Positions 1-64,000 of a stretch of 64,000 bases of DNA are shown here, piece by piece (the stretch's first letter is position 1; the number at the start of each line of letters is the position of its first letter). The stretch spans positions 345,808-409,807 of the forward strand of contig CABYLQ010000001.1 of the NCBI GenBank assembly GCA_902519845.1, read 5' to 3'. Source of the DNA: an uncultured Candidatus Actinomarina sp. (GTDB lineage: Bacteria > Actinomycetota > Acidimicrobiia > Actinomarinales > Actinomarinaceae). The translations under genes and the position numbers were made by a program. The notes under the pieces were generated by a model, which saw only the letters and a program-made list of their open reading frames with translations, was not told the origin of the DNA and searched no databases.

Positions 1-8282: not shown

Positions 8283-10544
8283 ATGGATTTATCAGTAACA
8301 CCAGCAAGTTTAGTTTCCTCGGTTTATGAAAAATTAACCGAGAATATAAACAGTTTAAGGGCAAGAAAAGATGCCCCTCTTACTCTTGCTGAAAAACTTC
8401 TTTTTGGACATGCAACAGACATTTCATCTGTTTCTTTGAATAAAGGTGAAGATTATGGAGATTTTGCTCCAGATAGAGTCGCCATGCAAGATGCAACAGC
8501 TCAGATGGCTTTATTACAATTTATGCAAGCAGATTTACCTGAAACAGCAGTACCAACAACTGTCCACTGTGACCATTTAATTCAAGCATATGAGGGTGCA
8601 AGTACGGATCTTCAAGTTGCAAACAAAACACATAAAGAGGTTTTTGATTTTCTAAGAACTGCTTCAGAAAAGTATGAAATAGGATTCTGGGGACCAGGGG
8701 CTGGAATTATTCACCAGGTTGTTCTCGAACAATATGCATTTCCTGGAGGAATGATGATTGGTACTGACAGCCACACACCTAATGCTGGGGGATTATCAAT
8801 GATCGCCATAGGAGTCGGAGGTGCTGACGCTGTTGATGTCATGGCTGGTATGCCATTTAATACAAAGATTCCAAGTTTGATTGGTGTTAAATTAACAGGA
8901 TCATTGAGCGGCTGGACGTCACCAAAAGATATTATTTTGAAAGTAGCAGAAATTCTCACTGTTAAGGGAGCTACAAATGCAATAGTTGAATACTTTGGCG
9001 AGGGAACTCAAACTATTTCAACTACTGGTAAAGCAACCATTACAAATATGGGTGCAGAAATTGGTGCAACATGTTCAATTTTTCCATACGATGAAAAAGG
9101 AAGCGATTACCTAAAAGCTACCGGTAGAGAAGAGATAGCTGAATTAGCAAATTCTAGAATGGACTTACTAACTGCTGATGAAGAAGTTTTCAAAAATCCG
9201 AAACACTTTTTTAATCAAGTTATTGAAATTAATCTTGATGAACTAGAACCACATATTGTTGGACCGCACACGCCTGATCTAGCACGCCCTATCTCTGGAT
9301 TAAAAGAAGATGCAAACGCAAACGACTATCCACTTAAGATTTCTAGTGCATTGATTGGATCATGTACAAACTCATCCTATGAAGATATTGGAAGAGCTGC
9401 ATTTATTGCTAGAGAAGCTGCAAAGCATGGTTTAAAAGCAAAAGTTCCTTTAATGGTTACTCCTGGATCTGAACAAACAAGAGCTACGATTGAGCGTGAT
9501 GGCTATCTTAAAGACTTAGAGGCAATTGGTGCAACAGTCCTTGCCAACGCATGTGGTCCTTGCATTGGACAGTGGAAAAGAGATGACATAAAAGAAGGGG
9601 AGAGTAATTCAATTGTTTCATCATTTAATAGAAACTTCCCTGCAAGAAATGATGGTAACGCAGAAACGTTATCTTTTATTGGATCTCCAGAAACAGTAAT
9701 AGGACTGGCCCTTGGAGGCACGCTAGATTTCAACTTTCTTGATGATACTTTAACAAGTAAAGATGGTGAAGAGATAACACTCAATCCACCAATTGCAGAT
9801 GAATTACCTGATAAAGGATTTGAAGAAACTTTAGAGGGATTTATTCAACCTACACCAGGTGATGATGTAGAGGTGGTAATTGATCCTGAATCAAATAGAT
9901 TACAAAGACTAACTCCTTTTGAAGCACCTAATGAAGGTGAATACGAATCAATGAGTGTATTAATGAAAGCAGAAGGAAAATGTACAACTGATCATATATC
10001 ACCAGCCGGTAAGTGGCTGCAATTTCGAGGTCACCTAGAGAACATTTCTCAAAACTTATTTAATGGAGTGAATAATGCTTTCGCAGAAAATGCTGGCGAT
10101 GGAGTAAATGTTTTGACAAAAGAAGTTGATACGTTACCAAATATTGCAAAAAATTATCATGCTGAGAATGTTAGCTGGGTTGCAGTCGGTGATGAAAACT
10201 ATGGAGAGGGATCTTCAAGAGAGCATGCAGCAATGGAGCCAAGATTTAGAGGATGCAAAGTAGTTCTGGTAAAAAGCTTTGCAAGGATTCATGAAGCAAA
10301 CTTGAAGAAACAAGGTATCTTGCCTTTAGTTTTTGATGATAAAAATGATTATGAAAAAATTGAACAATTCGACAAAATGACAATAAAGAGTCTTAGCGAT
10401 ATAAAAGTAGATACACCAATAGAGATTGTCTTAGAGAAAGAAAACGGGGAGCAAGAAACCATTAAAGCCAATCACTCTTTATCTTCTGATCAAATATCGT
10501 GGTTTTTTGCTGGTTCTGCATTAAATTACATCAAATCTAAATAA
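8283..10544 (+). CDS. acn: Aconitate hydratase, mitochondrial-type (mAcn-like, ~754 aa) rather than the long AcnA form
   Basis: N-terminal PLTLAEKLLFGH...RVAMQDATAQMALLQF...VHCDHLI; Fe-S ligand regions (IGSCTNSSYED; ANACGPCIGQW); SRN-type substrate motif region. The preferred start is the ATG at 8283 (the ORF table used TTG at 8280). Confidence 0.88.
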   Translation: MDLSVTPASLVSSVYEKLTENINSLRARKDAPLTLAEKLLFGHATDISSVSLNKGEDYGDFAPDRVAMQDATAQMALLQFMQADLPETAVPTTVHCDHLIQAYEGASTDLQVANKTHKEVFDFLRTASEKYEIGFWGPGAGIIHQVVLEQYAFPGGMMIGTDSHTPNAGGLSMIAIGVGGADAVDVMAGMPFNTKIPSLIGVKLTGSLSGWTSPKDIILKVAEILTVKGATNAIVEYFGEGTQTISTTGKATITNMGAEIGATCSIFPYDEKGSDYLKATGREEIAELANSRMDLLTADEEVFKNPKHFFNQVIEINLDELEPHIVGPHTPDLARPISGLKEDANANDYPLKISSALIGSCTNSSYEDIGRAAFIAREAAKHGLKAKVPLMVTPGSEQTRATIERDGYLKDLEAIGATVLANACGPCIGQWKRDDIKEGESNSIVSSFNRNFPARNDGNAETLSFIGSPETVIGLALGGTLDFNFLDDTLTSKDGEEITLNPPIADELPDKGFEETLEGFIQPTPGDDVEVVIDPESNRLQRLTPFEAPNEGEYESMSVLMKAEGKCTTDHISPAGKWLQFRGHLENISQNLFNGVNNAFAENAGDGVNVLTKEVDTLPNIAKNYHAENVSWVAVGDENYGEGSSREHAAMEPRFRGCKVVLVKSFARIHEANLKKQGILPLVFDDKNDYEKIEQFDKMTIKSLSDIKVDTPIEIVLEKENGEQETIKANHSLSSDQISWFFAGSALNYIKSK

Positions 10545-11195
10545 ATGGATAGCATCTCTGACAAAGTTAAAAAGATAAGAGTTGAGTATGAAGACAAGCC
10601 ACTCAATTTAGAAGACCTCAATCAAGATCCATTAGAACAATTCAATGCATGGTTTCAAATTGCTATCGACGCTGAAGTAAATGAGGCAAACGCTATGGCT
10701 ATATCGACTATAACTCAAGAAGGAACACCAAGGTCTCGCTATGTACTGTTTAAAGATATTGTCGATGATAAATTAGTTTTTTACTCCGATTATCAAAGCA
10801 GTAAGGGTAAAGAGATGGATAACAATCCAAATATTTCTGGATTATTCTTCTGGCCTGAACTCCACCGTCAAATAAGGCTTGAAGGTATTATCTCGAAGAC
10901 TTCAGATGAAGTTTCTGACAACTACTTTGCTTCCAGGCCAAGAGGTGCACAATTGAGTGCAATAGCATCCAGTCAAAGTTCTGAAATAAAAGGACGAGAA
11001 ACAGTTGAAGAGAAAATTCAAGAATTAGAAAAAGAATTCGAAGGAAAAGATATACCAAGACCTGATAACTGGGGTGGATATGCCATTGATATAAGTTTTT
11101 GGGAGTTTTGGCAGGGAAGAAGAAGCAGAACCCATGATCGCTTTATTTACGTTAAAAATGATAATTCATGGGAAATAACTAGACTATCACCTTAA
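10545..11195 (+). CDS. pdxH: Pyridoxamine 5'-phosphate oxidase
   Basis: 216 aa. C-terminal signature WGGYAIDISFWEFWQGRRSRTHDRFIY matches the PdxH FMN-binding motif. Confidence 0.85.
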   Translation: MDSISDKVKKIRVEYEDKPLNLEDLNQDPLEQFNAWFQIAIDAEVNEANAMAISTITQEGTPRSRYVLFKDIVDDKLVFYSDYQSSKGKEMDNNPNISGLFFWPELHRQIRLEGIISKTSDEVSDNYFASRPRGAQLSAIASSQSSEIKGRETVEEKIQELEKEFEGKDIPRPDNWGGYAIDISFWEFWQGRRSRTHDRFIYVKNDNSWEITRLSP

Positions 11196-11206
11196 GAAAA
11201 AGTTTT

Positions 11207-11875
11207 ATGAGAGATATCAAAGTAACCAAGAATTTTATTAAATCTGAAAATACATCAGTTCTCTATGAGTCAGGTAATACAAAAGTATTAATAACAGTCT
11301 CTATTTCAGATAGAGTTCCAAGATGGCTTGAAAACTCAGATAAGGGCTGGATTACAGCTGAATATAACATGTTGCCTGGCTCATCTGATCAAAGAGTTTC
11401 ACGAAAATCTTTCGAAGGGGGAAGGTCAAAAGAAATATCAAGACTAATTGGAAGATCACTTCGATCTGTATGTGACCTTGGAATATTAAATGGATACTCA
11501 ATCACAGTCGACTGCGATGTTCTTGATGCAGATGGAGGAACAAGAACAGCATCAATCAATGGTGCATGGATTGCACTTAATGAGACTTTCAATAACCTTG
11601 TTGATCAAAAAAAATTAATTCAAAACCCCTTAACAAACCAAATTGCTGCGTTGTCAGTTGGAATAGTTGATGGAGATTTTATTGCTGATTTAGATTATGA
11701 AAAAGATTCAAGTGCCCAAGTAGATTTAAATCTTGTACTAAATGACAATTATGAGATATTAGAAATTCAAGGAACTGCTGAGCAAAAGCCATTTTCTAAA
11801 GAAGACTTAGATAAACTTTTTGAAATGACCAAAGAAGAGGTTAATAAAGTCTTTGATGTACAAAAGAATGTATGA
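11207..11875 (+). CDS. rph: Ribonuclease PH
   Basis: 222 aa. RNase PH motifs (TAEYNMLPGSS; CDVLDADGGTRTASINGAWIAL). Confidence 0.9.
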   Translation: MRDIKVTKNFIKSENTSVLYESGNTKVLITVSISDRVPRWLENSDKGWITAEYNMLPGSSDQRVSRKSFEGGRSKEISRLIGRSLRSVCDLGILNGYSITVDCDVLDADGGTRTASINGAWIALNETFNNLVDQKKLIQNPLTNQIAALSVGIVDGDFIADLDYEKDSSAQVDLNLVLNDNYEILEIQGTAEQKPFSKEDLDKLFEMTKEEVNKVFDVQKNV

Positions 11876-12444
11876 AAATCTTATTAGCGAGTAAAAATAA
11901 GAACAAGTTCAAAGAAATAAAAGAGATTTTTAAAGATTCAAAATTTGAAATAATATTTGATGACGACCTTGAAGATGTGGTTGAAGATAAAGATACTATC
12001 TTAGGGAACGCTCAAAAAAAATCAGAAGAAATTTTTCTTAAGCATAACATTCCTGTCCTTTCTGATGACTCAGGACTATTTGTAGAAGAATTAGGAAATC
12101 TACCTGGAGTCTCAACTGCTCGATACGCAGGGGAGAATGCTTCAGACCAAGAAAACATCGAAAAGATGTTGAAAAATTTATCAAATGAAGAAAATAGAAA
12201 GGCTTTTTTTAAAACGGTCATATATTTTTTTGATGGAGAAACCAGGTTAGATACTGAAGGAATATTAAATGGTCAAATAACTACGACTCCCCGAGGTAAC
12301 AATGGTTTTGGATACGATCCTATTTTTGAAATAGACGGATCAACCCTGGCAGAGTTAAGTTTTGAGCAAAAGACTGACATAAGTCATAGAAAAATTGCTG
12401 CAAAAAAAATGTGTGATTTGTTAACAGATACTTTTGCAGAATAA
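11872..12444 (+). CDS. rdgB: Non-canonical purine NTP pyrophosphatase (RdgB/Ham1 family)
   Basis: 190 aa. MKILLASKNKNKFKEI...GNNGFGYDPIF are Ham1-family signatures. Overlaps the rph stop by 4 nt. Confidence 0.85.
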   Translation: MKILLASKNKNKFKEIKEIFKDSKFEIIFDDDLEDVVEDKDTILGNAQKKSEEIFLKHNIPVLSDDSGLFVEELGNLPGVSTARYAGENASDQENIEKMLKNLSNEENRKAFFKTVIYFFDGETRLDTEGILNGQITTTPRGNNGFGYDPIFEIDGSTLAELSFEQKTDISHRKIAAKKMCDLLTDTFAE

Positions 12445-12456
12445 ATATTTTTTGTG

Positions 12457-12484
12457 TAGACAAGCTAATAAACGAAACTATTAT
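12457..12484 (+). promoter_or_regulatory. Candidate sigma70-type promoter (TAGACA-N16-TATTAT) placed so that transcription would begin at or next to the ATG of a leader ORF (leaderless)
   Basis: Read from sequence: tagaca (12457-12462), 16-nt spacer, tattat (12479-12484), then gaattc and ATG at 12491. Motif match only. Confidence 0.35.
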
Positions 12485-12490
12485 GAATTC

Positions 12491-12517
12491 ATGATTAATT
12501 TCATAATTATTATTTAA
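12491..12517 (+). CDS. Putative leader peptide MINFIIII (8 codons, 5 Ile) upstream of cimA
   Basis: atg att aat ttc ata att att att taa. The stop lies 1 nt before a perfect 9-bp hairpin. The downstream gene is the first enzyme of the citramalate route to isoleucine. Caveat: ATT runs are common in AT-rich DNA. Confidence 0.4.
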   Translation: MINFIIII

Positions 12518-12518
12518 G

Positions 12519-12566
12519 AACAACGAACTTTTCGTTGTTACCCTTGCGTTGCAGGGGTTTTTTTTT
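12519..12566 (+). terminator. Two tandem hairpins ending in a T9 tract: a perfect 9-bp stem (aacaacgaa/ttcgttgtt), then cccttgc-gtt-gcagggg plus TTTTTTTTT. Intrinsic terminator/attenuator ending 12 nt before the cimA ATG
   Basis: Complementarity read directly from the sequence. The GC-rich 7-bp stem (one G.U pair) plus U-run is a classical Rho-independent terminator. It may also terminate rdgB. Confidence 0.55.
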
Positions 12567-12578
12567 GGAAGAAGAAGA

Positions 12579-14141
12579 ATGAAGATAGACATATTTGATA
12601 CGACACTAAGAGATGGCTTTCAGCAAGAAGGCATATCACCGTCTGTAAAAGATAAATTAGCTATTGCAAAGCTAATTGATGAACTGGGTGTTGATTTTAT
12701 CGAAGGTGGTTGGCCTGGGGCATCGCCAAAAGAGAAAGAGTTTTTTGATACAGCAAAGAAAGATTTGAATTTAAACAATGCAAAATTAGTTAGTTTTGGA
12801 TCTACACGTAAATTAAATACCAAAGTTGAAGAAGATCCACAAGTTCAAGCATTAATTGATTCAGAAACTGAATATGTCTGTATTGTTGGAAAATCCTCAA
12901 ATCTGCACATCACTAAAGCTTTAGAGACGGATGTAGACAATGCTATCTCAATGGCAGTAGACACTGTGAGATTCTTGAAGGAAAATAATCGAAAAGTATT
13001 TTTTGATGCAGAACATTTTTTTGATGGTTTAAAAGAGAATGCAGAAGTGACTCTAAAAATCCTCGATTTAGTTGTCAAAGAAGGTGTTGAGTGTTTCATC
13101 TTTTGTGATACAAACGGAGGAACTCTTCCACATGAGGTTACGGAACTTTTAAATCCAATAATTGAGAAATATCCAAATCAAGAATTTGGTGTTCATTTTC
13201 AAAATGACAATGGCTGTGCAGTCACCAATTCTTTGGCAGCTGTAAATTTAGGTGTAAAGCACGTACAAGGAACAATGAACGGTTATGGGGAGAGAACAGG
13301 AAATGCAGATTTATGTACTTTGTTACCAAATCTATCTCTCAAGATGAATCTAGAAACAGTTCCTGAAAAGTCTCTTGAAAAATTAACTCCTATTGCTAAT
13401 CACATTGCAGAACTTGTAAATATTGCAATAGACTCAAGACATCCATATGTTGGGTCATCAGCATTTACTCATAAGGCAGGGTTGCATGCATCAGGTATGT
13501 CAAAAGATAATACATTATATGAACATATCAATGCAAGCCAAGTAGGAAACTATACAAGAACTACAGTTTCTGAGTTAGCTGGTAGAGCAAGTGTCATTAC
13601 AAAAGCAAAAGAATTTAATATTGAGTTTTCAAACGATGAAGCCAAAAATTTGATTGAACAAGTACAAAACTTAGAATATGAAGGTTTTCAATATGAGGCT
13701 GCTGATGCATCTTTATATTTATTGATGAAAAAAATTAAAGGTGAAGAACCAGAATTTTTTTCTTTTGAGAGTTTTCGAGTTTATTCCGAAAGAAGAAATT
13801 CACAGAATGTAGTCTCCGAAGCAGTTTGTAAGATTACTGTTGAAGAAAACAGATTTGTAACAACTGGTGAAGGAGTAGGACCTGTTGATGCACTGAATAA
13901 AGCATTGAAATCTGCCTTAAAAAATAACTATTCTGATGTAGATAAGATTAAATTAACTGATTATAAAGTAAGAATTATTGATTCATCAGATGGTACGGAA
14001 GCAAAAACAAGAGTACTAGTTGAGTTTACGGATGGTGAGATGATTTGGAGCACAATCGGTGTGCATGAAAATATTATCAACGCATCTTGGAATGCCTTGT
14101 GTGATGGTTTTAATTATTATTTTATGGAAAGTTCATCGTAA
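12579..14141 (+). CDS. cimA: (R)-citramalate synthase of the LeuA/HMGL family (CimA-type; 2-isopropylmalate synthase homologue)
   Basis: DTTLRDGFQ HMGL-like motif; IEGGWPGASPKEKEFF and SFGSTRK resemble Geobacter/Leptospira-type CimA; C-terminal LeuA-dimer regulatory domain (GEGVGPVDALNKAL). The preferred start is ATG 12579 after an RBS-like ggaagaaga. Confidence 0.75.
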   Translation: MKIDIFDTTLRDGFQQEGISPSVKDKLAIAKLIDELGVDFIEGGWPGASPKEKEFFDTAKKDLNLNNAKLVSFGSTRKLNTKVEEDPQVQALIDSETEYVCIVGKSSNLHITKALETDVDNAISMAVDTVRFLKENNRKVFFDAEHFFDGLKENAEVTLKILDLVVKEGVECFIFCDTNGGTLPHEVTELLNPIIEKYPNQEFGVHFQNDNGCAVTNSLAAVNLGVKHVQGTMNGYGERTGNADLCTLLPNLSLKMNLETVPEKSLEKLTPIANHIAELVNIAIDSRHPYVGSSAFTHKAGLHASGMSKDNTLYEHINASQVGNYTRTTVSELAGRASVITKAKEFNIEFSNDEAKNLIEQVQNLEYEGFQYEAADASLYLLMKKIKGEEPEFFSFESFRVYSERRNSQNVVSEAVCKITVEENRFVTTGEGVGPVDALNKALKSALKNNYSDVDKIKLTDYKVRIIDSSDGTEAKTRVLVEFTDGEMIWSTIGVHENIINASWNALCDGFNYYFMESSS

Positions 14142-14171
14142 AATTTTTATAATTACCTTAGGTAATTAAAA

Positions 14172-16118
14172 ATGTCAGAAAAAATTGAAAATCTACTTGG
14201 GGAAAATAGAACTTTTGATCCACCTTCAAGTATTGTTGAAAACGCAAACGCTACTAAAGAATGGTTTGATTTAGCTGAGCAAGACAGATTAGCCTATTGG
14301 CAAAAACAGGCCCTTGAGAGAATTACTTGGTATAAAGAGCCAACCGAAATTTTAGATGATTCCAATTCACCTTTTTATCAATGGTTTAAAGATGGAGAAT
14401 TAAATCTATCTTATAACTGTCTAGATCGTCACTTAGAAACAGATGGAGACAGAGTTGCATTTTACTGGGAGGGAGAACCTGGAGACACTCAAGAGATTAC
14501 CTATCAAGATCTTTATGAGAGAGTTTGTAAATTATCCAATGGCTTAAAAGAGTTAGGAGTCAAAAAAGGGGATAGAATAGCAATTTATCTAGGCATGACA
14601 CCAGAGATCGTAATTTCAATGTTGGCATGTGCAAGAATAGGAGCTGTTCATTCAGTTGTTTTTGGTGGTTTCTCTGCTGAAGCATTAGCTGATCGTATAA
14701 ATGATGCAGAAGCAAAGGTGGTTATTACCGCTGATGGTGCATGGAGAAGGGGAGATATTGTCCCTTTAAAAAAGAATGTAGATGATTCATTAAAACTAAC
14801 AGACCATATTGAAAGTGTTGTAGTTGTAAAAAGAACTAATAATGACGTAGATATGGTTGAGGGATTAGATTATTGGTATCACGATTTAGTAGATAAACAA
14901 GATTCAACATGTGAACCAGAGGTCATGAATGCAGAAGATATGCTTTACATACTTTATACATCTGGCACTACCGCAAAACCAAAGGGAATAGTTCATACAC
15001 AGGCCGGATACCTTACCGGAGTAACTACTACACATTCGGCAGTTTTTGATGTAAAAGAGGATGATATATACTGGTGTGCTGCTGATTGTGGGTGGGTAAC
15101 TGGTCATAGCTATATTGTCTATGGTCCTCTTGCCAATAAGACAACGAGCGTTATGTATGAGGGAGCACCAAACGCTCCAGATGAAAAAAGATTGTGGAGT
15201 ATTGTTGAAAAATATAAAGTAAATATTTTTTACACAGCTCCAACTGCAATAAGAGCATTTATGAAGTGGGGAGTAGAACATCCTCAAGCACATGATTTAT
15301 CTTCTCTAAGGTTATTAGGAACAGTTGGAGAGCCAATTAATCCAGAAGCTTGGATGTGGTACCACGAAAATATTGGAAGCGAATCTTGTGCGATTGTTGA
15401 TACATGGTGGCAAACTGAAACAGGATCAATCATGATCACTCCACTTCCAGGTATCACCAGTACAAAACCAGGATCTGCTTGTGGACCGATGCCAGGAATT
15501 GATGCAATTGTTGTAGACGAAAAAGGAAACGAAGTTTCAAAAGGAGAAGGTGGATACCTTGCAATAAAAACACCATGGCCTTCAATGTTGAGAACAGTTT
15601 TTGGAGATGAAAAAAGATATATCGATACCTACTGGTCAAAATATGATGGAATGTATTTTGCAGGAGATGGTGCAAAATATGATGATGACGGATATTTCTG
15701 GTTACTTGGAAGAGTGGATGATGTAATGAATATATCAGGTCATAGGATATCAACAGCTGAGGTTGAAAGCGCCCTTGTTGCACATGAGTCTGTTGCAGAA
15801 GCTGCAGTAATTGGAAGAGCAGATGAAATTTCTGGAGAGGCAATTGCAGCTTTCGTAACCTTGATTGGTGGCTTTGAAGGAAATGATGAACTGATCACGA
15901 CTCTACGACAACATGTAAGTGATAAGATAGGACCTATCGCAAAACCAAAAAGTATTGTGATAACAAATGACCTTCCAAAAACAAGAAGTGGAAAAATAAT
16001 GAGAAGACTACTTAAAGATATTTCAGAGGAAAGAAAACTTGGAGATGTTACAACACTTGCAAATGCAGATATCGTTTCAGAATTACAAACCAGATCATCA
16101 GAGTCAGCTGATGAATGA
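14172..16118 (+). CDS. acs: Acetyl-coenzyme A synthetase (AMP-forming)
   Basis: 648 aa. Acs N-terminus (NRTFDPP...EWFD...YWQKQA), AMP-binding motif [11 protein letters not shown], and the C-terminal acetylation-site region ...[11 protein letters not shown]. Confidence 0.92.
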
Positions 16119-16599
16119 AAGAACTCACTCATGGGAGACACCAAAGGATGTTGCTGAAACATTATTAAATCTAGACAAAGAAGACCGTCGAAAATTCTTG
16201 AGAGAGTACCCACCTGGTTCAACGGGTATCGGCTCGTTAATGGGATTCACAAAAATTGAAATAGATGATGATGGCCACACTTCTTTTTATTGCAAGGCTG
16301 AGGAATTTCACTATAACCCAATTGGTAGTGTGCATGGTGGTCTTGCAGCAACGCTTTTAGATTCCTGCAATAGTATCTCAGCACAATGCAATTTAGATAA
16401 AGGATTTATAGCTTTAACAACAGATATTAAAGTAAATTATTTGAGCCAGATCACAGTTGATACCGGTGAGATAGTAGCTACTGGTAAGATCGATAAATTA
16501 GGTAGAAAAGTCATTTTTGTATCTGGAGAACTTAAAGATATGAACGGTAAACTTTTGGCTACAGCATCCTCAACTGAACTTGTTGTTCAAATTTTCTAA
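16111..16599 (+). CDS. PaaI/4HBT-type hotdog-fold thioesterase (~162 aa)
   Basis: HGG motif ([15 protein letters not shown]), typical of the PaaI thioesterase family. Start ATG 16111 overlaps the acs stop by 8 nt (the ORF table entry 16039 overlaps acs further). Confidence 0.7.
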
Positions 16600-16606
16600 T
16601 TTTTAG

Positions 16607-16689
16607 TGCGGATGAGAGGACTCGAACCTCCACGAGCAAAGCTCACTAGATCCTAAATCTAGCGCGTCTACCAGTTCCGCCACATCCGC
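16607..16689 (-). tRNA. tRNA-Leu (anticodon TAG), 83 nt with long variable arm
   Basis: Hand-folded: acceptor GCGGATG/CATCCGC; anticodon loop ttTAGga; GGTTCGAGTCC T-arm. Confidence 0.8.
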
Positions 16690-16700
16690 TAAATGTCGCG

Positions 16701-16773
16701 TGGGTCGCCGGGGACTTGAACCCCGAACCTGCGGATTAAGAGTCCGTTGCTCTGCCAATTGAGCTAGCGACCC
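16701..16773 (-). tRNA. tRNA-Lys (anticodon CTT)
   Basis: Acceptor GGGTCGC/GCGACCC; anticodon loop ctCTTaa; T-arm GGTTCAAGTCC. Confidence 0.8.
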
Positions 16774-16868
16774 TTTTTACAGATTAACTTAACTAATAAT
16801 ACTTAACTATAAATTTTTTGATTTATTGTTTCCATAAAAGCGTTATCATGGAACAATAATTAGACGTG

Positions 16869-16943
16869 CGGGCTGTGGCTCAGCTTGGCTAGAGCGCCTG
16901 CTTTGGGAGCAGGAGGTCGTGAGTTCGAATCTCACCAGCCCGA
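16869..16943 (+). tRNA. tRNA-Pro (anticodon TGG)
   Basis: Acceptor CGGGCTG/CAGCCCG; anticodon stem CCTGC/GCAGG with loop ttTGGga; T-arm GTTCGAATC. Confidence 0.8.
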
Positions 16944-16948
16944 CTAGT

Positions 16949-17019
16949 GCGGGTGTAGCTTAATGGCAAAGCTCCAGCCTTCCAAGCTGGCTATGAGGGT
17001 TCGATTCCCTTCACCCGCT
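16949..17019 (+). tRNA. tRNA-Gly (anticodon TCC)
   Basis: Acceptor GCGGGTG/CACCCGC; anticodon loop ctTCCaa; T-arm GGTTCGATTCC. Confidence 0.8.
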
Positions 17020-17025
17020 CAAGAG

Positions 17026-17099
17026 GCTCTCGTAGCTCAAATGGATAGAGCAACAGACTTCTAATCTGTAGGTTATAGGTTCGAGTCCTATCGAGAGCG
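17026..17099 (+). tRNA. tRNA-Arg (anticodon TCT)
   Basis: Acceptor GCTCTCG/CGAGAGC; anticodon stem ACAGA/TCTGT with loop ctTCTaa; T-arm GGTTCGAGTCC. Confidence 0.8.
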
Positions 17100-17103
17100 C
17101 CGA

Positions 17104-17182
17104 GGTGATCGTAGCTCAGTTTGGTTAGAGCGCCTGGTTGTGGTCCAGGAGGTCGCGGGTTCAAATCCCGTCGGTCACCCCA
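17104..17182 (+). tRNA. tRNA-His (anticodon GTG) with encoded G-1 and encoded CCA
   Basis: Extra 5' G before acceptor GTGATCG/CGGTCAC; discriminator C73; anticodon stem CCTGG/CCAGG with loop ttGTGgt. Confidence 0.8.
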
Positions 17183-17200
17183 CCTTATTTAGGAGAAAAG

Positions 17201-18517
17201 TTGAAATATAAAGTAAAGAATGCAGGTGATTTTGAAAAGCAGCTCGATTTAAAAGTTGACTTTCAAGATCTTGATCAATATAAGAATGAAGCTATAAATA
17301 AAATATCTAAAAATTTGAATATAAAGGGTTTTAGGCCTGGAAAAATACCAGCAAACATAGTTACAAGGGAAGTCGGAGAAGATGCAATAAATGAAGAAGC
17401 AATTGAAATGTATCTTCCAGAAAATCTTTTCACAATTCTAAAAGATGAGGAATTAAATCCTGCCACTAGACCAGTCATAAAGAAGATTGAGAAGAAAGAT
17501 AAAAATTATGATATTGAGGTTTTAATTACTTTATGGCCTACGTTATCAAAACTTCCAAAGCTAGAGCAAGAAGTTGAAGTTGAATCAATCAAGCCAACCG
17601 ATGAAGAAATGGATGATCAGATAGATAGAGTAAGAACTCAATTTGCTGAAGTCTCAAAAGTAGAAAGGTCACTTGATAGTGGAGATTATGCTTTGATTAA
17701 TGTTTCTGCAAAGAAAAATAATGAAGAGCTTAAAGATTTTGCTTACAGTGATTATTTATATGAGGTAGGAACAAATATGTTAACACCCCAACTTGATTCT
17801 AAATTGATAGGTGTTTCACCCGGTGCAATCGTAAAACTAAACGATACTATTCCACAATTACAGATAGAAGATGCTGAGATAACTGTTTTGGTAAAAGAAG
17901 TAAGAGAAAAAATACTTCCAGACTTTACAGACGAGTGGGTATCAGACACAACAGAATTCGATGATATAAAAAACTTAAGAGAGGAACTCGAAAAAAATAT
18001 TGAGATGGTTAAAAAAAGACAAGTAGCTTCTCAATACCAGGGTGAACTAACAAATAAATTAATTGAAGAGGCAAAGATTGAACTACCAGAGCAATTAGTT
18101 ATTGCTGAGATGGACAGTATTCTTCAAAATTTTATAAATGAATTGGCTCAAAATAATATAAAAATGGAGGACTACTTTCAAGTTACTGGATTAACTGAAG
18201 AAGCTTTAAGAGATGACTTAAATAAGCAGGCTACAAGAAATTTAACCATGGTAGTAATTCTAGATAAAGTAATTGAAGAACTAGATATCAAATTAGAAGA
18301 AGAAGATACTGCACTTATTGATGAACATATAAAGACATTAGATAGCCTTGACGAGGTTGAAATCACTACTCGTAGATTAAATCTTGAAGCGGAATCACTC
18401 AGAAATAAAGCTATGTTGCATGTTTTAAAGTCAGGTAGCTCAGTAGACAAAAATGGTGAAAAAGTATATCTTCAAGATGTGTACAATCAAGATACAGATA
18501 CAAGAGAGGAAGAATAA
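17201..18517 (+). CDS. tig: Trigger factor (ribosome-associated chaperone/PPIase)
   Basis: Conserved GFRPGKIP motif in the N-terminal ribosome-binding domain. The start is revised to TTG 17201 (preceded by aggag RBS) because the ORF-table start 17138 lies inside tRNA-His. Confidence 0.82.
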
Positions 18518-18518
18518 C

Positions 18519-19136
18519 ATGAAAAAAGAGCCTTCAAATTATGTTGTACCTACAGTTATTGAGAATACAAATAGAGGCGAGAGAGCTTTTGATATATATT
18601 CAAGGCTTTTAAAAGATAGAATTATATTTCTTGGCACACCAATTGATGATGGTGTAGCAAACCTTATAATGGCACAATTATTACATTTAGAATCTGAAGA
18701 TCCAGAAAAAGATATTTATATTTATATCAATTCACCTGGTGGCTCAATTACATCATTATTTGCAATCTATGACACAATGAAATACATCAAACCAGATGTT
18801 GCAACAGTGTGTATGGGACTTGCAGCCTCTGCTGGCGCAGTAATATTAGCCGGTGGAACACCTGGAAAAAGATACTCTCTTCCACATGCAAGAATAATGT
18901 TACATCAACCAGCTGGTGGTGCAGAAGGTACTTCAAAAGACATTGAAATTCAAGCAAAATTGATTACAGATATGAGAAATCAAATAAATGGTCTTTTGGC
19001 TGATTTTACTGATAAAGATGTAGAACAAATAGCTGTTGATACTGACAGAGATTTTTGGATGACCGCGCAAGAAGCGTTGGAATACGGTATAGTAGATGAA
19101 GTACTAACTCAAAGGGAGTTAGCAGACAAAAAATAA
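18519..19136 (+). CDS. clpP: ATP-dependent Clp protease proteolytic subunit
   Basis: Ser-His-Asp ClpP family signatures ([15 protein letters not shown]). Start ATG 18519 is 1 nt after the tig stop. Only one clpP copy in the window. Confidence 0.9.
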
Positions 19137-19152
19137 CGACAGGGTAGGTTTT

Positions 19153-20421
19153 ATGGCTAATAAAGAATCTTCTACTGATCCGTTAAAATGTAGTTTTTGT
19201 GGTAAATCACAAAAACAAGTAATCAAGCTCATCGCTGGTCCTGGCGTTTACATTTGCGACGAGTGTATTGAGCTTTGTGTTGAGATCGTTGAAGAAGAGA
19301 AAATTGAGACGCTCGAGTCAACTAGTGAGACACATTTACCACTACCAAAAGAAATTAACCATGCTTTGAATGAGTTTGTAATTGGACAATCTGAAGCAAA
19401 GAAAACACTTTCAGTCGCAGTTTACAATCACTACAAAAGAATATATAAAGATGATGCAAAAAGTGATGAACTTGAAATTCAAAAATCTAATGTTTTAATT
19501 CTTGGCCCTACAGGAAGTGGGAAAACTCTACTGGCTCAAACTTTAGCAAAAATTTTACAAGTACCCTTTGCAATAGCTGATGCAACAACTTTAACTGAAG
19601 CAGGTTATGTTGGAGAAGATGTAGAAAACATTTTACTTACGCTTATTCAAGCTGCTGATTTTGATATTGGTAAGGCTGAAAAAGGAATTATCTACATCGA
19701 TGAAATCGATAAAATTACTAGAAAATCTGACAACCCATCAATCACTAGAGATGTGTCAGGTGAAGGTGTACAGCAAGCTTTATTAAAAATCTTAGAGGGC
19801 ACGACTGCTCAAGTTCCTCCACAGGGCGGTAGAAAGCACCCTCAACAAGAATATTTACAAATTGATACCTCAAACATTTTGTTTATTGTTGGTGGAGCTT
19901 TTGATGGCCTAGATCAAATTATTGGTAAAAGACTTGGGGACAACTCAATTGGTTTTAACACGAGTCTGAGCAGTAAAGATGATGTAAATTTAAATACAAT
20001 TTATGACAATGTCGAGCCAAAAGACTTAAGACGATATGGCTTAATTCCAGAGTTTATTGGAAGATTACCTGTTGTTACTAGTGTTAATGAATTAGATAAA
20101 GATGCCTTAATAAAGATTCTAGTTGAACCAAAAAACGCAATAACAAAGCAATTTAAGAAAATCTTCGAGTTAGATGATGTTGAGCTTAGCTTTACCGATG
20201 GAGCTTTAGATGCAATGGCAGAGTTAGCCCTTGAAAGAAAAACTGGTGCAAGAGGTCTTAGATCAATAATCGAAAAATTACTTCTTGATGAAATGTTCGA
20301 AGCTCCCTCAAGAAAAGACATCGAAAAAATTATTATTGATAAAGAAAATGTGGTTGACGATATTCAACCTAAGATGGTTTTAAGACAGAGCAAAGATAAA
20401 AAAGACTCTAAACCAGCCTAA
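19153..20421 (+). CDS. clpX: ATP-dependent Clp protease ATP-binding subunit ClpX
   Basis: N-terminal C4 zinc finger (CSFCGK...CDEC), Walker A GPTGSGKT, sensor motifs. Confidence 0.92.
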
Positions 20422-20425
20422 ATTT

Positions 20426-23023
20426 ATGCTTGATGATTCATACGAACCACTAAGTATTGAAAAGAAATGGCAATCAGAGTGGGAATTAAAAAATCAATTT
20501 AAACCTGTTGAGTCTGATAAACAATTTTCGATCGTTATACCACCGCCCAATGTAACTGGTTCATTACACATGGGTCATGCTTTAGAACATTCAATTATTG
20601 ACGTAATAGTAAGAATCAAACGACTGCAAGGCTTTGAAACATTATGGGTGCCTGGTACAGATCATGCAGGTATTATCACTCAATTACTTGTTGAAAATGA
20701 ATTATCTGAAAAAGGTCTTACAAAAGAAGATGTTGGTCGTGAAAACTTTATATCAAAAGTATGGGAATGGAAAGAAGCATCGGGTGAAAATATTTCGAGC
20801 CAAATGAAAAAACTTGGTATGAGTTGTGATTGGTCTCGTGAAAGATTCACAATGGATGAAGGACTATCAAATGCTGTACGAGAAGTTTTTGTAGGACTTT
20901 ACGATTCAGGTCTTATTTATAAAGGTTCCCGAATGGTTAATTGGGATACAAAATTAATGTCAGCAGTATCTGATTTGGAAGTAAATCTTGATGAAGAAAT
21001 GGGTAAGTTGTGGAGTGTTAAATATCAGTGTGGGGATGACTTCATTACAATAGCGACAACAAGACCTGAAACGATACTTGCTGATACCGCAGTTGCTGTA
21101 AATCCAGATGATGAGAGATATAAAAAATTTATAGGTAAAAAAGCAATAATTCCAATTGTTAATAGAGAAGTCCCAATAATTGCAGATGATTATGTAGATC
21201 AAGATTTTGGCTCCGGGTGTGTAAAAATTACCCCTGCCCATGATTTCAACGATTATGAAATAGGCGTAAACCATGATCTAGAAATAATTTCTTGTATGAA
21301 ATTAGATGGAACAATGTCAGATGACGAATTCATGCCTGAGTCCTACAGAAGCTTAGATAGGTTTGCAGCTAGGGAAAAAATAATTCAAGAATTAGAAGAA
21401 CTTGGGCAACTAGTAGCGATTGATGAACACACTATTCAACTTCCAAAAGGGGACAGGTCAAAAAGTATTCTAGAGCCAATGATTACTGATCAATGGTTTG
21501 TAAAGACTAAAGAGCTTGCTGATAGAGGAATAGCAGAAGTTGAAAATGACAATATGAAGTTTATTCCTAAGAACTGGGAGAAAACTTACTTTGAATGGAT
21601 GTACAACATTCAAGATTGGTGCATATCAAGACAGATTTGGTGGGGGCATCAAATTCCTGCTTGGTATGATGATGAAGGTAAAATTTATGTTGCCTCAACA
21701 GAAGAAGAGGTAAGAACAAAATATAATCTTTCAGAAACAATACAACTTACTCAAGATAAAGATGTCTTGGACACTTGGTTTTCATCTGCTCTCTGGCCAT
21801 TTTCTACACTTGGATGGCCTGAAGATAATAATGATATGAGCAAATATTATCCAACATCACTACTTGTAACAGGATTCGATATTATCTTTTTCTGGGTAGC
21901 AAGGATGATCATGATGGGACTTAATTTTAATGATGATGTGCCCTTCAAAGATATATTGATTCATGGACTGGTCAGGGACTCAAAAGGAAGAAAAATGTCA
22001 AAAAGTCTCAAAAACACAATTGACCCTCTTGAGCTTTCTGAAAAACATGGAGCAGATGCTCTGAGATTTTCCTTAATAGAAAAAGCAGCACCAGGACAGG
22101 ATGTTCCTTTTGATGAAGAGTGGACAATTGCCGCAAAAAAATTTGCTAACAAGCTTTGGAACGGTGCAAAGTTTGTACATATGTACTCTCCAAATGATTT
22201 ACAAGACAAAGAATTAGAAGAGATTAATTGTCCAGAAAATAAATGGATAATCAATAAATTTAACGCAGTGTTAATTGAATTCAATGAACTCTTTGAAAAA
22301 TATAAAATTTCTGATGCTTATAAATTGATTTACAACTTTATTTGGTCAGATTTATTTGATTGGTATTTTGAATTTTCTAAAAATTTAATTAATGACGATG
22401 AAACAAAAAATGAAACAATGTTTGTATTGAGATCTGTATTTCTTAAAAGTATAAAGATACTAAATCCTGCCATGCCTCATGTGACTGAAGAAATTTGGTC
22501 AACATTCGATGATAGTTTGTTAATCAACAATTCATGGCCTGAAACCTACAAAGAAAGTAATGATGTAAAAAGTGATATTGTCGAAAATTTAAAAGAGATT
22601 ATTTCTCAAATCAGAAATTTTAAAGCAACTTATCAATTTAAAAATAAAGACATTTTAAAAATCAATGCTAAAAAAGAAGTTGAAGATTGGTTCTGTAATC
22701 AACTTGAAAAAATTGGAAATATTGAATTCAGTCAGGCTGATGATGATGGAAATAATCAAAAACAGATAATATTTCAATCGGGTGATTTAGAATTCTTCCT
22801 TTTTGCCGATGACTATATTGATATTGATATTGAGATTAAAAAACTAAATAAAAAAATTGATAATCTAGAAAAAACACTCTCCGTCTCAAAATCTCGTTTA
22901 GAAAATGAGAAGTTTGTTCAGAACGCTAAAGAAGAGCTTATTCAAAAAGAAAAGCAAAATATTCTAGATGTAGAAAACGAAGTTAAACTTTTGAAAGAGA
23001 CACGGGATCAATTCAGTGTCTAA
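20426..23023 (+). CDS. valS: Valine--tRNA ligase
   Basis: 865 aa class I aaRS; HMGH (PPPNVTGSLHMGHA) and KMSKS motifs; C-terminal coiled coil. Confidence 0.92.
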   Translation: MLDDSYEPLSIEKKWQSEWELKNQFKPVESDKQFSIVIPPPNVTGSLHMGHALEHSIIDVIVRIKRLQGFETLWVPGTDHAGIITQLLVENELSEKGLTKEDVGRENFISKVWEWKEASGENISSQMKKLGMSCDWSRERFTMDEGLSNAVREVFVGLYDSGLIYKGSRMVNWDTKLMSAVSDLEVNLDEEMGKLWSVKYQCGDDFITIATTRPETILADTAVAVNPDDERYKKFIGKKAIIPIVNREVPIIADDYVDQDFGSGCVKITPAHDFNDYEIGVNHDLEIISCMKLDGTMSDDEFMPESYRSLDRFAAREKIIQELEELGQLVAIDEHTIQLPKGDRSKSILEPMITDQWFVKTKELADRGIAEVENDNMKFIPKNWEKTYFEWMYNIQDWCISRQIWWGHQIPAWYDDEGKIYVASTEEEVRTKYNLSETIQLTQDKDVLDTWFSSALWPFSTLGWPEDNNDMSKYYPTSLLVTGFDIIFFWVARMIMMGLNFNDDVPFKDILIHGLVRDSKGRKMSKSLKNTIDPLELSEKHGADALRFSLIEKAAPGQDVPFDEEWTIAAKKFANKLWNGAKFVHMYSPNDLQDKELEEINCPENKWIINKFNAVLIEFNELFEKYKISDAYKLIYNFIWSDLFDWYFEFSKNLINDDETKNETMFVLRSVFLKSIKILNPAMPHVTEEIWSTFDDSLLINNSWPETYKESNDVKSDIVENLKEIISQIRNFKATYQFKNKDILKINAKKEVEDWFCNQLEKIGNIEFSQADDDGNNQKQIIFQSGDLEFFLFADDYIDIDIEIKKLNKKIDNLEKTLSVSKSRLENEKFVQNAKEELIQKEKQNILDVENEVKLLKETRDQFSV

Positions 23024-24194
23024 TGAATTTGATAAATATTTAAACTCAAAAATAGGTAAAAAAAATAAAAATTTAGATATTCTTCATAATTTTTTTGAAA
23101 AAAATCAATTAAAAATTCTCCAAGAAAGATCAGTTTCCATTGTTGGTACTAATGGAAAAACATCATGTTCCTTTTTTTTGAATGAACTATTAAGAAAAAA
23201 TAATGTCGCAACATGTACGTTTACTTCACCACATTTGGTAAAAGTCAACGAGCGAATAAAAATTAATAATAATGACATTTCGGATAAAGAACTATCTTTT
23301 TATTTAGATCAGTTAATTAAATTTGAAGAAGAAAACAACATTGAATTCGCATATTTTGAAGTACTCTTTCTCATTGCTTGTCTCCATTTTATTCAATTAG
23401 ATCTTAATATTTTTATTGTTGAGGCTGGTATTGGAGGTATGTACGATACAACATCATTTATTAATGCTGATACCGTTTGTATAACAAATGTTGGTCTTGA
23501 CCATACAGAATTGCTTGGAAATACATTAGATGAAATTTTTATTCAAAAAATCAACATATCAGAAAATCCGAAACAAATAATTTTTGGAGAATATGATTTA
23601 TACAAAAGACATGAAAATTATGTACACAATAATTTTGAAATAGATGAAGAAGCAATTTTTTTTAATGATCACCAAGCTCTAAGCACCTCATCAATTGACT
23701 ATGAAATGGTTAATTTTTCTACATCACTACAAGTATTAGGTGCTATTTCATATCTTTTTGATGCAAAAAATGAAACAAATAACTACTCATTAGATGATTT
23801 CAAAAAGATACCGGGAAGATTTGAAATAGTATCAATAGAACCATTAAAAATTATTGATGGTGCTCATAATGTTGAAAGCTTGCATGCTTTACTTAGCTTT
23901 TGTAGTTCTAATTCTGAAATAAAAGGGTTCGATATTTACATTGGTATGAAAAAGGATAAAAAAACAATTGAATTTATAAAAAGGATTGCAAAAGAAAAAT
24001 TTTTAAATATTTTTCTTATTGAAGATAATTCATTCTTTGCTCAAGAAAACAAAAAAGTTTTTGAAGATTTTTTGAATTCCAACGATATTTCATTTAATAC
24101 TCGGACAATTAAAGATTTTAATCTTTCAAAGAATCCATCTATATTAACGGGAAGTTTATATTTAGTTGGAGAATATAAAAAGGAATACACATGA
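23016..24194 (+). CDS. folC: Folylpolyglutamate synthase / dihydrofolate synthase (Mur ligase family)
   Basis: P-loop IVGTNGKTS; Mur-ligase middle domain. Conserved position after valS in Actinobacteria. Confidence 0.78.
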   Translation: MSNEFDKYLNSKIGKKNKNLDILHNFFEKNQLKILQERSVSIVGTNGKTSCSFFLNELLRKNNVATCTFTSPHLVKVNERIKINNNDISDKELSFYLDQLIKFEEENNIEFAYFEVLFLIACLHFIQLDLNIFIVEAGIGGMYDTTSFINADTVCITNVGLDHTELLGNTLDEIFIQKINISENPKQIIFGEYDLYKRHENYVHNNFEIDEEAIFFNDHQALSTSSIDYEMVNFSTSLQVLGAISYLFDAKNETNNYSLDDFKKIPGRFEIVSIEPLKIIDGAHNVESLHALLSFCSSNSEIKGFDIYIGMKKDKKTIEFIKRIAKEKFLNIFLIEDNSFFAQENKKVFEDFLNSNDISFNTRTIKDFNLSKNPSILTGSLYLVGEYKKEYT

Positions 24195-24589
24195 AAACTT
24201 TTTTTATGGTTAAGCCAGACGGAGTAAAAAGAAATATCGTAGGTCAAGTCATTGATAGAGTTGAACAAGAAGGTTTTAAAATCTCGAAGATGAAAATGAT
24301 GACAATAAGTAGTGAGTTAGCTGAAGAACATTACGGAGAGCATAAAGACAAACCTTTCTTTCAAGATTTAGTCTCATTTATTACCAGTGGTCCTGTTGTA
24401 GCAATGGAGGTTGAAGGGGAAGATGTAGTCAGTGAAGTAAGAAGGATTATGGGTGCAACAAATCCTTCAGATGCAGACCCTGGAACAATAAGAGCAGATT
24501 TTGCTACCAAATTAGAGGAAAATGTTGTTCATGGTTCAGATTCAGAAGAAAGCGCTGAAAGAGAATTAGGCCTTTTCTTCAACAATTAA
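24191..24589 (+). CDS. ndk: Nucleoside diphosphate kinase
   Basis: 132 aa; NDK signatures (FFMVKPDGV; NVVHGSD). Confidence 0.92.
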   Translation: MKTFFMVKPDGVKRNIVGQVIDRVEQEGFKISKMKMMTISSELAEEHYGEHKDKPFFQDLVSFITSGPVVAMEVEGEDVVSEVRRIMGATNPSDADPGTIRADFATKLEENVVHGSDSEESAERELGLFFNN

Positions 24590-24633
24590 ATTTTTATTTT
24601 ACTTGATTATTGAGTCTATTAGTCTGGATATAC

Positions 24634-25677
24634 ATGGCTGGTTTTAATTTAAGACGTTCACTTTTTGGCGGTAATGATATTGCTATCGATTTAGGTACCG
24701 CAAATACTCTCATTTACGTAAAAGGTGTTGGAGTAATGGTTGACGAACCTACTCTTATTGCAGTGAATAAAGAGGACGGATCTATATTGACAGTTGGTGA
24801 GGAAGCAAAAAATCTTGTAGGAAGGGTCCCTGACTCAATCCAACTTATCAAGCCTCTAAGAGATGGAGTTATTTCTGAAATCGAGATGGCAGAAGAGTTA
24901 GTAAAGACATTATTAACTCGTGCAATAGGGAGGTCCTACACTAGTCCGAGAATTGTTATGTGTGTACCAAATGGAGTTACTAGCGTTGAACAAAGATCAA
25001 TTGAAACAGCTGCTCATGCGACTGGTGCCTCTGAAGTTTTTACAGTGGAAGAACCTATGGCTGCAGCCATAGGGGCTGGATTACAAATATATGAACCTTT
25101 TGGAAATATGGTAATTGATATAGGTGGAGGAACTACTGAAATTGCTGTTATTTCCATGGGTGATATTGTAAACGCAAATTCAGTACGAGTAGGTGGAGAA
25201 GATATGACTGACCGACTAATTGAATGGTTAAGAGCAGAACATTCTATGTTAGTTGATGAAGGGATTGCAGAGTCCTTAAAACATGCAGTAGGTTCTGCCT
25301 ATCAATTTGATAAAGAACCTCAAGTAACTGTTACTGGCCGTGATATAGTCAAAGGTGTACCTAAGCAAGTGCTTTTAGAAGCTTCTGATGTCAGACAAGC
25401 TTTAAGTCCTGTTGTTCAAGAAATAATTGAAGCTGTGAGAGTTTCTTTATCTCAAACACCACCAGCTTTAGTTTCTGATATCGATAAATATGGAGCATGG
25501 CTTACAGGTGGTGGATCGTTACTTAAACAAATAGATAGAAAAATTGCTGAGGACCTTGGTATACCTATAAACATGACAGAGGATCCGTTAAGTACTGTGG
25601 TTGTAGGTTCAGGAATTTGTCTTGAGAGATTCGCTGATTATAAATCAGTATTAAAATCATCTCCAAAACCTAACTAA
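24634..25677 (+). CDS. mreB: Rod-shape determining actin homologue MreB
   Basis: Actin-fold phosphate motifs (IDLGTANT; DIGGGTTE). Start ATG 24634. Confidence 0.9.
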   Translation: MAGFNLRRSLFGGNDIAIDLGTANTLIYVKGVGVMVDEPTLIAVNKEDGSILTVGEEAKNLVGRVPDSIQLIKPLRDGVISEIEMAEELVKTLLTRAIGRSYTSPRIVMCVPNGVTSVEQRSIETAAHATGASEVFTVEEPMAAAIGAGLQIYEPFGNMVIDIGGGTTEIAVISMGDIVNANSVRVGGEDMTDRLIEWLRAEHSMLVDEGIAESLKHAVGSAYQFDKEPQVTVTGRDIVKGVPKQVLLEASDVRQALSPVVQEIIEAVRVSLSQTPPALVSDIDKYGAWLTGGGSLLKQIDRKIAEDLGIPINMTEDPLSTVVVGSGICLERFADYKSVLKSSPKPN

Positions 25678-25679
25678 AG

Positions 25680-26483
25680 ATGAGAGATGCTAATTTAACA
25701 GCGAGAAATTACATAATTTATATCATTTTTGTATTTTTTTCTTTTTCATTAATGGTTTTAGATTTTTTTTCAAATCAAGAAATTTCTACAACAATTTCGA
25801 AAAGAATAAACTTCTTAGTTCCTTCTGATATAAATTTTAATGAATATTTTGAATTTTTTAATTCCGATTTATTTCAAACGAGAAATAATTTAATTAATGA
25901 AAACGTCCGTTTGAAAAATGAAATTTTAGAACTTAGAGAATTAAGAGTTGAAAATGATTTGTTAAAAGAAGAATTAGAATCAAACCAAAATCTGATTGAA
26001 TCAGTTGATGTTTTTAATTACTTTTACATCAAAACATCACCATTTATGAGAAATCAAGAAAACCATTACCTTGTTTCAGGTGGCTATGATAAAAATTTTG
26101 TTAAAAATGATATAGTTATTAATGAAGAGGGATTTGTCATTGGATTCGTCGATAAAATTTTTCAAAATCATTCAGAAGTTATTTTTATTTATGATAGTGA
26201 ATTTTCGATGCCCGCAATTGATAAGTTTGGAAATGAGTATTTAGTAGAAAATAGTGGAGAGGAGTTGTTGATCTACACAACATCTGTAAATGAATTAACC
26301 TCAAATATTGACTTTATATTTACAGATTCAAAATTTGATCAACCATCGAGGTTTCCAATACTTTCATTAAACGAGATAAATGTGACAGTTGATGAAAACA
26401 AAATATCTACATCTCTTGAAATAGAAGATGTTAACTTTTCCTTTACTGATATCTATGTAGTTAAAGCAAATGATTTACCTTAG
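25680..26483 (+). CDS. mreC: Rod shape-determining protein MreC (divergent)
   Basis: N-terminal TM helix, then coiled coil (NENVRLKNEILELRELRVENDLLKEELE), then beta-rich C-terminal domain. Synteny mreB-mreC-mreD-mrdA-rodA. Confidence 0.55.
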   Translation: MRDANLTARNYIIYIIFVFFSFSLMVLDFFSNQEISTTISKRINFLVPSDINFNEYFEFFNSDLFQTRNNLINENVRLKNEILELRELRVENDLLKEELESNQNLIESVDVFNYFYIKTSPFMRNQENHYLVSGGYDKNFVKNDIVINEEGFVIGFVDKIFQNHSEVIFIYDSEFSMPAIDKFGNEYLVENSGEELLIYTTSVNELTSNIDFIFTDSKFDQPSRFPILSLNEINVTVDENKISTSLEIEDVNFSFTDIYVVKANDLP

Positions 26484-26940
26484 AAATATATTAAATATCT
26501 TATTTTTTGTTCTTTTACTTTTTTCTGAACTATTAATTAATACAATATTTGTGTTTGAATATGTTCTATTTATGCCTTTTTACATTGCACTTTTCTTCGT
26601 ATCAACAAGAAGGTTTTCAAATTTTTATATATCGATTTTTTTGGTTGCAGGAATTTATTATGACACATTATTTTCATCAAATATTTTAGGTTTCACCAGT
26701 GCAAAATTTTTGATAACGTGTGTCATATTAAATTTTCTAACAAATAACCAAAGCAAAAATACTTTGCAGGACTTAGCCGCTTTTGTAGTAGGAGTATTCT
26801 TTTATAGTTTCACTTACTCTTTTGATTTTCTTCAACCCCAGTTCTTGTACCTTCTTTTAATATCATCATTAGTCAATTACTTTTTATTTAGAATTTTGAA
26901 CATTACCATAGAGAAAAATGTTCTTAAACAAAAGATATAA
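26470..26940 (+). CDS. mreD: Rod shape-determining protein MreD (polytopic membrane protein)
   Basis: 156 aa with ~5 hydrophobic helices; position between mreC and the PBP2 gene. Confidence 0.5.
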   Translation: MIYLRNILNILFFVLLLFSELLINTIFVFEYVLFMPFYIALFFVSTRRFSNFYISIFLVAGIYYDTLFSSNILGFTSAKFLITCVILNFLTNNQSKNTLQDLAAFVVGVFFYSFTYSFDFLQPQFLYLLLISSLVNYFLFRILNITIEKNVLKQKI

Positions 26941-28756
26941 TGTATATGCTTTATTTTTAGTCGGATTATTTATATATATAATTTCATTTCTATTTGACCT
27001 ACAAGTTCTATCAAGAGAAGAGGCTTTAAGTGATATTGATAACCAAACACTGGATACTTTTTATATCACTCCGCCCAGGGGAGACATACTTGATATCAAC
27101 AGTGAACGGCTTGCTACCTCCTCTATGGAACCACATTTATTTCTGAACCTAAGAAAAATAGATGATGATAATTTAGAATTTTATGAACAATTTATTAAAT
27201 ATAATTTTCCTGAACTTGAAGAAGATGATCTAGTAAATCTCTTTTTGGATAGAAGAAATATTCAAATAATTGAAAATATTAGTGATTTTACTGCGACAGA
27301 AAGGCAGAAACTTCTTGAACTAGATGCATTTGAAATATTTGACTTTCCAATAAGAATATATAATTATGACAACCTCACCTCTCATGTCATTGGATATGTC
27401 GGCAGGCCAACTTCAGATGATTTTCAAGAATTTCCACATACAAAACAAACATTGCAAGTAGGTAAGAATGGACTTGAAAAATATTATGAAGATACTCTAA
27501 CTGGAACACCTGGAGAAATAACATTTAGAGGAAGTGACATTATTGAATATATCCCACCTACAAAAGGTCAAAACATTAATATTTCTCTAAATATAGATAC
27601 GCAACGGGTTGTTAAAGAATCCTTATTGCAGGGTATTGAACTAGCAAATGAAAATGAGGATACTCTCGATGAAGTTATAAGAAGTGCTTCTATCGTTCTA
27701 GATGTAAATACTGGTGAAATTGTCTCAATGGTATCGATTCCTGACTTTAATCCTAATCAATTTATAGATGGAATATCTAATCAAGAATATGAAAAATTAA
27801 ACAGGATACAAGCATTTAATAACTTTGCAATACAAGGACTTTATCCTCCTGGCTCAGTATTTAAGGTTGTTTCATATTGGCTCGCAGAAAATGAAGGTCT
27901 TTTTCCAGAAGGTTTAAATTCTAGGAGGGGGCGTATAGATTGTGAAGGAAGTTTGTCATTTGGTTTCGATGATGGATCTCAACAAGTTTATCAAGACTGG
28001 AAAGAAGATGGACATGGAAGGGTAAATCTAAGCTCTGCAATGCAACAATCTTGTAATGTATATTTTTGGGATATAGCTTTAAAAATTTGGAGAACGTATG
28101 AGGGAACTGAAAGTGAGTCAATACTTCAGGACTATGCCCGAAATTTAGGTTTCGGTGAATTAACAAATATAGATTTACCATTTGAAAGAAATGGAATTAT
28201 TCCTGATAGAGAAGTTTTTGAAGAATGGACTATAAGCCGACCAGATTTAGTCAGACCTGAAGGATGGTTAGGTGGAGATTTGATGAATTTAATCATAGGA
28301 CAAGGTGCAATTACAGTAACGCCAATACAAGTGGCAAATGCATATAAAACTCTTTTGACATCAACTTCTTCAAGTCCTTATTTAAATATCTCTGTGTCTG
28401 ATAACCTTAAATTAAAAAAATATAATATCTCAAATGAGTTGGTTACTTTTCTAAAAAATGATTTAAATCTTGTGACAAACAAAAGTGGTACTGCATACGC
28501 TGCTTTTGAAATTATGGGAAGAAAAGCAAACGACATAGGAGGAAAGACAGGAACTGCACAGAACCCTGGTGAAAAAAATAACACATCTTGGTTCGTAGGA
28601 ATTGACTCTGTTAAAAATCCAAATCATGTAATAGTAACTGTTGTCGAAGAAGGTGGATCGGGTAGTGCCATCGCAGCACCTATTAGTAGGAGAATTATTC
28701 AACATCTAATTGGCTCAGATTTAACTCCTGTAAAGTATGGAGAGATTACAGAATGA
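26918..28756 (+). CDS. mrdA: Penicillin-binding protein 2 (elongasome transpeptidase)
   Basis: SxxK (GSVFK), SxN (SCN) and KTG (KTGTA) transpeptidase motifs; N-terminal TM anchor. Confidence 0.82.
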   Translation: MFLNKRYNVYALFLVGLFIYIISFLFDLQVLSREEALSDIDNQTLDTFYITPPRGDILDINSERLATSSMEPHLFLNLRKIDDDNLEFYEQFIKYNFPELEEDDLVNLFLDRRNIQIIENISDFTATERQKLLELDAFEIFDFPIRIYNYDNLTSHVIGYVGRPTSDDFQEFPHTKQTLQVGKNGLEKYYEDTLTGTPGEITFRGSDIIEYIPPTKGQNINISLNIDTQRVVKESLLQGIELANENEDTLDEVIRSASIVLDVNTGEIVSMVSIPDFNPNQFIDGISNQEYEKLNRIQAFNNFAIQGLYPPGSVFKVVSYWLAENEGLFPEGLNSRRGRIDCEGSLSFGFDDGSQQVYQDWKEDGHGRVNLSSAMQQSCNVYFWDIALKIWRTYEGTESESILQDYARNLGFGELTNIDLPFERNGIIPDREVFEEWTISRPDLVRPEGWLGGDLMNLIIGQGAITVTPIQVANAYKTLLTSTSSSPYLNISVSDNLKLKKYNISNELVTFLKNDLNLVTNKSGTAYAAFEIMGRKANDIGGKTGTAQNPGEKNNTSWFVGIDSVKNPNHVIVTVVEEGGSGSAIAAPISRRIIQHLIGSDLTPVKYGEITE

Positions 28757-29853
28757 ACAATAGACAAATTACTCTTTTAGGACCCCAAGGAACCAACTTA
28801 TTTATTTTTCTGATATTTCTTATTTTTATTTTTATTTCATGGTTTACTCTTTATACTCTTACAGAATTTGAAGGATTAGAGTTTGATGTCAACAACATAC
28901 TGACCCGGCAGGTTGTATTTTCTGTAGCATCGGTAATAGTGTTTTTCTTACTTACATATTTATCTATCGAAAATCTCCAAAATTATTCAAATATTTTATT
29001 TTTTCTTGCATTTTCAGCTTTGACTGTCTTGCTTACTACCCAGCCTAGATTGGGAGTTAGAAGATGGTTTGATTTGGGTCCAATCGATATACAGCCTTCA
29101 GAGTTTGCAAAAGTAATTGTTGTGGTATTTATAGCAAATTATCTTTCAAAAAACTTCAGTAAAGTTTTATTAATTTTTCTAATTTTAGGGATTGTACTTA
29201 CTATATTATTTCAACCAGACTTAGGAACAGCTTTTATAATTTCATTTGTGTTTTTATCAATGTTGCTTCTCTCGGATATGAAGATACGCTATTTTTTGGT
29301 GATTATTCTCATCAGTTTATTTTTATTCTTTCTATTTCTCGAATTAGGATCACGGTTTGATAATGTAAATATTGTTACTCAATATCAAATTGATAGGATA
29401 AATGAGTTCTTTTCAACTGATTTGGATTTCTCTCAATCGCAAAGTAGATTGCTCATTTCTAGTGGGGGTTTATTTGGACAATATTTTTCGGCAGAAAGCA
29501 TTCAAAAAGTTTTTGTACCCGTTGAGACAACAGATTTCATTTTTGCTGCATTTGCATATAACTTCGGTTTTTTTGGAATCTTATTTCTACTTGGTTTGTG
29601 GGGTCTTCTAATAAACAGGCTGAGGAGAATTCTAATAGTTTCGAATTCTGATTTTGATAAATTTGTAATAGCTGGCTTTATCGCATTACTTTCATTTCAA
29701 ATATTTGTAAATATATCAACTGTTGTTGGAATAATACCTGTAACTGGGTTACCCTTTCCACTTTTAAGTTTAGGAGGTTCTTCAATGGTCTCTATTGCTA
29801 TAATTTTTGGGATAACCAATAGAATATTTATAGAAAATAACATCACGATTTAA
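28753..29853 (+). CDS. rodA: Rod-shape determining SEDS protein RodA (FtsW/RodA family)
   Basis: 10-TM SEDS-family pattern (GVRRWFDLGPIDIQPSEFAKV...) directly after mrdA. Confidence 0.8.
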   Translation: MNNRQITLLGPQGTNLFIFLIFLIFIFISWFTLYTLTEFEGLEFDVNNILTRQVVFSVASVIVFFLLTYLSIENLQNYSNILFFLAFSALTVLLTTQPRLGVRRWFDLGPIDIQPSEFAKVIVVVFIANYLSKNFSKVLLIFLILGIVLTILFQPDLGTAFIISFVFLSMLLLSDMKIRYFLVIILISLFLFFLFLELGSRFDNVNIVTQYQIDRINEFFSTDLDFSQSQSRLLISSGGLFGQYFSAESIQKVFVPVETTDFIFAAFAYNFGFFGILFLLGLWGLLINRLRRILIVSNSDFDKFVIAGFIALLSFQIFVNISTVVGIIPVTGLPFPLLSLGGSSMVSIAIIFGITNRIFIENNITI

Positions 29854-29913
29854 TATTTAAAGCCTATTAACCTATTCATATGAAGTTTTTAAATATATAT
29901 TCACATCACAAAT

Positions 29914-31395
29914 ATGGAGGTTTTAATGTTTGGTATTTTCAAAAAGTCGAAAGTAATAAGAAAAAGCGAAGATAAGTACAGTAGTACTGAGACTAAGCGG
30001 TACAACGGTCAAAAAGTAAAAATAAAGTCAGGCACTTCTAGATCAAGAACTAGAAGAGAAGACTACAAAAAAGCTAACCGCCAAACCTGGTTTAGAGAAA
30101 CTCCATTACCAGTTCCTTTTGTTGATAGAAAACAAATGTTAATAAGCTTCAAGGGAGGATCATCTAAAATTGCAATATTAGAAGGAGCAACTTTAGTTGA
30201 ATATTACACTGCAGAAGCTAAATCTAAATCTCTTGTAGGAAATATATATCTTGGAAAAGTAAAAAATATTTTACCTGGAATGGAAGCAGCATTTGTATCT
30301 ATAGGTGAAGAAAAAAATGGTGTCTTGTATGTTGCAGATGTTTCAAATTCTAAACGTAATTCGAAAATTGAAAATTTACTTAAACAAGAGCAGGAAATTT
30401 TGGTTCAGGTTGTTAAAGATGCAATGGGAGAAAAAGGTGCAAGACTTACAGGCCAAATATCATTCCCTGGAAGGTATCTTGTATTAATTCCAAATTCAAG
30501 CACAAAAGGAATTTCACGAAGGCTACCCGATGAAGAAAGAAGCCGTCTTGATAAGATCATTAGAAAAATTAAGCCAGATGGATTTGGAGTTATTGTTAGA
30601 ACAGCTGCAGAAGGCGTAAGCGAAGAGTCACTCAAAAATGATATAGATAAGTTAATTAGCGAGTGGGAAGCTACATCAAGCAAAGATTCTGGAAGCGCAC
30701 CTGTTCTTATTCACGAAGAGCCAGATATCTCCATAAAAGTCATAAGAGAACATTTAAATTCAGGCTTTAAAAAATTATTAATCGAAAATAATAAACAATT
30801 CGACAATGTCAAACAGTATATATCTGATACTTCACCTGAACTAAGTGGAATTGTAGAAAAGTATGAAGATAGCTTAGATTTATTTGAGAGATATCACATT
30901 GAAGATCAAATTAAAAAAGCTTTAGATAGAAAAGTATGGTTACCATCTGGTGGACATTTAATTATTGATAGAACAGAAGCTCTGACAGTTATTGATGTAA
31001 ATACTGGTAAGTTTGTTGGTAAAGACAGTCTTGAACAGACTGTGTTTGAAAATAATCTTGAAGCTGCTGAAGAAATTGCAAGACAATTACGCTTAAGAGA
31101 TATAGGTGGAATAATTGTTATTGATTTTATTGATATGGAAACTCAAAGAAGACAACAAGAATTATTAAATAAATTTAAACAAGAATTAGCAAAGGACAAA
31201 ACACGAACGCAAGTTTTTGAAATCTCAAGATTAGGACTTGTTGAAATGACAAGAAAAAATGTTTCTGCTGGACTTATTGAAAGTTTTTCAGATGAATGTG
31301 AAGAATGCAATGGTAGAGGCTTAATCATTGGTGATATATTTTCTAATAATTCAGTTGATACTGATTTACTTGAAACAGATGTCGTAGTAGAGTAG
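29914..31395 (+). CDS. rne: Ribonuclease E/G family endoribonuclease, short form (493 aa, catalytic domain only)
   Basis: S1 domain (GNIYLGKVKNILPGMEAAFVSIG) and DNase-I-like catalytic core; C-terminal Zn-link CEECNGRG; conserved position before rplU-rpmA-obg. Confidence 0.8.
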   Translation: MEVLMFGIFKKSKVIRKSEDKYSSTETKRYNGQKVKIKSGTSRSRTRREDYKKANRQTWFRETPLPVPFVDRKQMLISFKGGSSKIAILEGATLVEYYTAEAKSKSLVGNIYLGKVKNILPGMEAAFVSIGEEKNGVLYVADVSNSKRNSKIENLLKQEQEILVQVVKDAMGEKGARLTGQISFPGRYLVLIPNSSTKGISRRLPDEERSRLDKIIRKIKPDGFGVIVRTAAEGVSEESLKNDIDKLISEWEATSSKDSGSAPVLIHEEPDISIKVIREHLNSGFKKLLIENNKQFDNVKQYISDTSPELSGIVEKYEDSLDLFERYHIEDQIKKALDRKVWLPSGGHLIIDRTEALTVIDVNTGKFVGKDSLEQTVFENNLEAAEEIARQLRLRDIGGIIVIDFIDMETQRRQQELLNKFKQELAKDKTRTQVFEISRLGLVEMTRKNVSAGLIESFSDECEECNGRGLIIGDIFSNNSVDTDLLETDVVVE

Positions 31396-31402
31396 TTGAG
31401 TT

Positions 31403-31729
31403 ATGAGTAAATACGCTGTTATAAAAGTCGGTGCTTCTCAAGAAAAAGTAAGTGTAGGTGATATTTTATCTGTTCCTGCAAATTTCGTTATTGAATCAAA
31501 GACTCCAATCTTAATGAGTGCAAGAAAAGGCTCTATGATAACTGATGAAAAAAAATTATCAGGTTACTCAGTAGATTTTGAACTTGTAGACGAAAAGAAA
31601 TCAAAAAAACTTAATATTTTTACTTACAAAAACAAATCAGGTATTAGAAGAAAATTAGGTTATCGAGAAGATATTAAAATTGTTAAAGTAAAATCTATTT
31701 CATCAGGCAAATCGGGAGAAGAAGAGTAA
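31403..31729 (+). CDS. rplU: 50S ribosomal protein L21
   Basis: 108 aa; MYAVIKVGASQEKVSVGD is an L21 N-terminus; synteny. Confidence 0.85.
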   Translation: MSKYAVIKVGASQEKVSVGDILSVPANFVIESKTPILMSARKGSMITDEKKLSGYSVDFELVDEKKSKKLNIFTYKNKSGIRRKLGYREDIKIVKVKSISSGKSGEEE

Positions 31730-31978
31730 ATGTCAAAAACAAAAGCCGGCGGCTCAACCCGTAATGGTAGAGATTCAGAGTCTAAGCGGCTCGGGACTAA
31801 AGTTTTTGACGGTCAAAAAATCTCAGCAGGCTCCATCGTTGTAAGACAAAGAGGAACAAAAATTCATCCTGGCAACAATGTTCAAAAGGGTGGAGATGAT
31901 ACCCTTTATGCCAAAGTGAATGGAACGGTGAAATATTCAACTAGAAATGGAAGAAAACTAGTAAATATAATCCCTTAA
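31730..31978 (+). CDS. rpmA: 50S ribosomal protein L27
   Basis: 82 aa; [12 protein letters not shown]...RQRGTK.HPG L27 signature. Confidence 0.92.
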
Positions 31979-31982
31979 TGTC

Positions 31983-33176
31983 ATGTTTGTTGACAATATT
32001 GAAATCGATCTTTTATCAGGTGCTGGTGGTTCTGGTTCTGTAAGTTTTAACTCTAAAAGTTCTCAAACTTCCCCTAATGGTGCAAATGGAGGAAACGGGG
32101 GTTCTATAACATTTAAAACTGATTCTAAACTTTTCGACTTTTCAAACTTAAAATCTAAAGGTTCATTTAAAGCTGATAATGGAGAAGATGCTCAAAAAAA
32201 TCTTCAAAATGGTAAAAATGGAGAAAATTTAGAGTTGAAAATACCCATAGGGACTTCAATATTTTATGAAGGTGAACTGATAGCAGAACTAATTGAAGAA
32301 AATGTAGAATATCTTATTTGCAAAGGAGGACAGGGAGGTAGAGGGAATAAGGATATGCTATCTAAACGAAATCCTAATCCAGAGATATGTGAGTCGGGTG
32401 AAAAAAGAAAAAAAATGAAAATTAATCTGCAATTAAGTTTGATTACTGACTTAGCTTTAGTTGGATTACCAAATGCAGGAAAAAGTTCATTGATCCAAAC
32501 AATTACAAACTCAAATTCAAAAATTGACAGCTACCCTTTTACAACAATAAGCCCAAGCTTGGGAGCCTATACAAACGATTATGGGATGGTAACAATATGC
32601 GATTTGCCAGGACTAATAAGCGGAGCAGCTGAAGGAACTGGACTTGGTAAATCTGTACTTAGACATCTCAAGAATACAAAATATATTATCTATCTACTCG
32701 ATCCGGACAACTCAGAATATGATGTAAACCAACAAATTGATTTACTTGAAAAAGAGGTTAAAAAATTTGATCCAAGATATAAAGATATACAGGTTCTAAA
32801 AGTTGTCAATAAATCAGACCTAAACAATAAAGTTCCAGACTTCATAAATATTTCAACCCTAACAAACGAGGGTATTGATGAACTTGTAAATGAGTTAAAT
32901 AGAGTTAATTTTCAGGAATTAAAAAGAGTAAATAAAAGTTTTGAAAAAATATTTTTTGAATCAGATAATTTTATTATTGATCAATATGAAGATAACTGGA
33001 TTGTATCAGGTAGAAAAGTAGATAAAATCACTAACCTAAAGGGCAATTCCCATGAAGTCTTAAACGAGATATCTTATAGATTTGAAAAATCATCAATTTC
33101 TGATGAGTTAAAAAATAGAGGAATTGAAAAGGGTGATATAGTAGATTTAAACGGACACGAGTTTTCATATGAGTAA
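31983..33176 (+). CDS. obg: GTPase Obg/CgtA
   Basis: Gly-rich Obg fold N-terminus; G-domain motifs (GLPNAGKSS; DLPGLI); C-terminal OCT-like domain. Confidence 0.9.
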   Translation: MFVDNIEIDLLSGAGGSGSVSFNSKSSQTSPNGANGGNGGSITFKTDSKLFDFSNLKSKGSFKADNGEDAQKNLQNGKNGENLELKIPIGTSIFYEGELIAELIEENVEYLICKGGQGGRGNKDMLSKRNPNPEICESGEKRKKMKINLQLSLITDLALVGLPNAGKSSLIQTITNSNSKIDSYPFTTISPSLGAYTNDYGMVTICDLPGLISGAAEGTGLGKSVLRHLKNTKYIIYLLDPDNSEYDVNQQIDLLEKEVKKFDPRYKDIQVLKVVNKSDLNNKVPDFINISTLTNEGIDELVNELNRVNFQELKRVNKSFEKIFFESDNFIIDQYEDNWIVSGRKVDKITNLKGNSHEVLNEISYRFEKSSISDELKNRGIEKGDIVDLNGHEFSYE

Positions 33177-34227
33177 CAAATTAATTGTTTTAAAAATTGG
33201 AACAAATACATTGTTCGATAATGCTGAAATTAATTTTGATATGTTGAATACTCTTGCGAGCTCTATTAAAAAGTATAGAAAACAAAATATTAATTTTGTG
33301 ATTGTTACGTCGGGTGCTGTTCAATCTGGTGCTAATGAGTTGAACTTATCAGAAAGACCAAAAAATTTAAAAGAATTACAAGTTGCATCAGCAGTAGGAC
33401 AAGTAAGTCTAATAAATACTTATAAAGAGATATTTAATAATCACGATATAAACATTGCTCAAATACTTATATCAAAAAATGTTTTGGAAGATAGAAGTCA
33501 GTTTATAAACACCACGGAAGCACTTAATGGCCTAATTTCTAAAAATATATTGCCGATAATTAATGAAAATGATGTCGTTGCAACTGAAGAATTAAAGTTT
33601 GGTGACAACGATAGGCTTTCAGCAATAGTTTCTATCATATTAAAAGCAGATAAGTTAGTTTTAATTACAGATAAAGAGGGTTTGTATGATTCGGATCCAG
33701 AAATAAGTGAAGAAGCTCAGAAAATAGAAAATATTGAATATAACTCTGAAGAACTTAATGAATTGATCCCTAAATCTGTTTCAGGAAAAGGCATAGGAGG
33801 ATTTTCTACAAAAATTATGGCTGCACAAATGGCTGGATTTTCAGGAATTGAAACCCAAATAATTTCCTGGTCTCCAAATTGTGTAGATGATGTTATTGAT
33901 GATGTAAAAATTGGAACAATTATTAAACCTTCAAATAAGAATATTAAACTTAAAAAAATCTGGATTGGATTTGGAATGACAATTGATGGTGAAATTATTA
34001 TTGATGAAGGCGCAGAGGATGCATTAGTAAAAGACGCTTCACTCCTTTCAAAAGGCGTATTAAAGGTCAATCAAACTTTTGAAGAAAATACCGGTGTAGA
34101 GATAAAAAACACAAAAAACACTTTAATTGGTAGGGGAGTTGTAAATTTATCAAGTAAAGAAATTGAAGATTCAAAAAATAGTGAAAATACTGTAGTAATC
34201 CATAAAGACAACTTATTAATTCTTTAA
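33169..34227 (+). CDS. proB: Glutamate 5-kinase
   Basis: AAK-family N-terminus (LIVLKIGTNTL...), GDNDRLSA motif, C-terminal PUA domain. Confidence 0.85.
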   Translation: MSNKLIVLKIGTNTLFDNAEINFDMLNTLASSIKKYRKQNINFVIVTSGAVQSGANELNLSERPKNLKELQVASAVGQVSLINTYKEIFNNHDINIAQILISKNVLEDRSQFINTTEALNGLISKNILPIINENDVVATEELKFGDNDRLSAIVSIILKADKLVLITDKEGLYDSDPEISEEAQKIENIEYNSEELNELIPKSVSGKGIGGFSTKIMAAQMAGFSGIETQIISWSPNCVDDVIDDVKIGTIIKPSNKNIKLKKIWIGFGMTIDGEIIIDEGAEDALVKDASLLSKGVLKVNQTFEENTGVEIKNTKNTLIGRGVVNLSSKEIEDSKNSENTVVIHKDNLLIL

Positions 34228-34266
34228 AAAATTTTACTTTCTAACAAATCAAATTATTCTTGTTAT

Positions 34267-35508
34267 GTGCTTAAAGAAATCGGTAAAAATGCTGTCAAGG
34301 CTGCAGAACAGCTTAAAACAGTAAATACAGAAACAAAGAATCAAATTTTAAACAATATGGCATCTGAACTACTTAAAGATGTTGATGAGATTATTGATGC
34401 TAATAAAATTGATTTAGAAAACGCAAAACAACTTGAATTAACAGCTGCACTCACAGACAGATTGACTCTAAACAAAGAAAGAATTCAAGGTATGTCCGAT
34501 GGACTTAAAAAAATTATCCCATTAGATGATCCTGTAGGACAAGTTACACAATCTTGGAAATCAGAAGATGGACTTGATATTAGTAAAATTCGTTCACCTT
34601 TTGGCGTCATAGGAATAATTTATGAAGCACGGCCAAATGTTACTAGTGATGTTTCTGGTTTATGTCTGAAGTCAGGAAATGCATCTATTCTCCGTGGCTC
34701 TAGTTATTGCTTAGATTCAAATTTAATGATTTTAAAAACTTTACAAAAATCCCTAGAACAAAATGATTTACCAAAAGAATGCATTCAGATTATTGAAAGT
34801 AAGGACAGAGAAGACACTATTGAATTTATGAACATGACAGAATATATTGATCTAATTGTACCTCGTGGCGGAAAAGGATTAATTCAAACTCTTGTTGATA
34901 ATTCCAAAGTACCTTTTATTTTGGATGGTGATGGCAATGTTCATCTCTATATTCATAGTGATGCAAAAGAAGAATATATAATTCCAATTGTGATCAATTC
35001 AAAAGTACAACGTCCAGGTGTATGTAATGCATTAGAAACTCTTATTCTTCACAAAGATATATACGATAAACATGGGTCAAAAATTATTGATGCACTAAAA
35101 GAAAATGATGTAGAAATAGTTATTGATGAACAAATGAAAGACGATTTTCTTGAGTTAGAGGTTGCTAATGATGAGCATTATGCAACAGAATTCTTAGATT
35201 TAAAAATTGCAATTAAAATTGTTGATAATGAAAATGAAGCAATTCAGCATATAAATCTTTTTTCTTCCGGACACACTGAAGGAATACTTACAGAGTCAGA
35301 TAAAGTTTCAGAAAAATTTTCAAGTTCAATTGATTCTTCAGTAATATTTATTAATGCTTCAACGCGATTTACTGATGGAGAAAAGTTTGGTTTTGGTGCA
35401 GAGATCGGAATTAGCACACAAAAACTTCACGTCAGAGGTCCTATGGGTTTAGAAGCATTAACGACAGAACGATATGTAATTAGCGGAAAAGGAACTGTAA
35501 GAGGATGA
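34267..35508 (+). CDS. proA: Gamma-glutamyl phosphate reductase
   Basis: 413 aa ALDH-superfamily; catalytic Cys region (VQRPGVCNALETLILH); follows proB. GTG start. Confidence 0.85.
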   Translation: MLKEIGKNAVKAAEQLKTVNTETKNQILNNMASELLKDVDEIIDANKIDLENAKQLELTAALTDRLTLNKERIQGMSDGLKKIIPLDDPVGQVTQSWKSEDGLDISKIRSPFGVIGIIYEARPNVTSDVSGLCLKSGNASILRGSSYCLDSNLMILKTLQKSLEQNDLPKECIQIIESKDREDTIEFMNMTEYIDLIVPRGGKGLIQTLVDNSKVPFILDGDGNVHLYIHSDAKEEYIIPIVINSKVQRPGVCNALETLILHKDIYDKHGSKIIDALKENDVEIVIDEQMKDDFLELEVANDEHYATEFLDLKIAIKIVDNENEAIQHINLFSSGHTEGILTESDKVSEKFSSSIDSSVIFINASTRFTDGEKFGFGAEIGISTQKLHVRGPMGLEALTTERYVISGKGTVRG

Positions 35509-36335
35509 ATAAAGAATTATCTATAAAAGATTTAGAATCAGTAAATTATTTTTCAAATGAAAATTTAGTTGATGTTATAAACGCAGCAATTTTTTTAAAA
35601 AAACCATTACTCATAGAGGGTCCTGCCGGAACTGGTAAAACTTTTTTAGCAAAGGCTATTTCATCTTTTTTTAATCTAGAACTTATTAGGCTTCAGTGTC
35701 ACGAGGGCATTGATGAAGATAAGGCAGTTTACGAATGGAATTATAAAAAACAACTATTAAGCATTCAGCAAGATAAGAATGCTGAAAATCTCTTTGATGA
35801 AAGTTACCTTATCAAAAGACCAATACTTAATGCATTAACCTCTGAAAAAGAAAGCTTATTTTTAATTGATGAAATAGATCGTTCTGATGAAGAATTTGAA
35901 GCTTTGCTTCTCGAGATTCTTGCTGAAAATCAAGTTACAATTCCTGAATTCGGAACAATAAATGGAAGTGATAACAGAATTACTATTCTCACATCTAATG
36001 GTACTAGAGAACTCTCAGACGCTCTAAAAAGAAGATGCCTTTATTTTTATCTAGACTTTCCTTCAGTAGAAATTGAATCGAAAGTATTGATGAATAGTAT
36101 TTCTGAAATTTCAGAAGAACAAGCAAGGACATACGCATCCTTTATTTCATATGTTAGAAATTTAAACCTTAATAAAATACCGTCTCTAATCGAATCTGTA
36201 GAGTGGGTTAAATACAATTTAATTAATAAAAATAAATCTAATACTGACAATCTTGGAATACTTTTGAAAGACAAATCTGATCAAGAGAAATATAAAGAAC
36301 AAATTGAAAATACCAATGAGCTCATTCAAGAATGA
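35505..36335 (+). CDS. MoxR-like AAA+ ATPase (CbbQ/NorQ/CoxD-like, 276 aa)
   Basis: Walker A LLIEGPAGTGKT, Walker B LFLIDEIDR, compact single AAA+ module. Confidence 0.75.
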   Translation: MNKELSIKDLESVNYFSNENLVDVINAAIFLKKPLLIEGPAGTGKTFLAKAISSFFNLELIRLQCHEGIDEDKAVYEWNYKKQLLSIQQDKNAENLFDESYLIKRPILNALTSEKESLFLIDEIDRSDEEFEALLLEILAENQVTIPEFGTINGSDNRITILTSNGTRELSDALKRRCLYFYLDFPSVEIESKVLMNSISEISEEQARTYASFISYVRNLNLNKIPSLIESVEWVKYNLINKNKSNTDNLGILLKDKSDQEKYKEQIENTNELIQE

Positions 36336-37677
36336 CATAATTGATTTTTCACAATTTTGTAAAGAAAATCAGTTTTTTATATCAATAGATAAACTTGAAA
36401 CTTATTTCAAATATATTGAATCAAAACAAATCGAATCTAAAGATGATAAATTAAAATATCTGTTTTTGCTAATACCTAAAGATAAAGACGAGAAAGATCA
36501 ACTTCAGTACCTTATTAAAGAATTTTTTAATTTTAGTACTGAAGAAACACCGGATTTTTATTTTAATTATCTTGATGAATATAAATTAAACGATAGCTTT
36601 GAAGATGTATTTATCGATCAAAATAACATCAATATTGATTTTTCTTCCATAGCGATTGATATAATTCAAGATTTTGAGAATTTAGATTTTACTCGCCCAG
36701 TTTCTAATGCATATTGGCTAAATCAATTAAAAAAAACGAAAGCTTACAAAGAGCTAATGAGTTTATTCAATATTCAATTTGAGGATTCCTTTGAAAACAT
36801 TATGAACGAGTTAAATATGGAGAATTTTTCAAACTATCTAGATATGAAATTATTGGAATTATTAAAAGATGAAAGAAATAAAACAAGAGATGCTTATCAG
36901 CCATCGGAATTAAATGATAAAGATCAATTAAATGAACTAGATTATCTTTATACAAACAAAGATGAAAGAAAAAAACTTCTTGAACAAACTTATGCGTTGG
37001 GGAATAAACTTGCTCTAAAGTTTAAAAAACAAATTAAATACTCAAGTAAAGGGAATCTTAATTTAAGGAAAACAATCAGAAAATCTATACAGTCTGGTGG
37101 AGTTCTTCAAAATATCATTTTTAAACCAAAAAACAAGAAAAAACCCAAATTAGTAATTCTATGTGACATCAGTGGTTCAATGGCTTTATATTCTCTTTTT
37201 GGTCTTACATTATTGTATGGCATGGTGAGTAGGTTTAATTCAATCAAGTCTTTTGTATTTATTGATGGAATAACAGAAGTTACAAAAGACATTAAAAAGC
37301 TTAAAAAAAATGAAATTGAATCCTTTCTTAAAAACTGGAATAACTATGTAAAACATGATGGTCATTCAGATTATTCAAGAACTTTTGAAGAACTAATTGA
37401 AGAAATAAAAAAAAGTAACTCTAACTATAAATGTTTGATAGTAATTGGGGATGCTAGAAATAACTATAGGGATATAGATGATCGATTAGTTAATGAGGTT
37501 GGAAGATTATTCAAGAACATATATTGGCTCAATCCCGAAAGATTAAAGTATTGGAATACTGGTGATAGTTTGATAAGAAAATTTGATAGAGTAACTAACA
37601 ATACATCAGAAGTTAGAAACTACACTCAAATGAAAAATTTCGTAAATTCAATTGATTTTAAACGAGACCTCAAGTGA
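36304..37677 (+). CDS. von Willebrand factor A (VWA) domain protein, CoxE-like partner of the MoxR ATPase
   Basis: C-terminal VWA with MIDAS DxSxS (LVILCDISGSM...); overlaps the MoxR gene by 32 nt. Confidence 0.7.
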   Translation: MKIPMSSFKNDIIDFSQFCKENQFFISIDKLETYFKYIESKQIESKDDKLKYLFLLIPKDKDEKDQLQYLIKEFFNFSTEETPDFYFNYLDEYKLNDSFEDVFIDQNNINIDFSSIAIDIIQDFENLDFTRPVSNAYWLNQLKKTKAYKELMSLFNIQFEDSFENIMNELNMENFSNYLDMKLLELLKDERNKTRDAYQPSELNDKDQLNELDYLYTNKDERKKLLEQTYALGNKLALKFKKQIKYSSKGNLNLRKTIRKSIQSGGVLQNIIFKPKNKKKPKLVILCDISGSMALYSLFGLTLLYGMVSRFNSIKSFVFIDGITEVTKDIKKLKKNEIESFLKNWNNYVKHDGHSDYSRTFEELIEEIKKSNSNYKCLIVIGDARNNYRDIDDRLVNEVGRLFKNIYWLNPERLKYWNTGDSLIRKFDRVTNNTSEVRNYTQMKNFVNSIDFKRDLK

Positions 37678-38240
37678 AAAATATTGGTGTATTGGGTGGA
37701 ACTTTTGATCCTCCACATGAAGCACATCTTAAAATTGCAGAAAGATCTTTAAATCAATTTAAACTAGATAAAATCATTTTTATTCCATCTGGTAATCCTT
37801 GGCAAAAAAAAGATTCGACGCCGTATAGTCACAGATTTGAAATGACAAAAATCTTAATTAAAAATTCTGATTCATTTGCACTAAGCGACCTTGAAAGTTC
37901 AGAACAAAATCCTTCTTATACATATGAAACACTTGAAAAGCTACAGCATCCAAAAGAAAATTTGTACTTCATACTTGGCTCAGATACCGCAATGAATATA
38001 AAAACATGGAAAAACTATGGTCAATTATCAAATTTAACGCAATTCTTAATTGCTCTTAGAAAAGAAGATAGTTTTGAGACACTTTCTAAAAATTTTCCGT
38101 TTGATTATGAATTAATTGAAGGTGAAAAATTAGATTTAAGTTCAACTGGATTACGAGAAAAATTGGAGGAAAATAAAATGAATAATATTGAATTACCTTC
38201 AGAAATTTTTAATTATATAAAGGAAAATAAAATTTATTGA
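37674..38240 (+). CDS. nadD: Nicotinate-nucleotide adenylyltransferase
   Basis: (H/T)xGH motif GGTFDPPHEAH; 188 aa; conserved position after proA in Actinobacteria. Confidence 0.85.
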   Translation: MKNIGVLGGTFDPPHEAHLKIAERSLNQFKLDKIIFIPSGNPWQKKDSTPYSHRFEMTKILIKNSDSFALSDLESSEQNPSYTYETLEKLQHPKENLYFILGSDTAMNIKTWKNYGQLSNLTQFLIALRKEDSFETLSKNFPFDYELIEGEKLDLSSTGLREKLEENKMNNIELPSEIFNYIKENKIY

Positions 38241-38707
38241 ATTTTTTTGTTAATTTCATCAACTTCTGATTCTAATTCTTTAAGCTTTCCCAAAACATTA
38301 TCCTCTAATTCTTCAATTTTTTCTATTTCTGTTTCTAATTCTTGGAGTTTTTCTAAAACATCATCGTTTGTATGACCATCAACATAATTTTGGATAAATT
38401 TTGCAGAAACAATTGCTGTAATAGTAGCTATCAATCCAAGTCCCAATAACATCAACAAACCAGCCACAACTCTACCAAGGGTGGTTAAAGGTGTGATGTC
38501 TCCATATCCTACTGTTGTAATAGTTACCAATGCCCACCAGATACCGTCACCAAAAGTTTTAACTTGTGGCTCTGAAGCATAAAATAAGTAGCCGAAAATT
38601 CCTATGAAAAATATTAACGCTACAAGAATGGTCCTTAAGCGTCTACTGTTGAAAATTGTCTCTAATAAAGAAAAAAAGTTTCTAACTCTACTCAAATCTC
38701 TCCTCAA
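38234..38707 (-). CDS. Two-TM potassium channel (KcsA-like pore) with C-terminal heptad coiled coil
   Basis: Selectivity filter TTVGYGD between two TM helices; C-terminal LEKLQELETEIEKIEELEDNVLGKLKELESEVDEINKKIQ. Convergent with nadD, with a 7-nt 3' overlap. Confidence 0.8.
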   Translation of the reverse strand: MRRDLSRVRNFFSLLETIFNSRRLRTILVALIFFIGIFGYLFYASEPQVKTFGDGIWWALVTITTVGYGDITPLTTLGRVVAGLLMLLGLGLIATITAIVSAKFIQNYVDGHTNDDVLEKLQELETEIEKIEELEDNVLGKLKELESEVDEINKKIQ

Positions 38708-38734
38708 TATAAGAATAGTGTCTTTATTTTTTAC

Positions 38735-39109
38735 ATGGTAACATATTTATTAATGGCAGAAGAAAAAATAAAAAATTTACATAACTTTTTCTTTGAAAGC
38801 GTAATCGATATACTTCTGGTTCAAAAATGTACAAACATTAAAGCATTTGAAATTGAAAATAATAGCTACTTTGATGTAATTATTATGTGCAATGTAAATT
38901 CAAATACCCAAATGGTCTCTTCTATAAAAAAGCTTAAGAAATTAGTTAAATCTAAAAATAAAAACATCTTTTCTGAGGGTTTAGATTCTTCATGGGCACT
39001 AGTTGAGTTTGAAGGTGTAGGTATCCATTTCTTCACGGAAGAAGCAAGAGAATACTATAACTTAGATGATTTATTTTTTGATAGCAATCTAATGCTTCAG
39101 TACGGGTAA
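38735..39109 (+). CDS. rsfS: Ribosomal silencing factor RsfS (Iojap family)
   Basis: C-terminal GVGIHFFTEEAREYYNLDDLF matches the RsfS signature (vVHIF...REyYdLE.LW); expected neighbour of nadD. Confidence 0.6.
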   Translation: MVTYLLMAEEKIKNLHNFFFESVIDILLVQKCTNIKAFEIENNSYFDVIIMCNVNSNTQMVSSIKKLKKLVKSKNKNIFSEGLDSSWALVEFEGVGIHFFTEEAREYYNLDDLFFDSNLMLQYG

Positions 39110-39122
39110 TCTTAATTGTATT

Positions 39123-39195
39123 GGGGCTGTAGCTCAGTTGGCAGAGCACGTGCATGGCATGCACGGGGTCAGGGGTTCAAATCCCCTCAGCTCCA
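39123..39195 (+). tRNA. tRNA-Ala (anticodon GGC)
   Basis: Acceptor GGGGCTG/CAGCTCC with G3.U70 identity pair; anticodon stem CGTGC/GCACG with loop atGGCat; T-arm GGTTCAAATCC. Confidence 0.8.
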
Positions 39196-39204
39196 CAAAC
39201 AAAT

Positions 39205-40452
39205 ATGAATTTAAAATATATTAAAGAAATATTTATTCAAACCAAAGAATTAATTGGTTCTCAGTCAGTAATTGCATTAATAAGTTTAATTCAAGTTTCA
39301 TATGTAGTTAAAAAGTTAGGCGTTGAAAATTTTGGAGTAATCGCATTATTAATAGCTATTCCAAATTTGGTCTTTCGATCAATTCATGCAAACCATAGTG
39401 ATGTTATTTTATTAACACTCAAAAATGGAAAAAATATTGTGTCAGAATCACTATTTTTAAATTTTATCCTAGGACTTTTTTCATTCACTCTTTCTATGTT
39501 TGTATTTCTAAATCCAATAAATCCATTATTCTCTATCAACCAGTTAACTTCAATAGACGTATTGCCAGTAACTATAGTCTTATATTTATTCTCAAAAATT
39601 TTTCAAACTTTTTCTGAAACTAGTAAAGGTATATTAGTTTTTAAAAACAAAATGAAAAGTTTTTCATTTTTAGAATCATCCTCTATAGTTTTTAGATTTG
39701 TTCTAATAATTATTCTTTTAGGGATAAGTCCAACAATCCAAAGTTATCTTTTTGCTAATATTTTTTATTTTTTATACTCTGGTTTTTTTAGTTTATTTTT
39801 AATTAAAAAAGAATATGAATTGAATAAATTTTCATACGACGAGTTCAAACAATTTGTGGTATCAATTAAAAGATCATTCAATAGGGTTAGGATAAATCAA
39901 ATAATTTCATTAATACCTCAACATTTTGATATTATCTTTTTGTCAGTAGTGAGTGATTTTGGGACAGTTGGAATTTATCAATTTGCCAAAAGGTTGGTAG
40001 AACCTATAAATTATGTAATTTATAGTTTTACACCATGGATTCAAAACAAACTTAAAAATAATTCAAAAGATTTTAATATACAATCTTTTGTAAAAATGAT
40101 TTTAATACCAATTAGTTTTCTCTTATTCTCACTGTATGTATTTTTAGGTGAATTCATTATTTTACAAATTGGATCAGAAAGTTTTTTAAATTCATACAAC
40201 CCAATGATTATCTTATGTATTGGGTTTATAATTTATTTACTCACATTTTGGATAAGACAATCTCTTTTATTAAATAATCTTATACATTTCCATTCATATG
40301 GAAGACTAATTTATTGTTCAGCTTTTTTAGTGCTATCTTCTTTTCTAGCCAATAGTTTTAAAGAAATAGGGATTTCTGCATCGTTAACAATAGCTATATT
40401 TTTACAAAAAACTTTTGAATATATAATTTATAGGAAAAAATTAAAATCTTAA
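39205..40452 (+). CDS. Polysaccharide biosynthesis membrane protein, Wzx-like flippase (MOP superfamily, ~12 TM)
   Basis: ~415 aa, uniformly hydrophobic multi-helix pattern; context with Wzy-like and GT genes. Start ATG 39205 (the ORF-table start 39154 overlaps tRNA-Ala). Confidence 0.5.
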   Translation: MNLKYIKEIFIQTKELIGSQSVIALISLIQVSYVVKKLGVENFGVIALLIAIPNLVFRSIHANHSDVILLTLKNGKNIVSESLFLNFILGLFSFTLSMFVFLNPINPLFSINQLTSIDVLPVTIVLYLFSKIFQTFSETSKGILVFKNKMKSFSFLESSSIVFRFVLIIILLGISPTIQSYLFANIFYFLYSGFFSLFLIKKEYELNKFSYDEFKQFVVSIKRSFNRVRINQIISLIPQHFDIIFLSVVSDFGTVGIYQFAKRLVEPINYVIYSFTPWIQNKLKNNSKDFNIQSFVKMILIPISFLLFSLYVFLGEFIILQIGSESFLNSYNPMIILCIGFIIYLLTFWIRQSLLLNNLIHFHSYGRLIYCSAFLVLSSFLANSFKEIGISASLTIAIFLQKTFEYIIYRKKLKS

Positions 40453-40482
40453 TTTTTTTTAAAAAGCATTAAAGTATTAACT

Positions 40483-41847
40483 ATGAAGCTAAATAAAAAT
40501 AATCTTTACTTAGCTATAACCTTTTTTTCAATACTTCTAATTTTTATGGATTCATATAGTTTTTTTTCTGTTCCTGTTTCGTGGATTGGGTTAAGTTTTT
40601 TAATCCTTCCTTCAGTTACAAATTTTAAGGATAAAAATTTTAGGCAATACTTTTTTTATATTGTTGCTTTTCTTTTCGTTCTCAATCTAAATAGCTTTAT
40701 AAATATAATCTATAATAAATTTGATTATTCTTTTGAACCATACAGCTTATTGAGGTATTTAAATTTAATTTCATTTTTTTTAGTATATTTTTTTGTTTTG
40801 AATTTTTTTAAAAATAAAAATTATTCAAAATTTTTACAATTTGTTAAATTGTTTGTTTATACCTATTCCTTAATAATTATTTACATATATTTTGCCCAAA
40901 TTTTTGATTTGTATGAACCATTAAGAAATAGAGCTAATACAAATTTACTTGGTAATTCTGCACAATCAACTTTTTGGTTATCTCAACCTCATAGGGCTAT
41001 GGGAACATTCAGAGAACCAATTTTTTTAGTAGCTTTTTACTATCCAATGGTTCTACTTTATTTCATCAATACAAAAGAAAACAACTATATCTTAGCAATA
41101 ATTTCTGGTGCATCTCTTGGATTAACAAGAAGTAATTATCTAAAACTTTATGTTCTAATATTTATAATTATTTTGATATTTTATTACTTTAAAAATAAAT
41201 ATATAAACATACCAATCTATATATTATTTTCGTCTATTTTTATTTTTTCCTCAATCGGGCTTTTAGAATGCAACGTAAATCAATCAAGTAAAGAGTGCAG
41301 AGAATATCCAGAGACAGTTGAAAAAATTAATTCTTCAGGTGACTTCAGAATACTTTCCGGAACTAATAACGATGAACCTTTTTTAGATCGTGATAGATCA
41401 AATGTTGTAGTTTTTTTCTTAGACAATATTACTAATTTAAAACCGGTTGGGATTCAAAATGTAACCTCAAAATATCAAGAACATTTTGTATCAGAAATTT
41501 CTGAAGAAATGTACTTTATCAATAGAACTTTGCCAAAGTATCTTTTGACAAGATATAATTCTCAAAATTTTCGTACTGGTTATTATTCATTATTAGACTC
41601 CAAGCCAAATGTTCAAAATCTTTTTGTTTTTTATACGATTGGATTTGGATATATTTTCTTATTATTTTTGTTTTTATATTTTTTAAACCTTTTTTTTACA
41701 AAGAAAATTAATTTTAATTTATTTCTTTATTTGTATATATTATCTTTCGTTTTAATGAGCCCAATTGAAGAAGTAAATGCATATTATGGATTACTTATTG
41801 GATTTGCAAAAATATTATTAAGTAAGAAAGAAAATGAATATATATAA
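40483..41847 (+). CDS. O-antigen polymerase/ligase-like polytopic membrane protein (Wzy/WaaL-like)
   Basis: 454 aa, >10 TM segments with a central larger loop containing R/G-rich patches (LGLTRSNYL); genomic context. Confidence 0.45.
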   Translation: MKLNKNNLYLAITFFSILLIFMDSYSFFSVPVSWIGLSFLILPSVTNFKDKNFRQYFFYIVAFLFVLNLNSFINIIYNKFDYSFEPYSLLRYLNLISFFLVYFFVLNFFKNKNYSKFLQFVKLFVYTYSLIIIYIYFAQIFDLYEPLRNRANTNLLGNSAQSTFWLSQPHRAMGTFREPIFLVAFYYPMVLLYFINTKENNYILAIISGASLGLTRSNYLKLYVLIFIIILIFYYFKNKYINIPIYILFSSIFIFSSIGLLECNVNQSSKECREYPETVEKINSSGDFRILSGTNNDEPFLDRDRSNVVVFFLDNITNLKPVGIQNVTSKYQEHFVSEISEEMYFINRTLPKYLLTRYNSQNFRTGYYSLLDSKPNVQNLFVFYTIGFGYIFLLFLFLYFLNLFFTKKINFNLFLYLYILSFVLMSPIEEVNAYYGLLIGFAKILLSKKENEYI

Positions 41848-42904
41848 CTTTTCACCAGGTCCAGCTAGATTAGATCCTTCTATTATTAGTAAGTCCCAAG
41901 AGGCAATAGCTAATTATCAAAAAACTGGTTTATCAATTCTAGAGATTGGTCACAGATCTCAAGATTTTGAGACATTAGTAAACTCTCTTCAAGAAAATAT
42001 GATAAATATTTTTAATATTCCATCCAATTATTTCACTCTTCTCTTGCAAGGGGGGGCAACATATCAGAATACATTTATCGCTAATAACTTTGATAAAGAA
42101 AATAAACTTTTAGGATGCCTAGTAACAGGAACATGGGGGAGGTACTCAGTTGAAGATTTTTCAAAAATTAGAGATACAAAAATAATTGAAGTAAGTGAGA
42201 ATGAAATTGAAAATTATGTTCAAACACCATGGGATCTTGAAGGTGTTGATTATTTGCACCTAACGTCAAACGAGACAATAAATGGAGTTCAATTAAGAGA
42301 ATTCAATAAAATTCAGCATGATTCATTACTCATTGATATGTCCTCAGATATTGGTTCTTATAGTTTTGAATGGGACAATGTAGCTTATATTTATGCAGGA
42401 GCTCAAAAAAATATGGGCATTCCAGGTGTCTCAATTTGTATTGGAAATGAAAAGTATTTAAATTCAGAAGATAATACTAGATACCTCAATCTTGGACAAT
42501 TGGTAGAAAAGAAGTCTTTGTTGAACACACCCCCTACTTTTTCGATATACGTCCTAAAGCTTGTAACCGATTGGATGATTGCAATGGGAGGTATAAAACA
42601 TTTTGAAGAGAAATCAACTAAACAATCATCAAGACTATATGAACAATTAGGGAGCTATGGGGATTTTATAAACTTACCTGTGAGTGACTATTCAAAAAGT
42701 AGATCCAATATTATTTTTAAATTTAAAAATGAGGATTTGGAAAAAAAATTTCTTATAGAAGGAACTGAAAAAGGAATACTTGGGTTGAATGGACATAGAA
42801 GCGAGGGGGGAATAAGAATTAGCCTTTACAATTCAATTACAGATGAGATGGTCGATTACTTGTCAGAATTTATGGACAAATTTTTTGCAGATAATGGAAA
42901 ATAA
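41834..42904 (+). CDS. serC: Phosphoserine aminotransferase-like class V aminotransferase (SerC family)
   Basis: N-terminal NFSPGPA...EIGHRSQDF...PSNY..LLLQGGAT closely follows the SerC pattern (NFSAGPA...SHRGKEF...P.NY.VLF..GG). 356 aa. Confidence 0.7.
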   Translation: MNIYNFSPGPARLDPSIISKSQEAIANYQKTGLSILEIGHRSQDFETLVNSLQENMINIFNIPSNYFTLLLQGGATYQNTFIANNFDKENKLLGCLVTGTWGRYSVEDFSKIRDTKIIEVSENEIENYVQTPWDLEGVDYLHLTSNETINGVQLREFNKIQHDSLLIDMSSDIGSYSFEWDNVAYIYAGAQKNMGIPGVSICIGNEKYLNSEDNTRYLNLGQLVEKKSLLNTPPTFSIYVLKLVTDWMIAMGGIKHFEEKSTKQSSRLYEQLGSYGDFINLPVSDYSKSRSNIIFKFKNEDLEKKFLIEGTEKGILGLNGHRSEGGIRISLYNSITDEMVDYLSEFMDKFFADNGK

Positions 42905-43541
42905 TAACTTCACAGCTTATCAATTTGAAAACTATGACGTTGAGGGTCTAAAACTTGAAATTAATTTTTCAAATACCGACTTTATCGAGATAAAGACGCA
43001 TGAAGAAATAAATTCCCCAATTGAAAACATCGAAGAATCTTTTGAGCCACTTTTATTTGGAATTGATATGAATATAACAAATATCAGTAATGTAAATGAT
43101 TTAAGAGGCAAGAAAATGATTCTTCTAGACGGGCATCATCGATATGAATACTTGAAAAGAAATGATATTGAAAAATCAATTGAAATAGTTCTTATTTCAA
43201 TTGATGATATAGAAATTCTTTCTTACCCATCACGTTTAACAATTAGAAAAAAAGAATTTGAGGATATTCTTGAAAATTATAATTTTTCAAACAATGCCTC
43301 TTCAAAATTCTTTGTTTCATTAGATGATGTTAAATTTTTCAATGAGGAAATCGAGGACATTTATCAACTTTATGAATTTAAAAATTTCTGTTACGTCAAC
43401 AAGTATATAAGTTCAGCGGTCGATGAACATCAATCTAACGATGAAATAATTGTAAATTTTACCCCCATAGAAGTATCTGAAATTGAAGAAAACGACTCTC
43501 TTTTTCCTCCAAAATCTACATGGATAACTCCAAGATTATGA
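42894..43541 (+). CDS. Hypothetical acidic protein (215 aa) with a DGHHR motif reminiscent of ParB/Srx-fold (DGQHR-type) domains
   Basis: KMILLDGHHRYEYLKRND. Start ATG 42894, overlapping the serC stop. No other recognisable domain. Confidence 0.35.
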   Translation: MENNNFTAYQFENYDVEGLKLEINFSNTDFIEIKTHEEINSPIENIEESFEPLLFGIDMNITNISNVNDLRGKKMILLDGHHRYEYLKRNDIEKSIEIVLISIDDIEILSYPSRLTIRKKEFEDILENYNFSNNASSKFFVSLDDVKFFNEEIEDIYQLYEFKNFCYVNKYISSAVDEHQSNDEIIVNFTPIEVSEIEENDSLFPPKSTWITPRL

Positions 43542-44644
43542 AAATTTGTCACGTTATAAATTCTTTAAACAGGGGAGGCGCCGAATCGCATTTGTTGGAC
43601 TTAATTAATGCACAGCTAAATGATGGGATGGATGTCCATGTAACTGTAATTGGCGAAGATAACACTGAATCATATTCAATAGAGAGCGAACTACTTAAAA
43701 ATGGAATTAACATTACAAGACTTAATGGTCCGAGAATGTTCAATTTATTTTCCTATTTTTCAATGTATTCAAAATTCAGAAATGAAAAATTTGATATTAT
43801 CCACTCACATCAACCTCGGAGCGATTTTATGGTTTTTAGAATAAATAAATATTTATCAAAAAAAAGTAAATGGATTGTAAGTGTTCATGGAAAATATGAT
43901 ACATATCTAGAAAAAGGTAGTTTAAGTAACAACTTAAGAAAATACTTTATGAAGAGACTCTCTAAACATTGGCAATCTGCTTCTTCGATAATTGCAATTT
44001 CTGAGGAAGTAAAAAGTTGGATTGAAAATCTTAATCATGAATTGAATGTTGAGGTCATACCATATTGGATAGATATTAAAAATTCTAAAACTTTTGAAAA
44101 AAAAGGTACCGTAACACTTGGATTTCTTGGAAGACTAAATGCCAATAAAGGGATAGAAGACCTACTTAATGCACTTAATTCATACCAGCTTAAATCACTT
44201 GATTTTAAATTAATGATTGGTGGAAGTGGGACCGAAGAGTATTTAGAAAAATTACGAAATATGATCGACCAAGACAAAACTGAAAAAGTAAATTTTCTTG
44301 GATATATAGAAAATAGAGAAGAATTCTTTAATAATATAGATATATTTGTATTTCCATCTTTTTCAGAGGGTTTAGGTTTAGTACTTCTTGAAGCTATGAG
44401 TTTTTCAAAGATTTGCTTAACAAGAAATATTTTGCCAATGACAAATTATATAGATGAAGATTCGGGTTATTTGTTTGATGATGTTGATGGATTATCAAAT
44501 TCAATAGTTTCATCTATTCAAGATTTAGAAAACAATATTGAGTTAATACAAAAAAAATTGTTTAATATTGAAAAGAAATTAGAAAAATCAAGTAAGGAAA
44601 ATATATTTCCAAAATTAGTAAAGGTATATGAACAGTCAATTTGA
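43520..44644 (+). CDS. Glycosyltransferase family 1 (GT-B, GT4-like)
   Basis: N-terminal [12 protein letters not shown]; C-terminal [12 protein letters not shown] (E-x7-E region) typical of GT1. Confidence 0.8.
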
Positions 44645-47066
44645 ATATAGTAAAATAGAAAAGAAATGGCAAGATCACTGGGAAAATAGTGAAACTGTTA
44701 AGTGTGACTTAAAATCTGATAAACCAAAATTTTACAACCTTTGTATGTACCCCTATCCCTCAGGCGATTTGCATATGGGACACATAAGGAATTATACGAT
44801 CGGTGATGTTATTACAAGGTATAAACAAATGAATGGCTTTAATGTTTTATCTCCTATGGGCTGGGATTCATTTGGTCTTCCTGCCGAAAATGCAGCAATT
44901 AAAACTGGTATTCATCCAAGAGAATTTACAGAAGAAAGAATTGCAAATATGAAATCTCAAATTATCAGATTAGGTTCTTTATATGATTGGGATAGGGAAG
45001 TTGCAGCCCACTCTGTTGATTATTACAAATGGACTCAATATCTATTTATAAAATTGTTTGAAAATGATTTGGCTTACAAGGAGGACGCACCAGTAAATTG
45101 GTGTAATTCATGCAGAACAGTTCTAGCTAATGAACAAGTTATAGAAGGATCATGTGAGAGATGTGATACAGCAGTTGAGCCCAAAAATTTAAACCAATGG
45201 TTTCTAAAAATATCCGAATATTCTGAAGAATTATTACAAGGCCTTGATGAGATTGGTGATTGGCCAGAAAACGTGAAGACAATGCAAAGAAACTGGATTG
45301 GAAAATCTGAAGGCTCTCAGTTTGAATTAAACATAATTGGAACAGACCTTACTTTTGATGTTTTCACAACAAGACCTGATACATTGTTTGGGATGACTTT
45401 TGCTGTAATATCTCCAGAGCATGAATTAATCAACGAAATTATGGAACAATCCGATAAAAAGGACGAGATACAAAATTATTTAGACTCGATTGTAAATAAG
45501 TCAGAATTCGAGAGAATGTCTATTACAAAAGAAAAAACTGGAGTGGATACCATTTTGAAAGTTACGAATCCAATCACAAATGAGGAAGTACCTTTATGGA
45601 TAGCAGACTATGTTCTTGTAAACTATGGAACCGGTGCGATTATGGCTGTTCCAGCTCACGATGAAAGAGATTATGAATTCGCAAAAAAATACGATATTGA
45701 AATTAGACAGGTAATTATAGATAAAGAAAAAACAATAAATGTAGGCAAAGAGGCCTTTACTGGTAATGGAGTCCTTATCAATTCTGGAGAGTTCAATGAC
45801 TTAAGCTCTCACGAAGAAGCAAGTAAAAAGGTAAATGAATTTTTAGTAAAAAATAAGATTGGCGATGAAAAAACAACATATCGTTTGAGAGATTGGTTAA
45901 TCAGTAGACAGAGGTATTGGGGCTGTCCAATTCCATTAATCAATTGTGAAGACTGTGGATTATTACCAGAAAAATATGAAAATTTACCAGTATTACTTCC
46001 AGAAATTAAAGATTATATAAATACAGATGGATCTCCTCTATCCAAGAGTAAAGAATTTGTTGAAACTGATTGTCCAAAATGTTCTAAGAAAGCTCTTCGT
46101 GAAACTGACACTATGGATACTTTTGTAGATTCATCCTGGTATTACATGAGGTTTTTAGATCCTAAGAATGAAAAAGAACCTTTTAATTCTAACTTTATTA
46201 ATGAATGGTTACCGGTTGATCAGTATATTGGCGGAGTAGAGCATGCAATTTTACATTTATTGTATTCTCGCTTTTTTGTGAAAGCCCTTCGCGATCTTGG
46301 TCTAATGACTATTGACGAACCTTTTCACAATTTATTTTCTCAAGGCATGATAAATTTTGGAGGGGCAAAAATGTCAAAATCTAAAGGTAATATTGTAGAC
46401 CCCGAAGAATATTTTGCAACACATGGAGCAGACGCTCTCCGATTATATATTTTGTTTATGGCACCTCCCAGCGATGGGGTTGAATGGAATGATGGAGGTA
46501 TTGAGGGTACTAAACGCTTTTTAAATAAACTATGGGACAACTTGTTAAAAATCATAAATCAAGAAGATACAGAAAAAGAATTAAGTGAGGAGGATAATTC
46601 CTTAGAAAGAAAAATAAATCAGACTATTAAATCAGTTACCCAACATTTTGAAAAGTTCGAATTTAATACTGCTGTATCTGATTTAATGAAATTTAATAAT
46701 GACCTTAGTGAATATTTAAAACATGACTCTATTTTGCCAAAAGAATTAAAAGATGTACTCATAAAAAATATACTTATACTTTTATATCCCATGTCTCCGC
46801 ATATGGCATCTGAAATTTATGAAAGTTATTTTAAAAGTGATATAAGTACTGAGGAATGGGCAAATTATGATGATTCAAAATTAGAGAACCCTATGTATGA
46901 ATTAGTTGTACAAATAAATGGTAAAAAAAAGCATGCAATTATGGTTGAAACAGGAATTGAAGAAGATGATGCAATTACATTGTGTGAAAGTAATTTCGAT
47001 ATAAACTTTAAAGAAGCAAAAAAAATAATTTTTATAAAAGACAAAATAATTAATATAGTGCAATAA
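44628..47066 (+). CDS. leuS: Leucine--tRNA ligase
   Basis: 812 aa class I aaRS; HMGH ([11 protein letters not shown]) and KMSKS ([11 protein letters not shown]); CP1 editing domain. Confidence 0.92.
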
Positions 47067-47744
47067 GTGACAAAATTAATAATAGCCGAAGCCTTGATTT
47101 CAGATGTAAATGAAATTAAATCAGAGATTGATAGTGATGAAAACATTATTTCAATATCTAAGAATGAATTTATTGAAAGTAATAATGCAGCACTTTTTAA
47201 AAATGAAAGCTATCAATTTATCGAAGATGAATTTCTTACATTTAACGAGTTAAAAAAATTAAATTACAACTTTGATGATAAATATATATTTCAAGTTAAA
47301 AAATCAAATTTAAAATCATTCTCTGAAGTTTCAAGTCTTATTCAAACATTTTTTCCAGACAAAAAGAAGAACTTAGATATTTATCCCTGGGATCTTGTAA
47401 ATATTATTTTTTCTAATCAAAAAAAAATTACTAATGAAATTTTGGATAAATTTTGTAGTCGTGAAATCGTTTTTAGACAGTTTCTAACCTATTTCAATAA
47501 AGAATTACAAAGGATTTCACTACTTGACAAATATGAGCAAGAGGAAGTATCAGAGCTTTTGTCCGAAAAAATTGATTATAAATATGAACTCGCTGAAAAA
47601 AGAAAAAGTAAGTTATCTTCAGATGACGTTAGTAATTCACTAGTAATGATATATAAAATAGAAAAACTGAATTCGGACACTAAATTTAGTGAAGAAAATG
47701 CAAAAAGATTTATCGTATCTATTAAAAATGTTTTACAATTTTGA
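47067..47744 (+). CDS. Hypothetical protein (225 aa, GTG start); by position possibly a reduced DNA polymerase III delta subunit (holA)-like gene
   Basis: Lies between leuS and rpsT, where Actinobacteria usually carry comEA-comEC-holA. No motif recognised; assignment by synteny only. Confidence 0.3.
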   Translation: MTKLIIAEALISDVNEIKSEIDSDENIISISKNEFIESNNAALFKNESYQFIEDEFLTFNELKKLNYNFDDKYIFQVKKSNLKSFSEVSSLIQTFFPDKKKNLDIYPWDLVNIIFSNQKKITNEILDKFCSREIVFRQFLTYFNKELQRISLLDKYEQEEVSELLSEKIDYKYELAEKRKSKLSSDDVSNSLVMIYKIEKLNSDTKFSEENAKRFIVSIKNVLQF

Positions 47745-47969
47745 AATTTTTGATTTATTTCTATCTCTAAAGTTTTTAGTGACTATTCCATTTGTATAGG
47801 CTCTGTCAAGATTTCTGATAACAGTATCTTTCATATCTTTTTCAACTGTACCTTCAGAATTTAAAATTGCTTTTATAGACGAACGAAGAGCTGTCTTTTT
47901 GTCCTTATTTCTAAGGTTTTTCTTTTCGTCTTGTCTTATTCTTTTTTTTTGAGAACTAATATTTGCCAT
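47733..47969 (-). CDS. rpsT: 30S ribosomal protein S20
   Basis: 78 aa; MANISSQKKRIRQ...NKDKKTALRS is an S20 signature; divergent from lepA. Confidence 0.85.
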   Translation of the reverse strand: MANISSQKKRIRQDEKKNLRNKDKKTALRSSIKAILNSEGTVEKDMKDTVIRNLDRAYTNGIVTKNFRDRNKSKISKL

Positions 47970-48008
47970 CTAAAACCTCTTGGTATATAAGATAATAACT
48001 TATTAAAG

Positions 48009-49787
48009 ATGTTAACAAATAAAAATATAAGAAATATTTCTATTATTGCTCATGTAGATCATGGTAAATCTACTTTAGCTGACAGATTAATTGAATTATC
48101 TGGATTAATCACCCGTGGAGATCATAATGACCAAATTTTGGACAATATGGATCTTGAAAGAGAGCGTGGAATTACCATCAAATCTCAACCGATAAGATTA
48201 ATCTTTGACGATTTGATTATAAACCTAATTGATACTCCTGGTCATGTTGACTTTTCTTATGAGGTATCAAGAGCATTAATTGCTTGCGATGGAGCTATCT
48301 TATTGGTGGATGGAACAAAAGGAGTTCAAGCTCAAACTTTTGCACATTCTTACGCAGCGATTGAAGCTGGACTTGATATTATTCCTGTGATCAACAAAAT
48401 AGACTCTGTAGATGCAGATATTCATAATGTCTCACAACAAATACATAATCTTATAGGTTCAAATGATGAAGAAATATTTAATATTTCAGCTAAAACAGGA
48501 AAGGGAGTGGAGGACCTTATCAAAGAAATTCCAAACTTAATTACCCCACCTGAAGAAAAGTCTGAGAAAGTAAATGCATTAATTTTTGACTCATATTTCG
48601 ATTCTTATAAAGGAGTTGTAGCTTCAGTAAGAGTATTTGGTGGTGAAATAAAAAAGGAAATGAATTTAAAACTTGTAAATTCAGGTTTCAAATTTGATAC
48701 AAATGAGTTGGGATATTTTGACCTTGATCCAAAAAAATCAGATAATTTAAAATTTGGAGAAGTTGGGTACATTGTGACAGGAGCAAAAGATTTATCTCAA
48801 ATCAGAGTCGGAGATACTTTAGTTGCAGGAGACGATGAAAAACCAATTATATTATCAGAATATGAGGAGTCTCAACCAACTGTATTTTCAAGTATTTTTC
48901 CTTCAGATTCTGACGATTTTACCAAATTAAGAGAATCATTAGATAAATATGTACTCAACGACGCAAGTTTTGTTTTTGAACCAGAGACTTCCTCAGCATT
49001 TGGATTTGGATTTAGATGTGGTTTCTTGGGATTGTTGCATCTAGAGATAGTTATTGAAAGATTAGAAAGAGAATTTGATTTATCTTTGATTGTTACCCCA
49101 CCTTCCGTTGAGTTTAAAATGATTAGAAACAATGATGAAGAAAGAGTAATAAGGAATCCTTCAATACTTGATGAATACACTGATATCAAAAAACTTCAAG
49201 AAAGAGTTTGCGAAGTAGATTTATTGTTTCCTAAAGAATATCTTGGATCAATTATGACTTTGCTAAATGATAAGAGGGGAGTTCAAGAAGATTTAAGTTA
49301 TTTAAGCACAACAATGGTAAAACTTAAATATAAAATTCCTTTACTTGAACTTGTCTCTGGATTTTACGATACCCTGAAATCAATTTCTCAAGGTTTTGCT
49401 TCCATTGATTACAAGATTCTTGATTTTGAAGATGGAAATTTAGTTAAACTTGATATCTTAGTCAATGGAATGGTTGTTGATTCTTTTAGCTCAATTCTAT
49501 CAAAAGAAAGTGCAGATTTTATTGGAAGAAATAGAGTAAAAAAGTTGGCAGAATTAATACCTCGTCAACAATTTGACATTCCAATTCAAGCAGCAATTGG
49601 ATCAAGAATATTATCGAGAGAAACTGTTAAAGCCCTAAGAAAAGATGTTACCGCCAAACTTTATGGTGGAGATGTTACCAGAAAAAGGAAATTGCTTGAA
49701 AAGCAAAAAGAAGGAAAAAAGAAGATGCGAAATATTGGAAGTGTAGAAGTTCCAAAAGAAGCATTTAAAGAATTCTTAAAACAATAA
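48009..49787 (+). CDS. lepA: Elongation factor 4 (LepA)
   Basis: G-domain motifs (AHVDHGKST; DTPGHVDF; NKID); LepA C-terminal domain; 592 aa. Confidence 0.92.
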   Translation: MLTNKNIRNISIIAHVDHGKSTLADRLIELSGLITRGDHNDQILDNMDLERERGITIKSQPIRLIFDDLIINLIDTPGHVDFSYEVSRALIACDGAILLVDGTKGVQAQTFAHSYAAIEAGLDIIPVINKIDSVDADIHNVSQQIHNLIGSNDEEIFNISAKTGKGVEDLIKEIPNLITPPEEKSEKVNALIFDSYFDSYKGVVASVRVFGGEIKKEMNLKLVNSGFKFDTNELGYFDLDPKKSDNLKFGEVGYIVTGAKDLSQIRVGDTLVAGDDEKPIILSEYEESQPTVFSSIFPSDSDDFTKLRESLDKYVLNDASFVFEPETSSAFGFGFRCGFLGLLHLEIVIERLEREFDLSLIVTPPSVEFKMIRNNDEERVIRNPSILDEYTDIKKLQERVCEVDLLFPKEYLGSIMTLLNDKRGVQEDLSYLSTTMVKLKYKIPLLELVSGFYDTLKSISQGFASIDYKILDFEDGNLVKLDILVNGMVVDSFSSILSKESADFIGRNRVKKLAELIPRQQFDIPIQAAIGSRILSRETVKALRKDVTAKLYGGDVTRKRKLLEKQKEGKKKMRNIGSVEVPKEAFKEFLKQ

Positions 49788-49788
49788 T

Positions 49789-50421
49789 ATGCATATTCCT
49801 ACAATTTACAATCCAAAGATTTCTGATAAAGATACTATCTTTGCTCTTGACACTGAAAAGCATCATCATTTAAAAAATGTTTTAAGAATTAAGGATGACA
49901 CTAAGGTTAAAATTTCAAATGGAAAAGGTAAGATTTATACAGGTAATTTATCTAATAAAAATATTTCAGTCGAATCTAATGAAATATTTTTAAGAAAAAG
50001 TGATTTAAATATTTTTATTGCAATTATTCAAGATAAAGAAAGATTACGTTTTATTATCGAAAAACTTACCGAACTTTCTGTTAATTCAATTTCTATAGGT
50101 CCAACCGAACATTCCCAGAAATTAAAAATAAATAGCGAAAAATTAGAAAAATGGTCTATTTCTGCTGTAGAGCAATCTGGAAATGCTTTTAAACCGGAAA
50201 TAAATTTAGTTGATAAATTGGATTTCAAAAAATTTAAACATGCTTTTGACATATCTGGTGAGAATATAAAAAATAATTTAGATCAAAAAGATATTGCTAT
50301 TGGTCCTGAAGGAGGGTGGTCGGATAAAGAAATTGAAAATTTTGATTATATTTCAAAAATTGCTGATTTTACCCTTAGAACGGAAACCGCATCAATACTT
50401 GGTGTATCCTTATTGATGTAA
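49789..50421 (+). CDS. rsmE: 16S rRNA (uracil1498-N3)-methyltransferase RsmE-like
   Basis: N-terminal PUA-like region (HHLKNVLRIKDDTKVKISNGKGKIY) and C-terminal GPEGGWS motif of the RsmE SPOUT family; 210 aa. Confidence 0.55.
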   Translation: MHIPTIYNPKISDKDTIFALDTEKHHHLKNVLRIKDDTKVKISNGKGKIYTGNLSNKNISVESNEIFLRKSDLNIFIAIIQDKERLRFIIEKLTELSVNSISIGPTEHSQKLKINSEKLEKWSISAVEQSGNAFKPEINLVDKLDFKKFKHAFDISGENIKNNLDQKDIAIGPEGGWSDKEIENFDYISKIADFTLRTETASILGVSLLM

Positions 50422-50429
50422 AATAAATT

Positions 50430-50768
50430 ATGGAAGAAAAATCAATATTTGAGATGATTCTTGATAAAGAATTAGAATCGGAAATAATTTATGAAGATGA
50501 AGATATATTTTCAATTAAAGATATTAACCCAATTGCACTTGTTCATTTATTGATAATCCCAAAAAAGAGAATTAATACTATAAATGATATTTCCGAAGGA
50601 GATACATTATTAATTGGAAAGATGTTCCAAGTAGCAAAGAATTTAGCAAAAGAATATGAGATAGATGAAAGTGGATATAGATTAATATTTAATACAAATG
50701 ATGATGGGGGTCAGACTGTTTACCATATACATCTTCATCTAATTGGTGGAGAAAAACTAAAGTGGTAG
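50430..50768 (+). CDS. HIT-family (histidine triad) nucleotide hydrolase
   Basis: 112 aa with the HxHxHxx triad (YHIHLHLIGG). Confidence 0.8.
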   Translation: MEEKSIFEMILDKELESEIIYEDEDIFSIKDINPIALVHLLIIPKKRINTINDISEGDTLLIGKMFQVAKNLAKEYEIDESGYRLIFNTNDDGGQTVYHIHLHLIGGEKLKW

Positions 50769-51694
50769 TAGAAAAAGTTATTCCTACAGATGTTGAGTTA
50801 CTGAATTTATTCGGCATAAACGATAGTAATTTAAAATACTTAAAAAAAATATTCCCAAATGTAAAAATAAATGCGAGAGGAAATATTCTCTACTTAGATG
50901 GAAATCAAAGTAATATAGATAAACTTTTAAGTTTGATTGATGAAATGATCACCTTAAACCAAAATAAACAATCAATTGAGATTACAGACATAGAATTATT
51001 AATGAATATGAATGGTTCACTAAACGGTGATAATAAAAAACTAAGTACAATTAACATCACAAATAATAAATCGATAAAAGTTAAAAATGTAAGTCAATAT
51101 AAGTACATTGATACAATCATGAATTCTACTGTAACCTTTGGAGTTGGTCCTGCAGGAACTGGCAAGACTTTTTTGGCAGTAGCAAGCGCAGTAAAATTGT
51201 ATTCAGAAGATATAATCAAAAAGATAGTTTTAACGAGACCTGCAGTTGAAGCAGGTGAAAAATTAGGATTTCTCCCAGGTGATTTATCACAAAAAATTGA
51301 TCCTTACTTAGTACCTTTATTCGATTCACTTGAATACTTTTTTGGAAATGAAAACTTGGAGTATCTCATTGAAAAAAGAAATATAGAAATAGTTCCTCTT
51401 GCATATATGAGAGGTAGAACATTGAATAATGCTTGCATTATTCTTGATGAGGCACAAAATGCAACATCAGGTCAAATTAAAATGTTTTTAACAAGGTTAG
51501 GAGAGAACTCAAAAGTTATTATCACTGGTGATGAATCTCAAATAGATCTTTACAATACAGATAACTCTGGCCTTAAAAGAACAAGAAAAGCTCTTTCAAA
51601 TATTGAAGAAATATCTGTAATGGAATTTGAAAATTCTGATATTGTTAGGAACCCTATAGTGTCAAAAATATTAGAAGTTTTTCCAAAAAAATAA
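50762..51694 (+). CDS. phoH: PhoH-like ATPase
   Basis: Walker A GPAGTGKT, DEAQN Walker B; conserved phoH-ybeY neighbourhood. Confidence 0.85.
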   Translation: MVVEKVIPTDVELLNLFGINDSNLKYLKKIFPNVKINARGNILYLDGNQSNIDKLLSLIDEMITLNQNKQSIEITDIELLMNMNGSLNGDNKKLSTINITNNKSIKVKNVSQYKYIDTIMNSTVTFGVGPAGTGKTFLAVASAVKLYSEDIIKKIVLTRPAVEAGEKLGFLPGDLSQKIDPYLVPLFDSLEYFFGNENLEYLIEKRNIEIVPLAYMRGRTLNNACIILDEAQNATSGQIKMFLTRLGENSKVIITGDESQIDLYNTDNSGLKRTRKALSNIEEISVMEFENSDIVRNPIVSKILEVFPKK

Positions 51695-53868
51695 TGAGAG
51701 ATTATATTTCTTTTGGTAAAAAACTCATTTATATAATTTTATTTGGGGGCCTAGTTTGGTTTATTTCATTCTCAATCTTTCCTGAAAATCAAGTTATTAA
51801 AATTAGTGTTGGAGAAGAATCTCCTACAACATTTTTAGCACCTAAATATATTGAAATTATTGACCAACAGCAAACAGATATAAATATTCAACAAGCGGTT
51901 GAATCTGTAAATCCAATATATTCGATAAACACTGATTTAAATCAAACAGTTTTGAATGGAGTAACAAATATGTTTTTAACTGTAATTGAATCAAGAACAG
52001 AAGAAGTTTTAATTGCAGCCGACCAAGAGGATGTTGGCGAAAATGCACAGCCAACAGTAGAAATTGTTAACTTAAACAAAATTCAACAAATAGAAAGAAT
52101 CGCTAGCTCACTTTTATTCTCGACCATATCAACAGCAAATATTGAAGTTTTAGTTGAGATTTCAAATTATGACTTACAAAATAAATCCAGTTATCTTTCA
52201 CAGTTAGAGCTCGAGGCTAAAAGTCTTGCAAACGAAATTCTTTTAATTGGTATAAATAATGACAATTTAAACCAGACAAGGCAGAATCTTGTTTCAAATC
52301 CACCATATCTTGATTTATCAAGTGATTTATTTGCATTAATACCAGAAAGTAGATTGAGGTCTTCTGTTGCGGAACTTATTGCAGAAAATCTGATTGTTAA
52401 TCAAAAATTAGAACAAGAACTATGGGATGAGCAAAAAGACAAGGTAGCAAGTTCAGTTGAGCCAGTAATTATAAAATATTTTGAAGAAGACATCGTTGTC
52501 AGTGAAGGTGAGAAAATAAACATAGTTCAATACAATGCATTAGATAATTTTGGTTATTTATCGGGTGAATCAAGAAGTATACAAACAGCTGCAATCCCCA
52601 TCATTTTTTCAGTTTTTGTTTTAATTTATTTTCTTCTTTGGCGTTTCAAAGACTCAATGTGGAACAATGATAACGAGTTTCTCTTACTGCTTTCATTGAT
52701 CCTTGTTTCATCAATTTTTCTAAGAGGTATTTCTTATTTTTCGCAGAGTTTTGACTTGAATTACTTAAAATATGCTGTTCCAATCTCGTTTGTTGGGGTA
52801 GTATCTGCAGTTTTACTTAACTTAAGAGCAACCCTGATTTTGTCACTTTCAAGTTCTTTATTAGCACTGGCAGGTGGTGGAAATATAGGTTTAGTTGCTA
52901 TGGGTGCTGTATTAACAGTTGTGCCTTCAATATTTTTATCAGAAGATATAGACAGGATTACTTTACGTGAAAGAATTATATACATTACGTTATCTCAACC
53001 GATAGTTGCTTTTGGAATATTCTTTTTTTTGAGAGAGAATTTTAGCTTTATTGAAATCATAGTTTCTTCGTTGATTGGCGGATTAGTAGGTAATTTAGCT
53101 GCATTTTCACTTATAAACTATATTGAACTGGCATTTAGATTAACTACGAATTTTAGGTTGTCAGAAATAGCGGACAGAAATCACCCAGGTCTTAGGTATT
53201 TAGAGGAAAAAGCTTTAGGAACATTTAATCATTCACTAGTAGTGGGAACACTTGCAGACAGGGCAGCAAATCTCATTGGAGCAAACTCACAATTAGTAAG
53301 AGCTATGGCATATTTTCATGATTTAGGAAAAACTGAAAATCCTACTATGTTTGTTGAAAATCAATTCGGCTCAAGCAATCCACACGATAATTTAACTACC
53401 GACAATTCAGTACAAATTATAAGATCACATGTTCCTGATGGTGTTAGATTAGCTAAAAAATTTAAAATCCCCGAAGCTGTTTATAGAGGAATAATTGAAC
53501 ACCACGGAGATTCAGTAATGAGATATTTTTATGAGAAAGAAAAACAAATGAATCCAGATGTTTTAAAAGATGACTTTAGGCATCTTGGACAAAAGCCAAG
53601 TTCAAAAGAAACTGTTATTTTAATGTTTGCAGACTCACTTGAAGCTGCATGCAGGGCTAGATTTCAGTATGAGGATGCTGACGACAAAAAAATTGCGAAC
53701 TTAGTAAATGAAATTTTTGATGAAAAGATTAATGACGGGCAATTATTAGATGCTCCGATTACCTTTCAGGATCTTGAAAAAATAAAACAGTCATTTCAGG
53801 CAAGCCTTGAGGGCTTGTATCATCAAAGAGTTCTATATCCAGAATTTACAGACGACGAAGAAGAATAG
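51694..53868 (+). CDS. 7TM receptor with intracellular HD hydrolase domain (7TM-HD / YqfF-like)
   Basis: N-terminal signal/TM, large extracytoplasmic domain, 7-TM block, C-terminal HD domain (HSLVVGT...YFHDLGK). Sits between phoH and ybeY as in many Gram-positives. Confidence 0.72.
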   Translation: MRDYISFGKKLIYIILFGGLVWFISFSIFPENQVIKISVGEESPTTFLAPKYIEIIDQQQTDINIQQAVESVNPIYSINTDLNQTVLNGVTNMFLTVIESRTEEVLIAADQEDVGENAQPTVEIVNLNKIQQIERIASSLLFSTISTANIEVLVEISNYDLQNKSSYLSQLELEAKSLANEILLIGINNDNLNQTRQNLVSNPPYLDLSSDLFALIPESRLRSSVAELIAENLIVNQKLEQELWDEQKDKVASSVEPVIIKYFEEDIVVSEGEKINIVQYNALDNFGYLSGESRSIQTAAIPIIFSVFVLIYFLLWRFKDSMWNNDNEFLLLLSLILVSSIFLRGISYFSQSFDLNYLKYAVPISFVGVVSAVLLNLRATLILSLSSSLLALAGGGNIGLVAMGAVLTVVPSIFLSEDIDRITLRERIIYITLSQPIVAFGIFFFLRENFSFIEIIVSSLIGGLVGNLAAFSLINYIELAFRLTTNFRLSEIADRNHPGLRYLEEKALGTFNHSLVVGTLADRAANLIGANSQLVRAMAYFHDLGKTENPTMFVENQFGSSNPHDNLTTDNSVQIIRSHVPDGVRLAKKFKIPEAVYRGIIEHHGDSVMRYFYEKEKQMNPDVLKDDFRHLGQKPSSKETVILMFADSLEAACRARFQYEDADDKKIANLVNEIFDEKINDGQLLDAPITFQDLEKIKQSFQASLEGLYHQRVLYPEFTDDEEE

Positions 53869-53871
53869 ATA

Positions 53872-54315
53872 TTGATAATTCTTCTTAACGGATATTTTTA
53901 TAATCACGAAAAACTTAAGGTCTCAATAGCTGTTGATGAATTTTCAAAAAAATTCAATATTCCAAAAAATTTTTATTTTACAGTTCATTCAATAAATGAA
54001 GATGAGTCTAGAAAAATAAATAAAAAAACATTCAATAAGAACTTTCCAACAGATGTTTTATCTTTTCCCTTGTACAACAACATAGACTCTATTAATAATT
54101 TAGATAAAAATATGTCAGAAGATATGGGTGATATGTTCGTTTGTCGTAATGTTATTAAAAAGAATGCCAAAATTTATAATAAAGATTTTTCTGAAGAACT
54201 ACAATATATTGTAATTCATGGTCTTTTGCATTTAATAGGTTATTCACATAAAAAAAATGACAAATTGAAGATCTATGAAGAGGAACTTATGAAAAGAATT
54301 TGGAATGAATCTTAA
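53872..54315 (+). CDS. ybeY: Endoribonuclease YbeY (rRNA maturation factor)
   Basis: Zinc-binding motif HGLLHLIGYSH; 147 aa. Confidence 0.85.
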   Translation: MIILLNGYFYNHEKLKVSIAVDEFSKKFNIPKNFYFTVHSINEDESRKINKKTFNKNFPTDVLSFPLYNNIDSINNLDKNMSEDMGDMFVCRNVIKKNAKIYNKDFSEELQYIVIHGLLHLIGYSHKKNDKLKIYEEELMKRIWNES

Positions 54316-55003
54316 GGATATAGATCTCAATCACATAGCCATAATAATGGATGGAAATGGCAGATGGGCTACAAACCAAGGGTTGGATAGAACAGCTGGA
54401 CATGCAGCTGGTGAATTCTCCCTTTCTCGTTCAATAGATTGGTCCCTGGACAATAATCTAGAGTGGCTAACGGTGTTTGCTTTTTCAACAGAAAACTGGT
54501 CAAGGTCTAAAGAAGAGGTTGATTTTTTAATGTTTTTCAATAGAGATATATTAATCAGAAGGAGAGAGGAATTTAATGATAAAGGAGTAAAATTTCATTT
54601 TATTGGTGATTTAGCAGATGAAAGAATTCCTGATGAAAATAAAAGGTTAATGAGTGAGACTCAAGAAATAACAAAAAATAATTCAAATTTAAACCTTGTT
54701 TTTGCATTTAATTATGGATCAAGAAAAGAAATCTACGATGCTATAACAAAAGTAAGTAAAAATGATATTGATGCAATCAATGAAGAATCTTTTAGGTCTA
54801 ACTTACTGCTTCCAGAAATGCCTGATCCTGATTTACTCATTCGTACCGCTGGTGAGAAGAGAGTTAGTAATTTTCTTCTCTATCAATTGAGCTACACTGA
54901 ACTTATGTTTGTCGATACACTTTGGCCAGACTTTGATGAAAATCAATTAGATTTGGCTGTTAAAGAGTTTGAAAATCGAGTTAGAAAGTATGGAAATGCC
55001 TGA
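54305..55003 (+). CDS. uppS: Undecaprenyl diphosphate synthase (cis-prenyltransferase)
   Basis: HIAIIMDGNGRWA and FAFSTENWSR motifs. Confidence 0.88.
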   Translation: MNLKDIDLNHIAIIMDGNGRWATNQGLDRTAGHAAGEFSLSRSIDWSLDNNLEWLTVFAFSTENWSRSKEEVDFLMFFNRDILIRRREEFNDKGVKFHFIGDLADERIPDENKRLMSETQEITKNNSNLNLVFAFNYGSRKEIYDAITKVSKNDIDAINEESFRSNLLLPEMPDPDLLIRTAGEKRVSNFLLYQLSYTELMFVDTLWPDFDENQLDLAVKEFENRVRKYGNA

Positions 55004-56279
55004 AGAAATATTTGATAAGGTTGTGAAAATTGCTCAAGCAAGAGGATTTGTGTTTAATGCCTCATCTATATACGGTGGGTTAAGAAGTTCTTATGATTAT
55101 GGACCACTTGGGGTACTTTTAAAAAATAATATTTCAAGCATGTGGTGGAGTAGTATTAACAGCCTTGATGTTGAAATCTATCCAATTGATACTGCAATTA
55201 TACAGTCAAGTGAAGTATGGAAGGCATCTGGCCATTTAGCTGAGTTCACCGATCCAATGGTTGATCATAAACCTACTGGTGAAAGATACAGGGCGGATCA
55301 GGTACCTACGGATTTAAAAAAAGAAGATTTAACGGAGCCACGTCAATTTAACCTTATGTTTGAAACTAGTATTGGTCCAGTAGAAAATGAAAACTCAGCT
55401 GTTTATTTAAGACCTGAAACTGCACAAGGTATATTTGTTAACTTTGAGAATGTTTTACGTACCATGAGAGCAAAAATTCCATTTGGAATTGGAAATATTG
55501 GAAAGTCTTTTAGAAACGAAATCACACCCGGACAATTTATTTTTAGGACTAGGGAATTTGAACAAATGGAGATTGAATTCTTTTGTGATGAAAGTGAAGA
55601 GGATAAATGGTTTGATTACTGGGTTGAAAATAGACTAAATTGGTATAAAAATCTTGGTATTCCAGAGAAAAAATTAAGAATTAGAAATCATGAAAAATCT
55701 GAGCTTGCTCATTATGCGAAAAAAACATCAGATATTGAATTTGAGTATCCATGGGGATGGGGTGAACTTGAAGGAATTGCTAATAGAGGTAATTTTGATT
55801 TAAATGCACATCAAGAAAGCAGTGGTAAGGATTTAAAATACTTTGATCCGGTTACAGAAAGTAAATTTACTCCATCTGTCATAGAGCCAGCAGGTGGTCT
55901 AACTAGAACCCTTTTTGCTGTTTTATTATCTTTATATGAAGAAGAAGAAATAGAAAATGAAACAAGAACGCTATTTAAATTTAATTTTGATCTTGCACCT
56001 ATTCAAATCGGAATACTTCCGTTAAGCAAAAAAGAAGAATTAATCACAGTTTGCAATCAGATAAACTCTTCTCTTCGATCAAACTTTAGAACAGAAATTG
56101 ATATTACCCAATCTATTGGAAAAAGATACAGAAGACAGGATGAAATAGGTACTCCTTATTGTGTAACGGTAGATTTTGATACTTTAGAGGATAATTCTGT
56201 GACAGTGAGAAGCAGAGATATAATGGAACAAGAAAGAATCAAAATCGAAGACTTAAGAGACTATTTCAGTAATTTTTAA
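54990..56279 (+). CDS. glyQS: Glycine--tRNA ligase (class II, alpha2 dimeric form)
   Basis: N-terminal GFVF.SS.IYGGL, class II motifs, C-terminal anticodon-binding domain. Start ATG 54990, overlapping uppS by 14 nt. Confidence 0.85.
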   Translation: MEMPEEIFDKVVKIAQARGFVFNASSIYGGLRSSYDYGPLGVLLKNNISSMWWSSINSLDVEIYPIDTAIIQSSEVWKASGHLAEFTDPMVDHKPTGERYRADQVPTDLKKEDLTEPRQFNLMFETSIGPVENENSAVYLRPETAQGIFVNFENVLRTMRAKIPFGIGNIGKSFRNEITPGQFIFRTREFEQMEIEFFCDESEEDKWFDYWVENRLNWYKNLGIPEKKLRIRNHEKSELAHYAKKTSDIEFEYPWGWGELEGIANRGNFDLNAHQESSGKDLKYFDPVTESKFTPSVIEPAGGLTRTLFAVLLSLYEEEEIENETRTLFKFNFDLAPIQIGILPLSKKEELITVCNQINSSLRSNFRTEIDITQSIGKRYRRQDEIGTPYCVTVDFDTLEDNSVTVRSRDIMEQERIKIEDLRDYFSNF

Positions 56280-57910
56280 TGGGAATTTCTAAACAGTCAA
56301 TTGAAGATTTAAAAAATAAATCAAAGATTAGCGATTTTATTTTAAGTTCCACAACTGGAAAACTTAGAGGAAATAAAGGGATGGCACTCTGTCCTTTTCA
56401 TGGTGAAAAGACAGCAAGTATGAGCTTTACAGATGAAGAAAATCTTTTTCACTGCTTTGGCTGTAGAGAAGGCGGGGATATATTTAAATATATTCAATTA
56501 ATTAATAATGTTGAATTTCAAGAATCAGTTGAAATTGCTGCAGACAAATATAGTTTCAACCTTACATATACAGATTCAAAATTTGAAAGCGATCAAAAAA
56601 ATTTAGTTAGTTACATGAATAAGTTAACTGATTATTTTGTAAAAAATATGAATGAGGGTAAAAGTCAAGATTCAATAAATTATCTTAAATCAAGAAACCT
56701 TGAAGGGATGGATATTAAAGAATTCAAAATAGGTTTTGCCGAAAAAAATGAAAGTGATATTTTTAAATTCATAAATACGCTAGGCATATCAAAAAATGAA
56801 TTAAGAAATCTTGGGTTGCTCAGCGATAAAGGAAATCTTCTTTTTAAAAATAGAATTATATTTCCCATTACAAACTTAAGAAATGACACAATAGGCTTTG
56901 GTGGAAGAGCAATTGAAGACTTTGGTCCAAAGTATATTAACTCTGCTGAATCGGGAGTTTATAAAAAGAACAGGGCTTTGTATTTTACAGACAATTTTCT
57001 ATCAGTTGTAAAAAAGAAAAAATTTGTGATTCTTGTTGAAGGGTATTTTGATGTAATTGCATTTAATAAATTGGGATATGCAAATGTTGCTTCGCCCTCA
57101 GGTACAGCTCTAACAGTTCAACAATTAAATCTTCTTTCAAGATATACGAAAGATATTTATATATGTTTTGATAATGATACAGCTGGTGATATGGCTACAA
57201 AAAGAATTCTTGAAATTAAAAATAATCAACCTTCAGACCTCAACTTTTTTAAATTGAATTTGCCAGATAATTACAAAGACATATCTGAATTTTTTGAAGA
57301 CGGAGAGAAAAATATTAAAAATATATTTGATCAAAAAGAAGAGTTGGTAGAGTTTTGTATCAATATGATAATTGACACAAATGATACAAAGAAAACTTTT
57401 CAAGAATTTAAAAACATTACAAAGTTTCTGAGTCCATTAGAAAAAGATTTAGCGATAAGTTTTTTGAGTGAAAATATAGGAATAACAAAAGAAGTTATTT
57501 TAAATGAATTAAATTACCAATCTAACAATGAATCGGATGAGGTACAACAGTTTGAAAAAAGTGACATTAATCACATCAATACATTCCAAGAAATATTAAT
57601 TGCTGATTTAATTAAAAGTAAATTTGATTATGATGATGAGATTGAATATCTTTTAAATATTAATGAAAATTTCAAAAAATTAATATTAGACATAAAATCT
57701 AATAAAAATCCTGAAGAAAGCGAAAAGTATCAAAATATTTCTTATACAGATGAGCAACTTAGAGAAGCTGTATCGAGATTGTATATTTATTTCGCAGATA
57801 ATAAAATTGACACATTGATTAAGGTAATGGACGAATCAAATGACTTGTCAATTCTCGAAGATTTAGAACATTTGAAAAAGAAAATCGAATTTTATCAGAA
57901 TACTCTTTAA
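56279..57910 (+). CDS. dnaG: DNA primase
   Basis: Zinc-ribbon CPFHGEKTASMSF...CFGC; TOPRIM domain (EGYFDVIA... DNDTAGD). 543 aa. Confidence 0.85.
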   Translation: MGISKQSIEDLKNKSKISDFILSSTTGKLRGNKGMALCPFHGEKTASMSFTDEENLFHCFGCREGGDIFKYIQLINNVEFQESVEIAADKYSFNLTYTDSKFESDQKNLVSYMNKLTDYFVKNMNEGKSQDSINYLKSRNLEGMDIKEFKIGFAEKNESDIFKFINTLGISKNELRNLGLLSDKGNLLFKNRIIFPITNLRNDTIGFGGRAIEDFGPKYINSAESGVYKKNRALYFTDNFLSVVKKKKFVILVEGYFDVIAFNKLGYANVASPSGTALTVQQLNLLSRYTKDIYICFDNDTAGDMATKRILEIKNNQPSDLNFFKLNLPDNYKDISEFFEDGEKNIKNIFDQKEELVEFCINMIIDTNDTKKTFQEFKNITKFLSPLEKDLAISFLSENIGITKEVILNELNYQSNNESDEVQQFEKSDINHINTFQEILIADLIKSKFDYDDEIEYLLNINENFKKLILDIKSNKNPEESEKYQNISYTDEQLREAVSRLYIYFADNKIDTLIKVMDESNDLSILEDLEHLKKKIEFYQNTL

Positions 57911-57933
57911 TACATACTATTATTAATTTGCTA

Positions 57934-58006
57934 TCCGAGGTAGCTCAATTGGCAGAGCAGCGGACTGTTAATCCGTTGGTTGTGGGTTCAAGTCCCACCC
58001 TCGGAG
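57934..58006 (+). tRNA. tRNA-Asn (anticodon GTT)
   Basis: Acceptor TCCGAGG/CCTCGGA; anticodon loop ctGTTaa; T-arm GGTTCAAGTCC; followed by a T6 run. Confidence 0.8.
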
Positions 58007-58054
58007 CTTTTTTAATTAGAAAAAAAAAGTATAATTACATGTGAATGGAGGATA

Positions 58055-58345
58055 ATGGATAATTTAGTAGAACTAATCCAAACAAATGCAGAAGGCAAAG
58101 ATCTAAGTGTTCTTGGAGGAACTGTAAAGCTTGTTGTTGATGATCAAATTGTCTTTGTTAAACCAGATGGAGAAATCTCTGGAAGTGACGAAGAGGCAGA
58201 TTGTACAATGACAATTGATTCAGAAACAATGCAATCAATAATGAACGGTGAAACCAGTGGGCAAGCTGCATTTATGACTGGAAAGCTTAAAGTTTCTGGT
58301 GATATGGGAATTGCTCTTAAAACTCAATCATTTTTAGGCAAGTAA
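58055..58345 (+). CDS. SCP-2 sterol-transfer-domain small protein
   Basis: 96 aa; C-terminal AFMTGKLKVSGDMGIALK matches the SCP2 family signature. Confidence 0.65.
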   Translation: MDNLVELIQTNAEGKDLSVLGGTVKLVVDDQIVFVKPDGEISGSDEEADCTMTIDSETMQSIMNGETSGQAAFMTGKLKVSGDMGIALKTQSFLGK

Positions 58346-58353
58346 TTAAATTA

Positions 58354-58427
58354 GGGCCTGTAGCTCAGTTGGTTAGAGCAACGGACTCATAATCCGTCGG
58401 TCGCAGGTTCGAGTCCTGCCGGGCCCA
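58354..58427 (+). tRNA. tRNA with CAT anticodon (elongator tRNA-Met or lysidine-modified tRNA-Ile2)
   Basis: Acceptor GGGCCTG/CGGGCCC; anticodon loop ctCATaa; T-arm GGTTCGAGTCC. G1-C72 pair argues against initiator. Confidence 0.75.
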
Positions 58428-58429
58428 CA

Positions 58430-60415
58430 GTGAGTGAAAACAAAAAATTGAGTAAATTAAATTCTCGCACCATAGGTTCAGTATTTGCTATTTCTCTTTT
58501 AATTCCACAAAACATCGGTATTAATCTTCTCGGAATCAATTTTGAAGATATACCATTAATAGTCATTTTTCTTGTATTGCTGATTCTAAAAATACAGAAT
58601 TTTACTTTACAAAAATTCGACATCATATTTTTATCTTTTTTAGGATTCTTTGTAATTTACACAACTTTTTCGGTCAGCGAATTTAAATTATTTAATCAAA
58701 CTAACTTAAGATTTTATTTTTATTTTATGCTCTCTTATTTGTGTATAGATTTACTTAAAAAAAATGAAAATCGAATTATCGACCTTTTTGAACCTTTAGG
58801 TATTGTGATGTTGGCTAATTTCATAGTTATAATTTTTCAAATTCAACTACCTGGAACAATTGATGGATGGGTGTTGAACAATACTGATAGTATAAATCCA
58901 TTTGCATCAGGCAGACTAGGTGGTTTTCAAGGAGGAGGCCCTAATGTAATTGGTATAATATGCGCAATTTATTGTTTACTATGTGTTCACAAATTAATTA
59001 TTTCTGGCAATATAAGAACTTTTTTATTTGAAGATAGACTCAACGCCTCTTTGCTTTTTATATCTCTGATTAATCTAATTTTTACATTTTCTAGAGGATC
59101 ATATCTTGCATTATTTATTGGCTTACTAACTTTAATTATGTTTTCTGAAAAAATTGATAAGGCTATTAAAACTTATTTTGTGACAAGTCTTAGTCTTATC
59201 GTAGTCTTTTCAATTTACACATTTCCGGGAATATTTCTTAAGGAAACCAATAGATCTTTTCTTAACTCATTAGGAGCGAAAAATACAGAAATATTTGTCG
59301 GTGCAGGTGGTGGAAATTATATTAAAAGTGTTTATGAAGAATATTTAGTTACTTTGGATGAAGATATACTTCTTGATGAATTCAACATTATCTATTCAGA
59401 AGAAGAAAGGTCAAGACTTTTAGATCCTACAGAGAATGAAATTTCAATGCCAGTTGAAGGCTTTCTTAAATTAAGGTTTGATTATCAAGACAATCTTTTA
59501 CCAAGATCAATTATTTCTTTTTATTATTCAAATGATGGTTCAAGTTGGAATCAATTAGGTTCTGATCATACAAGTGGAGTAGTAATTGATTTAATTGAAA
59601 ATGATTCTTTTTTTGAGGTTGGTGGATGGGGAGATGGTCAATCTCCTGGGGATCAATACCTTAGTGGATTTGTTAAAAAGACAATTATTCAGACAGATGA
59701 TTATAAAAGAGAATATAACTTTACAAAAGAAAACAGAGATATTGACTATTTATTACTCACTCCATTAAATAAAAATCAGTATGAAAGACAAGTCGAATAT
59801 AATGATAATTCTATAAGACTTGAAAGACCAAGAAGTTACTGGTTAGCGTTGCCAAATGAAGTTAATTTGTCTGGAAAAGATTTTGAGGTAACTATTGAAT
59901 TAAATCTTCAATCAGTTCCAAAAGGTCATGAAACATTGTTAAGTCAAAGTTCAATCTTAAAACTTAATGATAAATTTAATGATCAGTCTTGGAAGTGGTC
60001 AATTATAGATGGTAGGATGTACTTCTTTTGGATTGAAAATGTAACATCAGGATATTCAAATTTTGTAGGAGGACAAAGTTTGAGATCTGGAAAATTAATT
60101 TCAAACAATGGAGTATTTGATTCTGTAATTTCAGATTTTTCATTATCTCAATATGATGAGATTACTACTGCGCATAATGGCTTTTTAACAATGTCTGTTG
60201 AATATGGTATATTCCCAATATCGATCATTATATTTTTGATTGCTTATTCACTAATTAAGAACTTTAAAAAATCTTTTGGATTTGAAATTTCTTTGTTATT
60301 AATGTTCGTTGCACAAAACCTTACAAATGACCTCGTATATGCACCAGATGTTGGAATTTACTTTTGGCTAATTCCGATTTATTTCATTTCCAATTCTTTA
60401 AGAGTCAAGAACTGA
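58430..60415 (+). CDS. O-antigen-ligase-like (Wzy_C) polytopic membrane protein with a ~330-aa extracytoplasmic insertion (661 aa)
   Basis: N-terminal ~9 TM helices with the ligase-type loop FTFSRGSYLALFIGLL. Residues ~280-600 are hydrophilic (GGWGDGQSPGDQYLSGF...). Two further C-terminal TM helices. GTG start immediately after the tRNA. Confidence 0.5.
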   Translation: MSENKKLSKLNSRTIGSVFAISLLIPQNIGINLLGINFEDIPLIVIFLVLLILKIQNFTLQKFDIIFLSFLGFFVIYTTFSVSEFKLFNQTNLRFYFYFMLSYLCIDLLKKNENRIIDLFEPLGIVMLANFIVIIFQIQLPGTIDGWVLNNTDSINPFASGRLGGFQGGGPNVIGIICAIYCLLCVHKLIISGNIRTFLFEDRLNASLLFISLINLIFTFSRGSYLALFIGLLTLIMFSEKIDKAIKTYFVTSLSLIVVFSIYTFPGIFLKETNRSFLNSLGAKNTEIFVGAGGGNYIKSVYEEYLVTLDEDILLDEFNIIYSEEERSRLLDPTENEISMPVEGFLKLRFDYQDNLLPRSIISFYYSNDGSSWNQLGSDHTSGVVIDLIENDSFFEVGGWGDGQSPGDQYLSGFVKKTIIQTDDYKREYNFTKENRDIDYLLLTPLNKNQYERQVEYNDNSIRLERPRSYWLALPNEVNLSGKDFEVTIELNLQSVPKGHETLLSQSSILKLNDKFNDQSWKWSIIDGRMYFFWIENVTSGYSNFVGGQSLRSGKLISNNGVFDSVISDFSLSQYDEITTAHNGFLTMSVEYGIFPISIIIFLIAYSLIKNFKKSFGFEISLLLMFVAQNLTNDLVYAPDVGIYFWLIPIYFISNSLRVKN

Positions 60416-61519
60416 ATTTTTTTTCAAAAAATTATGAATTGTATCATTTAGAACTAACACTTGCCTTCCATCATTTAATGTTAAGTAATCGACAGGTGTT
60501 GTAAATTTTTGGACATTACTTAAATCAATATTTCTAAAAGTCCATAGAATTTCAACTGCTTTATTTATTGATAAATTTTCATCGATAATGAATGAGTTTT
60601 CCAAAGCTTTTATAAAAGAATTGAGTTCATTCACTGACTCAAATTCTTTTAACTCATTGATTAATTGCATTACAACATATTGTTGCCTGTCAATTCTTGT
60701 GAGATCACTAACTCCAAGCATAGGCTTCCACTCAGATATGTCATTTCCTTTATTATCAATAAGTTTTTCACCTACTAATTCTTCAGTTGATCTTGAAACA
60801 ACCCAATTCAAAGTAGTTAGTCCATTAACTGTCTGACATCCTTCTTGTAATTCAAAGCTAAATCCCTCACGTTGAGTCTTATCAACACAAATTTCGATAC
60901 CATCTACTGAGTCAATAATTTCCTCAAAGCCCTCAAAGTCAAAGCTTGCAAAATTTGTAACTCGTATTCCTGAAATGCTATATATGGCTGCAGCTAAATT
61001 TTCTGCTCTGCCCCCACACTCATTTTTACTATACGCTGCATTAATCCTCTCTAATTTTCCTGTACAATTGTTTTTTATTAACAGATCACGTGGAAAAGAA
61101 AGTAAAGTAATTTCTTTTGATGATTTCTCAACAAGCCCAAGAATAATTACATCTGCTCGCTTCCCTGTTATTTCACCCCTTGTTAAGGCAATCTCTGCAG
61201 ATCTTTCATCTGAGCCAATCAATAAATACACGTCAAAATTAGTTATTTCCTTTTCAAACTCATTTAATAGGAGAACTTTATCAATATCTGATATTTCTTC
61301 CTCTGTCAAAACCAATTCATCCATGGATGAAATAGATTCTTGAGTATTTTGTTCACTATTTTCTTTAATTGTCGTAGTGGTAACACCCTCTATAATGTCA
61401 TCAATGACTTCCTGATCAAATTCTTCAGTCTCTAGATTTGGGATAAAACTAAAAATTACTATTGTTGCAATAACAAGTATTCCTAGAAATAAATACGTAT
61501 ATTTATTAAAAATTTTCAT
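60398..61519 (-). CDS. LytR-CpsA-Psr (LCP) family cell-wall glycopolymer phosphotransferase
   Basis: N-terminal TM anchor; LCP motifs (YLLIGSDER...RADVIILG...SFPRDL...INAAY...GG...NFASFDFEGF). Confidence 0.8.
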   Translation of the reverse strand: MKIFNKYTYLFLGILVIATIVIFSFIPNLETEEFDQEVIDDIIEGVTTTTIKENSEQNTQESISSMDELVLTEEEISDIDKVLLLNEFEKEITNFDVYLLIGSDERSAEIALTRGEITGKRADVIILGLVEKSSKEITLLSFPRDLLIKNNCTGKLERINAAYSKNECGGRAENLAAAIYSISGIRVTNFASFDFEGFEEIIDSVDGIEICVDKTQREGFSFELQEGCQTVNGLTTLNWVVSRSTEELVGEKLIDNKGNDISEWKPMLGVSDLTRIDRQQYVVMQLINELKEFESVNELNSFIKALENSFIIDENLSINKAVEILWTFRNIDLSNVQKFTTPVDYLTLNDGRQVLVLNDTIHNFLKKNSVLDS

Positions 61520-61545
61520 ACAATACCAAATTACATAATATAACT

Positions 61546-62277
61546 ATGTATTCTTTAGTTGTGGAAAATATCAAATGTATTATAGCCGCAGGTGGCCTTG
61601 GAACAAGATTGCAAGAATTTAGAGGAAATAAATCTACAAAAATACTTTTAGACGTAAATGGAACCCCCATGATTAATCAACAAGTTTCTCAACTTGTTAA
61701 CTGGGGAATGAGAAAATTTGTAATTATAACTAACCCGGAATACTTCAATATGATACAAGAAGTTACTCTTGGTGAATTTAAAGATTTAGAAATAGAATTT
61801 ACTATTCAAGAAGAACCAAAAGGAATATCACATGCTTTATATCAAGCAAGAGATTATGTAGATGAAAATGAGAAAATATTTTTTGTTTTAGGCGATAATT
61901 TTTTTGAAAATAGTCCATTTAATAATTTTGATTTCAAAAATTTTCATCAAGGTGCATGTATATTTACAACTGAAGTAAACAACCCTGAGGAATTTGGAGT
62001 AGCTGAGATGGATATTGACGGAAAAGTTCTTTCAATTGAGGAAAAGCCTACCAATCCTAAATCCAATGATGCAGTTGTGGGTTTATACATGTTTGATAAT
62101 TCTGTTTTTAATAAGATTGATACTTTAGAACCATCTGCCAGGGGAGAATATGAAATTACAGACTTATGCAATATTTTTGTTTCAGAAAATAAATGTATGA
62201 ACTTAAATATAAATGGCTGGTGGATCGATGCAGGAACTCCTGAAAGAATTATTGAACTTGAAGAAAAGTTAAGTTAA
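61546..62277 (+). CDS. Sugar-phosphate nucleotidyltransferase (RmlA/LicC-like, 243 aa)
   Basis: N-terminal IIAAGGLGTRL (GxGTRL) nucleotide-binding motif; short single-domain form. Confidence 0.7.
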   Translation: MYSLVVENIKCIIAAGGLGTRLQEFRGNKSTKILLDVNGTPMINQQVSQLVNWGMRKFVIITNPEYFNMIQEVTLGEFKDLEIEFTIQEEPKGISHALYQARDYVDENEKIFFVLGDNFFENSPFNNFDFKNFHQGACIFTTEVNNPEEFGVAEMDIDGKVLSIEEKPTNPKSNDAVVGLYMFDNSVFNKIDTLEPSARGEYEITDLCNIFVSENKCMNLNINGWWIDAGTPERIIELEEKLS

Positions 62278-63309
62278 GACCTTCAATCTTATTGAAATTA
62301 AGTAAGTTAGAAAATAAACAGTAAACAAAACTCCAATAATTAAAAGTGATAATTGGGTTGAAGTAAAAATTGAGAGATAAATTAATAAAAAAGTTCCAAG
62401 ACTATAAATTAGAAATATTGAAAGAACTGTTTTTTCAGAAAATCCTTTTGCAAGTAATCGATGTGAGATATGGTCTGTTCCACCGATAGTAGGTGATTTT
62501 CCTATACTAATTCTGTAGGTAACAACAACAAGAAAATCTATTAAGGGAACTGAAAATACTAACAATATTGGGCTGAGTGTAGTTGAATAAACAGTAACAT
62601 CTTCTGGGACCCAGCTATATATAATACTCATAAATCCTAGACAAAAACCTATAAATAAACTACCAGAATCTCCAAAGTATAATTTTGCAGGTGGGAAATT
62701 GAAAAATAAAAAACCTCCAATTGTACAAAGTAGAAGAATAGAAATATCTGTTAACTTATACTGGTTTAAATAATTTGTTAAGACTGCAATCTGTATACAT
62801 ATAGCTGAAGAGACAACTACGGCAAGCCCATCCATATTATCTATAAAATTTATTGCATTCATTATCAACATAATCCAAATCGTTGAAACTATGTAATTTA
62901 AAGAATTATTGAATTCTAAGCCAATAAGTGATTCAAAATTTATAAAAATATTTAAGTTATACAAAGGTATGTAGACAATGATTATTTGAAAGAAGAATTT
63001 AATATACCATTTAAAATTATACAAATCATCTAGCAAGCCAATAATTGAAATTATTACTGCGAAAAAACCTACGTATAAGAAATTACTTTCAGCCTGTCCT
63101 AGAAGTCTTGTAGATATCAAAAATGCGATAGAACAAGCAATACCACCAAATGGTGGGACATATCTTGAAGATAATCTTTCTTCATTTTTTCTTATACTCG
63201 GTACAAAGTTTTTTGTTCTTTGTAGAGTTATCCAATTAAAGAATAGGGATAATAAAATTGTTGCTATCGCTGCACTTGTTATTGATACTTGAAAATTAGA
63301 TAAATTCAC
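62269..63309 (-). CDS. wecA: Polyprenyl-phosphate N-acetylhexosamine-1-phosphate transferase (GT4 MraY/WecA family)
   Basis: DDxxN/D (LLDDLYNF) and NAINFIDNMDGLA motifs of the MraY/WecA superfamily; ~10 TM. Confidence 0.8.
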   Translation of the reverse strand: MNLSNFQVSITSAAIATILLSLFFNWITLQRTKNFVPSIRKNEERLSSRYVPPFGGIACSIAFLISTRLLGQAESNFLYVGFFAVIISIIGLLDDLYNFKWYIKFFFQIIIVYIPLYNLNIFINFESLIGLEFNNSLNYIVSTIWIMLIMNAINFIDNMDGLAVVVSSAICIQIAVLTNYLNQYKLTDISILLLCTIGGFLFFNFPPAKLYFGDSGSLFIGFCLGFMSIIYSWVPEDVTVYSTTLSPILLVFSVPLIDFLVVVTYRISIGKSPTIGGTDHISHRLLAKGFSEKTVLSIFLIYSLGTFLLIYLSIFTSTQLSLLIIGVLFTVYFLTYLISIRLKVLT

Positions 63310-64000
63310 TTTTGTAGCTCTCGATCTCTTTTCTTAAATATCGATAAATTTTATTATATGCAGCTGCAATTTTGACAGATGTATAGTTTTTATCAATTAA
63401 TTCTCTATTGTATTTGGCATCTTCTCCAAAAAGAATATTTTGTGTACTATCTAAAAAAGCATCATGATTAATTATTTCATCAAGATTTCTTCTAAATTCT
63501 TCAATATTGTTTTCATCTATAAAGAAAGAATTTCTAAATTTTGAGCTGAGCTCTGATGTGCCTGGAATATTATTAGATAAACATATTAATCCTACATACA
63601 AAGATTCTAAAAGTATTCTTGAAGATCCCTCATACTTTGACATAACAATATTTATATCGAAATTTTGAAGCTCTTTCTTTATATCAATATGTCCTAAATA
63701 ATTTATAAAGTTACTATTTTTTATTTCATTTAGCTGAGATTCACTTAGTGAATCTGGATTTCCATTGTCTAAATCACCAGCTAGATAGAACTCAAAATCT
63801 GAATCTTTCATCAAATTAGCTAGCTCAAGATATTCAAATACACCTTTGTCATTAATTAACCTTGTAGCCATAATTACTTTTAAATTTGAGTTTCGATATT
63901 CTTTTTTTAACTCAAGTTCCTTCACGGTTATCCCAGAAGTTGGAATTATAAAAGATTCACCATTATATTTTGAGTAATTATTAAATGTTTTTTGATCTTC
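63296..64000 (-). CDS. Glycosyltransferase family 1, C-terminal part (gene begins beyond the window end)
   Basis: The C-terminal GT-B half (KVIMATRLINDKGV...ESLYVGLICLSNNIPG) starts abruptly, which indicates the N-terminal domain lies past 64000. Overlaps the wecA start by 14 nt (operon). Confidence 0.6.
   Translation of the reverse strand, partial: EDQKTFNNYSKYNGESFIIPTSGITVKELELKKEYRNSNLKVIMATRLINDKGVFEYLELANLMKDSDFEFYLAGDLDNGNPDSLSESQLNEIKNSNFINYLGHIDIKKELQNFDINIVMSKYEGSSRILLESLYVGLICLSNNIPGTSELSSKFRNSFFIDENNIEEFRRNLDEIINHDAFLDSTQNILFGEDAKYNRELIDKNYTSVKIAAAYNKIYRYLRKEIESYKSEFI

Follow-up and report, generated by a model that had tools for sequence, protein, structure and literature searches.

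The region upstream of cimA in Candidatus Actinomarina raises two questions: whether a short isoleucine-rich ORF and the terminator behind it control the gene and, if they do, how the position of a ribosome on that ORF could be passed on to the terminator. In the citramalate route to isoleucine, CimA catalyzes the first step, and Ca. Actinomarina, an uncultured and abundant marine lineage with a streamlined genome, is among the smallest free-living cells. The window, by which we mean the whole 64-kb stretch of Ca. Actinomarina DNA that was analysed, has a GC content of ~31%. An initial annotation had proposed that a leaderless Ile leader peptide and a terminator together form an isoleucine attenuator for cimA. 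The comparative evidence presented here strongly supports that proposal, and the element is probably an Ile-responsive leader-peptide attenuator.

The cimA leader in the Ca. Actinomarina window

The element was located in the spacer between rdgB, the upstream gene in the window, and cimA. The gene that follows encodes a genuine citramalate synthase, matching the TIGR00977 equivalog with 621.5 bits (cut-off 450), and serves the biosynthesis of the amino acid specified by the codon run (Ile). The positions initially assigned to the promoter, ORF, hairpins, T9 tract and cimA ATG were all correct to the base. The features are as follows.

12457..12462, + strand: -35-like hexamer TAGACA of the leader promoter; TAGACA-N16-TA(A/T)TAT is conserved in Actinomarinales loci
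12479..12484, + strand: -10-like hexamer TATTAT, 16 nt after TAGACA and 6 nt before the leader ATG
12491..12517, + strand: leader ORF MINFIIII (atg att aat ttc ata att att att taa), whose TAA stop codon occupies 12515-12517
12503..12514, + strand: run of consecutive Ile codons, four in number (ata att att att), proposed to do the sensing
12519..12539, + strand: hairpin H1, a perfect 9-bp stem (12519-12527/12531-12539) with loop CTT, -7.6 kcal/mol, starting 1 nt past the stop codon and predicted to melt under a ribosome on the last Ile codons or the stop codon
12540..12558, + strand: terminator hairpin T, 8 bp including an A-U closing pair, loop GTT, -11.1 kcal/mol, with no spacer after H1
12558..12566, + strand: T9 tract of the intrinsic terminator, directly at the T hairpin
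12567..12578, + strand: 12-nt spacer between the T-tract and the cimA ATG, with the purine-rich ribosome-binding region ggaagaagaaga for cimA
12579..14141, + strand: cimA, citramalate synthase, the regulated gene (TIGR00977 equivalog match)
14172..16118, + strand: acs, acetate-CoA ligase, 30 nt 3' of cimA

TAGACA-N16-TATTAT was the best promoter-like site of the region (10/12 match), and GC-rich relatives carried TTGACN-N17-CATACT at the corresponding place. A second promoter-like site in the window, TAGACA-N16-TATATT at 32660, was found inside a coding region and was discarded as a chance match. No Shine-Dalgarno sequence was found before the leader ATG. With only 6 nt between the -10 hexamer and the ATG in the window, transcription is predicted to begin on the ATG or immediately beside it, and the leader ORF is predicted to be translated from a leaderless transcript. 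The same distance was 6-9 nt in most relatives (36 of the 45 leaders having a good -35). MINFIIII was the sole ORF with at least four consecutive Ile codons among the 754 ATG ORFs of 5-15 codons in the six frames of this AT-rich window. With the first Ile codon of the run in the A site, the 3' edge of the ribosome (~+13) would stand at ~12516, just short of H1.

The terminator hairpin had been described as a GC-rich 7-bp hairpin. The position of its stem (12541-12547/12551-12557) was right; the stem contains one G-U pair, however, and an additional A12540-U12558 pair extends it to 8 bp. The 97-nt region folded with a z-score of -4.19 relative to shuffled sequences, none of 200 shuffles folding as well. 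Scanned under strict terminator criteria, the full 64 kb returned a single site, the cimA leader terminator. A looser scan returned 14 sites in 60 kb, as compared with ~22 expected from shuffles, and ranked the cimA leader site best. Canonical terminators are thus essentially absent from the window except in the cimA leader. The 12 nt between the T-tract and the cimA ATG are too few to hold a separate promoter, and cimA must lack one of its own beyond the terminator, as the initial annotation had argued.

Adjacency of cimA and acs was retained in 12 of 12 Actinomarinales loci with enough downstream sequence; acs is possibly cotranscribed with cimA and would then be under the same leader. Most likely, cimA is switched on when isoleucine runs low. 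This arrangement suggests that the citramalate route is a regulated entry to isoleucine synthesis in Ca. Actinomarina, and it provides a concrete cis-regulatory candidate for amino acid control in a streamlined genome.

Conservation and covariation across Acidimicrobiia

Conservation of an Ile-rich small ORF upstream of related cimA genes, named at the outset as a test of the attenuator reading, was found both within and beyond the Actinomarinales. The Ile-run leader, H1 and T were present at all 17 Actinomarinales cimA loci (4 genomic and 13 metagenomic), and such leaders were also found in many Acidimicrobiia of 60-72% GC. A sense-strand short ORF with at least three consecutive Ile codons was detected within 250 nt upstream at 66 of the 143 usable cimA loci, while the antisense control yielded none at the same 143 loci. 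These 66 ORFs were 7-14 codons long and ended in III to IIIII. Most of the genomes were 60-72% GC, so the ATC/ATT run is no effect of base composition. Orthologous leaders encoded MMNIIIII, MKKIIIII, MKIIGIIIM and MQKIIIIV, with ...IIIE, ...IIIID and similar endings in GC-rich relatives. Reading frame, Ile identity (ATA/ATT versus ATC/ATT) and structure were preserved, but nucleotide sequence was not.

The same module of promoter, putatively leaderless ORF, H1 and T was found at cimA, leuB and ilvB across Acidimicrobiia whose GC content ranged from 31% to 72%; neither leuB nor ilvB was found in the 64-kb window. Peptides of the leuB leaders ended in VIII or AII, and the peptide of the ilvB leader ended in VLLI. 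The end of the stop codon fell -1 to +1 nt from the base of H1 in 78 of 84 leaders, and the linker between H1 and T was no longer than 4 nt in 77. The first Ile codon was positioned 10-19 nt (median, 14) before H1, near the 3' edge of a ribosome. Loops of H1 were mostly 4-8 nt (3-8 nt in 71/84 leaders), and neither the loop nor the stem sequence of H1 was conserved. Every leader had a GC-rich stem with an immediate U-tract, and T lay a variable 13 to 58 nt before the cimA ATG. Of the parts of a classical attenuator, the cimA-type architecture lacks only the antiterminator; two of its spacings are nearly invariant.

Covariation of the leader across related genomes, proposed initially as a check, was found for both H1 and T. 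A plain MAFFT/RNAalifold alignment of 60 leaders recovered T but misaligned H1; it was set aside and replaced by a covariance model built from a hand-annotated seed. Among 84 distinct leaders, compensatory changes were seen at 10/10 modelled pairs of H1, and 8/9 modelled pairs of T covaried. Double changes occurred at 18/19 pairs overall, and 96% of cells were paired as compared with 75% in shuffles and 37-59% in slid controls; the covariance-model alignment is fitted to structure, and these pair counts therefore lean towards structure. The presence of G-U pairs on the + strand indicates that H1 is a structure at the RNA level. An intrinsic terminator between the leader ORF and the structural gene is present, conserved and covarying.

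The covariance model matched only the cimA strand, at no fewer than 105 loci in addition to the window. The match of the window itself was weak (23 bits, E ~0.01), since the training set of the model consisted of GC-rich members. The model is usable for annotating such leaders in metagenomes. An Rfam search with the window leader and GC-rich members gave no family at the gathering threshold and only sub-threshold models of terminator-containing sRNAs, and a search of the literature on cimA or citramalate synthase with a leader peptide or attenuation retrieved nothing relevant. Neither an Rfam family nor a publication matching the cimA/leuB/ilvB leader module was found. Collectively, these data suggest that the element is probably an Ile-sensing, ribosome-mediated attenuator for cimA, and possibly acs, within an undescribed Acidimicrobiia family that serves branched-chain amino acid genes.

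Proposed coupling of leader translation to termination

H1 and T shared zero nucleotides in all 84 leaders, and the switch can therefore not be one of competing base-pairing. In constraint folding of the leaders, a ribosome was placed at Ile1, Ile2, Ile3, the last Ile or the stop codon, on both full-length transcripts and transcripts lacking the 3' arm of T. H1 was predicted to persist while Ile1 or Ile2 occupied the A site and to be lost once the stop codon did. The predicted probability of T was 0.89-1.00 (~0.97 in most states) at every ribosome position in 12 leaders. Before the 3' arm is made, the 5' arm of T was predicted to be largely free with the ribosome at Ile1 (median pairing, 0.13; >0.5 in 0/59 leaders). 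With the ribosome at the stop codon and H1 melted, it showed transient pairing with a median of 0.36, exceeding 0.5 in 8/59 leaders.

A steric switch, in which attenuation would proceed without competing base-pairing, can be proposed for this architecture. When Ile-tRNA is plentiful, the ribosome would run on to the stop codon and unwind all of H1, leaving ~20-35 nt of single strand between itself and T, so that T could fold and end transcription. Under a shortage of Ile-tRNA, the ribosome would stall on the first Ile codons, its leading edge right up against the folded H1. H1 would then act as a collapsible spacer, bringing the stalled ribosome to within a few nucleotides of the T base. The final T pairs would be unable to close in the RNA polymerase exit channel, resulting in read-through. 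H1 may in addition serve as a pause hairpin that holds the polymerase for the ribosome.

This steric model invokes read-through caused by a ribosome that sits close to the base of a terminator hairpin and keeps it from closing. Such an effect has been described for tR2: termination efficiency was <10% with a stop codon 5 bp before the terminator and ~90% with the stop codon at 28 bp (Li et al. 2016, PMC4824070). In that system, sequence distance sets the proximity and the ribosome covers nucleotides of the terminator, whereas here we infer that proximity would be achieved through space, by folding of the intervening hairpin. The literature yielded no documented example of antitermination by a hairpin that abuts the terminator without overlapping it, and a further study (PMC8355165) argues that clusters of adjacent hairpins favour termination, which counts against the steric step. 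Further, Ile runs of four or five are common, though the steric model needs only the first two or three Ile codons, and in Actinomarina the A-U-rich base of H1 could fray and introduce slack. We therefore offer the steric spacer tentatively, as a possible but doubtful account of the actual switch. If true, it would represent a new physical logic of ribosome-mediated attenuation for cimA, leuB and ilvB across Acidimicrobiia.

Alternatively, the element could be an Ile attenuator in which H1 is a mere pause site or insulator and the fate of T is decided by something that is not visible in the sequence, such as a protein, a NusA/NusG-type factor, or kinetic competition by the H1 3' arm once a ribosome on the later Ile codons has freed it. 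The position of H1, ~10-12 nt upstream of the T loop, would suit a hairpin-stabilised pause, and a leaderless ORF would presumably need time for 70S loading. This alternative would also account for conservation of the later Ile codons, and the transient pairing of the T 5' arm once H1 is melted is in its favour. That pairing is weak, however, and it arises in the Ile-replete, stop-codon state, which is the wrong direction. The lack of conservation in H1 loops and stems argues against a sequence-specific protein site, and a pause alone leaves the short H1-T linker unexplained. We regard this alternative as unlikely.

A classical attenuator of the trp/ilv type, with an antiterminator that shares nucleotides with T, is highly improbable, even though the order of leader ORF, hairpin and terminator resembles that of classical attenuators. 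The initial annotation had tentatively suggested such an antiterminator in the pairing of CAACG (12521-12525) with CGTTG (12547-12551). This 5-bp complementarity is present in the window, but it was not conserved and had negligible predicted probability; the CGTTG of the T loop was missing from seven loci (L001, L002, L003, L087, L089, L091 and L093). The absence of overlap between H1 and T, the persistence of T at all ribosome positions and the unsequestered T 5' arm at Ile1 likewise argue against a classical mechanism.

Translational control, in which structures of the leader govern access to the cimA ribosome-binding site, is scarcely more than conceivable. In its favour, the U-tract of the window leader pairs with the purine-rich cimA ribosome-binding region in the minimum-free-energy fold, and leaderless short ORFs with codon runs act on translation in mycobacteria (bioRxiv 10.1101/834739). 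Against this, the GC-rich stem and direct U-tract of every leader are the signature of intrinsic termination, the interval between T and cimA is variable in both length and sequence, and no pairing between the Ile tract and the ribosome-binding region is predicted.

Finally, the reading of the hairpin and T9 as solely the rdgB terminator, with the Ile-rich ORF a by-product of AT-rich sequence, has practically no chance of being correct and is effectively refuted by the comparative data: although the element lies in the rdgB-cimA spacer of a low-GC genome in which Ile codons are frequent, a promoter stands between rdgB and the terminator, the module is kept in Actinomarinales loci where another gene separates rdgB from the leader as well as in genomes of 60-72% GC, a run of four Ile codons is found in only 1 of the 754 short ORFs and an Ile run at none of the antisense controls, and no other gene of the 64 kb has a comparable terminator.

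Relation to known leaders

The cimA leader shares several properties with the enterobacterial attenuators of trp, his, leu, thr, ilvGMEDA and ilvBN, including a short upstream ORF with a run of end-product codons, an intrinsic terminator between the leader and the biosynthetic gene, and a hairpin near the leader stop codon that, as proposed here, would read the position of the ribosome. Unlike these attenuators, it is without an antiterminator that shares nucleotides with the terminator. In addition, the cimA-type ORF has 7-14 codons and is predicted to be leaderless, its sensing codons are the last 2-5 sense codons, and H1 starts at the stop codon and adjoins T by a linker of 0-4 nt. Among the Rfam leaders (the Leu, Thr, His and Trp leaders, ilvB-OMG and others), no leader family matched the cimA leader.

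Within the same phylum, actinobacterial ilvB leader peptides with terminators have been reported, along with the observation that Actinobacteria frequently lack some parts of the classical attenuator (Seliverstov et al. 2005, PMC1262725). In the Corynebacterium ilvB-II element (Narunsky et al. 2023, PMC10272879), the uORF spans most of P1, and the proposed antiterminator pairs the P1 loop with the 3' side of lower P2. As in the cimA leader, these elements have a uORF rich in branched-chain amino acid codons and two stem-loops, of which the second, with its U-tract, is a terminator. The known elements control ilvB rather than cimA, however, and, in contrast to ilvB-II, the cimA-type uORF ends at the start of H1, the H1 loops are short and unconserved, and no pairing of the P1-loop type was predicted. 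The earlier observation of actinobacterial leaders without attenuator components is now directly testable.

Leaderless polycysteine short ORFs of mycobacteria provide a further parallel. These act on translation and involve no terminator, their Cys tract pairing with the Shine-Dalgarno region of the gene downstream (Canestrari et al. 2020, bioRxiv 10.1101/834739). There, a codon run near the 3' end of a leaderless short ORF senses charged tRNA on behalf of downstream biosynthetic genes, as is predicted for cimA. The cimA leader differs in having a conserved canonical terminator and in an Ile tract that is unpaired in the predicted folds.

Among the leaders compared, a long-range A7:U9 helix enclosing H1 and T was present in MKK-type leaders; it was absent from the clade of the window and from GC-rich leaders, and so is no general feature.

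The cimA leader in the window

The open reading frame downstream of the leader matches the citramalate synthase equivalog model TIGR00977 (621.5 bits; cut-off 450). Its neighbors in the window are rph, rdgB and acs, and from ORF order and translations we read the two genes preceding rph as acnA and pdxH. The window has a GC content of ~31%, and its nearest relatives are Candidatus Actinomarina single-cell genomes, which places it in the class Acidimicrobiia. The sequence description of the cimA leader in the initial annotation matched the window exactly. The leader contains the following elements:

12457-12484, + strand: promoter, TAGACA from 12457, N16, TATTAT ending at 12484 (10/12, the best promoter-like match locally)
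12491-12517, + strand: leader ORF MINFIIII, ATG at 12491, 6 nt past the -10 hexamer; stop at 12515-12517 (TAA)
12519-12539, + strand: H1, a perfect 9-bp hairpin one nucleotide past the leader ORF (-7.6 kcal/mol)
12540-12558, + strand: T, the GC-rich 8-bp intrinsic-terminator hairpin, then T9 (-11.1 kcal/mol)
12579, + strand: cimA ATG, 12 nt past the T-tract

Folding of the leader region was well above that of shuffles (z = -4.19). Among 754 ATG ORFs of 5-15 codons in the six frames of the window, the leader ORF alone has at least four consecutive Ile codons, AT-richness notwithstanding. A strict terminator scan of the 64 kb (perfect stem, at least three G-C pairs, T of at least 5) matched the leader site only. 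A looser scan of 60 kb returned 14 sites versus ~22 expected from shuffles, with the leader terminator ranked first and the sole site with a real U-tract. This Actinomarina stretch is otherwise essentially devoid of canonical intrinsic terminators. The alternative that T is a generic gene-end terminator for rdgB is unlikely because the window scans for ORF and terminator single out the leader site, and it is further disfavored by the promoter placed between rdgB and the terminator.

A second tiny ORF, MNS* (ATG AAT TCA TGA, 12483-12494), overlaps both the leader ATG and the -10 hexamer; being upstream of where the transcript is predicted to start, it is unlikely to be expressed.

Conservation across the Acidimicrobiia

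The module (promoter, predicted leaderless Ile-codon ORF, H1 and T) was present in every one of 17 Actinomarinales cimA loci, 4 genomic (L001-L004) and 13 metagenomic (L081-L093), whose CimA proteins are 66-99% identical to that of the window over the full-length protein. The leader peptides are MINFIIII, MMNIIIII, MKKIIIII, MKIIGIIIM and MQKIIIIV, each followed by H1 and then a CCCTTGC..GCARGGG-T9 terminator. In several of these lineages ~770 nt with another ORF separates rdgB from the leader, and the promoter and leader are still kept. This extra ORF, which is not in the window, is small and hydrophobic and ends in ...IIILFLVLSSIYIFVRQYRKKN (~2230-2920 in both L001 and L003). In MKKIIIII-type leaders (2920-2996 in L001 and L003, and others), a pairing is predicted between the U9 tract and the AAAAAAA of two Lys codons, which would close a junction enclosing H1 and T; the pairing is clade-specific and not in the window.

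The same layout recurs in relatives with genomes of 60-72% GC (CimA ~50-55% identical). Leader ORFs in these GC-rich genomes have 10-14 codons and close with III, IIII or IIIII and 0-2 further residues (as in MTARYDIIIIA and MTTNPTWTIIIIE); a strong hairpin starts at the stop codon, and the terminator is next. At 66 of 143 usable cimA loci, the 250 nt upstream contained a sense-strand short ORF with at least three consecutive Ile codons, as compared with 0 of 143 in the antisense control. Thus, the Ile-rich small ORF is conserved upstream of cimA homologues, including all of the Actinomarinales loci.

Leader N-terminal residues and ORF lengths vary, and only the Ile run, reading frame and stop position are kept. 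Ile codons are ATA or ATT in Actinomarina versus ATC or ATT in GC-rich genomes, so selection targets codon identity rather than nucleotide sequence. The first codon of the run is ATC in all 44 unique GC-rich leaders (e.g., L018 2099-2110 and L012 2891-2902), and the runs typically have a single ATT as their second or third codon. ATT accounts for 27% of GC-rich run codons versus 7% of cimA Ile codons at the same loci (odds ratio 5; the p-value is inflated by the relatedness of the sequences). The leader stop is TAG in ~83% of GC-rich leaders (leader alignment A3, e.g., L018 2111-2113) versus 24% of long ORFs at the same loci, a bias that could stem from constraint on the structure or from a preference for termination by RF1 alone.

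The promoter is kept as TTGACN-N17-CATACT in GC-rich leaders versus TAGACA-N16-TAWTAT in Actinomarina. In most leaders 6-9 nt separate it from the ATG, and there is no Shine-Dalgarno sequence; a leaderless or nearly leaderless transcript is therefore predicted. Even very divergent Acidimicrobiia leaders hardly differ in the -10 CATACT, the -35 TTGAC or the 17-nt spacer between them (e.g., upstream of the L018 leader, 2050-2090), and this conservation exceeds what a generic promoter would need.

A covariance model was trained on 24 GC-rich leaders, with the two-hairpin structure set by hand. It recovered the element in the window (12503-12566; 23 bits, E ~0.01) and had matches in 89 of 100 sources and in 17 of another 61; every match lay on the cimA strand and none was antisense. 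Across 84 distinct aligned leaders, standard pairs occupied 96% of cells versus 75% in shuffles, both-side changes occurred in 18 of 19 pairs (287 cells), and a control with partners slid was 37-59% paired; the aligned leaders are model-fitted, which favors structure, but the margin is nonetheless large. No Rfam family reached threshold for the window leader or the GC-rich members. Collectively, the conserved Ile run, H1 and T support the isoleucine attenuator reading of the initial annotation, and the cimA leader is likely an Ile-responsive leader-peptide attenuator; we infer all regulation by it from sequence.

Hairpin geometry and a proposed switch

In 78 of 84 leaders, the end of the stop codon falls -1 to +1 nt from the base of the H1 core; where the stop is UAG, pairing in H1 often starts with its G. 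The H1-T linker is at most 4 nt in 77 of 84 leaders (maximum, 7 nt), whereas the spacing between T and the start of cimA ranges from 13 to 58 nt. The Ile run opens 10-19 nt (median 14) before H1, so that a ribosome with Ile1 or Ile2 in the A site, its 3' edge at ~+13, would be flush with intact H1. With the ribosome at the last Ile codon or the stop codon, H1 is melted in predicted folding.

The window contains the CAACG:CGTTG pairing first suggested as a tentative antiterminator, but seven related leaders have a different T loop, which argues against it. H1 and T have no nucleotides in common. In 12 leaders, the predicted probability of T was 0.89-1.00 (~0.97 in most states) whatever part of the RNA the ribosome occludes. 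No sequestration of the T 5' arm before transcription of the 3' arm was found; with the ribosome at Ile1, median pairing was 0.13 and exceeded 0.5 in 0 of 59 leaders.

Since coupling to T cannot be base-pairing competition, we propose that H1 acts as a collapsible spacer. Sensing and output would both follow classical logic: hungry Ile codons stall the ribosome, and a ribosome that gets to the stop codon destroys a hairpin. With H1 folded, a ribosome waiting on the first Ile codons would sit within a few nucleotides of the T base, and the final T pairs could not close in the polymerase exit channel, resulting in read-through. A ribosome arriving at the stop codon would destroy H1, leaving ~20-35 nt of single strand between ribosome and T and allowing T to work. 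H1 may additionally make polymerase pause inside T, ~10-12 nt downstream, so that the ribosome can catch up. The model distances agree with the published relation between termination efficiency and stop codon-terminator distance, in which efficiency is <10% at a spacing of 5 bp and reaches ~90% at 28 bp (Li et al., PMC4824070). The model does not explain the later Ile codons well, the A-U-rich H1 base in Actinomarina is a weakness, and no documented precedent for an abutting antiterminator was found. We put forward the collapsible spacer only tentatively: it is the likeliest mechanism we can offer, but less likely than not to be the actual switch.

Enterobacterial leader-peptide attenuators resemble the cimA leader in function, but their defining antiterminator is missing from it. 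The closest known system is the actinobacterial ilvB leaders, for which missing components were already noted by Seliverstov et al. (PMC1262725). The Corynebacterium ilvB-II motif has a uORF that spans P1, and a P1-loop:P2a antiterminator was proposed for it (PMC10272879); neither was seen in the cimA leader. Mycobacterial polycysteine attenuators act translationally, without a terminator (bioRxiv 10.1101/834739); a codon-run short ORF, predicted to be leaderless in the cimA leader, is common to both, whereas only the cimA leader has a terminator. Literature searches on cimA or citramalate synthase found no description of a leader peptide or attenuation. The cimA leader appears to belong to a class-wide, previously undescribed attenuator family with an unusual, non-overlapping architecture.

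Other genes carrying the module and the cimA-acs order

The covariance-model search also turned up the module before leuB, 1-2 kb upstream of cimA (LeuB 488-501 bits, NF002898), with leader peptides ending in VIIIE, VIIIS, VIIIC, AIIP and similar, and at one locus before ilvB:

L028 857-928: leuB module
L044 750-823: leuB module
L068 894-963: leuB module
L057 935-1003: leuB module (others also occur)
L059 6502-6570: ilvB module, peptide MTNTPLTTVLLIT

Its presence before leuB and ilvB suggests that the module is a general attenuator of branched-chain amino acid genes in the class, with the codon run matching the controlled gene.

In the window, acs (acetate-CoA ligase, 14172-16118) begins 30 nt after cimA. 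The cimA-then-acs order was found in 12 of 12 Actinomarinales loci with enough sequence and is absent in GC-rich relatives. Because acetyl-CoA is a co-substrate of CimA, co-regulation of acs with cimA is possible. The spacer (14142-14171) contains the palindrome AATTACC-TTA-GGTAATT and a TATAAT-like hexamer.

Follow-up and report, generated by a model that had tools for sequence, protein, structure and literature searches.

A hypervariable flippase-like and ligase-like gene pair in a fixed-content tRNA-Ala to leuS interval of Candidatus Actinomarina

In O-antigen and capsule loci such as rfb-gnd of E. coli and cps of the pneumococcus, serotype-specific wzx and wzy genes are swapped by homologous recombination via conserved flanks. 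In Ca. Actinomarinales, the flexible genomic island fGI1 spans 43-79 kb and five tRNAs; its gene content varies even among members of one species, and its growth proceeds by cassettes recognizable from tRNA-fragment repeats (Lopez-Perez et al. 2020, PMC7771536). The same study reports no other island common to all genera. For one gene of the interval described here, the closest characterized proteins are the free L-serine kinase SerK of Thermococcus kodakarensis (TK0378; PMC5120207) and SbnI of Staphylococcus, together with the proposed DUF1015 'SerBK' family (bioRxiv 10.1101/2024.10.14.618325).

The interval between tRNA-Ala and leuS was analysed within a 64,000-nucleotide stretch (the window; GC 31.3%) of a Candidatus Actinomarina genome with a GC content of about 31%. 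It probably joins three unrelated things within a fixed gene content: a swapped envelope-glycan module, a pair of serine-metabolism genes and a conserved GT4 glycosyltransferase.

Gene content and layout of the interval

Table 1. Features of the tRNA-Ala to leuS interval and its flanks, in window coordinates
Feature	Coordinates	Strand	Basis
rsfS (ribosome silencing factor)	38735..39109	+	Pfam RsfS and TIGR00090, both over cut-offs
tRNA-Ala(GGC)	39123..39196	+	ARAGORN; Rfam tRNA, 66 bits
ORF1, candidate MOP/Wzx-like polysaccharide flippase, 415 aa	39205..40452	+	Pfam Polysacc_synt
ORF2, polytopic membrane protein, 454 aa, remotely WaaL/Wzy-like	40483..41847	+	
Hypervariable cassette, approximate limits	39270..41840	.	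Sliding identity and boundary alignments A5, A6
serC, 3-phosphoserine/phosphohydroxythreonine aminotransferase, core metabolic gene	41834..42904	+	NF003764, PDB sequence matches
ORF4, 215-aa ParB/Srx-fold protein, candidate free L-serine kinase (SerK/SbnI-like)	42894..43541	+	AF2, Foldseek and profile comparisons
GT4-family (GT-B fold) glycosyltransferase	43520..44644	+	Pfam domains
leuS codons 1-490, recombination tract on the right, homogenised across species	44628..46098	+	dS, nucleotide identity

All features named in an earlier note on this DNA are present where it placed them, and the interval boundaries lie close to the tRNA-Ala and leuS genes that it proposed. For ORF1, the ATG 8 nt past tRNA-Ala is taken as the true start; a longer reading from 39154 overlaps the tRNA and was set aside. 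The start adopted for ORF4 gives a length matching essentially all homologues. Overlaps of 14 nt (ORF2/serC), 11 nt (serC/ORF4), 22 nt (ORF4/GT4) and 17 nt (GT4/leuS) follow a 30-nt gap between ORF1 and ORF2. The Ca. Actinomarina chromosome is extremely compact, with 50 of the 55 long ORFs in the window on the + strand and overlaps in 24 of 48 co-directional neighbour pairs (median gap -0.5 nt). Co-direction and overlap are thus the chance expectation here and provide no evidence for a functional cluster, so that the co-directional, overlapping block of the earlier note holds as an arrangement, apart from the ORF1-ORF2 gap, and not as a sign of common function.

The order rsfS, tRNA-Ala(GGC), ORF1, ORF2, serC, ORF4, GT4, leuS is identical in 29 Actinomarinales loci, comprising every locus from single-cell genomes (SAGs) and MAGs long enough to show it, and also in ENA contigs and longer metagenome contigs. 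Synteny is kept across the whole 20-kb region, including the unrelated genes proA, nadD, leuS and lepA. The tRNA-Ala gene keeps its position in all 24 related loci, is 100% identical in alignment A5 and forms the invariant left boundary of the cassette. The interval is therefore a fixed-content stretch and not a gene-content island, and the gene replacement between tRNA-Ala and leuS that had been predicted did not appear when the comparison was run.

The earlier note had read the interval as a tRNA-flanked flexible island with gene content replaced between strains, and such replacement could act through an integrase that targets tRNA-Ala or through exchange of the whole cluster. Direct adjacency to a tRNA, the low GC of ORF1 and ORF2, the presence of glycan-type genes and the existence of a tRNA-associated glycotype island in the order (PMC7771536) are in keeping with this reading. 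It is nevertheless very unlikely given the constant content and order, and a search for tRNA-fragment direct repeats found no copy of the tRNA 3' part elsewhere in the window. Neither an integrase nor any extra gene was found between tRNA-Ala and leuS in any locus compared. Furthermore, the published fGI1 is distinct from the ORF1-GT4 block and appears to begin about 14 kb downstream, near 58.4 kb of the window.

Divergent alleles of ORF1 and ORF2 and their exchange

Hypervariability, claimed for the interval as a whole, applies to ORF1 and ORF2 only and takes the form of divergent alleles of the same genes, not gene replacement; serC, ORF4 and GT4 are not variable in themselves. Sliding comparison with the genome L005 gives about 97% nucleotide identity everywhere, yet 55-69% across 39194-41894, and the corresponding drop against L005, L006 and L018 is confined to the cassette. 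The variable part measures about 2.6 kb and extends from about 65 nt inside ORF1 to the ORF2 stop and serC start. In relatives with about 97% identical flanks the two genes share 55-69% nucleotide and 44-53% amino acid identity with those of the window, and ORF1 has 45-54% amino acid identity to every other genome. Relative to L005, dS is 1.44 in ORF1 and 1.69 in ORF2, compared with 0.05-0.19 in the flanks. On the left, rsfS, whose product is 98% identical in amino acid sequence to those of L005, L006 and L018, forms the conserved flank and the proposed recombination anchor. GC content is 23.5% in ORF1 and 23.4% in both genes together, against 31.3% for the window.

The alleles fall into at least 15-21 discrete classes: single linkage joins 151 sequences at 65-70% into 15-21 clusters, and pairwise identities are bimodal, with modes at 40-55% and at least 80%. 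Between classes dS is saturated and ORF2 amino acid identity does not exceed about 50%; within classes dN/dS is 0.09-0.18, which points to purifying selection on functional genes. The module is thus present in the population as numerous old and discrete classes of alleles. Cassettes differ between two conserved flanks, tRNA-Ala with the ORF1 5' end on the left and, on the right, serC through the initial two thirds of leuS. Class membership does not follow the flank clades, and the same classes occur in more than one species. Class I is present in both flank clades. Class II occurs in L018 as well as in L001 and L015, and L018 joins an ORF1 resembling class I to an ORF2 of class II.

Cassettes move both among genomes of one species and across species. 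This exchange explains why genomes that are otherwise roughly 97% identical show an abrupt 2.6-kb block of divergence, and equally why genomes with synonymous saturation in their flanks can carry cassettes that are nearly identical. The second pattern is seen between L005 and L004: dS reaches at least 1.7 in the flanks but 0.20 in both ORF1 and ORF2, and 0.27, 0.23 and 0.33 in serC, ORF4 and GT4, respectively. Recombination tracts extend from serC to mid-leuS: between the two clades, leuS codons 1-490 have a dS of 0.19-0.40 and 93-98% nucleotide identity, versus a dS of 1.2 or more (mostly 1.4-2.8, with one saturated value) and 70-82% identity in codons 491-812. The genes serC, ORF4 and GT4 hitch-hike on recombination events centred on ORF1/ORF2.

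Vertical divergence of fast-evolving, weakly constrained membrane proteins, with no exchange, is scarcely credible as the source of these patterns. Fast evolution is common in such AT-rich hydrophobic proteins, conservation is lowest in the membrane-spanning segments, and a 225-aa ORF and rsmE nearby are also fast (64-65% identical between clades). Vertical descent does not, however, fit saturated dS in ORF1/ORF2 beside about 97% identical flanks, nor the low cassette dS beside saturated flanks, the bimodal identities, the low within-class dN/dS and the sharp edges of the divergence block.

Chimeric joining of contigs from co-occurring Actinomarina populations at conserved sequence such as the tRNA is also highly improbable. 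A 2026 preprint reports that conserved regions cause the assembly graphs of co-occurring Actinomarina species to collapse, and the breakpoints here do fall at highly conserved sequence. Yet identical junctions turn up in numerous single-cell genomes, MAGs and metagenome contigs obtained independently by different projects, and population chimeras are not expected from single cells. For the window itself, an independent contig from Tara Oceans matches at 98.7% identity across 3869 nt and reproduces the join of rsfS, tRNA, ORF1, ORF2 and serC. The ORF2 allele of the window belongs to a rare class, with about 23 member sequences in clusters at least 87% identical to it, compared with roughly 1,100 in clusters at least 89% identical to its ORF4. 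The ORF1/ORF2 class of the window is therefore both real and rare.

Assignments for the exchanged pair are weak. ORF1 barely passes Pfam Polysacc_synt (32.1 bits, cut-off 28.2), a family also matched by four of seven ORF1 alleles from other genomes, and is a candidate glycan flippase. ORF2 may be an O-antigen-ligase-like or polymerase-like protein, as judged from a model with pLDDT 63 and sub-threshold Wzy_C matches; a Foldseek search of this model against the PDB found no match. In ORF2 the hydrophilic loops are most conserved and the membrane segments vary, which suits a catalytic enzyme and is not expected under simple phage-receptor escape. Together the two genes would form an envelope-glycan module of a Wzx-like flippase and a WaaL/Wzy-like ligase or polymerase, exchanged by homologous recombination with the conserved flanks as anchors. 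Frequency-dependent selection by phage or grazers, acting on the cell surface, may maintain the classes. Alternatively, they may have to match the variable glycan of the downstream glycotype island. In L048, L069 and L079 the first two genes of that island are 93-97% identical in amino acid sequence to those of the window, and the ORF2 class is different (48%), which indicates no tight link of cassette to island.

Serine genes and glycosyltransferase

The remaining genes comprise two with likely roles in serine metabolism and a glycosyltransferase. The serC product scores 329.6 bits against NF003764 (cut-off 253), all 21 of its PDB sequence matches are phosphoserine aminotransferases (best E 2.6e-67) and the gene is found in all loci compared. 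By sequence it is a genuine housekeeping phosphoserine aminotransferase. A 2026 preprint reported serC as absent from the Actinomarina genus; no second serC was seen here.

ORF4 belongs to a tiny family found only in Actinomarinales (60 representatives among 1.84 billion), with an invariant D79-G-H-H-R83 motif, an H36-E37 pair and a C-terminal motif of 12 residues. The window protein has no Pfam match, and five of 17 family members match DUF1015 weakly. Its AF2 model (mean pLDDT 88.7) has nine significant Foldseek matches in the PDB, all full-length and all to SbnI, SerK or 1vk1 (E 3.7e-7 to 2.1e-5), and the top profile-versus-PDB matches are all free serine kinases (E 0.11-0.48). ORF4 thus looks like a free L-serine kinase and is a candidate SerK/SbnI-like enzyme. 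SerC and ORF4 may interconvert serine, O-phosphoserine and 3-phosphohydroxypyruvate, possibly for serine assimilation or O-phosphoserine supply. With a housekeeping SerC and a serine-kinase-like ORF4, two of the five genes would serve serine metabolism and not glycan synthesis.

The third component, the GT4 glycosyltransferase, carries the Pfam domains Glyco_transf_4, Glycos_transf_1 and Glyco_trans_1_4, is conserved in all relatives compared and has WlaC/PglH as best PDB match (E 2.8e-12); no NCBIfam equivalog attains its cut-off.

In a single-pathway reading of all five genes, GT4 would build a glycopolymer, ORF1 would flip it and ORF2 would polymerise or ligate it, with SerC and the SerK-like protein providing a substituent derived from serine or phosphoserine. 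Order-wide adjacency, translational coupling through overlaps and the precedent of SbnI, a dedicated serine kinase feeding staphyloferrin B synthesis, are in its favor. It remains unlikely, as overlap and co-direction are the genome-wide norm, the conserved synteny extends to clearly unrelated genes, serC is of the standard housekeeping type with no other copy seen, and ORF1/ORF2 evolve unlike serC, ORF4 and GT4.

Taken together, the earlier glycan-cluster reading is borne out in part. The interval is an exceptional, recombination-prone, low-GC, variable and surface-glycan-related region, and flippase-like, O-antigen-ligase-like and GT4 genes are present (remotely so for ORF2), but the five genes do not form one glycan cluster. 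The SerC family and the DGHHR motif named in the note are present; the glycan roles given to their genes give way to a housekeeping enzyme and a free-serine-kinase-like fold, and the flexible glycan island known from this order, fGI1, appears to start downstream.

Comparison with known systems

ORF4 shares with SerK and SbnI the DGHHR motif and a predicted two-domain ParB/Srx-type fold, with significant matches of the fold to these proteins only. In the profile alignment its H-E pair corresponds to H29-E30 of SerK, of which E30 is mutated in deposited substrate complexes. Its position beside serC recalls that of serK near a serine-pathway gene in Desulfurococcales and of DUF1015 genes by serA/serC. 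In contrast, sequence similarity to SerK is not significant (E 0.11-0.9), ORF4 is shorter (215 aa versus about 240-254 for SerK and SbnI), and its family, unlike the SerK, SbnI and DUF1015 comparators, is restricted to one order.

The ORF1/ORF2 locus resembles replacement flexible genomic islands of aquatic prokaryotes, including fGI1 (PMC7771536; its reference 26), in its order-wide conserved position, tRNA neighbor, low GC, relation to the cell envelope and cross-species exchange. Unlike fGI1, it is a 2.6-kb cassette of constant content lacking tRNA-fragment repeats.

As in wzx/wzy loci, flippase-like and polymerase/ligase-like genes of low GC occur as deeply divergent discrete classes exchanged via conserved flanking genes, and divergence and recombination tracts hitch-hike in housekeeping neighbors, here serC to leuS. 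Unlike those loci, two membrane proteins alone vary, with no variable glycosyltransferase or sugar-synthesis genes, all variants are homologous so that content is constant, the Wzy/WaaL assignment is remote, and the host, a streamlined actinobacterium, is not expected to have an outer membrane (PMC7771536).

ORF1/ORF2 cassettes exchanged in a locus with an invariant gene set

The window comes from Candidatus Actinomarina (order Actinomarinales, formerly OCS155), the name borne by all its close relatives in the genome collections. With the gene for ORF4 (a DGHHR-motif protein) as the anchor, 29 Actinomarinales loci were collected from species-representative genomes, together with further SAG, MAG and ENA contigs and metagenome contigs; the order rsfS, tRNA-Ala, ORF1, ORF2, serC, ORF4, GT4, leuS is identical in every locus that is long enough. 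The fixed order extends to relatives with a LeuS of just ~70% identity, and the interval from rsfS/tRNA-Ala to leuS occupies the equivalent position in all loci, across strains and species. No added genes between tRNA-Ala and leuS are present in the loci examined, and no gene-content differences between strains were found in the 29 loci or in metagenome contigs. An earlier note had read the block as a surface-glycan island with gene-content replacement between tRNA-Ala and leuS, and had itself named identical gene content across strains as grounds for abandoning that reading; as the same five genes occur in the same order throughout, the replacement claim falls. Integrase-type insertion at tRNA-Ala is likewise rejected, since the 31-nt 3′ part of the tRNA has a single occurrence in the window with up to three mismatches allowed and there is thus no direct repeat of the tRNA 3′ end. 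A search of IMG/VR viral contigs with an ORF2 profile returned no relatives and so yields no evidence of a phage-carried cassette.

Features of the tRNA-Ala to leuS locus and of the tRNA genes farther downstream (window positions)
Feature	Position	Remark
tRNA-Ala(GGC)	39123-39196	
ORF1	39205-40452	Pfam Polysacc_synt match
ORF2	40483-41847	
serC	41834-42904	NF003764
ORF4	42894-43541	215 aa, as in nearly all homologues
GT4 glycosyltransferase	43520-44644	Pfam Glyco_transf_4 and Glycos_transf_1
leuS	44628-47066	
tRNA-Asn	57934-58007	precedes downstream glycan gene set
tRNA-Met	58354-58428	precedes downstream glycan gene set

What varies is the sequence of ORF1 and ORF2. When the window is aligned with three relatives whose flanks are ~97% identical at the nucleotide level (loci L005, L006 and L018), ORF1/ORF2 alone drop to 55-69% nucleotide and 44-53% amino acid identity. 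Both edges of the divergent block are sharp, the left one ~65 nt inside ORF1, just beyond the invariant tRNA-Ala, and the right one at the ORF2 stop and serC start. Between the window and L005, dS is 0.05-0.19 for the flanking genes, 1.44 for ORF1 and 1.69 for ORF2. The comparison of L005 with L004 shows the reverse pattern, with saturated flanks (dS at least 1.7) and dS of 0.20-0.33 for ORF1, ORF2, serC, ORF4 and GT4. The allele classes of ORF1/ORF2 are incongruent with the clades defined by the flanks, and L018 is a mosaic with ORF1 from one class and ORF2 from another. Exchange of cassettes takes place both within species and between them, across flanks that are conserved, and ORF1 and ORF2 exist as discrete allele classes under purifying selection within each class in a fixed gene set. 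Homologous recombination anchored in the conserved flanks would provide the means of exchange.

Among 151 ORF2 sequences, pairwise identity is bimodal, at either 40-55% or at least 80%, and clustering by single linkage at 65-70% yields 15-21 classes. Within-class dN/dS is 0.09-0.18, which indicates that ORF1/ORF2 are functional; values with dN >1 were ignored as artefacts of out-of-register tblastn segment ends (rsfS in the cross-clade pairs L004-L017, L005-L004, L001-L018 and window-L004, and GT4 in L004-L014). Class II ORF2 (L001 and L018, at ~7650-8954 in these loci) is without ~30 residues of the large hydrophilic loop, among them the motif EMYFTNRTLPxYLLxRYSTQNFGTGNYS, which is almost invariant elsewhere, so that loop architecture and sequence both distinguish the classes. 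The window's own ORF2 class is rare, being found in no species-representative genome and represented in a database of 5.8 billion proteins only by P0180-P0183 (100, 87, 87 and 71% identity). The class is nonetheless real, because an independent Tara Oceans contig reproduces the same gene join, matching the window's rsfS, tRNA, ORF1, ORF2 and serC at 98.7% nucleotide identity. Clusters with at least 87% identity to the window ORF2 have ~23 members, and those with at least 89% identity to ORF4 roughly 1,100; taken as a proxy for recruitment, these sizes predict a drop in metagenomic reads confined to ORF1/ORF2. The two genes also have the lowest GC content of the locus (23.4%), in a window of ~31% GC.

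Exchange also reaches into the flanks. In some same-species pairs (window-L018, L004-L016), rsfS and leuS have 97-98% identity, yet serC, ORF4 and GT4 have ~80%. In comparisons across the two clades of the genus, dS of leuS is ~0.2-0.4 over codons 1-490 and at least 1.2, for the most part 1.4-2.8, over codons 491-812; the switch is sharp and common to all inter-clade pairs tested, and places an intragenic recombination breakpoint at codon ~490, near window position 46098. Comparable hitch-hiking is known around O-antigen and capsule loci. It is also seen in the 'replacement' islands of aquatic bacteria (reference 26 of PMC7771536). The mosaic of a 2.6-kb cassette, a shoulder of 80% identity and a mid-leuS switch could be used to gauge recombination within and between Actinomarina species.

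Two further genes near the locus are variable in their own right. A small K+ channel gene (38234-38707, − strand) immediately to the left of rsfS forms a second local variable spot, where 38294-38594 has ~80% nucleotide identity to L005 between flanks of 97-99%; in L001 and L003 its product has 132 aa, as against 157 aa in the window. A 225-aa ORF (47067-47744) that separates leuS from rpsT matches no family of Pfam or NCBIfam and is fast-evolving, with 65% amino acid identity between clades where its neighbours have at least 90%.

Packing of the locus and identity of its membrane and glycosyltransferase genes

The five genes of the block are indeed located where the earlier note placed them, and as a 'cluster' they show no more than the genome's usual packing. 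Neighbouring genes of the locus overlap by 11-22 nt, with the exception of ORF1 and ORF2, which are 30 nt apart. Of the window's 55 long ORFs, the + strand carries 50; co-directional neighbours overlap in half of the cases, and the coding fraction is ~97%. As tight co-directional packing is the norm, the arrangement alone is no sign of a functional cluster, and annotators should be cautious in moving from co-direction and overlap to 'operon means pathway' at 97% coding density. A scan of 38-48 kb gave 44 promoter-like sites as compared to 61 in shuffles, with no usable operon boundaries, and one terminator-like site, inside leuS. The best promoter-like match (11/12, 41530-41559) is in the 3′ end of ORF2 upstream of serC and is a mere consensus match. 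An Rfam scan of 36-48.5 kb returned tRNA-Ala and nothing else. The true start of ORF1 is the ATG 8 nt past tRNA-Ala, the longer ORF from 39154 entering the tRNA, and all ORF1 alleles begin with MNLKY or MNISF.

ORF1, the Wzx-like flippase candidate, matches Pfam Polysacc_synt just above threshold (32.1 bits, cut-off 28.2) over profile positions 8-260 of 274, as do four of seven alleles from other genomes (best E 3.2e-9). A search of PDB sequences with ORF1 gave no match, and a crude hydropathy scan finds ~10 hydrophobic segments. Assignment of ORF1 as MurJ is rejected, there being no MurJ-family Pfam match at E ≤0.01 and a behaviour unlike that of a housekeeping gene. The window ORF2 has no family match, no PDB sequence match and no match to Pfam Wzy_C even at E ≤10. 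Wzy_C (O-antigen ligase) is weakly matched by 8 of 23 ORF2 homologues (best E 0.0046), and a Foldseek search with the ORF2 model found nothing, so that a WaaL/Wzy-like nature is plausible but remote. In the homologues the motifs of the hydrophilic loops are strongly conserved, with QSxFWLSxPHRAMxTFREP, GLxRS and NVQN invariant, and the membrane segments are variable; the invariant Arg and His residues of the loops (R148, R150, H170, R171, R177 and R216) may correspond to WaaL or Wzy catalytic residues. GT4 is a generic GT-B glycosyltransferase with Glyco_transf_4 (67.8 bits, N-terminal) and Glycos_transf_1 (88 bits, C-terminal) domains, both above threshold, and no specific NCBIfam equivalog at its cut-off. 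Its nearest solved relative is WlaC/PglH, a lipid-linked-oligosaccharide transferase. In a proposed pathway, ORF1 would flip an undecaprenyl-linked envelope glycan and ORF2 would polymerise or ligate it.

SerC and a candidate serine kinase

On its sequence, serC qualifies as a genuine phosphoserine aminotransferase and no sugar aminotransferase. It scores 329.6 bits against NF003764, above the cut-off of 253, all 21 of its PDB sequence matches are to PSAT and extend over the full length, and the gene is found in all Actinomarinales loci examined. Its clear presence here and in all relatives conflicts with the 2026 preprint 'Actinomarina, resolved', in which KofamScan finds serC absent from the genus. 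The score against TIGR01364, 313 bits, is below the stricter cut-off of 443.6, which may explain the miss.

The family of ORF4 is tiny, with 60 representatives in a set of 1.84 billion proteins, and is confined to Actinomarinales. H36-E37 and D79GHHR83 are invariant among the 17-20 members aligned, and a C-terminal motif of 11 residues is likewise invariant. The window protein has no Pfam family match, and 5 of 17 family members weakly match DUF1015. Its confident predicted model (pLDDT 88.7) has nine structural matches at E ≤0.001, all to SbnI, Thermococcus kodakarensis SerK or Pyrococcus 1vk1, at E 3.7e-7 to 2.1e-5 over 230-258 aligned columns and the full length, with TM of 0.40-0.54. The model thereby shows the two-domain ParB/Srx-type fold over full length that characterizes SerK and SbnI; sulfiredoxins match over one domain only, at E of at least 0.09. 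In a profile search of the PDB these kinases again come out on top, at non-significant E of 0.11-0.48, and the alignment places the HE of ORF4 on SerK H29-E30 and DGHHR on DGHHR, the nucleotide-binding motif. SerK E30 is the catalytic Glu and is the residue mutated (E30A, E30Q) in the deposited substrate complexes. There is no significant sequence similarity of ORF4 to SerK/1vk1 (best E 0.11 by profile and 0.9 by single sequence), and ORF4 therefore agrees with the SerK/SbnI proteins in fold and motifs and not in sequence similarity. Genomic context is of the same kind in both groups: the ORF4 gene is always adjacent to serC in Actinomarinales loci, and serK adjoins serine-pathway genes in Desulfurococcales. 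DUF1015 proteins have been proposed as SbnI-like serine kinases encoded beside serA/serC (10.1101/2024.10.14.618325). To judge from the modelled structure and the motifs, the ORF4 family may be a new branch within the SerK/SbnI/DUF1015 group of serine kinases.

Archaeal ParB-like proteins of 134-144 aa share the three motifs of ORF4, as PHE, LDGHHRYE and PPKTS, and are encoded in a Pyrodictiaceae MAG (L038, 9857-11483) and a Poseidoniales MAG (L034, 7833-8267). By hhalign they match the ORF4 family with 95% probability, over just 51 columns. The Pyrodictiaceae gene is directly upstream of a 400-aa PLP-dependent gene (PALP, cysteine-synthase-like).

For the place of these two genes in the block, the more likely reading is that SerC and the putative kinase ORF4 form a serine/O-phosphoserine module that simply lies here. 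If the assignment of ORF4 is true, the family would comprise minimal (215-aa) bacterial free L-serine kinases, always paired with SerC in Actinomarinales, and would allow conversion of serine via O-phosphoserine to 3-phosphoglycerate, or O-phosphoserine supply, in a free-living cell that is among the smallest in the ocean. Serine biosynthesis would then be complete in a lineage for which absence of serC was recently reported. The serC gene and the candidate serine kinase alter the reconstruction of serine metabolism for this abundant uncultured lineage.

Relation to the downstream glycan island and to known systems

The published gene-content island of Actinomarinales, fGI1, spans 43-79 kb with five tRNAs (PMC7771536), and its left edge is probably at ~58.4 kb of the window and not in the block from ORF1 to GT4. 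The gene set after tRNA-Met (in 57934-64000) encodes a 661-aa Wzy_C-like membrane protein (26 bits, below threshold), an LCP (LytR-CpsA-Psr) protein, an RmlA-like nucleotidyltransferase, a WecA/MraY-like Glycos_transf_4 and a GT1. Elsewhere in the window, six tRNA genes lie within ~600 nt (16606-17182), for Leu and Lys on the − strand and for Pro, Gly, Arg and His on the + strand. Each of the two published Actinomarina analyses (PMC7771536; 2026 preprint) describes in essence a single hypervariable island, and neither paper describes the variable ORF1/ORF2 locus. The description in the earlier note of a variable, surface-related and recombination-prone segment, essentially within the boundaries it named, is borne out; that of a single pathway with turnover of gene content is not, and neither is the segment the known island.

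Persistence of the classes could be due to frequency-dependent selection at the cell surface or, alternatively, to a need to match the variable glycan of the downstream island. On the second explanation, ORF2 class shows no co-variation with the island as judged from its first two genes, ~3 kb of the 43-79 kb: in L048, L069 and L079 these genes are 93-97% identical to those of the window and the ORF2 class is different, and dnaG next to the island is just 64-73% identical to that of the window. The joint proposal that ORF4 founds a new family of free L-serine kinases and that the ORF1/ORF2 cassette is a trans-species balanced polymorphism is tentative, and its chance of holding in both parts is put at somewhat below even. 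If it is true, frequency-dependent selection would maintain at least 15 ancient ORF1/ORF2 classes within an unchanging set of genes, and surface diversification of this type would be invisible to gene-content pangenome analyses. Surveys of the flexible genome in streamlined marine bacteria score the presence or absence of genes; as this locus shows, strong variation of the surface among strains, and exchange between species, can go unseen where gene content stays constant.

In its cassette behavior, ORF1/ORF2 resembles the serotype-specific exchange of wzx/wzy and the replacement glycotype islands. Unlike those systems, only two homologous membrane-protein genes vary here, the gene set does not change, and the locus lies apart from the main glycan island of the lineage.

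Follow-up and report, generated by a model that had tools for sequence, protein, structure and literature searches.

Here we report that the final 6 kb of a 64,000-nt stretch of DNA (the window) from an uncultured Candidatus Actinomarina sp. forms the left end of a cell-envelope glycopolymer cluster of roughly 30 kb and ~25 genes, whose gene order is fixed across Actinomarinales, and that the first three genes of the cluster, encoding a Wzy_C-like membrane protein (WzyL), an LCP phosphotransferase and an RmlA-like nucleotidyltransferase, form a cassette of hyperdivergent alleles. Single-cell genomes that are ~97% identical upstream fall abruptly at tRNA(CAT) to ~60% identity across WzyL-LCP-RmlA and are back to baseline about 6 kb after this tRNA. 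Taken as a whole, a cluster of fixed order with a recombined, old allele cassette for a cell-wall glycopolymer is the best explanation of these data, to which we assign a probability of about 0.7.

Gene order and content of the cluster

The genes and both tRNAs listed by the first-pass annotation all lie where it had placed them (Table 1), following dnaG in the order tRNA-Asn, SCP2, tRNA(CAT) and glycopolymer genes, and the gene overlaps, convergent or tandem, are of 9-18 nt as it had given. The tRNA-Asn sits in a ~95-nt block (57913-58007) with zero differences between lineages, and tRNA(CAT) forms with the next 8 nt an invariant block of ~83 nt (58354-58436). Upstream of the SCP2 gene lie a conserved TATAAT and a GGAGG Shine-Dalgarno site of its own; the divergent LCP and RmlA-like genes are separated by a 26-nt spacer without a Shine-Dalgarno site. 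The window holds the C-terminal ~234 codons of the last gene, whose orthologues are 385-393 aa long.

Table 1. Features at the right end of the window (positions counted from its first nucleotide)
Feature	Position	Strand	Evidence or remark
dnaG primase	56279..57910	+	Pfam, tblastn and blastn typing; conserved left flank
tRNA-Asn(GTT)	57934..58007	+	Identical in all loci
SCP2-fold protein, 96 aa	58055..58345	+	Pfam
tRNA, anticodon CAT	58354..58428	+	ARAGORN calls it Met; same sequence in all loci
WzyL, Wzy_C-like membrane protein, 661 aa	58430..60415	+	GTG start 2 nt past tRNA(CAT)
LCP (LytR-CpsA-Psr) glycopolymer phosphotransferase	60398..61519	-	Profile and PDB-sequence matches
Short RmlA-like sugar-1-phosphate nucleotidyltransferase, 243 aa	61546..62277	+	Profile and PDB-sequence matches
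MraY/WecA/TagO-family polyprenyl-phosphate sugar-1-phosphate transferase, 346 aa	62269..63309	-	Profile matches
Glycos_transf_1 (GT1; CAZy GT4-type) glycosyltransferase	63296..64000	-	Pfam; gene cut by the window end

Synteny was examined in 25 GTDB species loci, in which 17-20 species-level relatives had enough sequence. All of the latter agree in gene order and orientation and have both tRNAs in identical form, and the order is kept in a still more distant lineage with only 47-51% DnaG identity (47-96% over all relatives with enough sequence). Synteny continues for ~25 genes to the right; this extension was followed in 17 loci and, for a further ~20 kb, in metagenome contigs and five SAG contigs.

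The first-pass annotation had also read the locus as a tRNA-flanked variable island. A genomic island of the classical flexible kind, one that has entered at tRNA genes and differs in gene content between strains, is suggested by the two tRNAs at the left edge, by the published tRNA-associated glycotype island of variable content in this order (PMC7771536), and by the many short-read contigs that stop at these tRNAs or extend only a short way around the cluster. However, the same gene order recurs in all relatives over ~30 kb and the tRNAs are fixed everywhere; as far as gene content goes, conserved, syntenic genes are what the annotation itself had named as speaking against an island. In addition, GC content across the cluster genes (27-32%) matches the rest of the window without anomaly, and within the window we found no integrase ORF, no meaningful repeats and no tRNA-fragment repeats, the 3' half of each tRNA occurring once. 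Constant gene content already contradicts a flexible island for the window's 6 kb, and we consider one very unlikely. What stands of the proposal concerns sequence, as tRNA(CAT) is the sharp left edge of a tract of roughly 6 kb of very old, highly divergent alleles.

Divergent alleles of the WzyL-LCP-RmlA cassette

Cassette divergence was measured from single-cell genomes only, by comparing L008 with L011, L012, L007 and L014. Nucleotide identity over the 12 kb upstream is 93-99%; in the same comparison, identity is 58-64% in WzyL, 68-76% in LCP and 62-72% in the RmlA-like nucleotidyltransferase, then 83-89% in the WecA-like and GT1 genes and 92-98% from the UDP-glucose dehydrogenase gene onward. 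The left edge of the cassette is knife-sharp, at the invariant tRNA(CAT), and the right edge is gradual, with divergence decaying through the WecA-like and GT1 genes to reach baseline at UDP-glucose dehydrogenase. Between L008 and L011, dS is 0.09-0.13 in uppS, glyS and dnaG of the flank, as against 1.77 in WzyL, 1.36 in LCP and 1.54 in the nucleotidyltransferase gene; it is 0.62 in the WecA-like gene, whose allele divergence is intermediate (dS ~0.6), 0.44 in GT1, and 0.21, 0.18 and 0.08 further right. With dN/dS of 0.13-0.18 in the cassette, purifying selection acts within its alleles, and synonymous divergence is saturated beside near-identical flanks.

At least five allele classes of the cassette occur, and divergence peaks in WzyL (50-72% amino acid identity between classes), where it is spread over the whole protein. 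As judged from NJ trees and sliding identities, the alleles do not follow the phylogeny of the flank. All strains carry the locus at the same site, in deeply divergent versions. For instance, L013 is 88% identical to L007 and L011 in the flank but 92-96% in the cassette, whereas L008 and L012 are 98% identical in the flank and 60% in WzyL. The versions of the cassette are ancient alleles, seemingly shuffled between species. The SCP2 gene, flanked by the two tRNAs, is a second cassette that assorts independently; it is dimorphic, with two deep allele classes of 52-60% amino acid identity.

Without any exchange between lineages, surface-exposed proteins might also have diverged in place through fast or relaxed evolution, given that rapid change is frequent in WzyL, LCP and many polysaccharide enzymes and that divergence covers the whole of WzyL. 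We give this reading hardly any credence. Cassette dS of 1.4-1.8, that is, saturated, against 0.1 in the flank, together with a dN/dS of only 0.13-0.18, contradicts it, as does the incongruence of cassette and flank, with allele classes that cross species and differ within near-identical backgrounds; the left edge, moreover, is abrupt and lies at a tRNA.

Predicted pathway and the WzyL protein

The catalytic domain of the LCP protein scores above curated thresholds (PF03816, 87.8 bits, cut-off 24.6; TIGR00350, 76.5, cut-off 62.3), and its sequence matches solved LCP structures, TagV and TagU among them, in a PDB sequence search; its scores stay below the cut-offs of all LCP equivalog models (TagU, LytR, CpsA). 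The N-terminal transmembrane (TM) anchor, as read by eye from the sequence, is a hydrophobic stretch (residues ~8-27, YTYLFLGILVIATIVIFSFI), after which come an acidic linker and the LCP domain (121-246). Attachment of a polyprenyl-pyrophosphate-linked glycan to peptidoglycan is a reasonable predicted role. The WecA-like transferase matches PF00953 (Glycos_transf_4) with 108.7 bits (cut-off 27), and its translation carries LLDDLYN, NAINFIDNMDGL and FGDSGS motifs. The WecA equivalog TIGR02380 is not reached (84.6 bits, cut-off 326) but is nonetheless the top model, MraY models scoring 50-55 bits; among solved structures, the protein matches MraY chains only (E = 3e-7). The RmlA-like protein matches PF00483 (NTP_transferase) with 153.4 bits, and its best PDB matches are RmlA enzymes (3hl3, E = 5e-39). 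It falls below the RmlA equivalogs TIGR01207 (162.8, cut-off 360.65) and TIGR01208 (191.9, cut-off 320.25) and, at 243 aa, is shorter than the full-length RmlA architecture (~290 aa).

Right of the window lie genes for UDP-glucose dehydrogenase, a UXS-like SDR, more glycosyltransferases, a second Wzy_C protein, RmlC/RmlD-like enzymes, WecB, Bac_transf, AsnB and a Wzx-like flippase, which strengthen the pathway reading. Lipid-linked initiation, sugar activation, extension and LCP attachment, as proposed by the first-pass annotation, are consistent with every domain, PDB-sequence and fold result, and a secondary cell-wall polymer pathway is a reasonable reading of the cluster, its enzymatic steps and polymer being deduced from family membership. 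The WecA/TagO-family transferase would start the chain on polyprenyl phosphate, the RmlA-like and downstream enzymes would provide activated sugars, and GT1-type transferases would extend the chain; outside the membrane, WzyL, a Wzy_C protein of WaaL fold that carries a ConA-like domain within it, would polymerise or transfer the lipid-linked glycan, which the LCP enzyme would couple to peptidoglycan.

WzyL has a WaaL/Wzy_C-fold polytopic membrane domain (TM helices at ~12-270 and ~572-660) with, as in the WaaL-type polytopic fold, a large external loop between late TM helices. Compared with the WaaL O-antigen ligase (PDB 7tpj) and the wider Wzy_C/SEDS shape-fold group, this loop is expanded by ~300 residues, an extracytoplasmic insert that holds a ConA-like/GH16-like beta-sandwich (~342-567); an 800-830-aa form of WzyL bears a further insert. 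The beta-sandwich has no Pfam match, WzyL matches no PDB chain at the sequence level, and its Pfam Wzy_C score of 26.2 bits, over profile positions 2-62 only, is below the cut-off of 31.7; many other WzyL alleles have a precomputed PF04932 match. Conserved motifs are SGRLGGxQGGGPNV, FTFSRGS, GxGGGNY, TT[SA]HNG[FY]L and QNxTND. In an alignment reaching 31% identity, two candidate catalytic residues, the near-invariant R222 (FTFSRGS) and the invariant H582 (TT[SA]HNG), flank the insert, and their motifs are shared by the downstream Wzy_C paralogue. The WzyL family is small, with about 126 representatives among 1.84 billion, and almost all of these are fragments from the same lineage.

Rather than the repeat-unit polymerase, WzyL may be a ligase or O-oligosaccharyltransferase that moves finished glycan to another acceptor, such as a lipid anchor or surface proteins, its ConA-like domain binding acceptor or glycan and the smaller downstream Wzy_C paralogue serving as polymerase. 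This assignment is a tentative one and, in our view, rather unlikely: WaaL, Wzy and O-OTases are indistinguishable by fold or by the WzyL motifs, no acceptor is known, and the WzyL gene adjoins, overlaps and co-diverges with that of LCP, the expected ligase in Gram-positives.

Proposed allele exchange, the mosaic window and related systems

In the mechanism that we propose, the crossovers of homologous recombination would fall, on the left, in the fully identical tRNA blocks (83-95 nt) and, on the right, in the conserved genes of that side, so that whole orthologous allele sets would pass between species. Frequency-dependent selection on surface glycan structure, exerted, to judge from the general literature, most probably by phages, would keep old alleles in the population.

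The three-way mosaic of the window would be one product of such recombination. A G1.3-like backbone, of which dnaG is the last segment (95-98% nucleotide identity to L001, L002 and L003 by blastn typing), an L007-like SCP2 gene (99% amino acid and 96.9% nucleotide identity to L007) and a G1.1-like module are joined at the two tRNAs, ancestry switching from L001-type to L007-type at tRNA-Asn and a second time, to the module's own type, at tRNA(CAT), in both cases inside the invariant blocks. The mosaic may be a real recombination product or an assembly chimera, the assembler having walked through identical tRNAs and joined co-occurring G1.3-like, L007-like and G1.1-like populations. A chimera, to which we attach somewhat less than even odds, would concern the window's own combination and leave the allele cassette among single-cell genomes unaffected. 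Blocks of 83-95 nt identical in all lineages are passable by a short-read assembler; metagenome contigs often begin exactly at these tRNAs, which are therefore assembly-graph branch points; and co-occurring species collapse in assembly graphs (bioRxiv 10.64898/2026.04.03.716425). Furthermore, the window's combination is absent from about 35 other contigs examined, in which every close type-A module adjoins a G1.1-type dnaG. On the other hand, mosaics of this kind are also seen among single-cell genomes: L007 differs from its sisters in SCP2 class, an arrangement that recurs in the independent contig L031, and the cassette of L013 is shared across an 88% identical flank. The module allele of the window also branches outside the sampled type-A alleles, as sister to them all, and contig L060 joins a non-G1.1 dnaG tail to G1.1-type SCP2 and module, on 65 nt of evidence only.

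An order-wide glycotype island of Actinomarinales, fGI1, has been described (Lopez-Perez et al. 2020, PMC7771536) in which tRNAs serve as hot spots of recombination, and 'Actinomarina, resolved' deals with a hypervariable region of Candidatus Actinomarinales (bioRxiv 10.64898/2026.04.03.716425). The cluster shares with fGI1 the organisms, envelope polysaccharide genes, tRNA hot spots and phage evasion as proposed driver, and rfbA, rfbC, UGDH, UXS1, wecB and asnB, which are on the fGI1 KEGG list (PMC7771536), all occur in it. It probably belongs to fGI1, on a match of generic KEGG names rather than coordinates; tRNA-Asn, dnaG, LCP and the Wzy-like protein are named in neither paper. In the published descriptions of fGI1, gene content varies, tRNA-fragment repeats mark the insertion of cassettes, GC is lower and singleton genes occur, whereas the ~30 kb studied here has constant content, normal GC, no tRNA-fragment repeats, and variation by allelic replacement of orthologues only. 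If our reading is true, the cluster would be a version, varying gene for gene, of a surface-sugar region whose variability has already been published.

In replacement genomic islands, which are exchanged by homologous recombination, substitutions that are mostly synonymous peak at the two borders of surface-glycan loci, more sharply at one than at the other; the authors attribute the peaks to recombination among phage-selected clonal frames (Lopez-Perez, Martin-Cuadrado, Rodriguez-Valera 2014, PMC4033161). Border peaks with one sharper side occur in both systems, but the replaced core of those islands has different genes (PMC4033161), whereas the Actinomarina tract has the same genes in the same order. 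Since the same genes are replaced in the same order, the tract behaves as a multi-gene balanced polymorphism.

Gram-positive TagO/WecA and LCP pathways include those for the wall teichoic and teichuronic acids of Bacillus and the mycobacterial arabinogalactan, with its Rha-GlcNAc-P linker and Lcp1. The cluster resembles them in its PNPT-family initiator, RmlA(-BCD), GT4-type transferases and LCP ligase; its UDP-glucose dehydrogenase is TuaD-like (234.7 bits) and its GT4-type transferases are weakly TuaC-like, and none of its proteins reaches the equivalog thresholds for TagO/WecA, RmlA, TuaC/D or TagT/U/V. Unlike these pathways, it has no TagF-type polymerases, TagGH transporter or GT2 WbbL; its route is instead of the Wzx/Wzy type, with a pair of Wzy_C proteins. 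The cps locus of Streptococcus pneumoniae is a fixed-site surface-polysaccharide locus that starts with the LCP gene cpsA and undergoes homologous recombination between lineages in its conserved flanks, with many serotypes maintained. Fixed site, LCP gene at the start and, as proposed here, flank recombination are common to both loci; the central gene content of cps differs by serotype and its flanks are the protein-coding genes dexB and aliA, whereas in Actinomarina the flank is formed by tRNAs.

Gene content and order downstream of dnaG

The gene set and order that the first-pass annotation had described downstream of dnaG were confirmed by ORF calling, Pfam and ARAGORN, as were the 9-18-nt overlaps it had noted (18, 9 and 14 nt). 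The rightmost gene is truncated, since its frame stays open up to base 64000. In NCBIfam the top-ranked model was WecA for the GT4-family protein and RmlA for the nucleotidyltransferase, both far below the equivalog cut-offs. Among PDB sequences the nucleotidyltransferase matched RmlA enzymes (E = 5e-39), the LCP protein matched solved LCP proteins, TagU and TagV among them, and the GT4-family protein matched MraY only. A database search for the window's exact WecA-like protein returned no record, and promoter and terminator scans gave counts no higher than chance.

Features of the locus in the window and of its rightward extension in relatives
Feature	Position	Strand	Support
dnaG	56279-57910		ORF and Pfam
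tRNA-Asn(GTT)	57934-58007		ARAGORN
SCP2	58055-58345		Pfam, 60.4 bits
tRNA, anticodon CAT	58354-58428		ARAGORN
WzyL (WaaL/Wzy_C-like), 661 aa	58430-60415		Wzy_C below threshold (26.2 bits vs 31.7), residues 208-268 only
LCP	60398-61519	minus	Pfam, 87.8 bits
NTP_transferase (RmlA-like)	61546-62277		Pfam, 153.4 bits
Glycos_transf_4 (WecA-like)	62269-63309	minus	Pfam, 108.7 bits
Glycos_transf_1 (GT1)	from 63296, cut by window end	minus	
Third GT1 and two SDR enzymes	rightward extension		conserved order
Second Wzy_C protein	rightward extension		above Pfam threshold, 47.6 bits
Another SDR, FdtA/RmlC-like isomerase (148 aa), RmlD-like reductase	rightward extension		
UDP-GlcNAc 2-epimerase and GT	rightward extension		
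Bac_transf initiating transferase and AsnB-like amidotransferase	rightward extension		
Wzx/Polysacc_synt_3-like protein and heparinase II/III-like protein	rightward extension		

A DnaG query against one genome per GTDB species yielded 25 loci, all from Candidatus Actinomarina or Actinomarinales, with DnaG identities of 53-96%. In every locus of sufficient length, tblastn found uppS, glyS, dnaG, SCP2, WzyL, LCP, the nucleotidyltransferase, the WecA-like gene and GT1 in constant order and orientation, and both tRNAs occupied matching positions in 18 of the 18 loci scanned. A metagenome contig from a distant lineage, with DnaG 47-51% identical to all others, keeps tRNA-Asn, SCP2, tRNA(CAT) and the gene order. 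To the right of the window, a full-length GT1 (385-393 aa), a TuaD-like UDP-glucose 6-dehydrogenase, a UXS/ArnA-like SDR and a second glycosyltransferase follow in all 17 loci that reach so far. The rightward extension suggested in the first-pass annotation was carried further through relatives' contigs, from metagenomes and from five single-cell genomes, and revealed additional glycan genes in conserved order.

By gene content, then, the locus is core and syntenic. The first-pass annotation had proposed a tRNA-flanked variable island encoding a secondary cell-wall polymer pathway, and had named conserved, syntenic genes as the result of a strain comparison that would speak against the island; such genes are what the comparison found. 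An island of variable gene content is contradicted by the fixed order and tRNAs of the relatives, by a GC content of about 30% along the whole window with nothing unusual at the cluster, and by the lack of a second copy of either tRNA 3' half within the window, where a repeat search found nothing else that repeats meaningfully. Broken matches and short ORFs run across the conserved cluster in one 1.02-Mb MAG contig (L023:10000-21639), which looks like frameshift error rather than gene loss.

Divergent alleles within the fixed gene order

The variation at this locus lies in its alleles, and can be followed independently of the window in five single-cell genomes (L007, L008, L011, L012 and L014). 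Over the 12 kb upstream, L008 is 93-99% identical in nucleotide sequence to the other four. Past tRNA(CAT) there is a sharp edge, where identity falls abruptly to 58-64% in WzyL, 68-76% in LCP and 62-72% in the nucleotidyltransferase; it stands at 83-89% in the WecA-like and GT1 genes and again reaches 92-98% from the dehydrogenase rightward. In a codon analysis of L008 against L011, dS was 0.09-0.13 in uppS, glyS and dnaG, 1.77 in WzyL, 1.36 in LCP, 1.54 in the nucleotidyltransferase, 0.62 in the WecA-like gene, 0.44 in GT1, and 0.21, 0.18 and 0.08 further right, with dN/dS in the divergence valley only 0.13-0.18. Saturated dS together with low dN/dS indicates very old alleles under purifying selection. 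Fast evolution of the cassette in place is contradicted by the same values, 1.36-1.77 in the three genes against 0.09-0.13 in the flank at a dN/dS of 0.13-0.18.

Twelve close genomes hold at least five classes of WzyL, 50-72% identical to one another in amino acids, and the classes are distributed in conflict with the flanks: L008 and L012 share 98% identity in the flank and 60% in WzyL, and a further relative, L013, is 88% identical to L007 and L011 in the flank and 92-96% in the cassette. SCP2, between the two tRNAs, forms two deep allele classes (52-60% amino acid identity; window and L001-L014), a second dimorphism, whose assortment follows neither the flanks nor the WzyL cassette. The SCP2 proteins of L008 and L011 are 100% identical although dS is 0.54, roughly fivefold that of the flank; this SCP2-fold lipid-binding protein adjoins uppS and a polyprenyl-dependent pathway. 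A second divergence valley lies at L012:19000-21500, where, against L008, the UXS-like SDR has a dS of 1.66 and the glycosyltransferase after it is 46% identical in amino acids; genes lying between this valley and the first are 84-92% identical in amino acids, which makes the cluster a mosaic of several allele tracts.

In the window itself three ancestries meet. Sliding nucleotide identity is 95-99% to relatives L001, L002 and L003 over 46.3-57.9 kb, 96.9% to L007 in the SCP2 segment, and 92-97% from 58.43 kb to the end to L006, L008, L009 and L010, whose dnaG is just 72-76% identical to that of the window. L003 and L005 belong to genomospecies G1.3 and L010 to G1.1 (PMC7771536 supplement). 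At base level, the window follows L001 through the end of dnaG, L007 from the first base past tRNA-Asn up to tRNA(CAT), and L010 from 9 nt past tRNA(CAT). Both switches fall inside blocks invariant across lineages (57913-58007, 95 nt; 58354-58436, 83 nt). Homologous recombination would find ideal crossover points in such blocks, and a de Bruijn assembler can just as well cross there from one co-occurring population into another. Within the housekeeping flank, window 47279-47878 is 96% identical to L005 and 91-93% to L001 and L002, whereas over the surrounding 10 kb L001 and L002 are the closer; it may be a small recombination tract.

We consider it only somewhat less than an even bet that the window's mosaic is an assembly artefact. 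Neither the 25 metagenome loci nor the contigs that carry the five closest WzyL proteins had its combination of dnaG, SCP2 and WzyL; the closest WzyL of all, among 5.8 billion proteins, is 94% identical. Every close module of the window's allele class (type A) that was examined is joined to a G1.1-type dnaG, which favors the artefact, whereas equivalent mosaics are present in single-cell genomes, the combination seen in L007 is reproduced in an independent contig (L031), and the module allele of the window branches as sister to the whole set of sampled type-A alleles, not from within it. Short-read metagenome contigs that start at or inside tRNA-Asn or tRNA(CAT) (L061:1-75, L032:3-77, L053:1-50, L040:14-87) point again to misassembly: they mark both tRNAs as assembly-graph branch points in natural Actinomarina populations, so that recombination inferred here from MAGs needs read-level support. 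On the other side, a k127 metagenome contig (L060:1-570) joins, at tRNA-Asn, a dnaG tail unlike G1.1 to SCP2 and module sequence that is 97.5-99.3% G1.1-type. The tail most resembles distant clades, and L060 is possibly a second inter-lineage mosaic on the strength of 65 nt, of which 60 match L015, another relative, and 54 match G1.1 in a gapped alignment. The main conclusion, an allele cassette, is independent of whether the window's mosaic is an artefact.

WzyL and a possible glycotype cassette

Hydropathy divides WzyL into transmembrane segments at residues 18-270, an acidic loop of 324 residues and two or three C-terminal transmembrane helices. An exhaustive search of 1.84 billion representatives gave only 126 matches, most of them fragments; among these, the relatives of full length comprised a single protein with 47% identity and a few 800-830-aa proteins with 31-39%. 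In a distant lineage this longer WaaL-fold form stands at the same locus (L059:4451-6880; also P0124 and P0126-P0130); it carries an extra cysteine-containing insert of about 150 residues before the beta-sandwich. Alignment with the distant forms revealed the conserved motifs SGRLGGxQGGGPNV, FTFSRGS, GxGGGNY, TT[SA]HNG[FY]L..VEY and QNxTND..Y.PD, and the Arg and His motifs bracket the insert. Profile searches of WzyL against PDB sequences returned noise only, Foldseek gave no significant match in the PDB, and the isolated beta-insert had no match in Pfam; a first structure prediction, from a shallow alignment, was discarded (pLDDT 54.6). Predicted fold and motifs place WzyL in the WaaL/Wzy superfamily, with polymerase, ligase and oligosaccharyltransferase as candidate activities, and this lineage-specific enzyme with its lectin-like insert is the likeliest determinant of specificity.

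By analogy with known TagO/WecA-LCP pathways and Wzx/Wzy systems, the PNPT-family enzyme would start a lipid-linked glycan, which GT4-type transferases would build from UDP and dTDP sugars, glucuronate-derived and 6-deoxy sugars included; once flipped, the glycan would be polymerised or transferred by one or more WaaL-fold proteins and fixed to peptidoglycan by LCP. Alternative WzyL-LCP-RmlA allele sets would give different polymer structures, would be maintained by phage-driven frequency-dependent selection, and would be passed from species to species by homologous recombination, with the invariant tRNA block at one end and the conserved right-hand genes at the other, an exchange that matches the published pattern for replacement glycotype islands (PMC4033161). 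A bolder reading, tentative at a probability of about 0.3, is that WzyL, LCP and the RmlA-like gene form a co-adapted 'glycotype specificity cassette', in which a lineage-restricted WaaL-fold enzyme with a lectin-like domain determines how the wall polymer is built, ancient versions balanced by phages move between Actinomarina species without gene gain or loss via the two invariant tRNAs, and 3' processing of one of these tRNAs gives the WzyL mRNA a nearly leaderless 5' end.

An order-wide glycotype island, fGI1/HVR, is already published for Actinomarinales (PMC7771536; bioRxiv 10.64898/2026.04.03.716425) and tRNAs serve as its hot spots (PMC7771536), in line with the exchange proposed here. 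Its KEGG names include rfbA, rfbC, UGDH, UXS1, wecB and asnB (PMC7771536); these names recur in our cluster, which is thus probably the conserved-order arm of fGI1, a link made by generic KEGG names and not by coordinates. The two Actinomarinales papers and their supplements make no mention of tRNA-Asn, tRNA-Met, primase, LytR or O-antigen ligase; generic KEGG names are all that matches. Relative to their searchable text, three features appear to be new: about 30 kb of invariant gene content that varies by allelic replacement, a discrete, dS-saturated cassette of three genes with its edge exactly at a tRNA, and a WaaL-fold protein that is restricted to the lineage and bears a ConA-like insert.

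Part of the published island is therefore probably a fixed gene set with very old alternative alleles, not an island of gene content, an arrangement that makes surface diversity possible in a streamlined genome without extra genes. Actinomarina, with a genome of 1.1 Mb, ranks with the smallest free-living bacteria of the sea and also with the most abundant; we know of no cultured representative and of no description of its cell-wall chemistry. The WzyL classes and the tRNA-anchored breakpoints offer markers for counting glycotypes in metagenomes.

tRNA(CAT) and the start sites around it

WzyL starts with GTG (ATG in L014), placed 2 nt past the 3' end of tRNA(CAT) in 12 sequences (the window and 11 loci) and 4 nt past it in the distant L059; the 2-nt gap leaves no room for a Shine-Dalgarno site. 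Conserved TATAAT and GGAGG motifs precede SCP2 (58020-58440 in the window, and correspondingly in L001-L014 and L059), and with the WzyL start directly after the tRNA they suggest that SCP2, the tRNA and WzyL share a transcript; processing of the tRNA would then free a WzyL mRNA that is nearly leaderless. Such a message would be in keeping with Actinobacteria, where leaderless mRNAs are common. LCP and the nucleotidyltransferase diverge from start codons only 26 nt apart (61520-61545) that have no Shine-Dalgarno site, and a CATAAT lies 7 nt ahead of the nucleotidyltransferase ATG, which suggests leaderless transcription at this spacer also.

The tRNA(CAT) was called as Met. Its 1:72 pair argues against an initiator tRNA, and it carries C4:G69 and C5:G68, which we take to be lysidine-synthetase identity elements of tRNA-Ile2, so that it may be a tRNA-Ile(CAU) rather than an elongator tRNA-Met. 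Elsewhere in the window, the kilobase of lowest GC (40001-41000; 21.6%), with negative GC and AT skew, lies just downstream of a tRNA-Ala (39123-39196).
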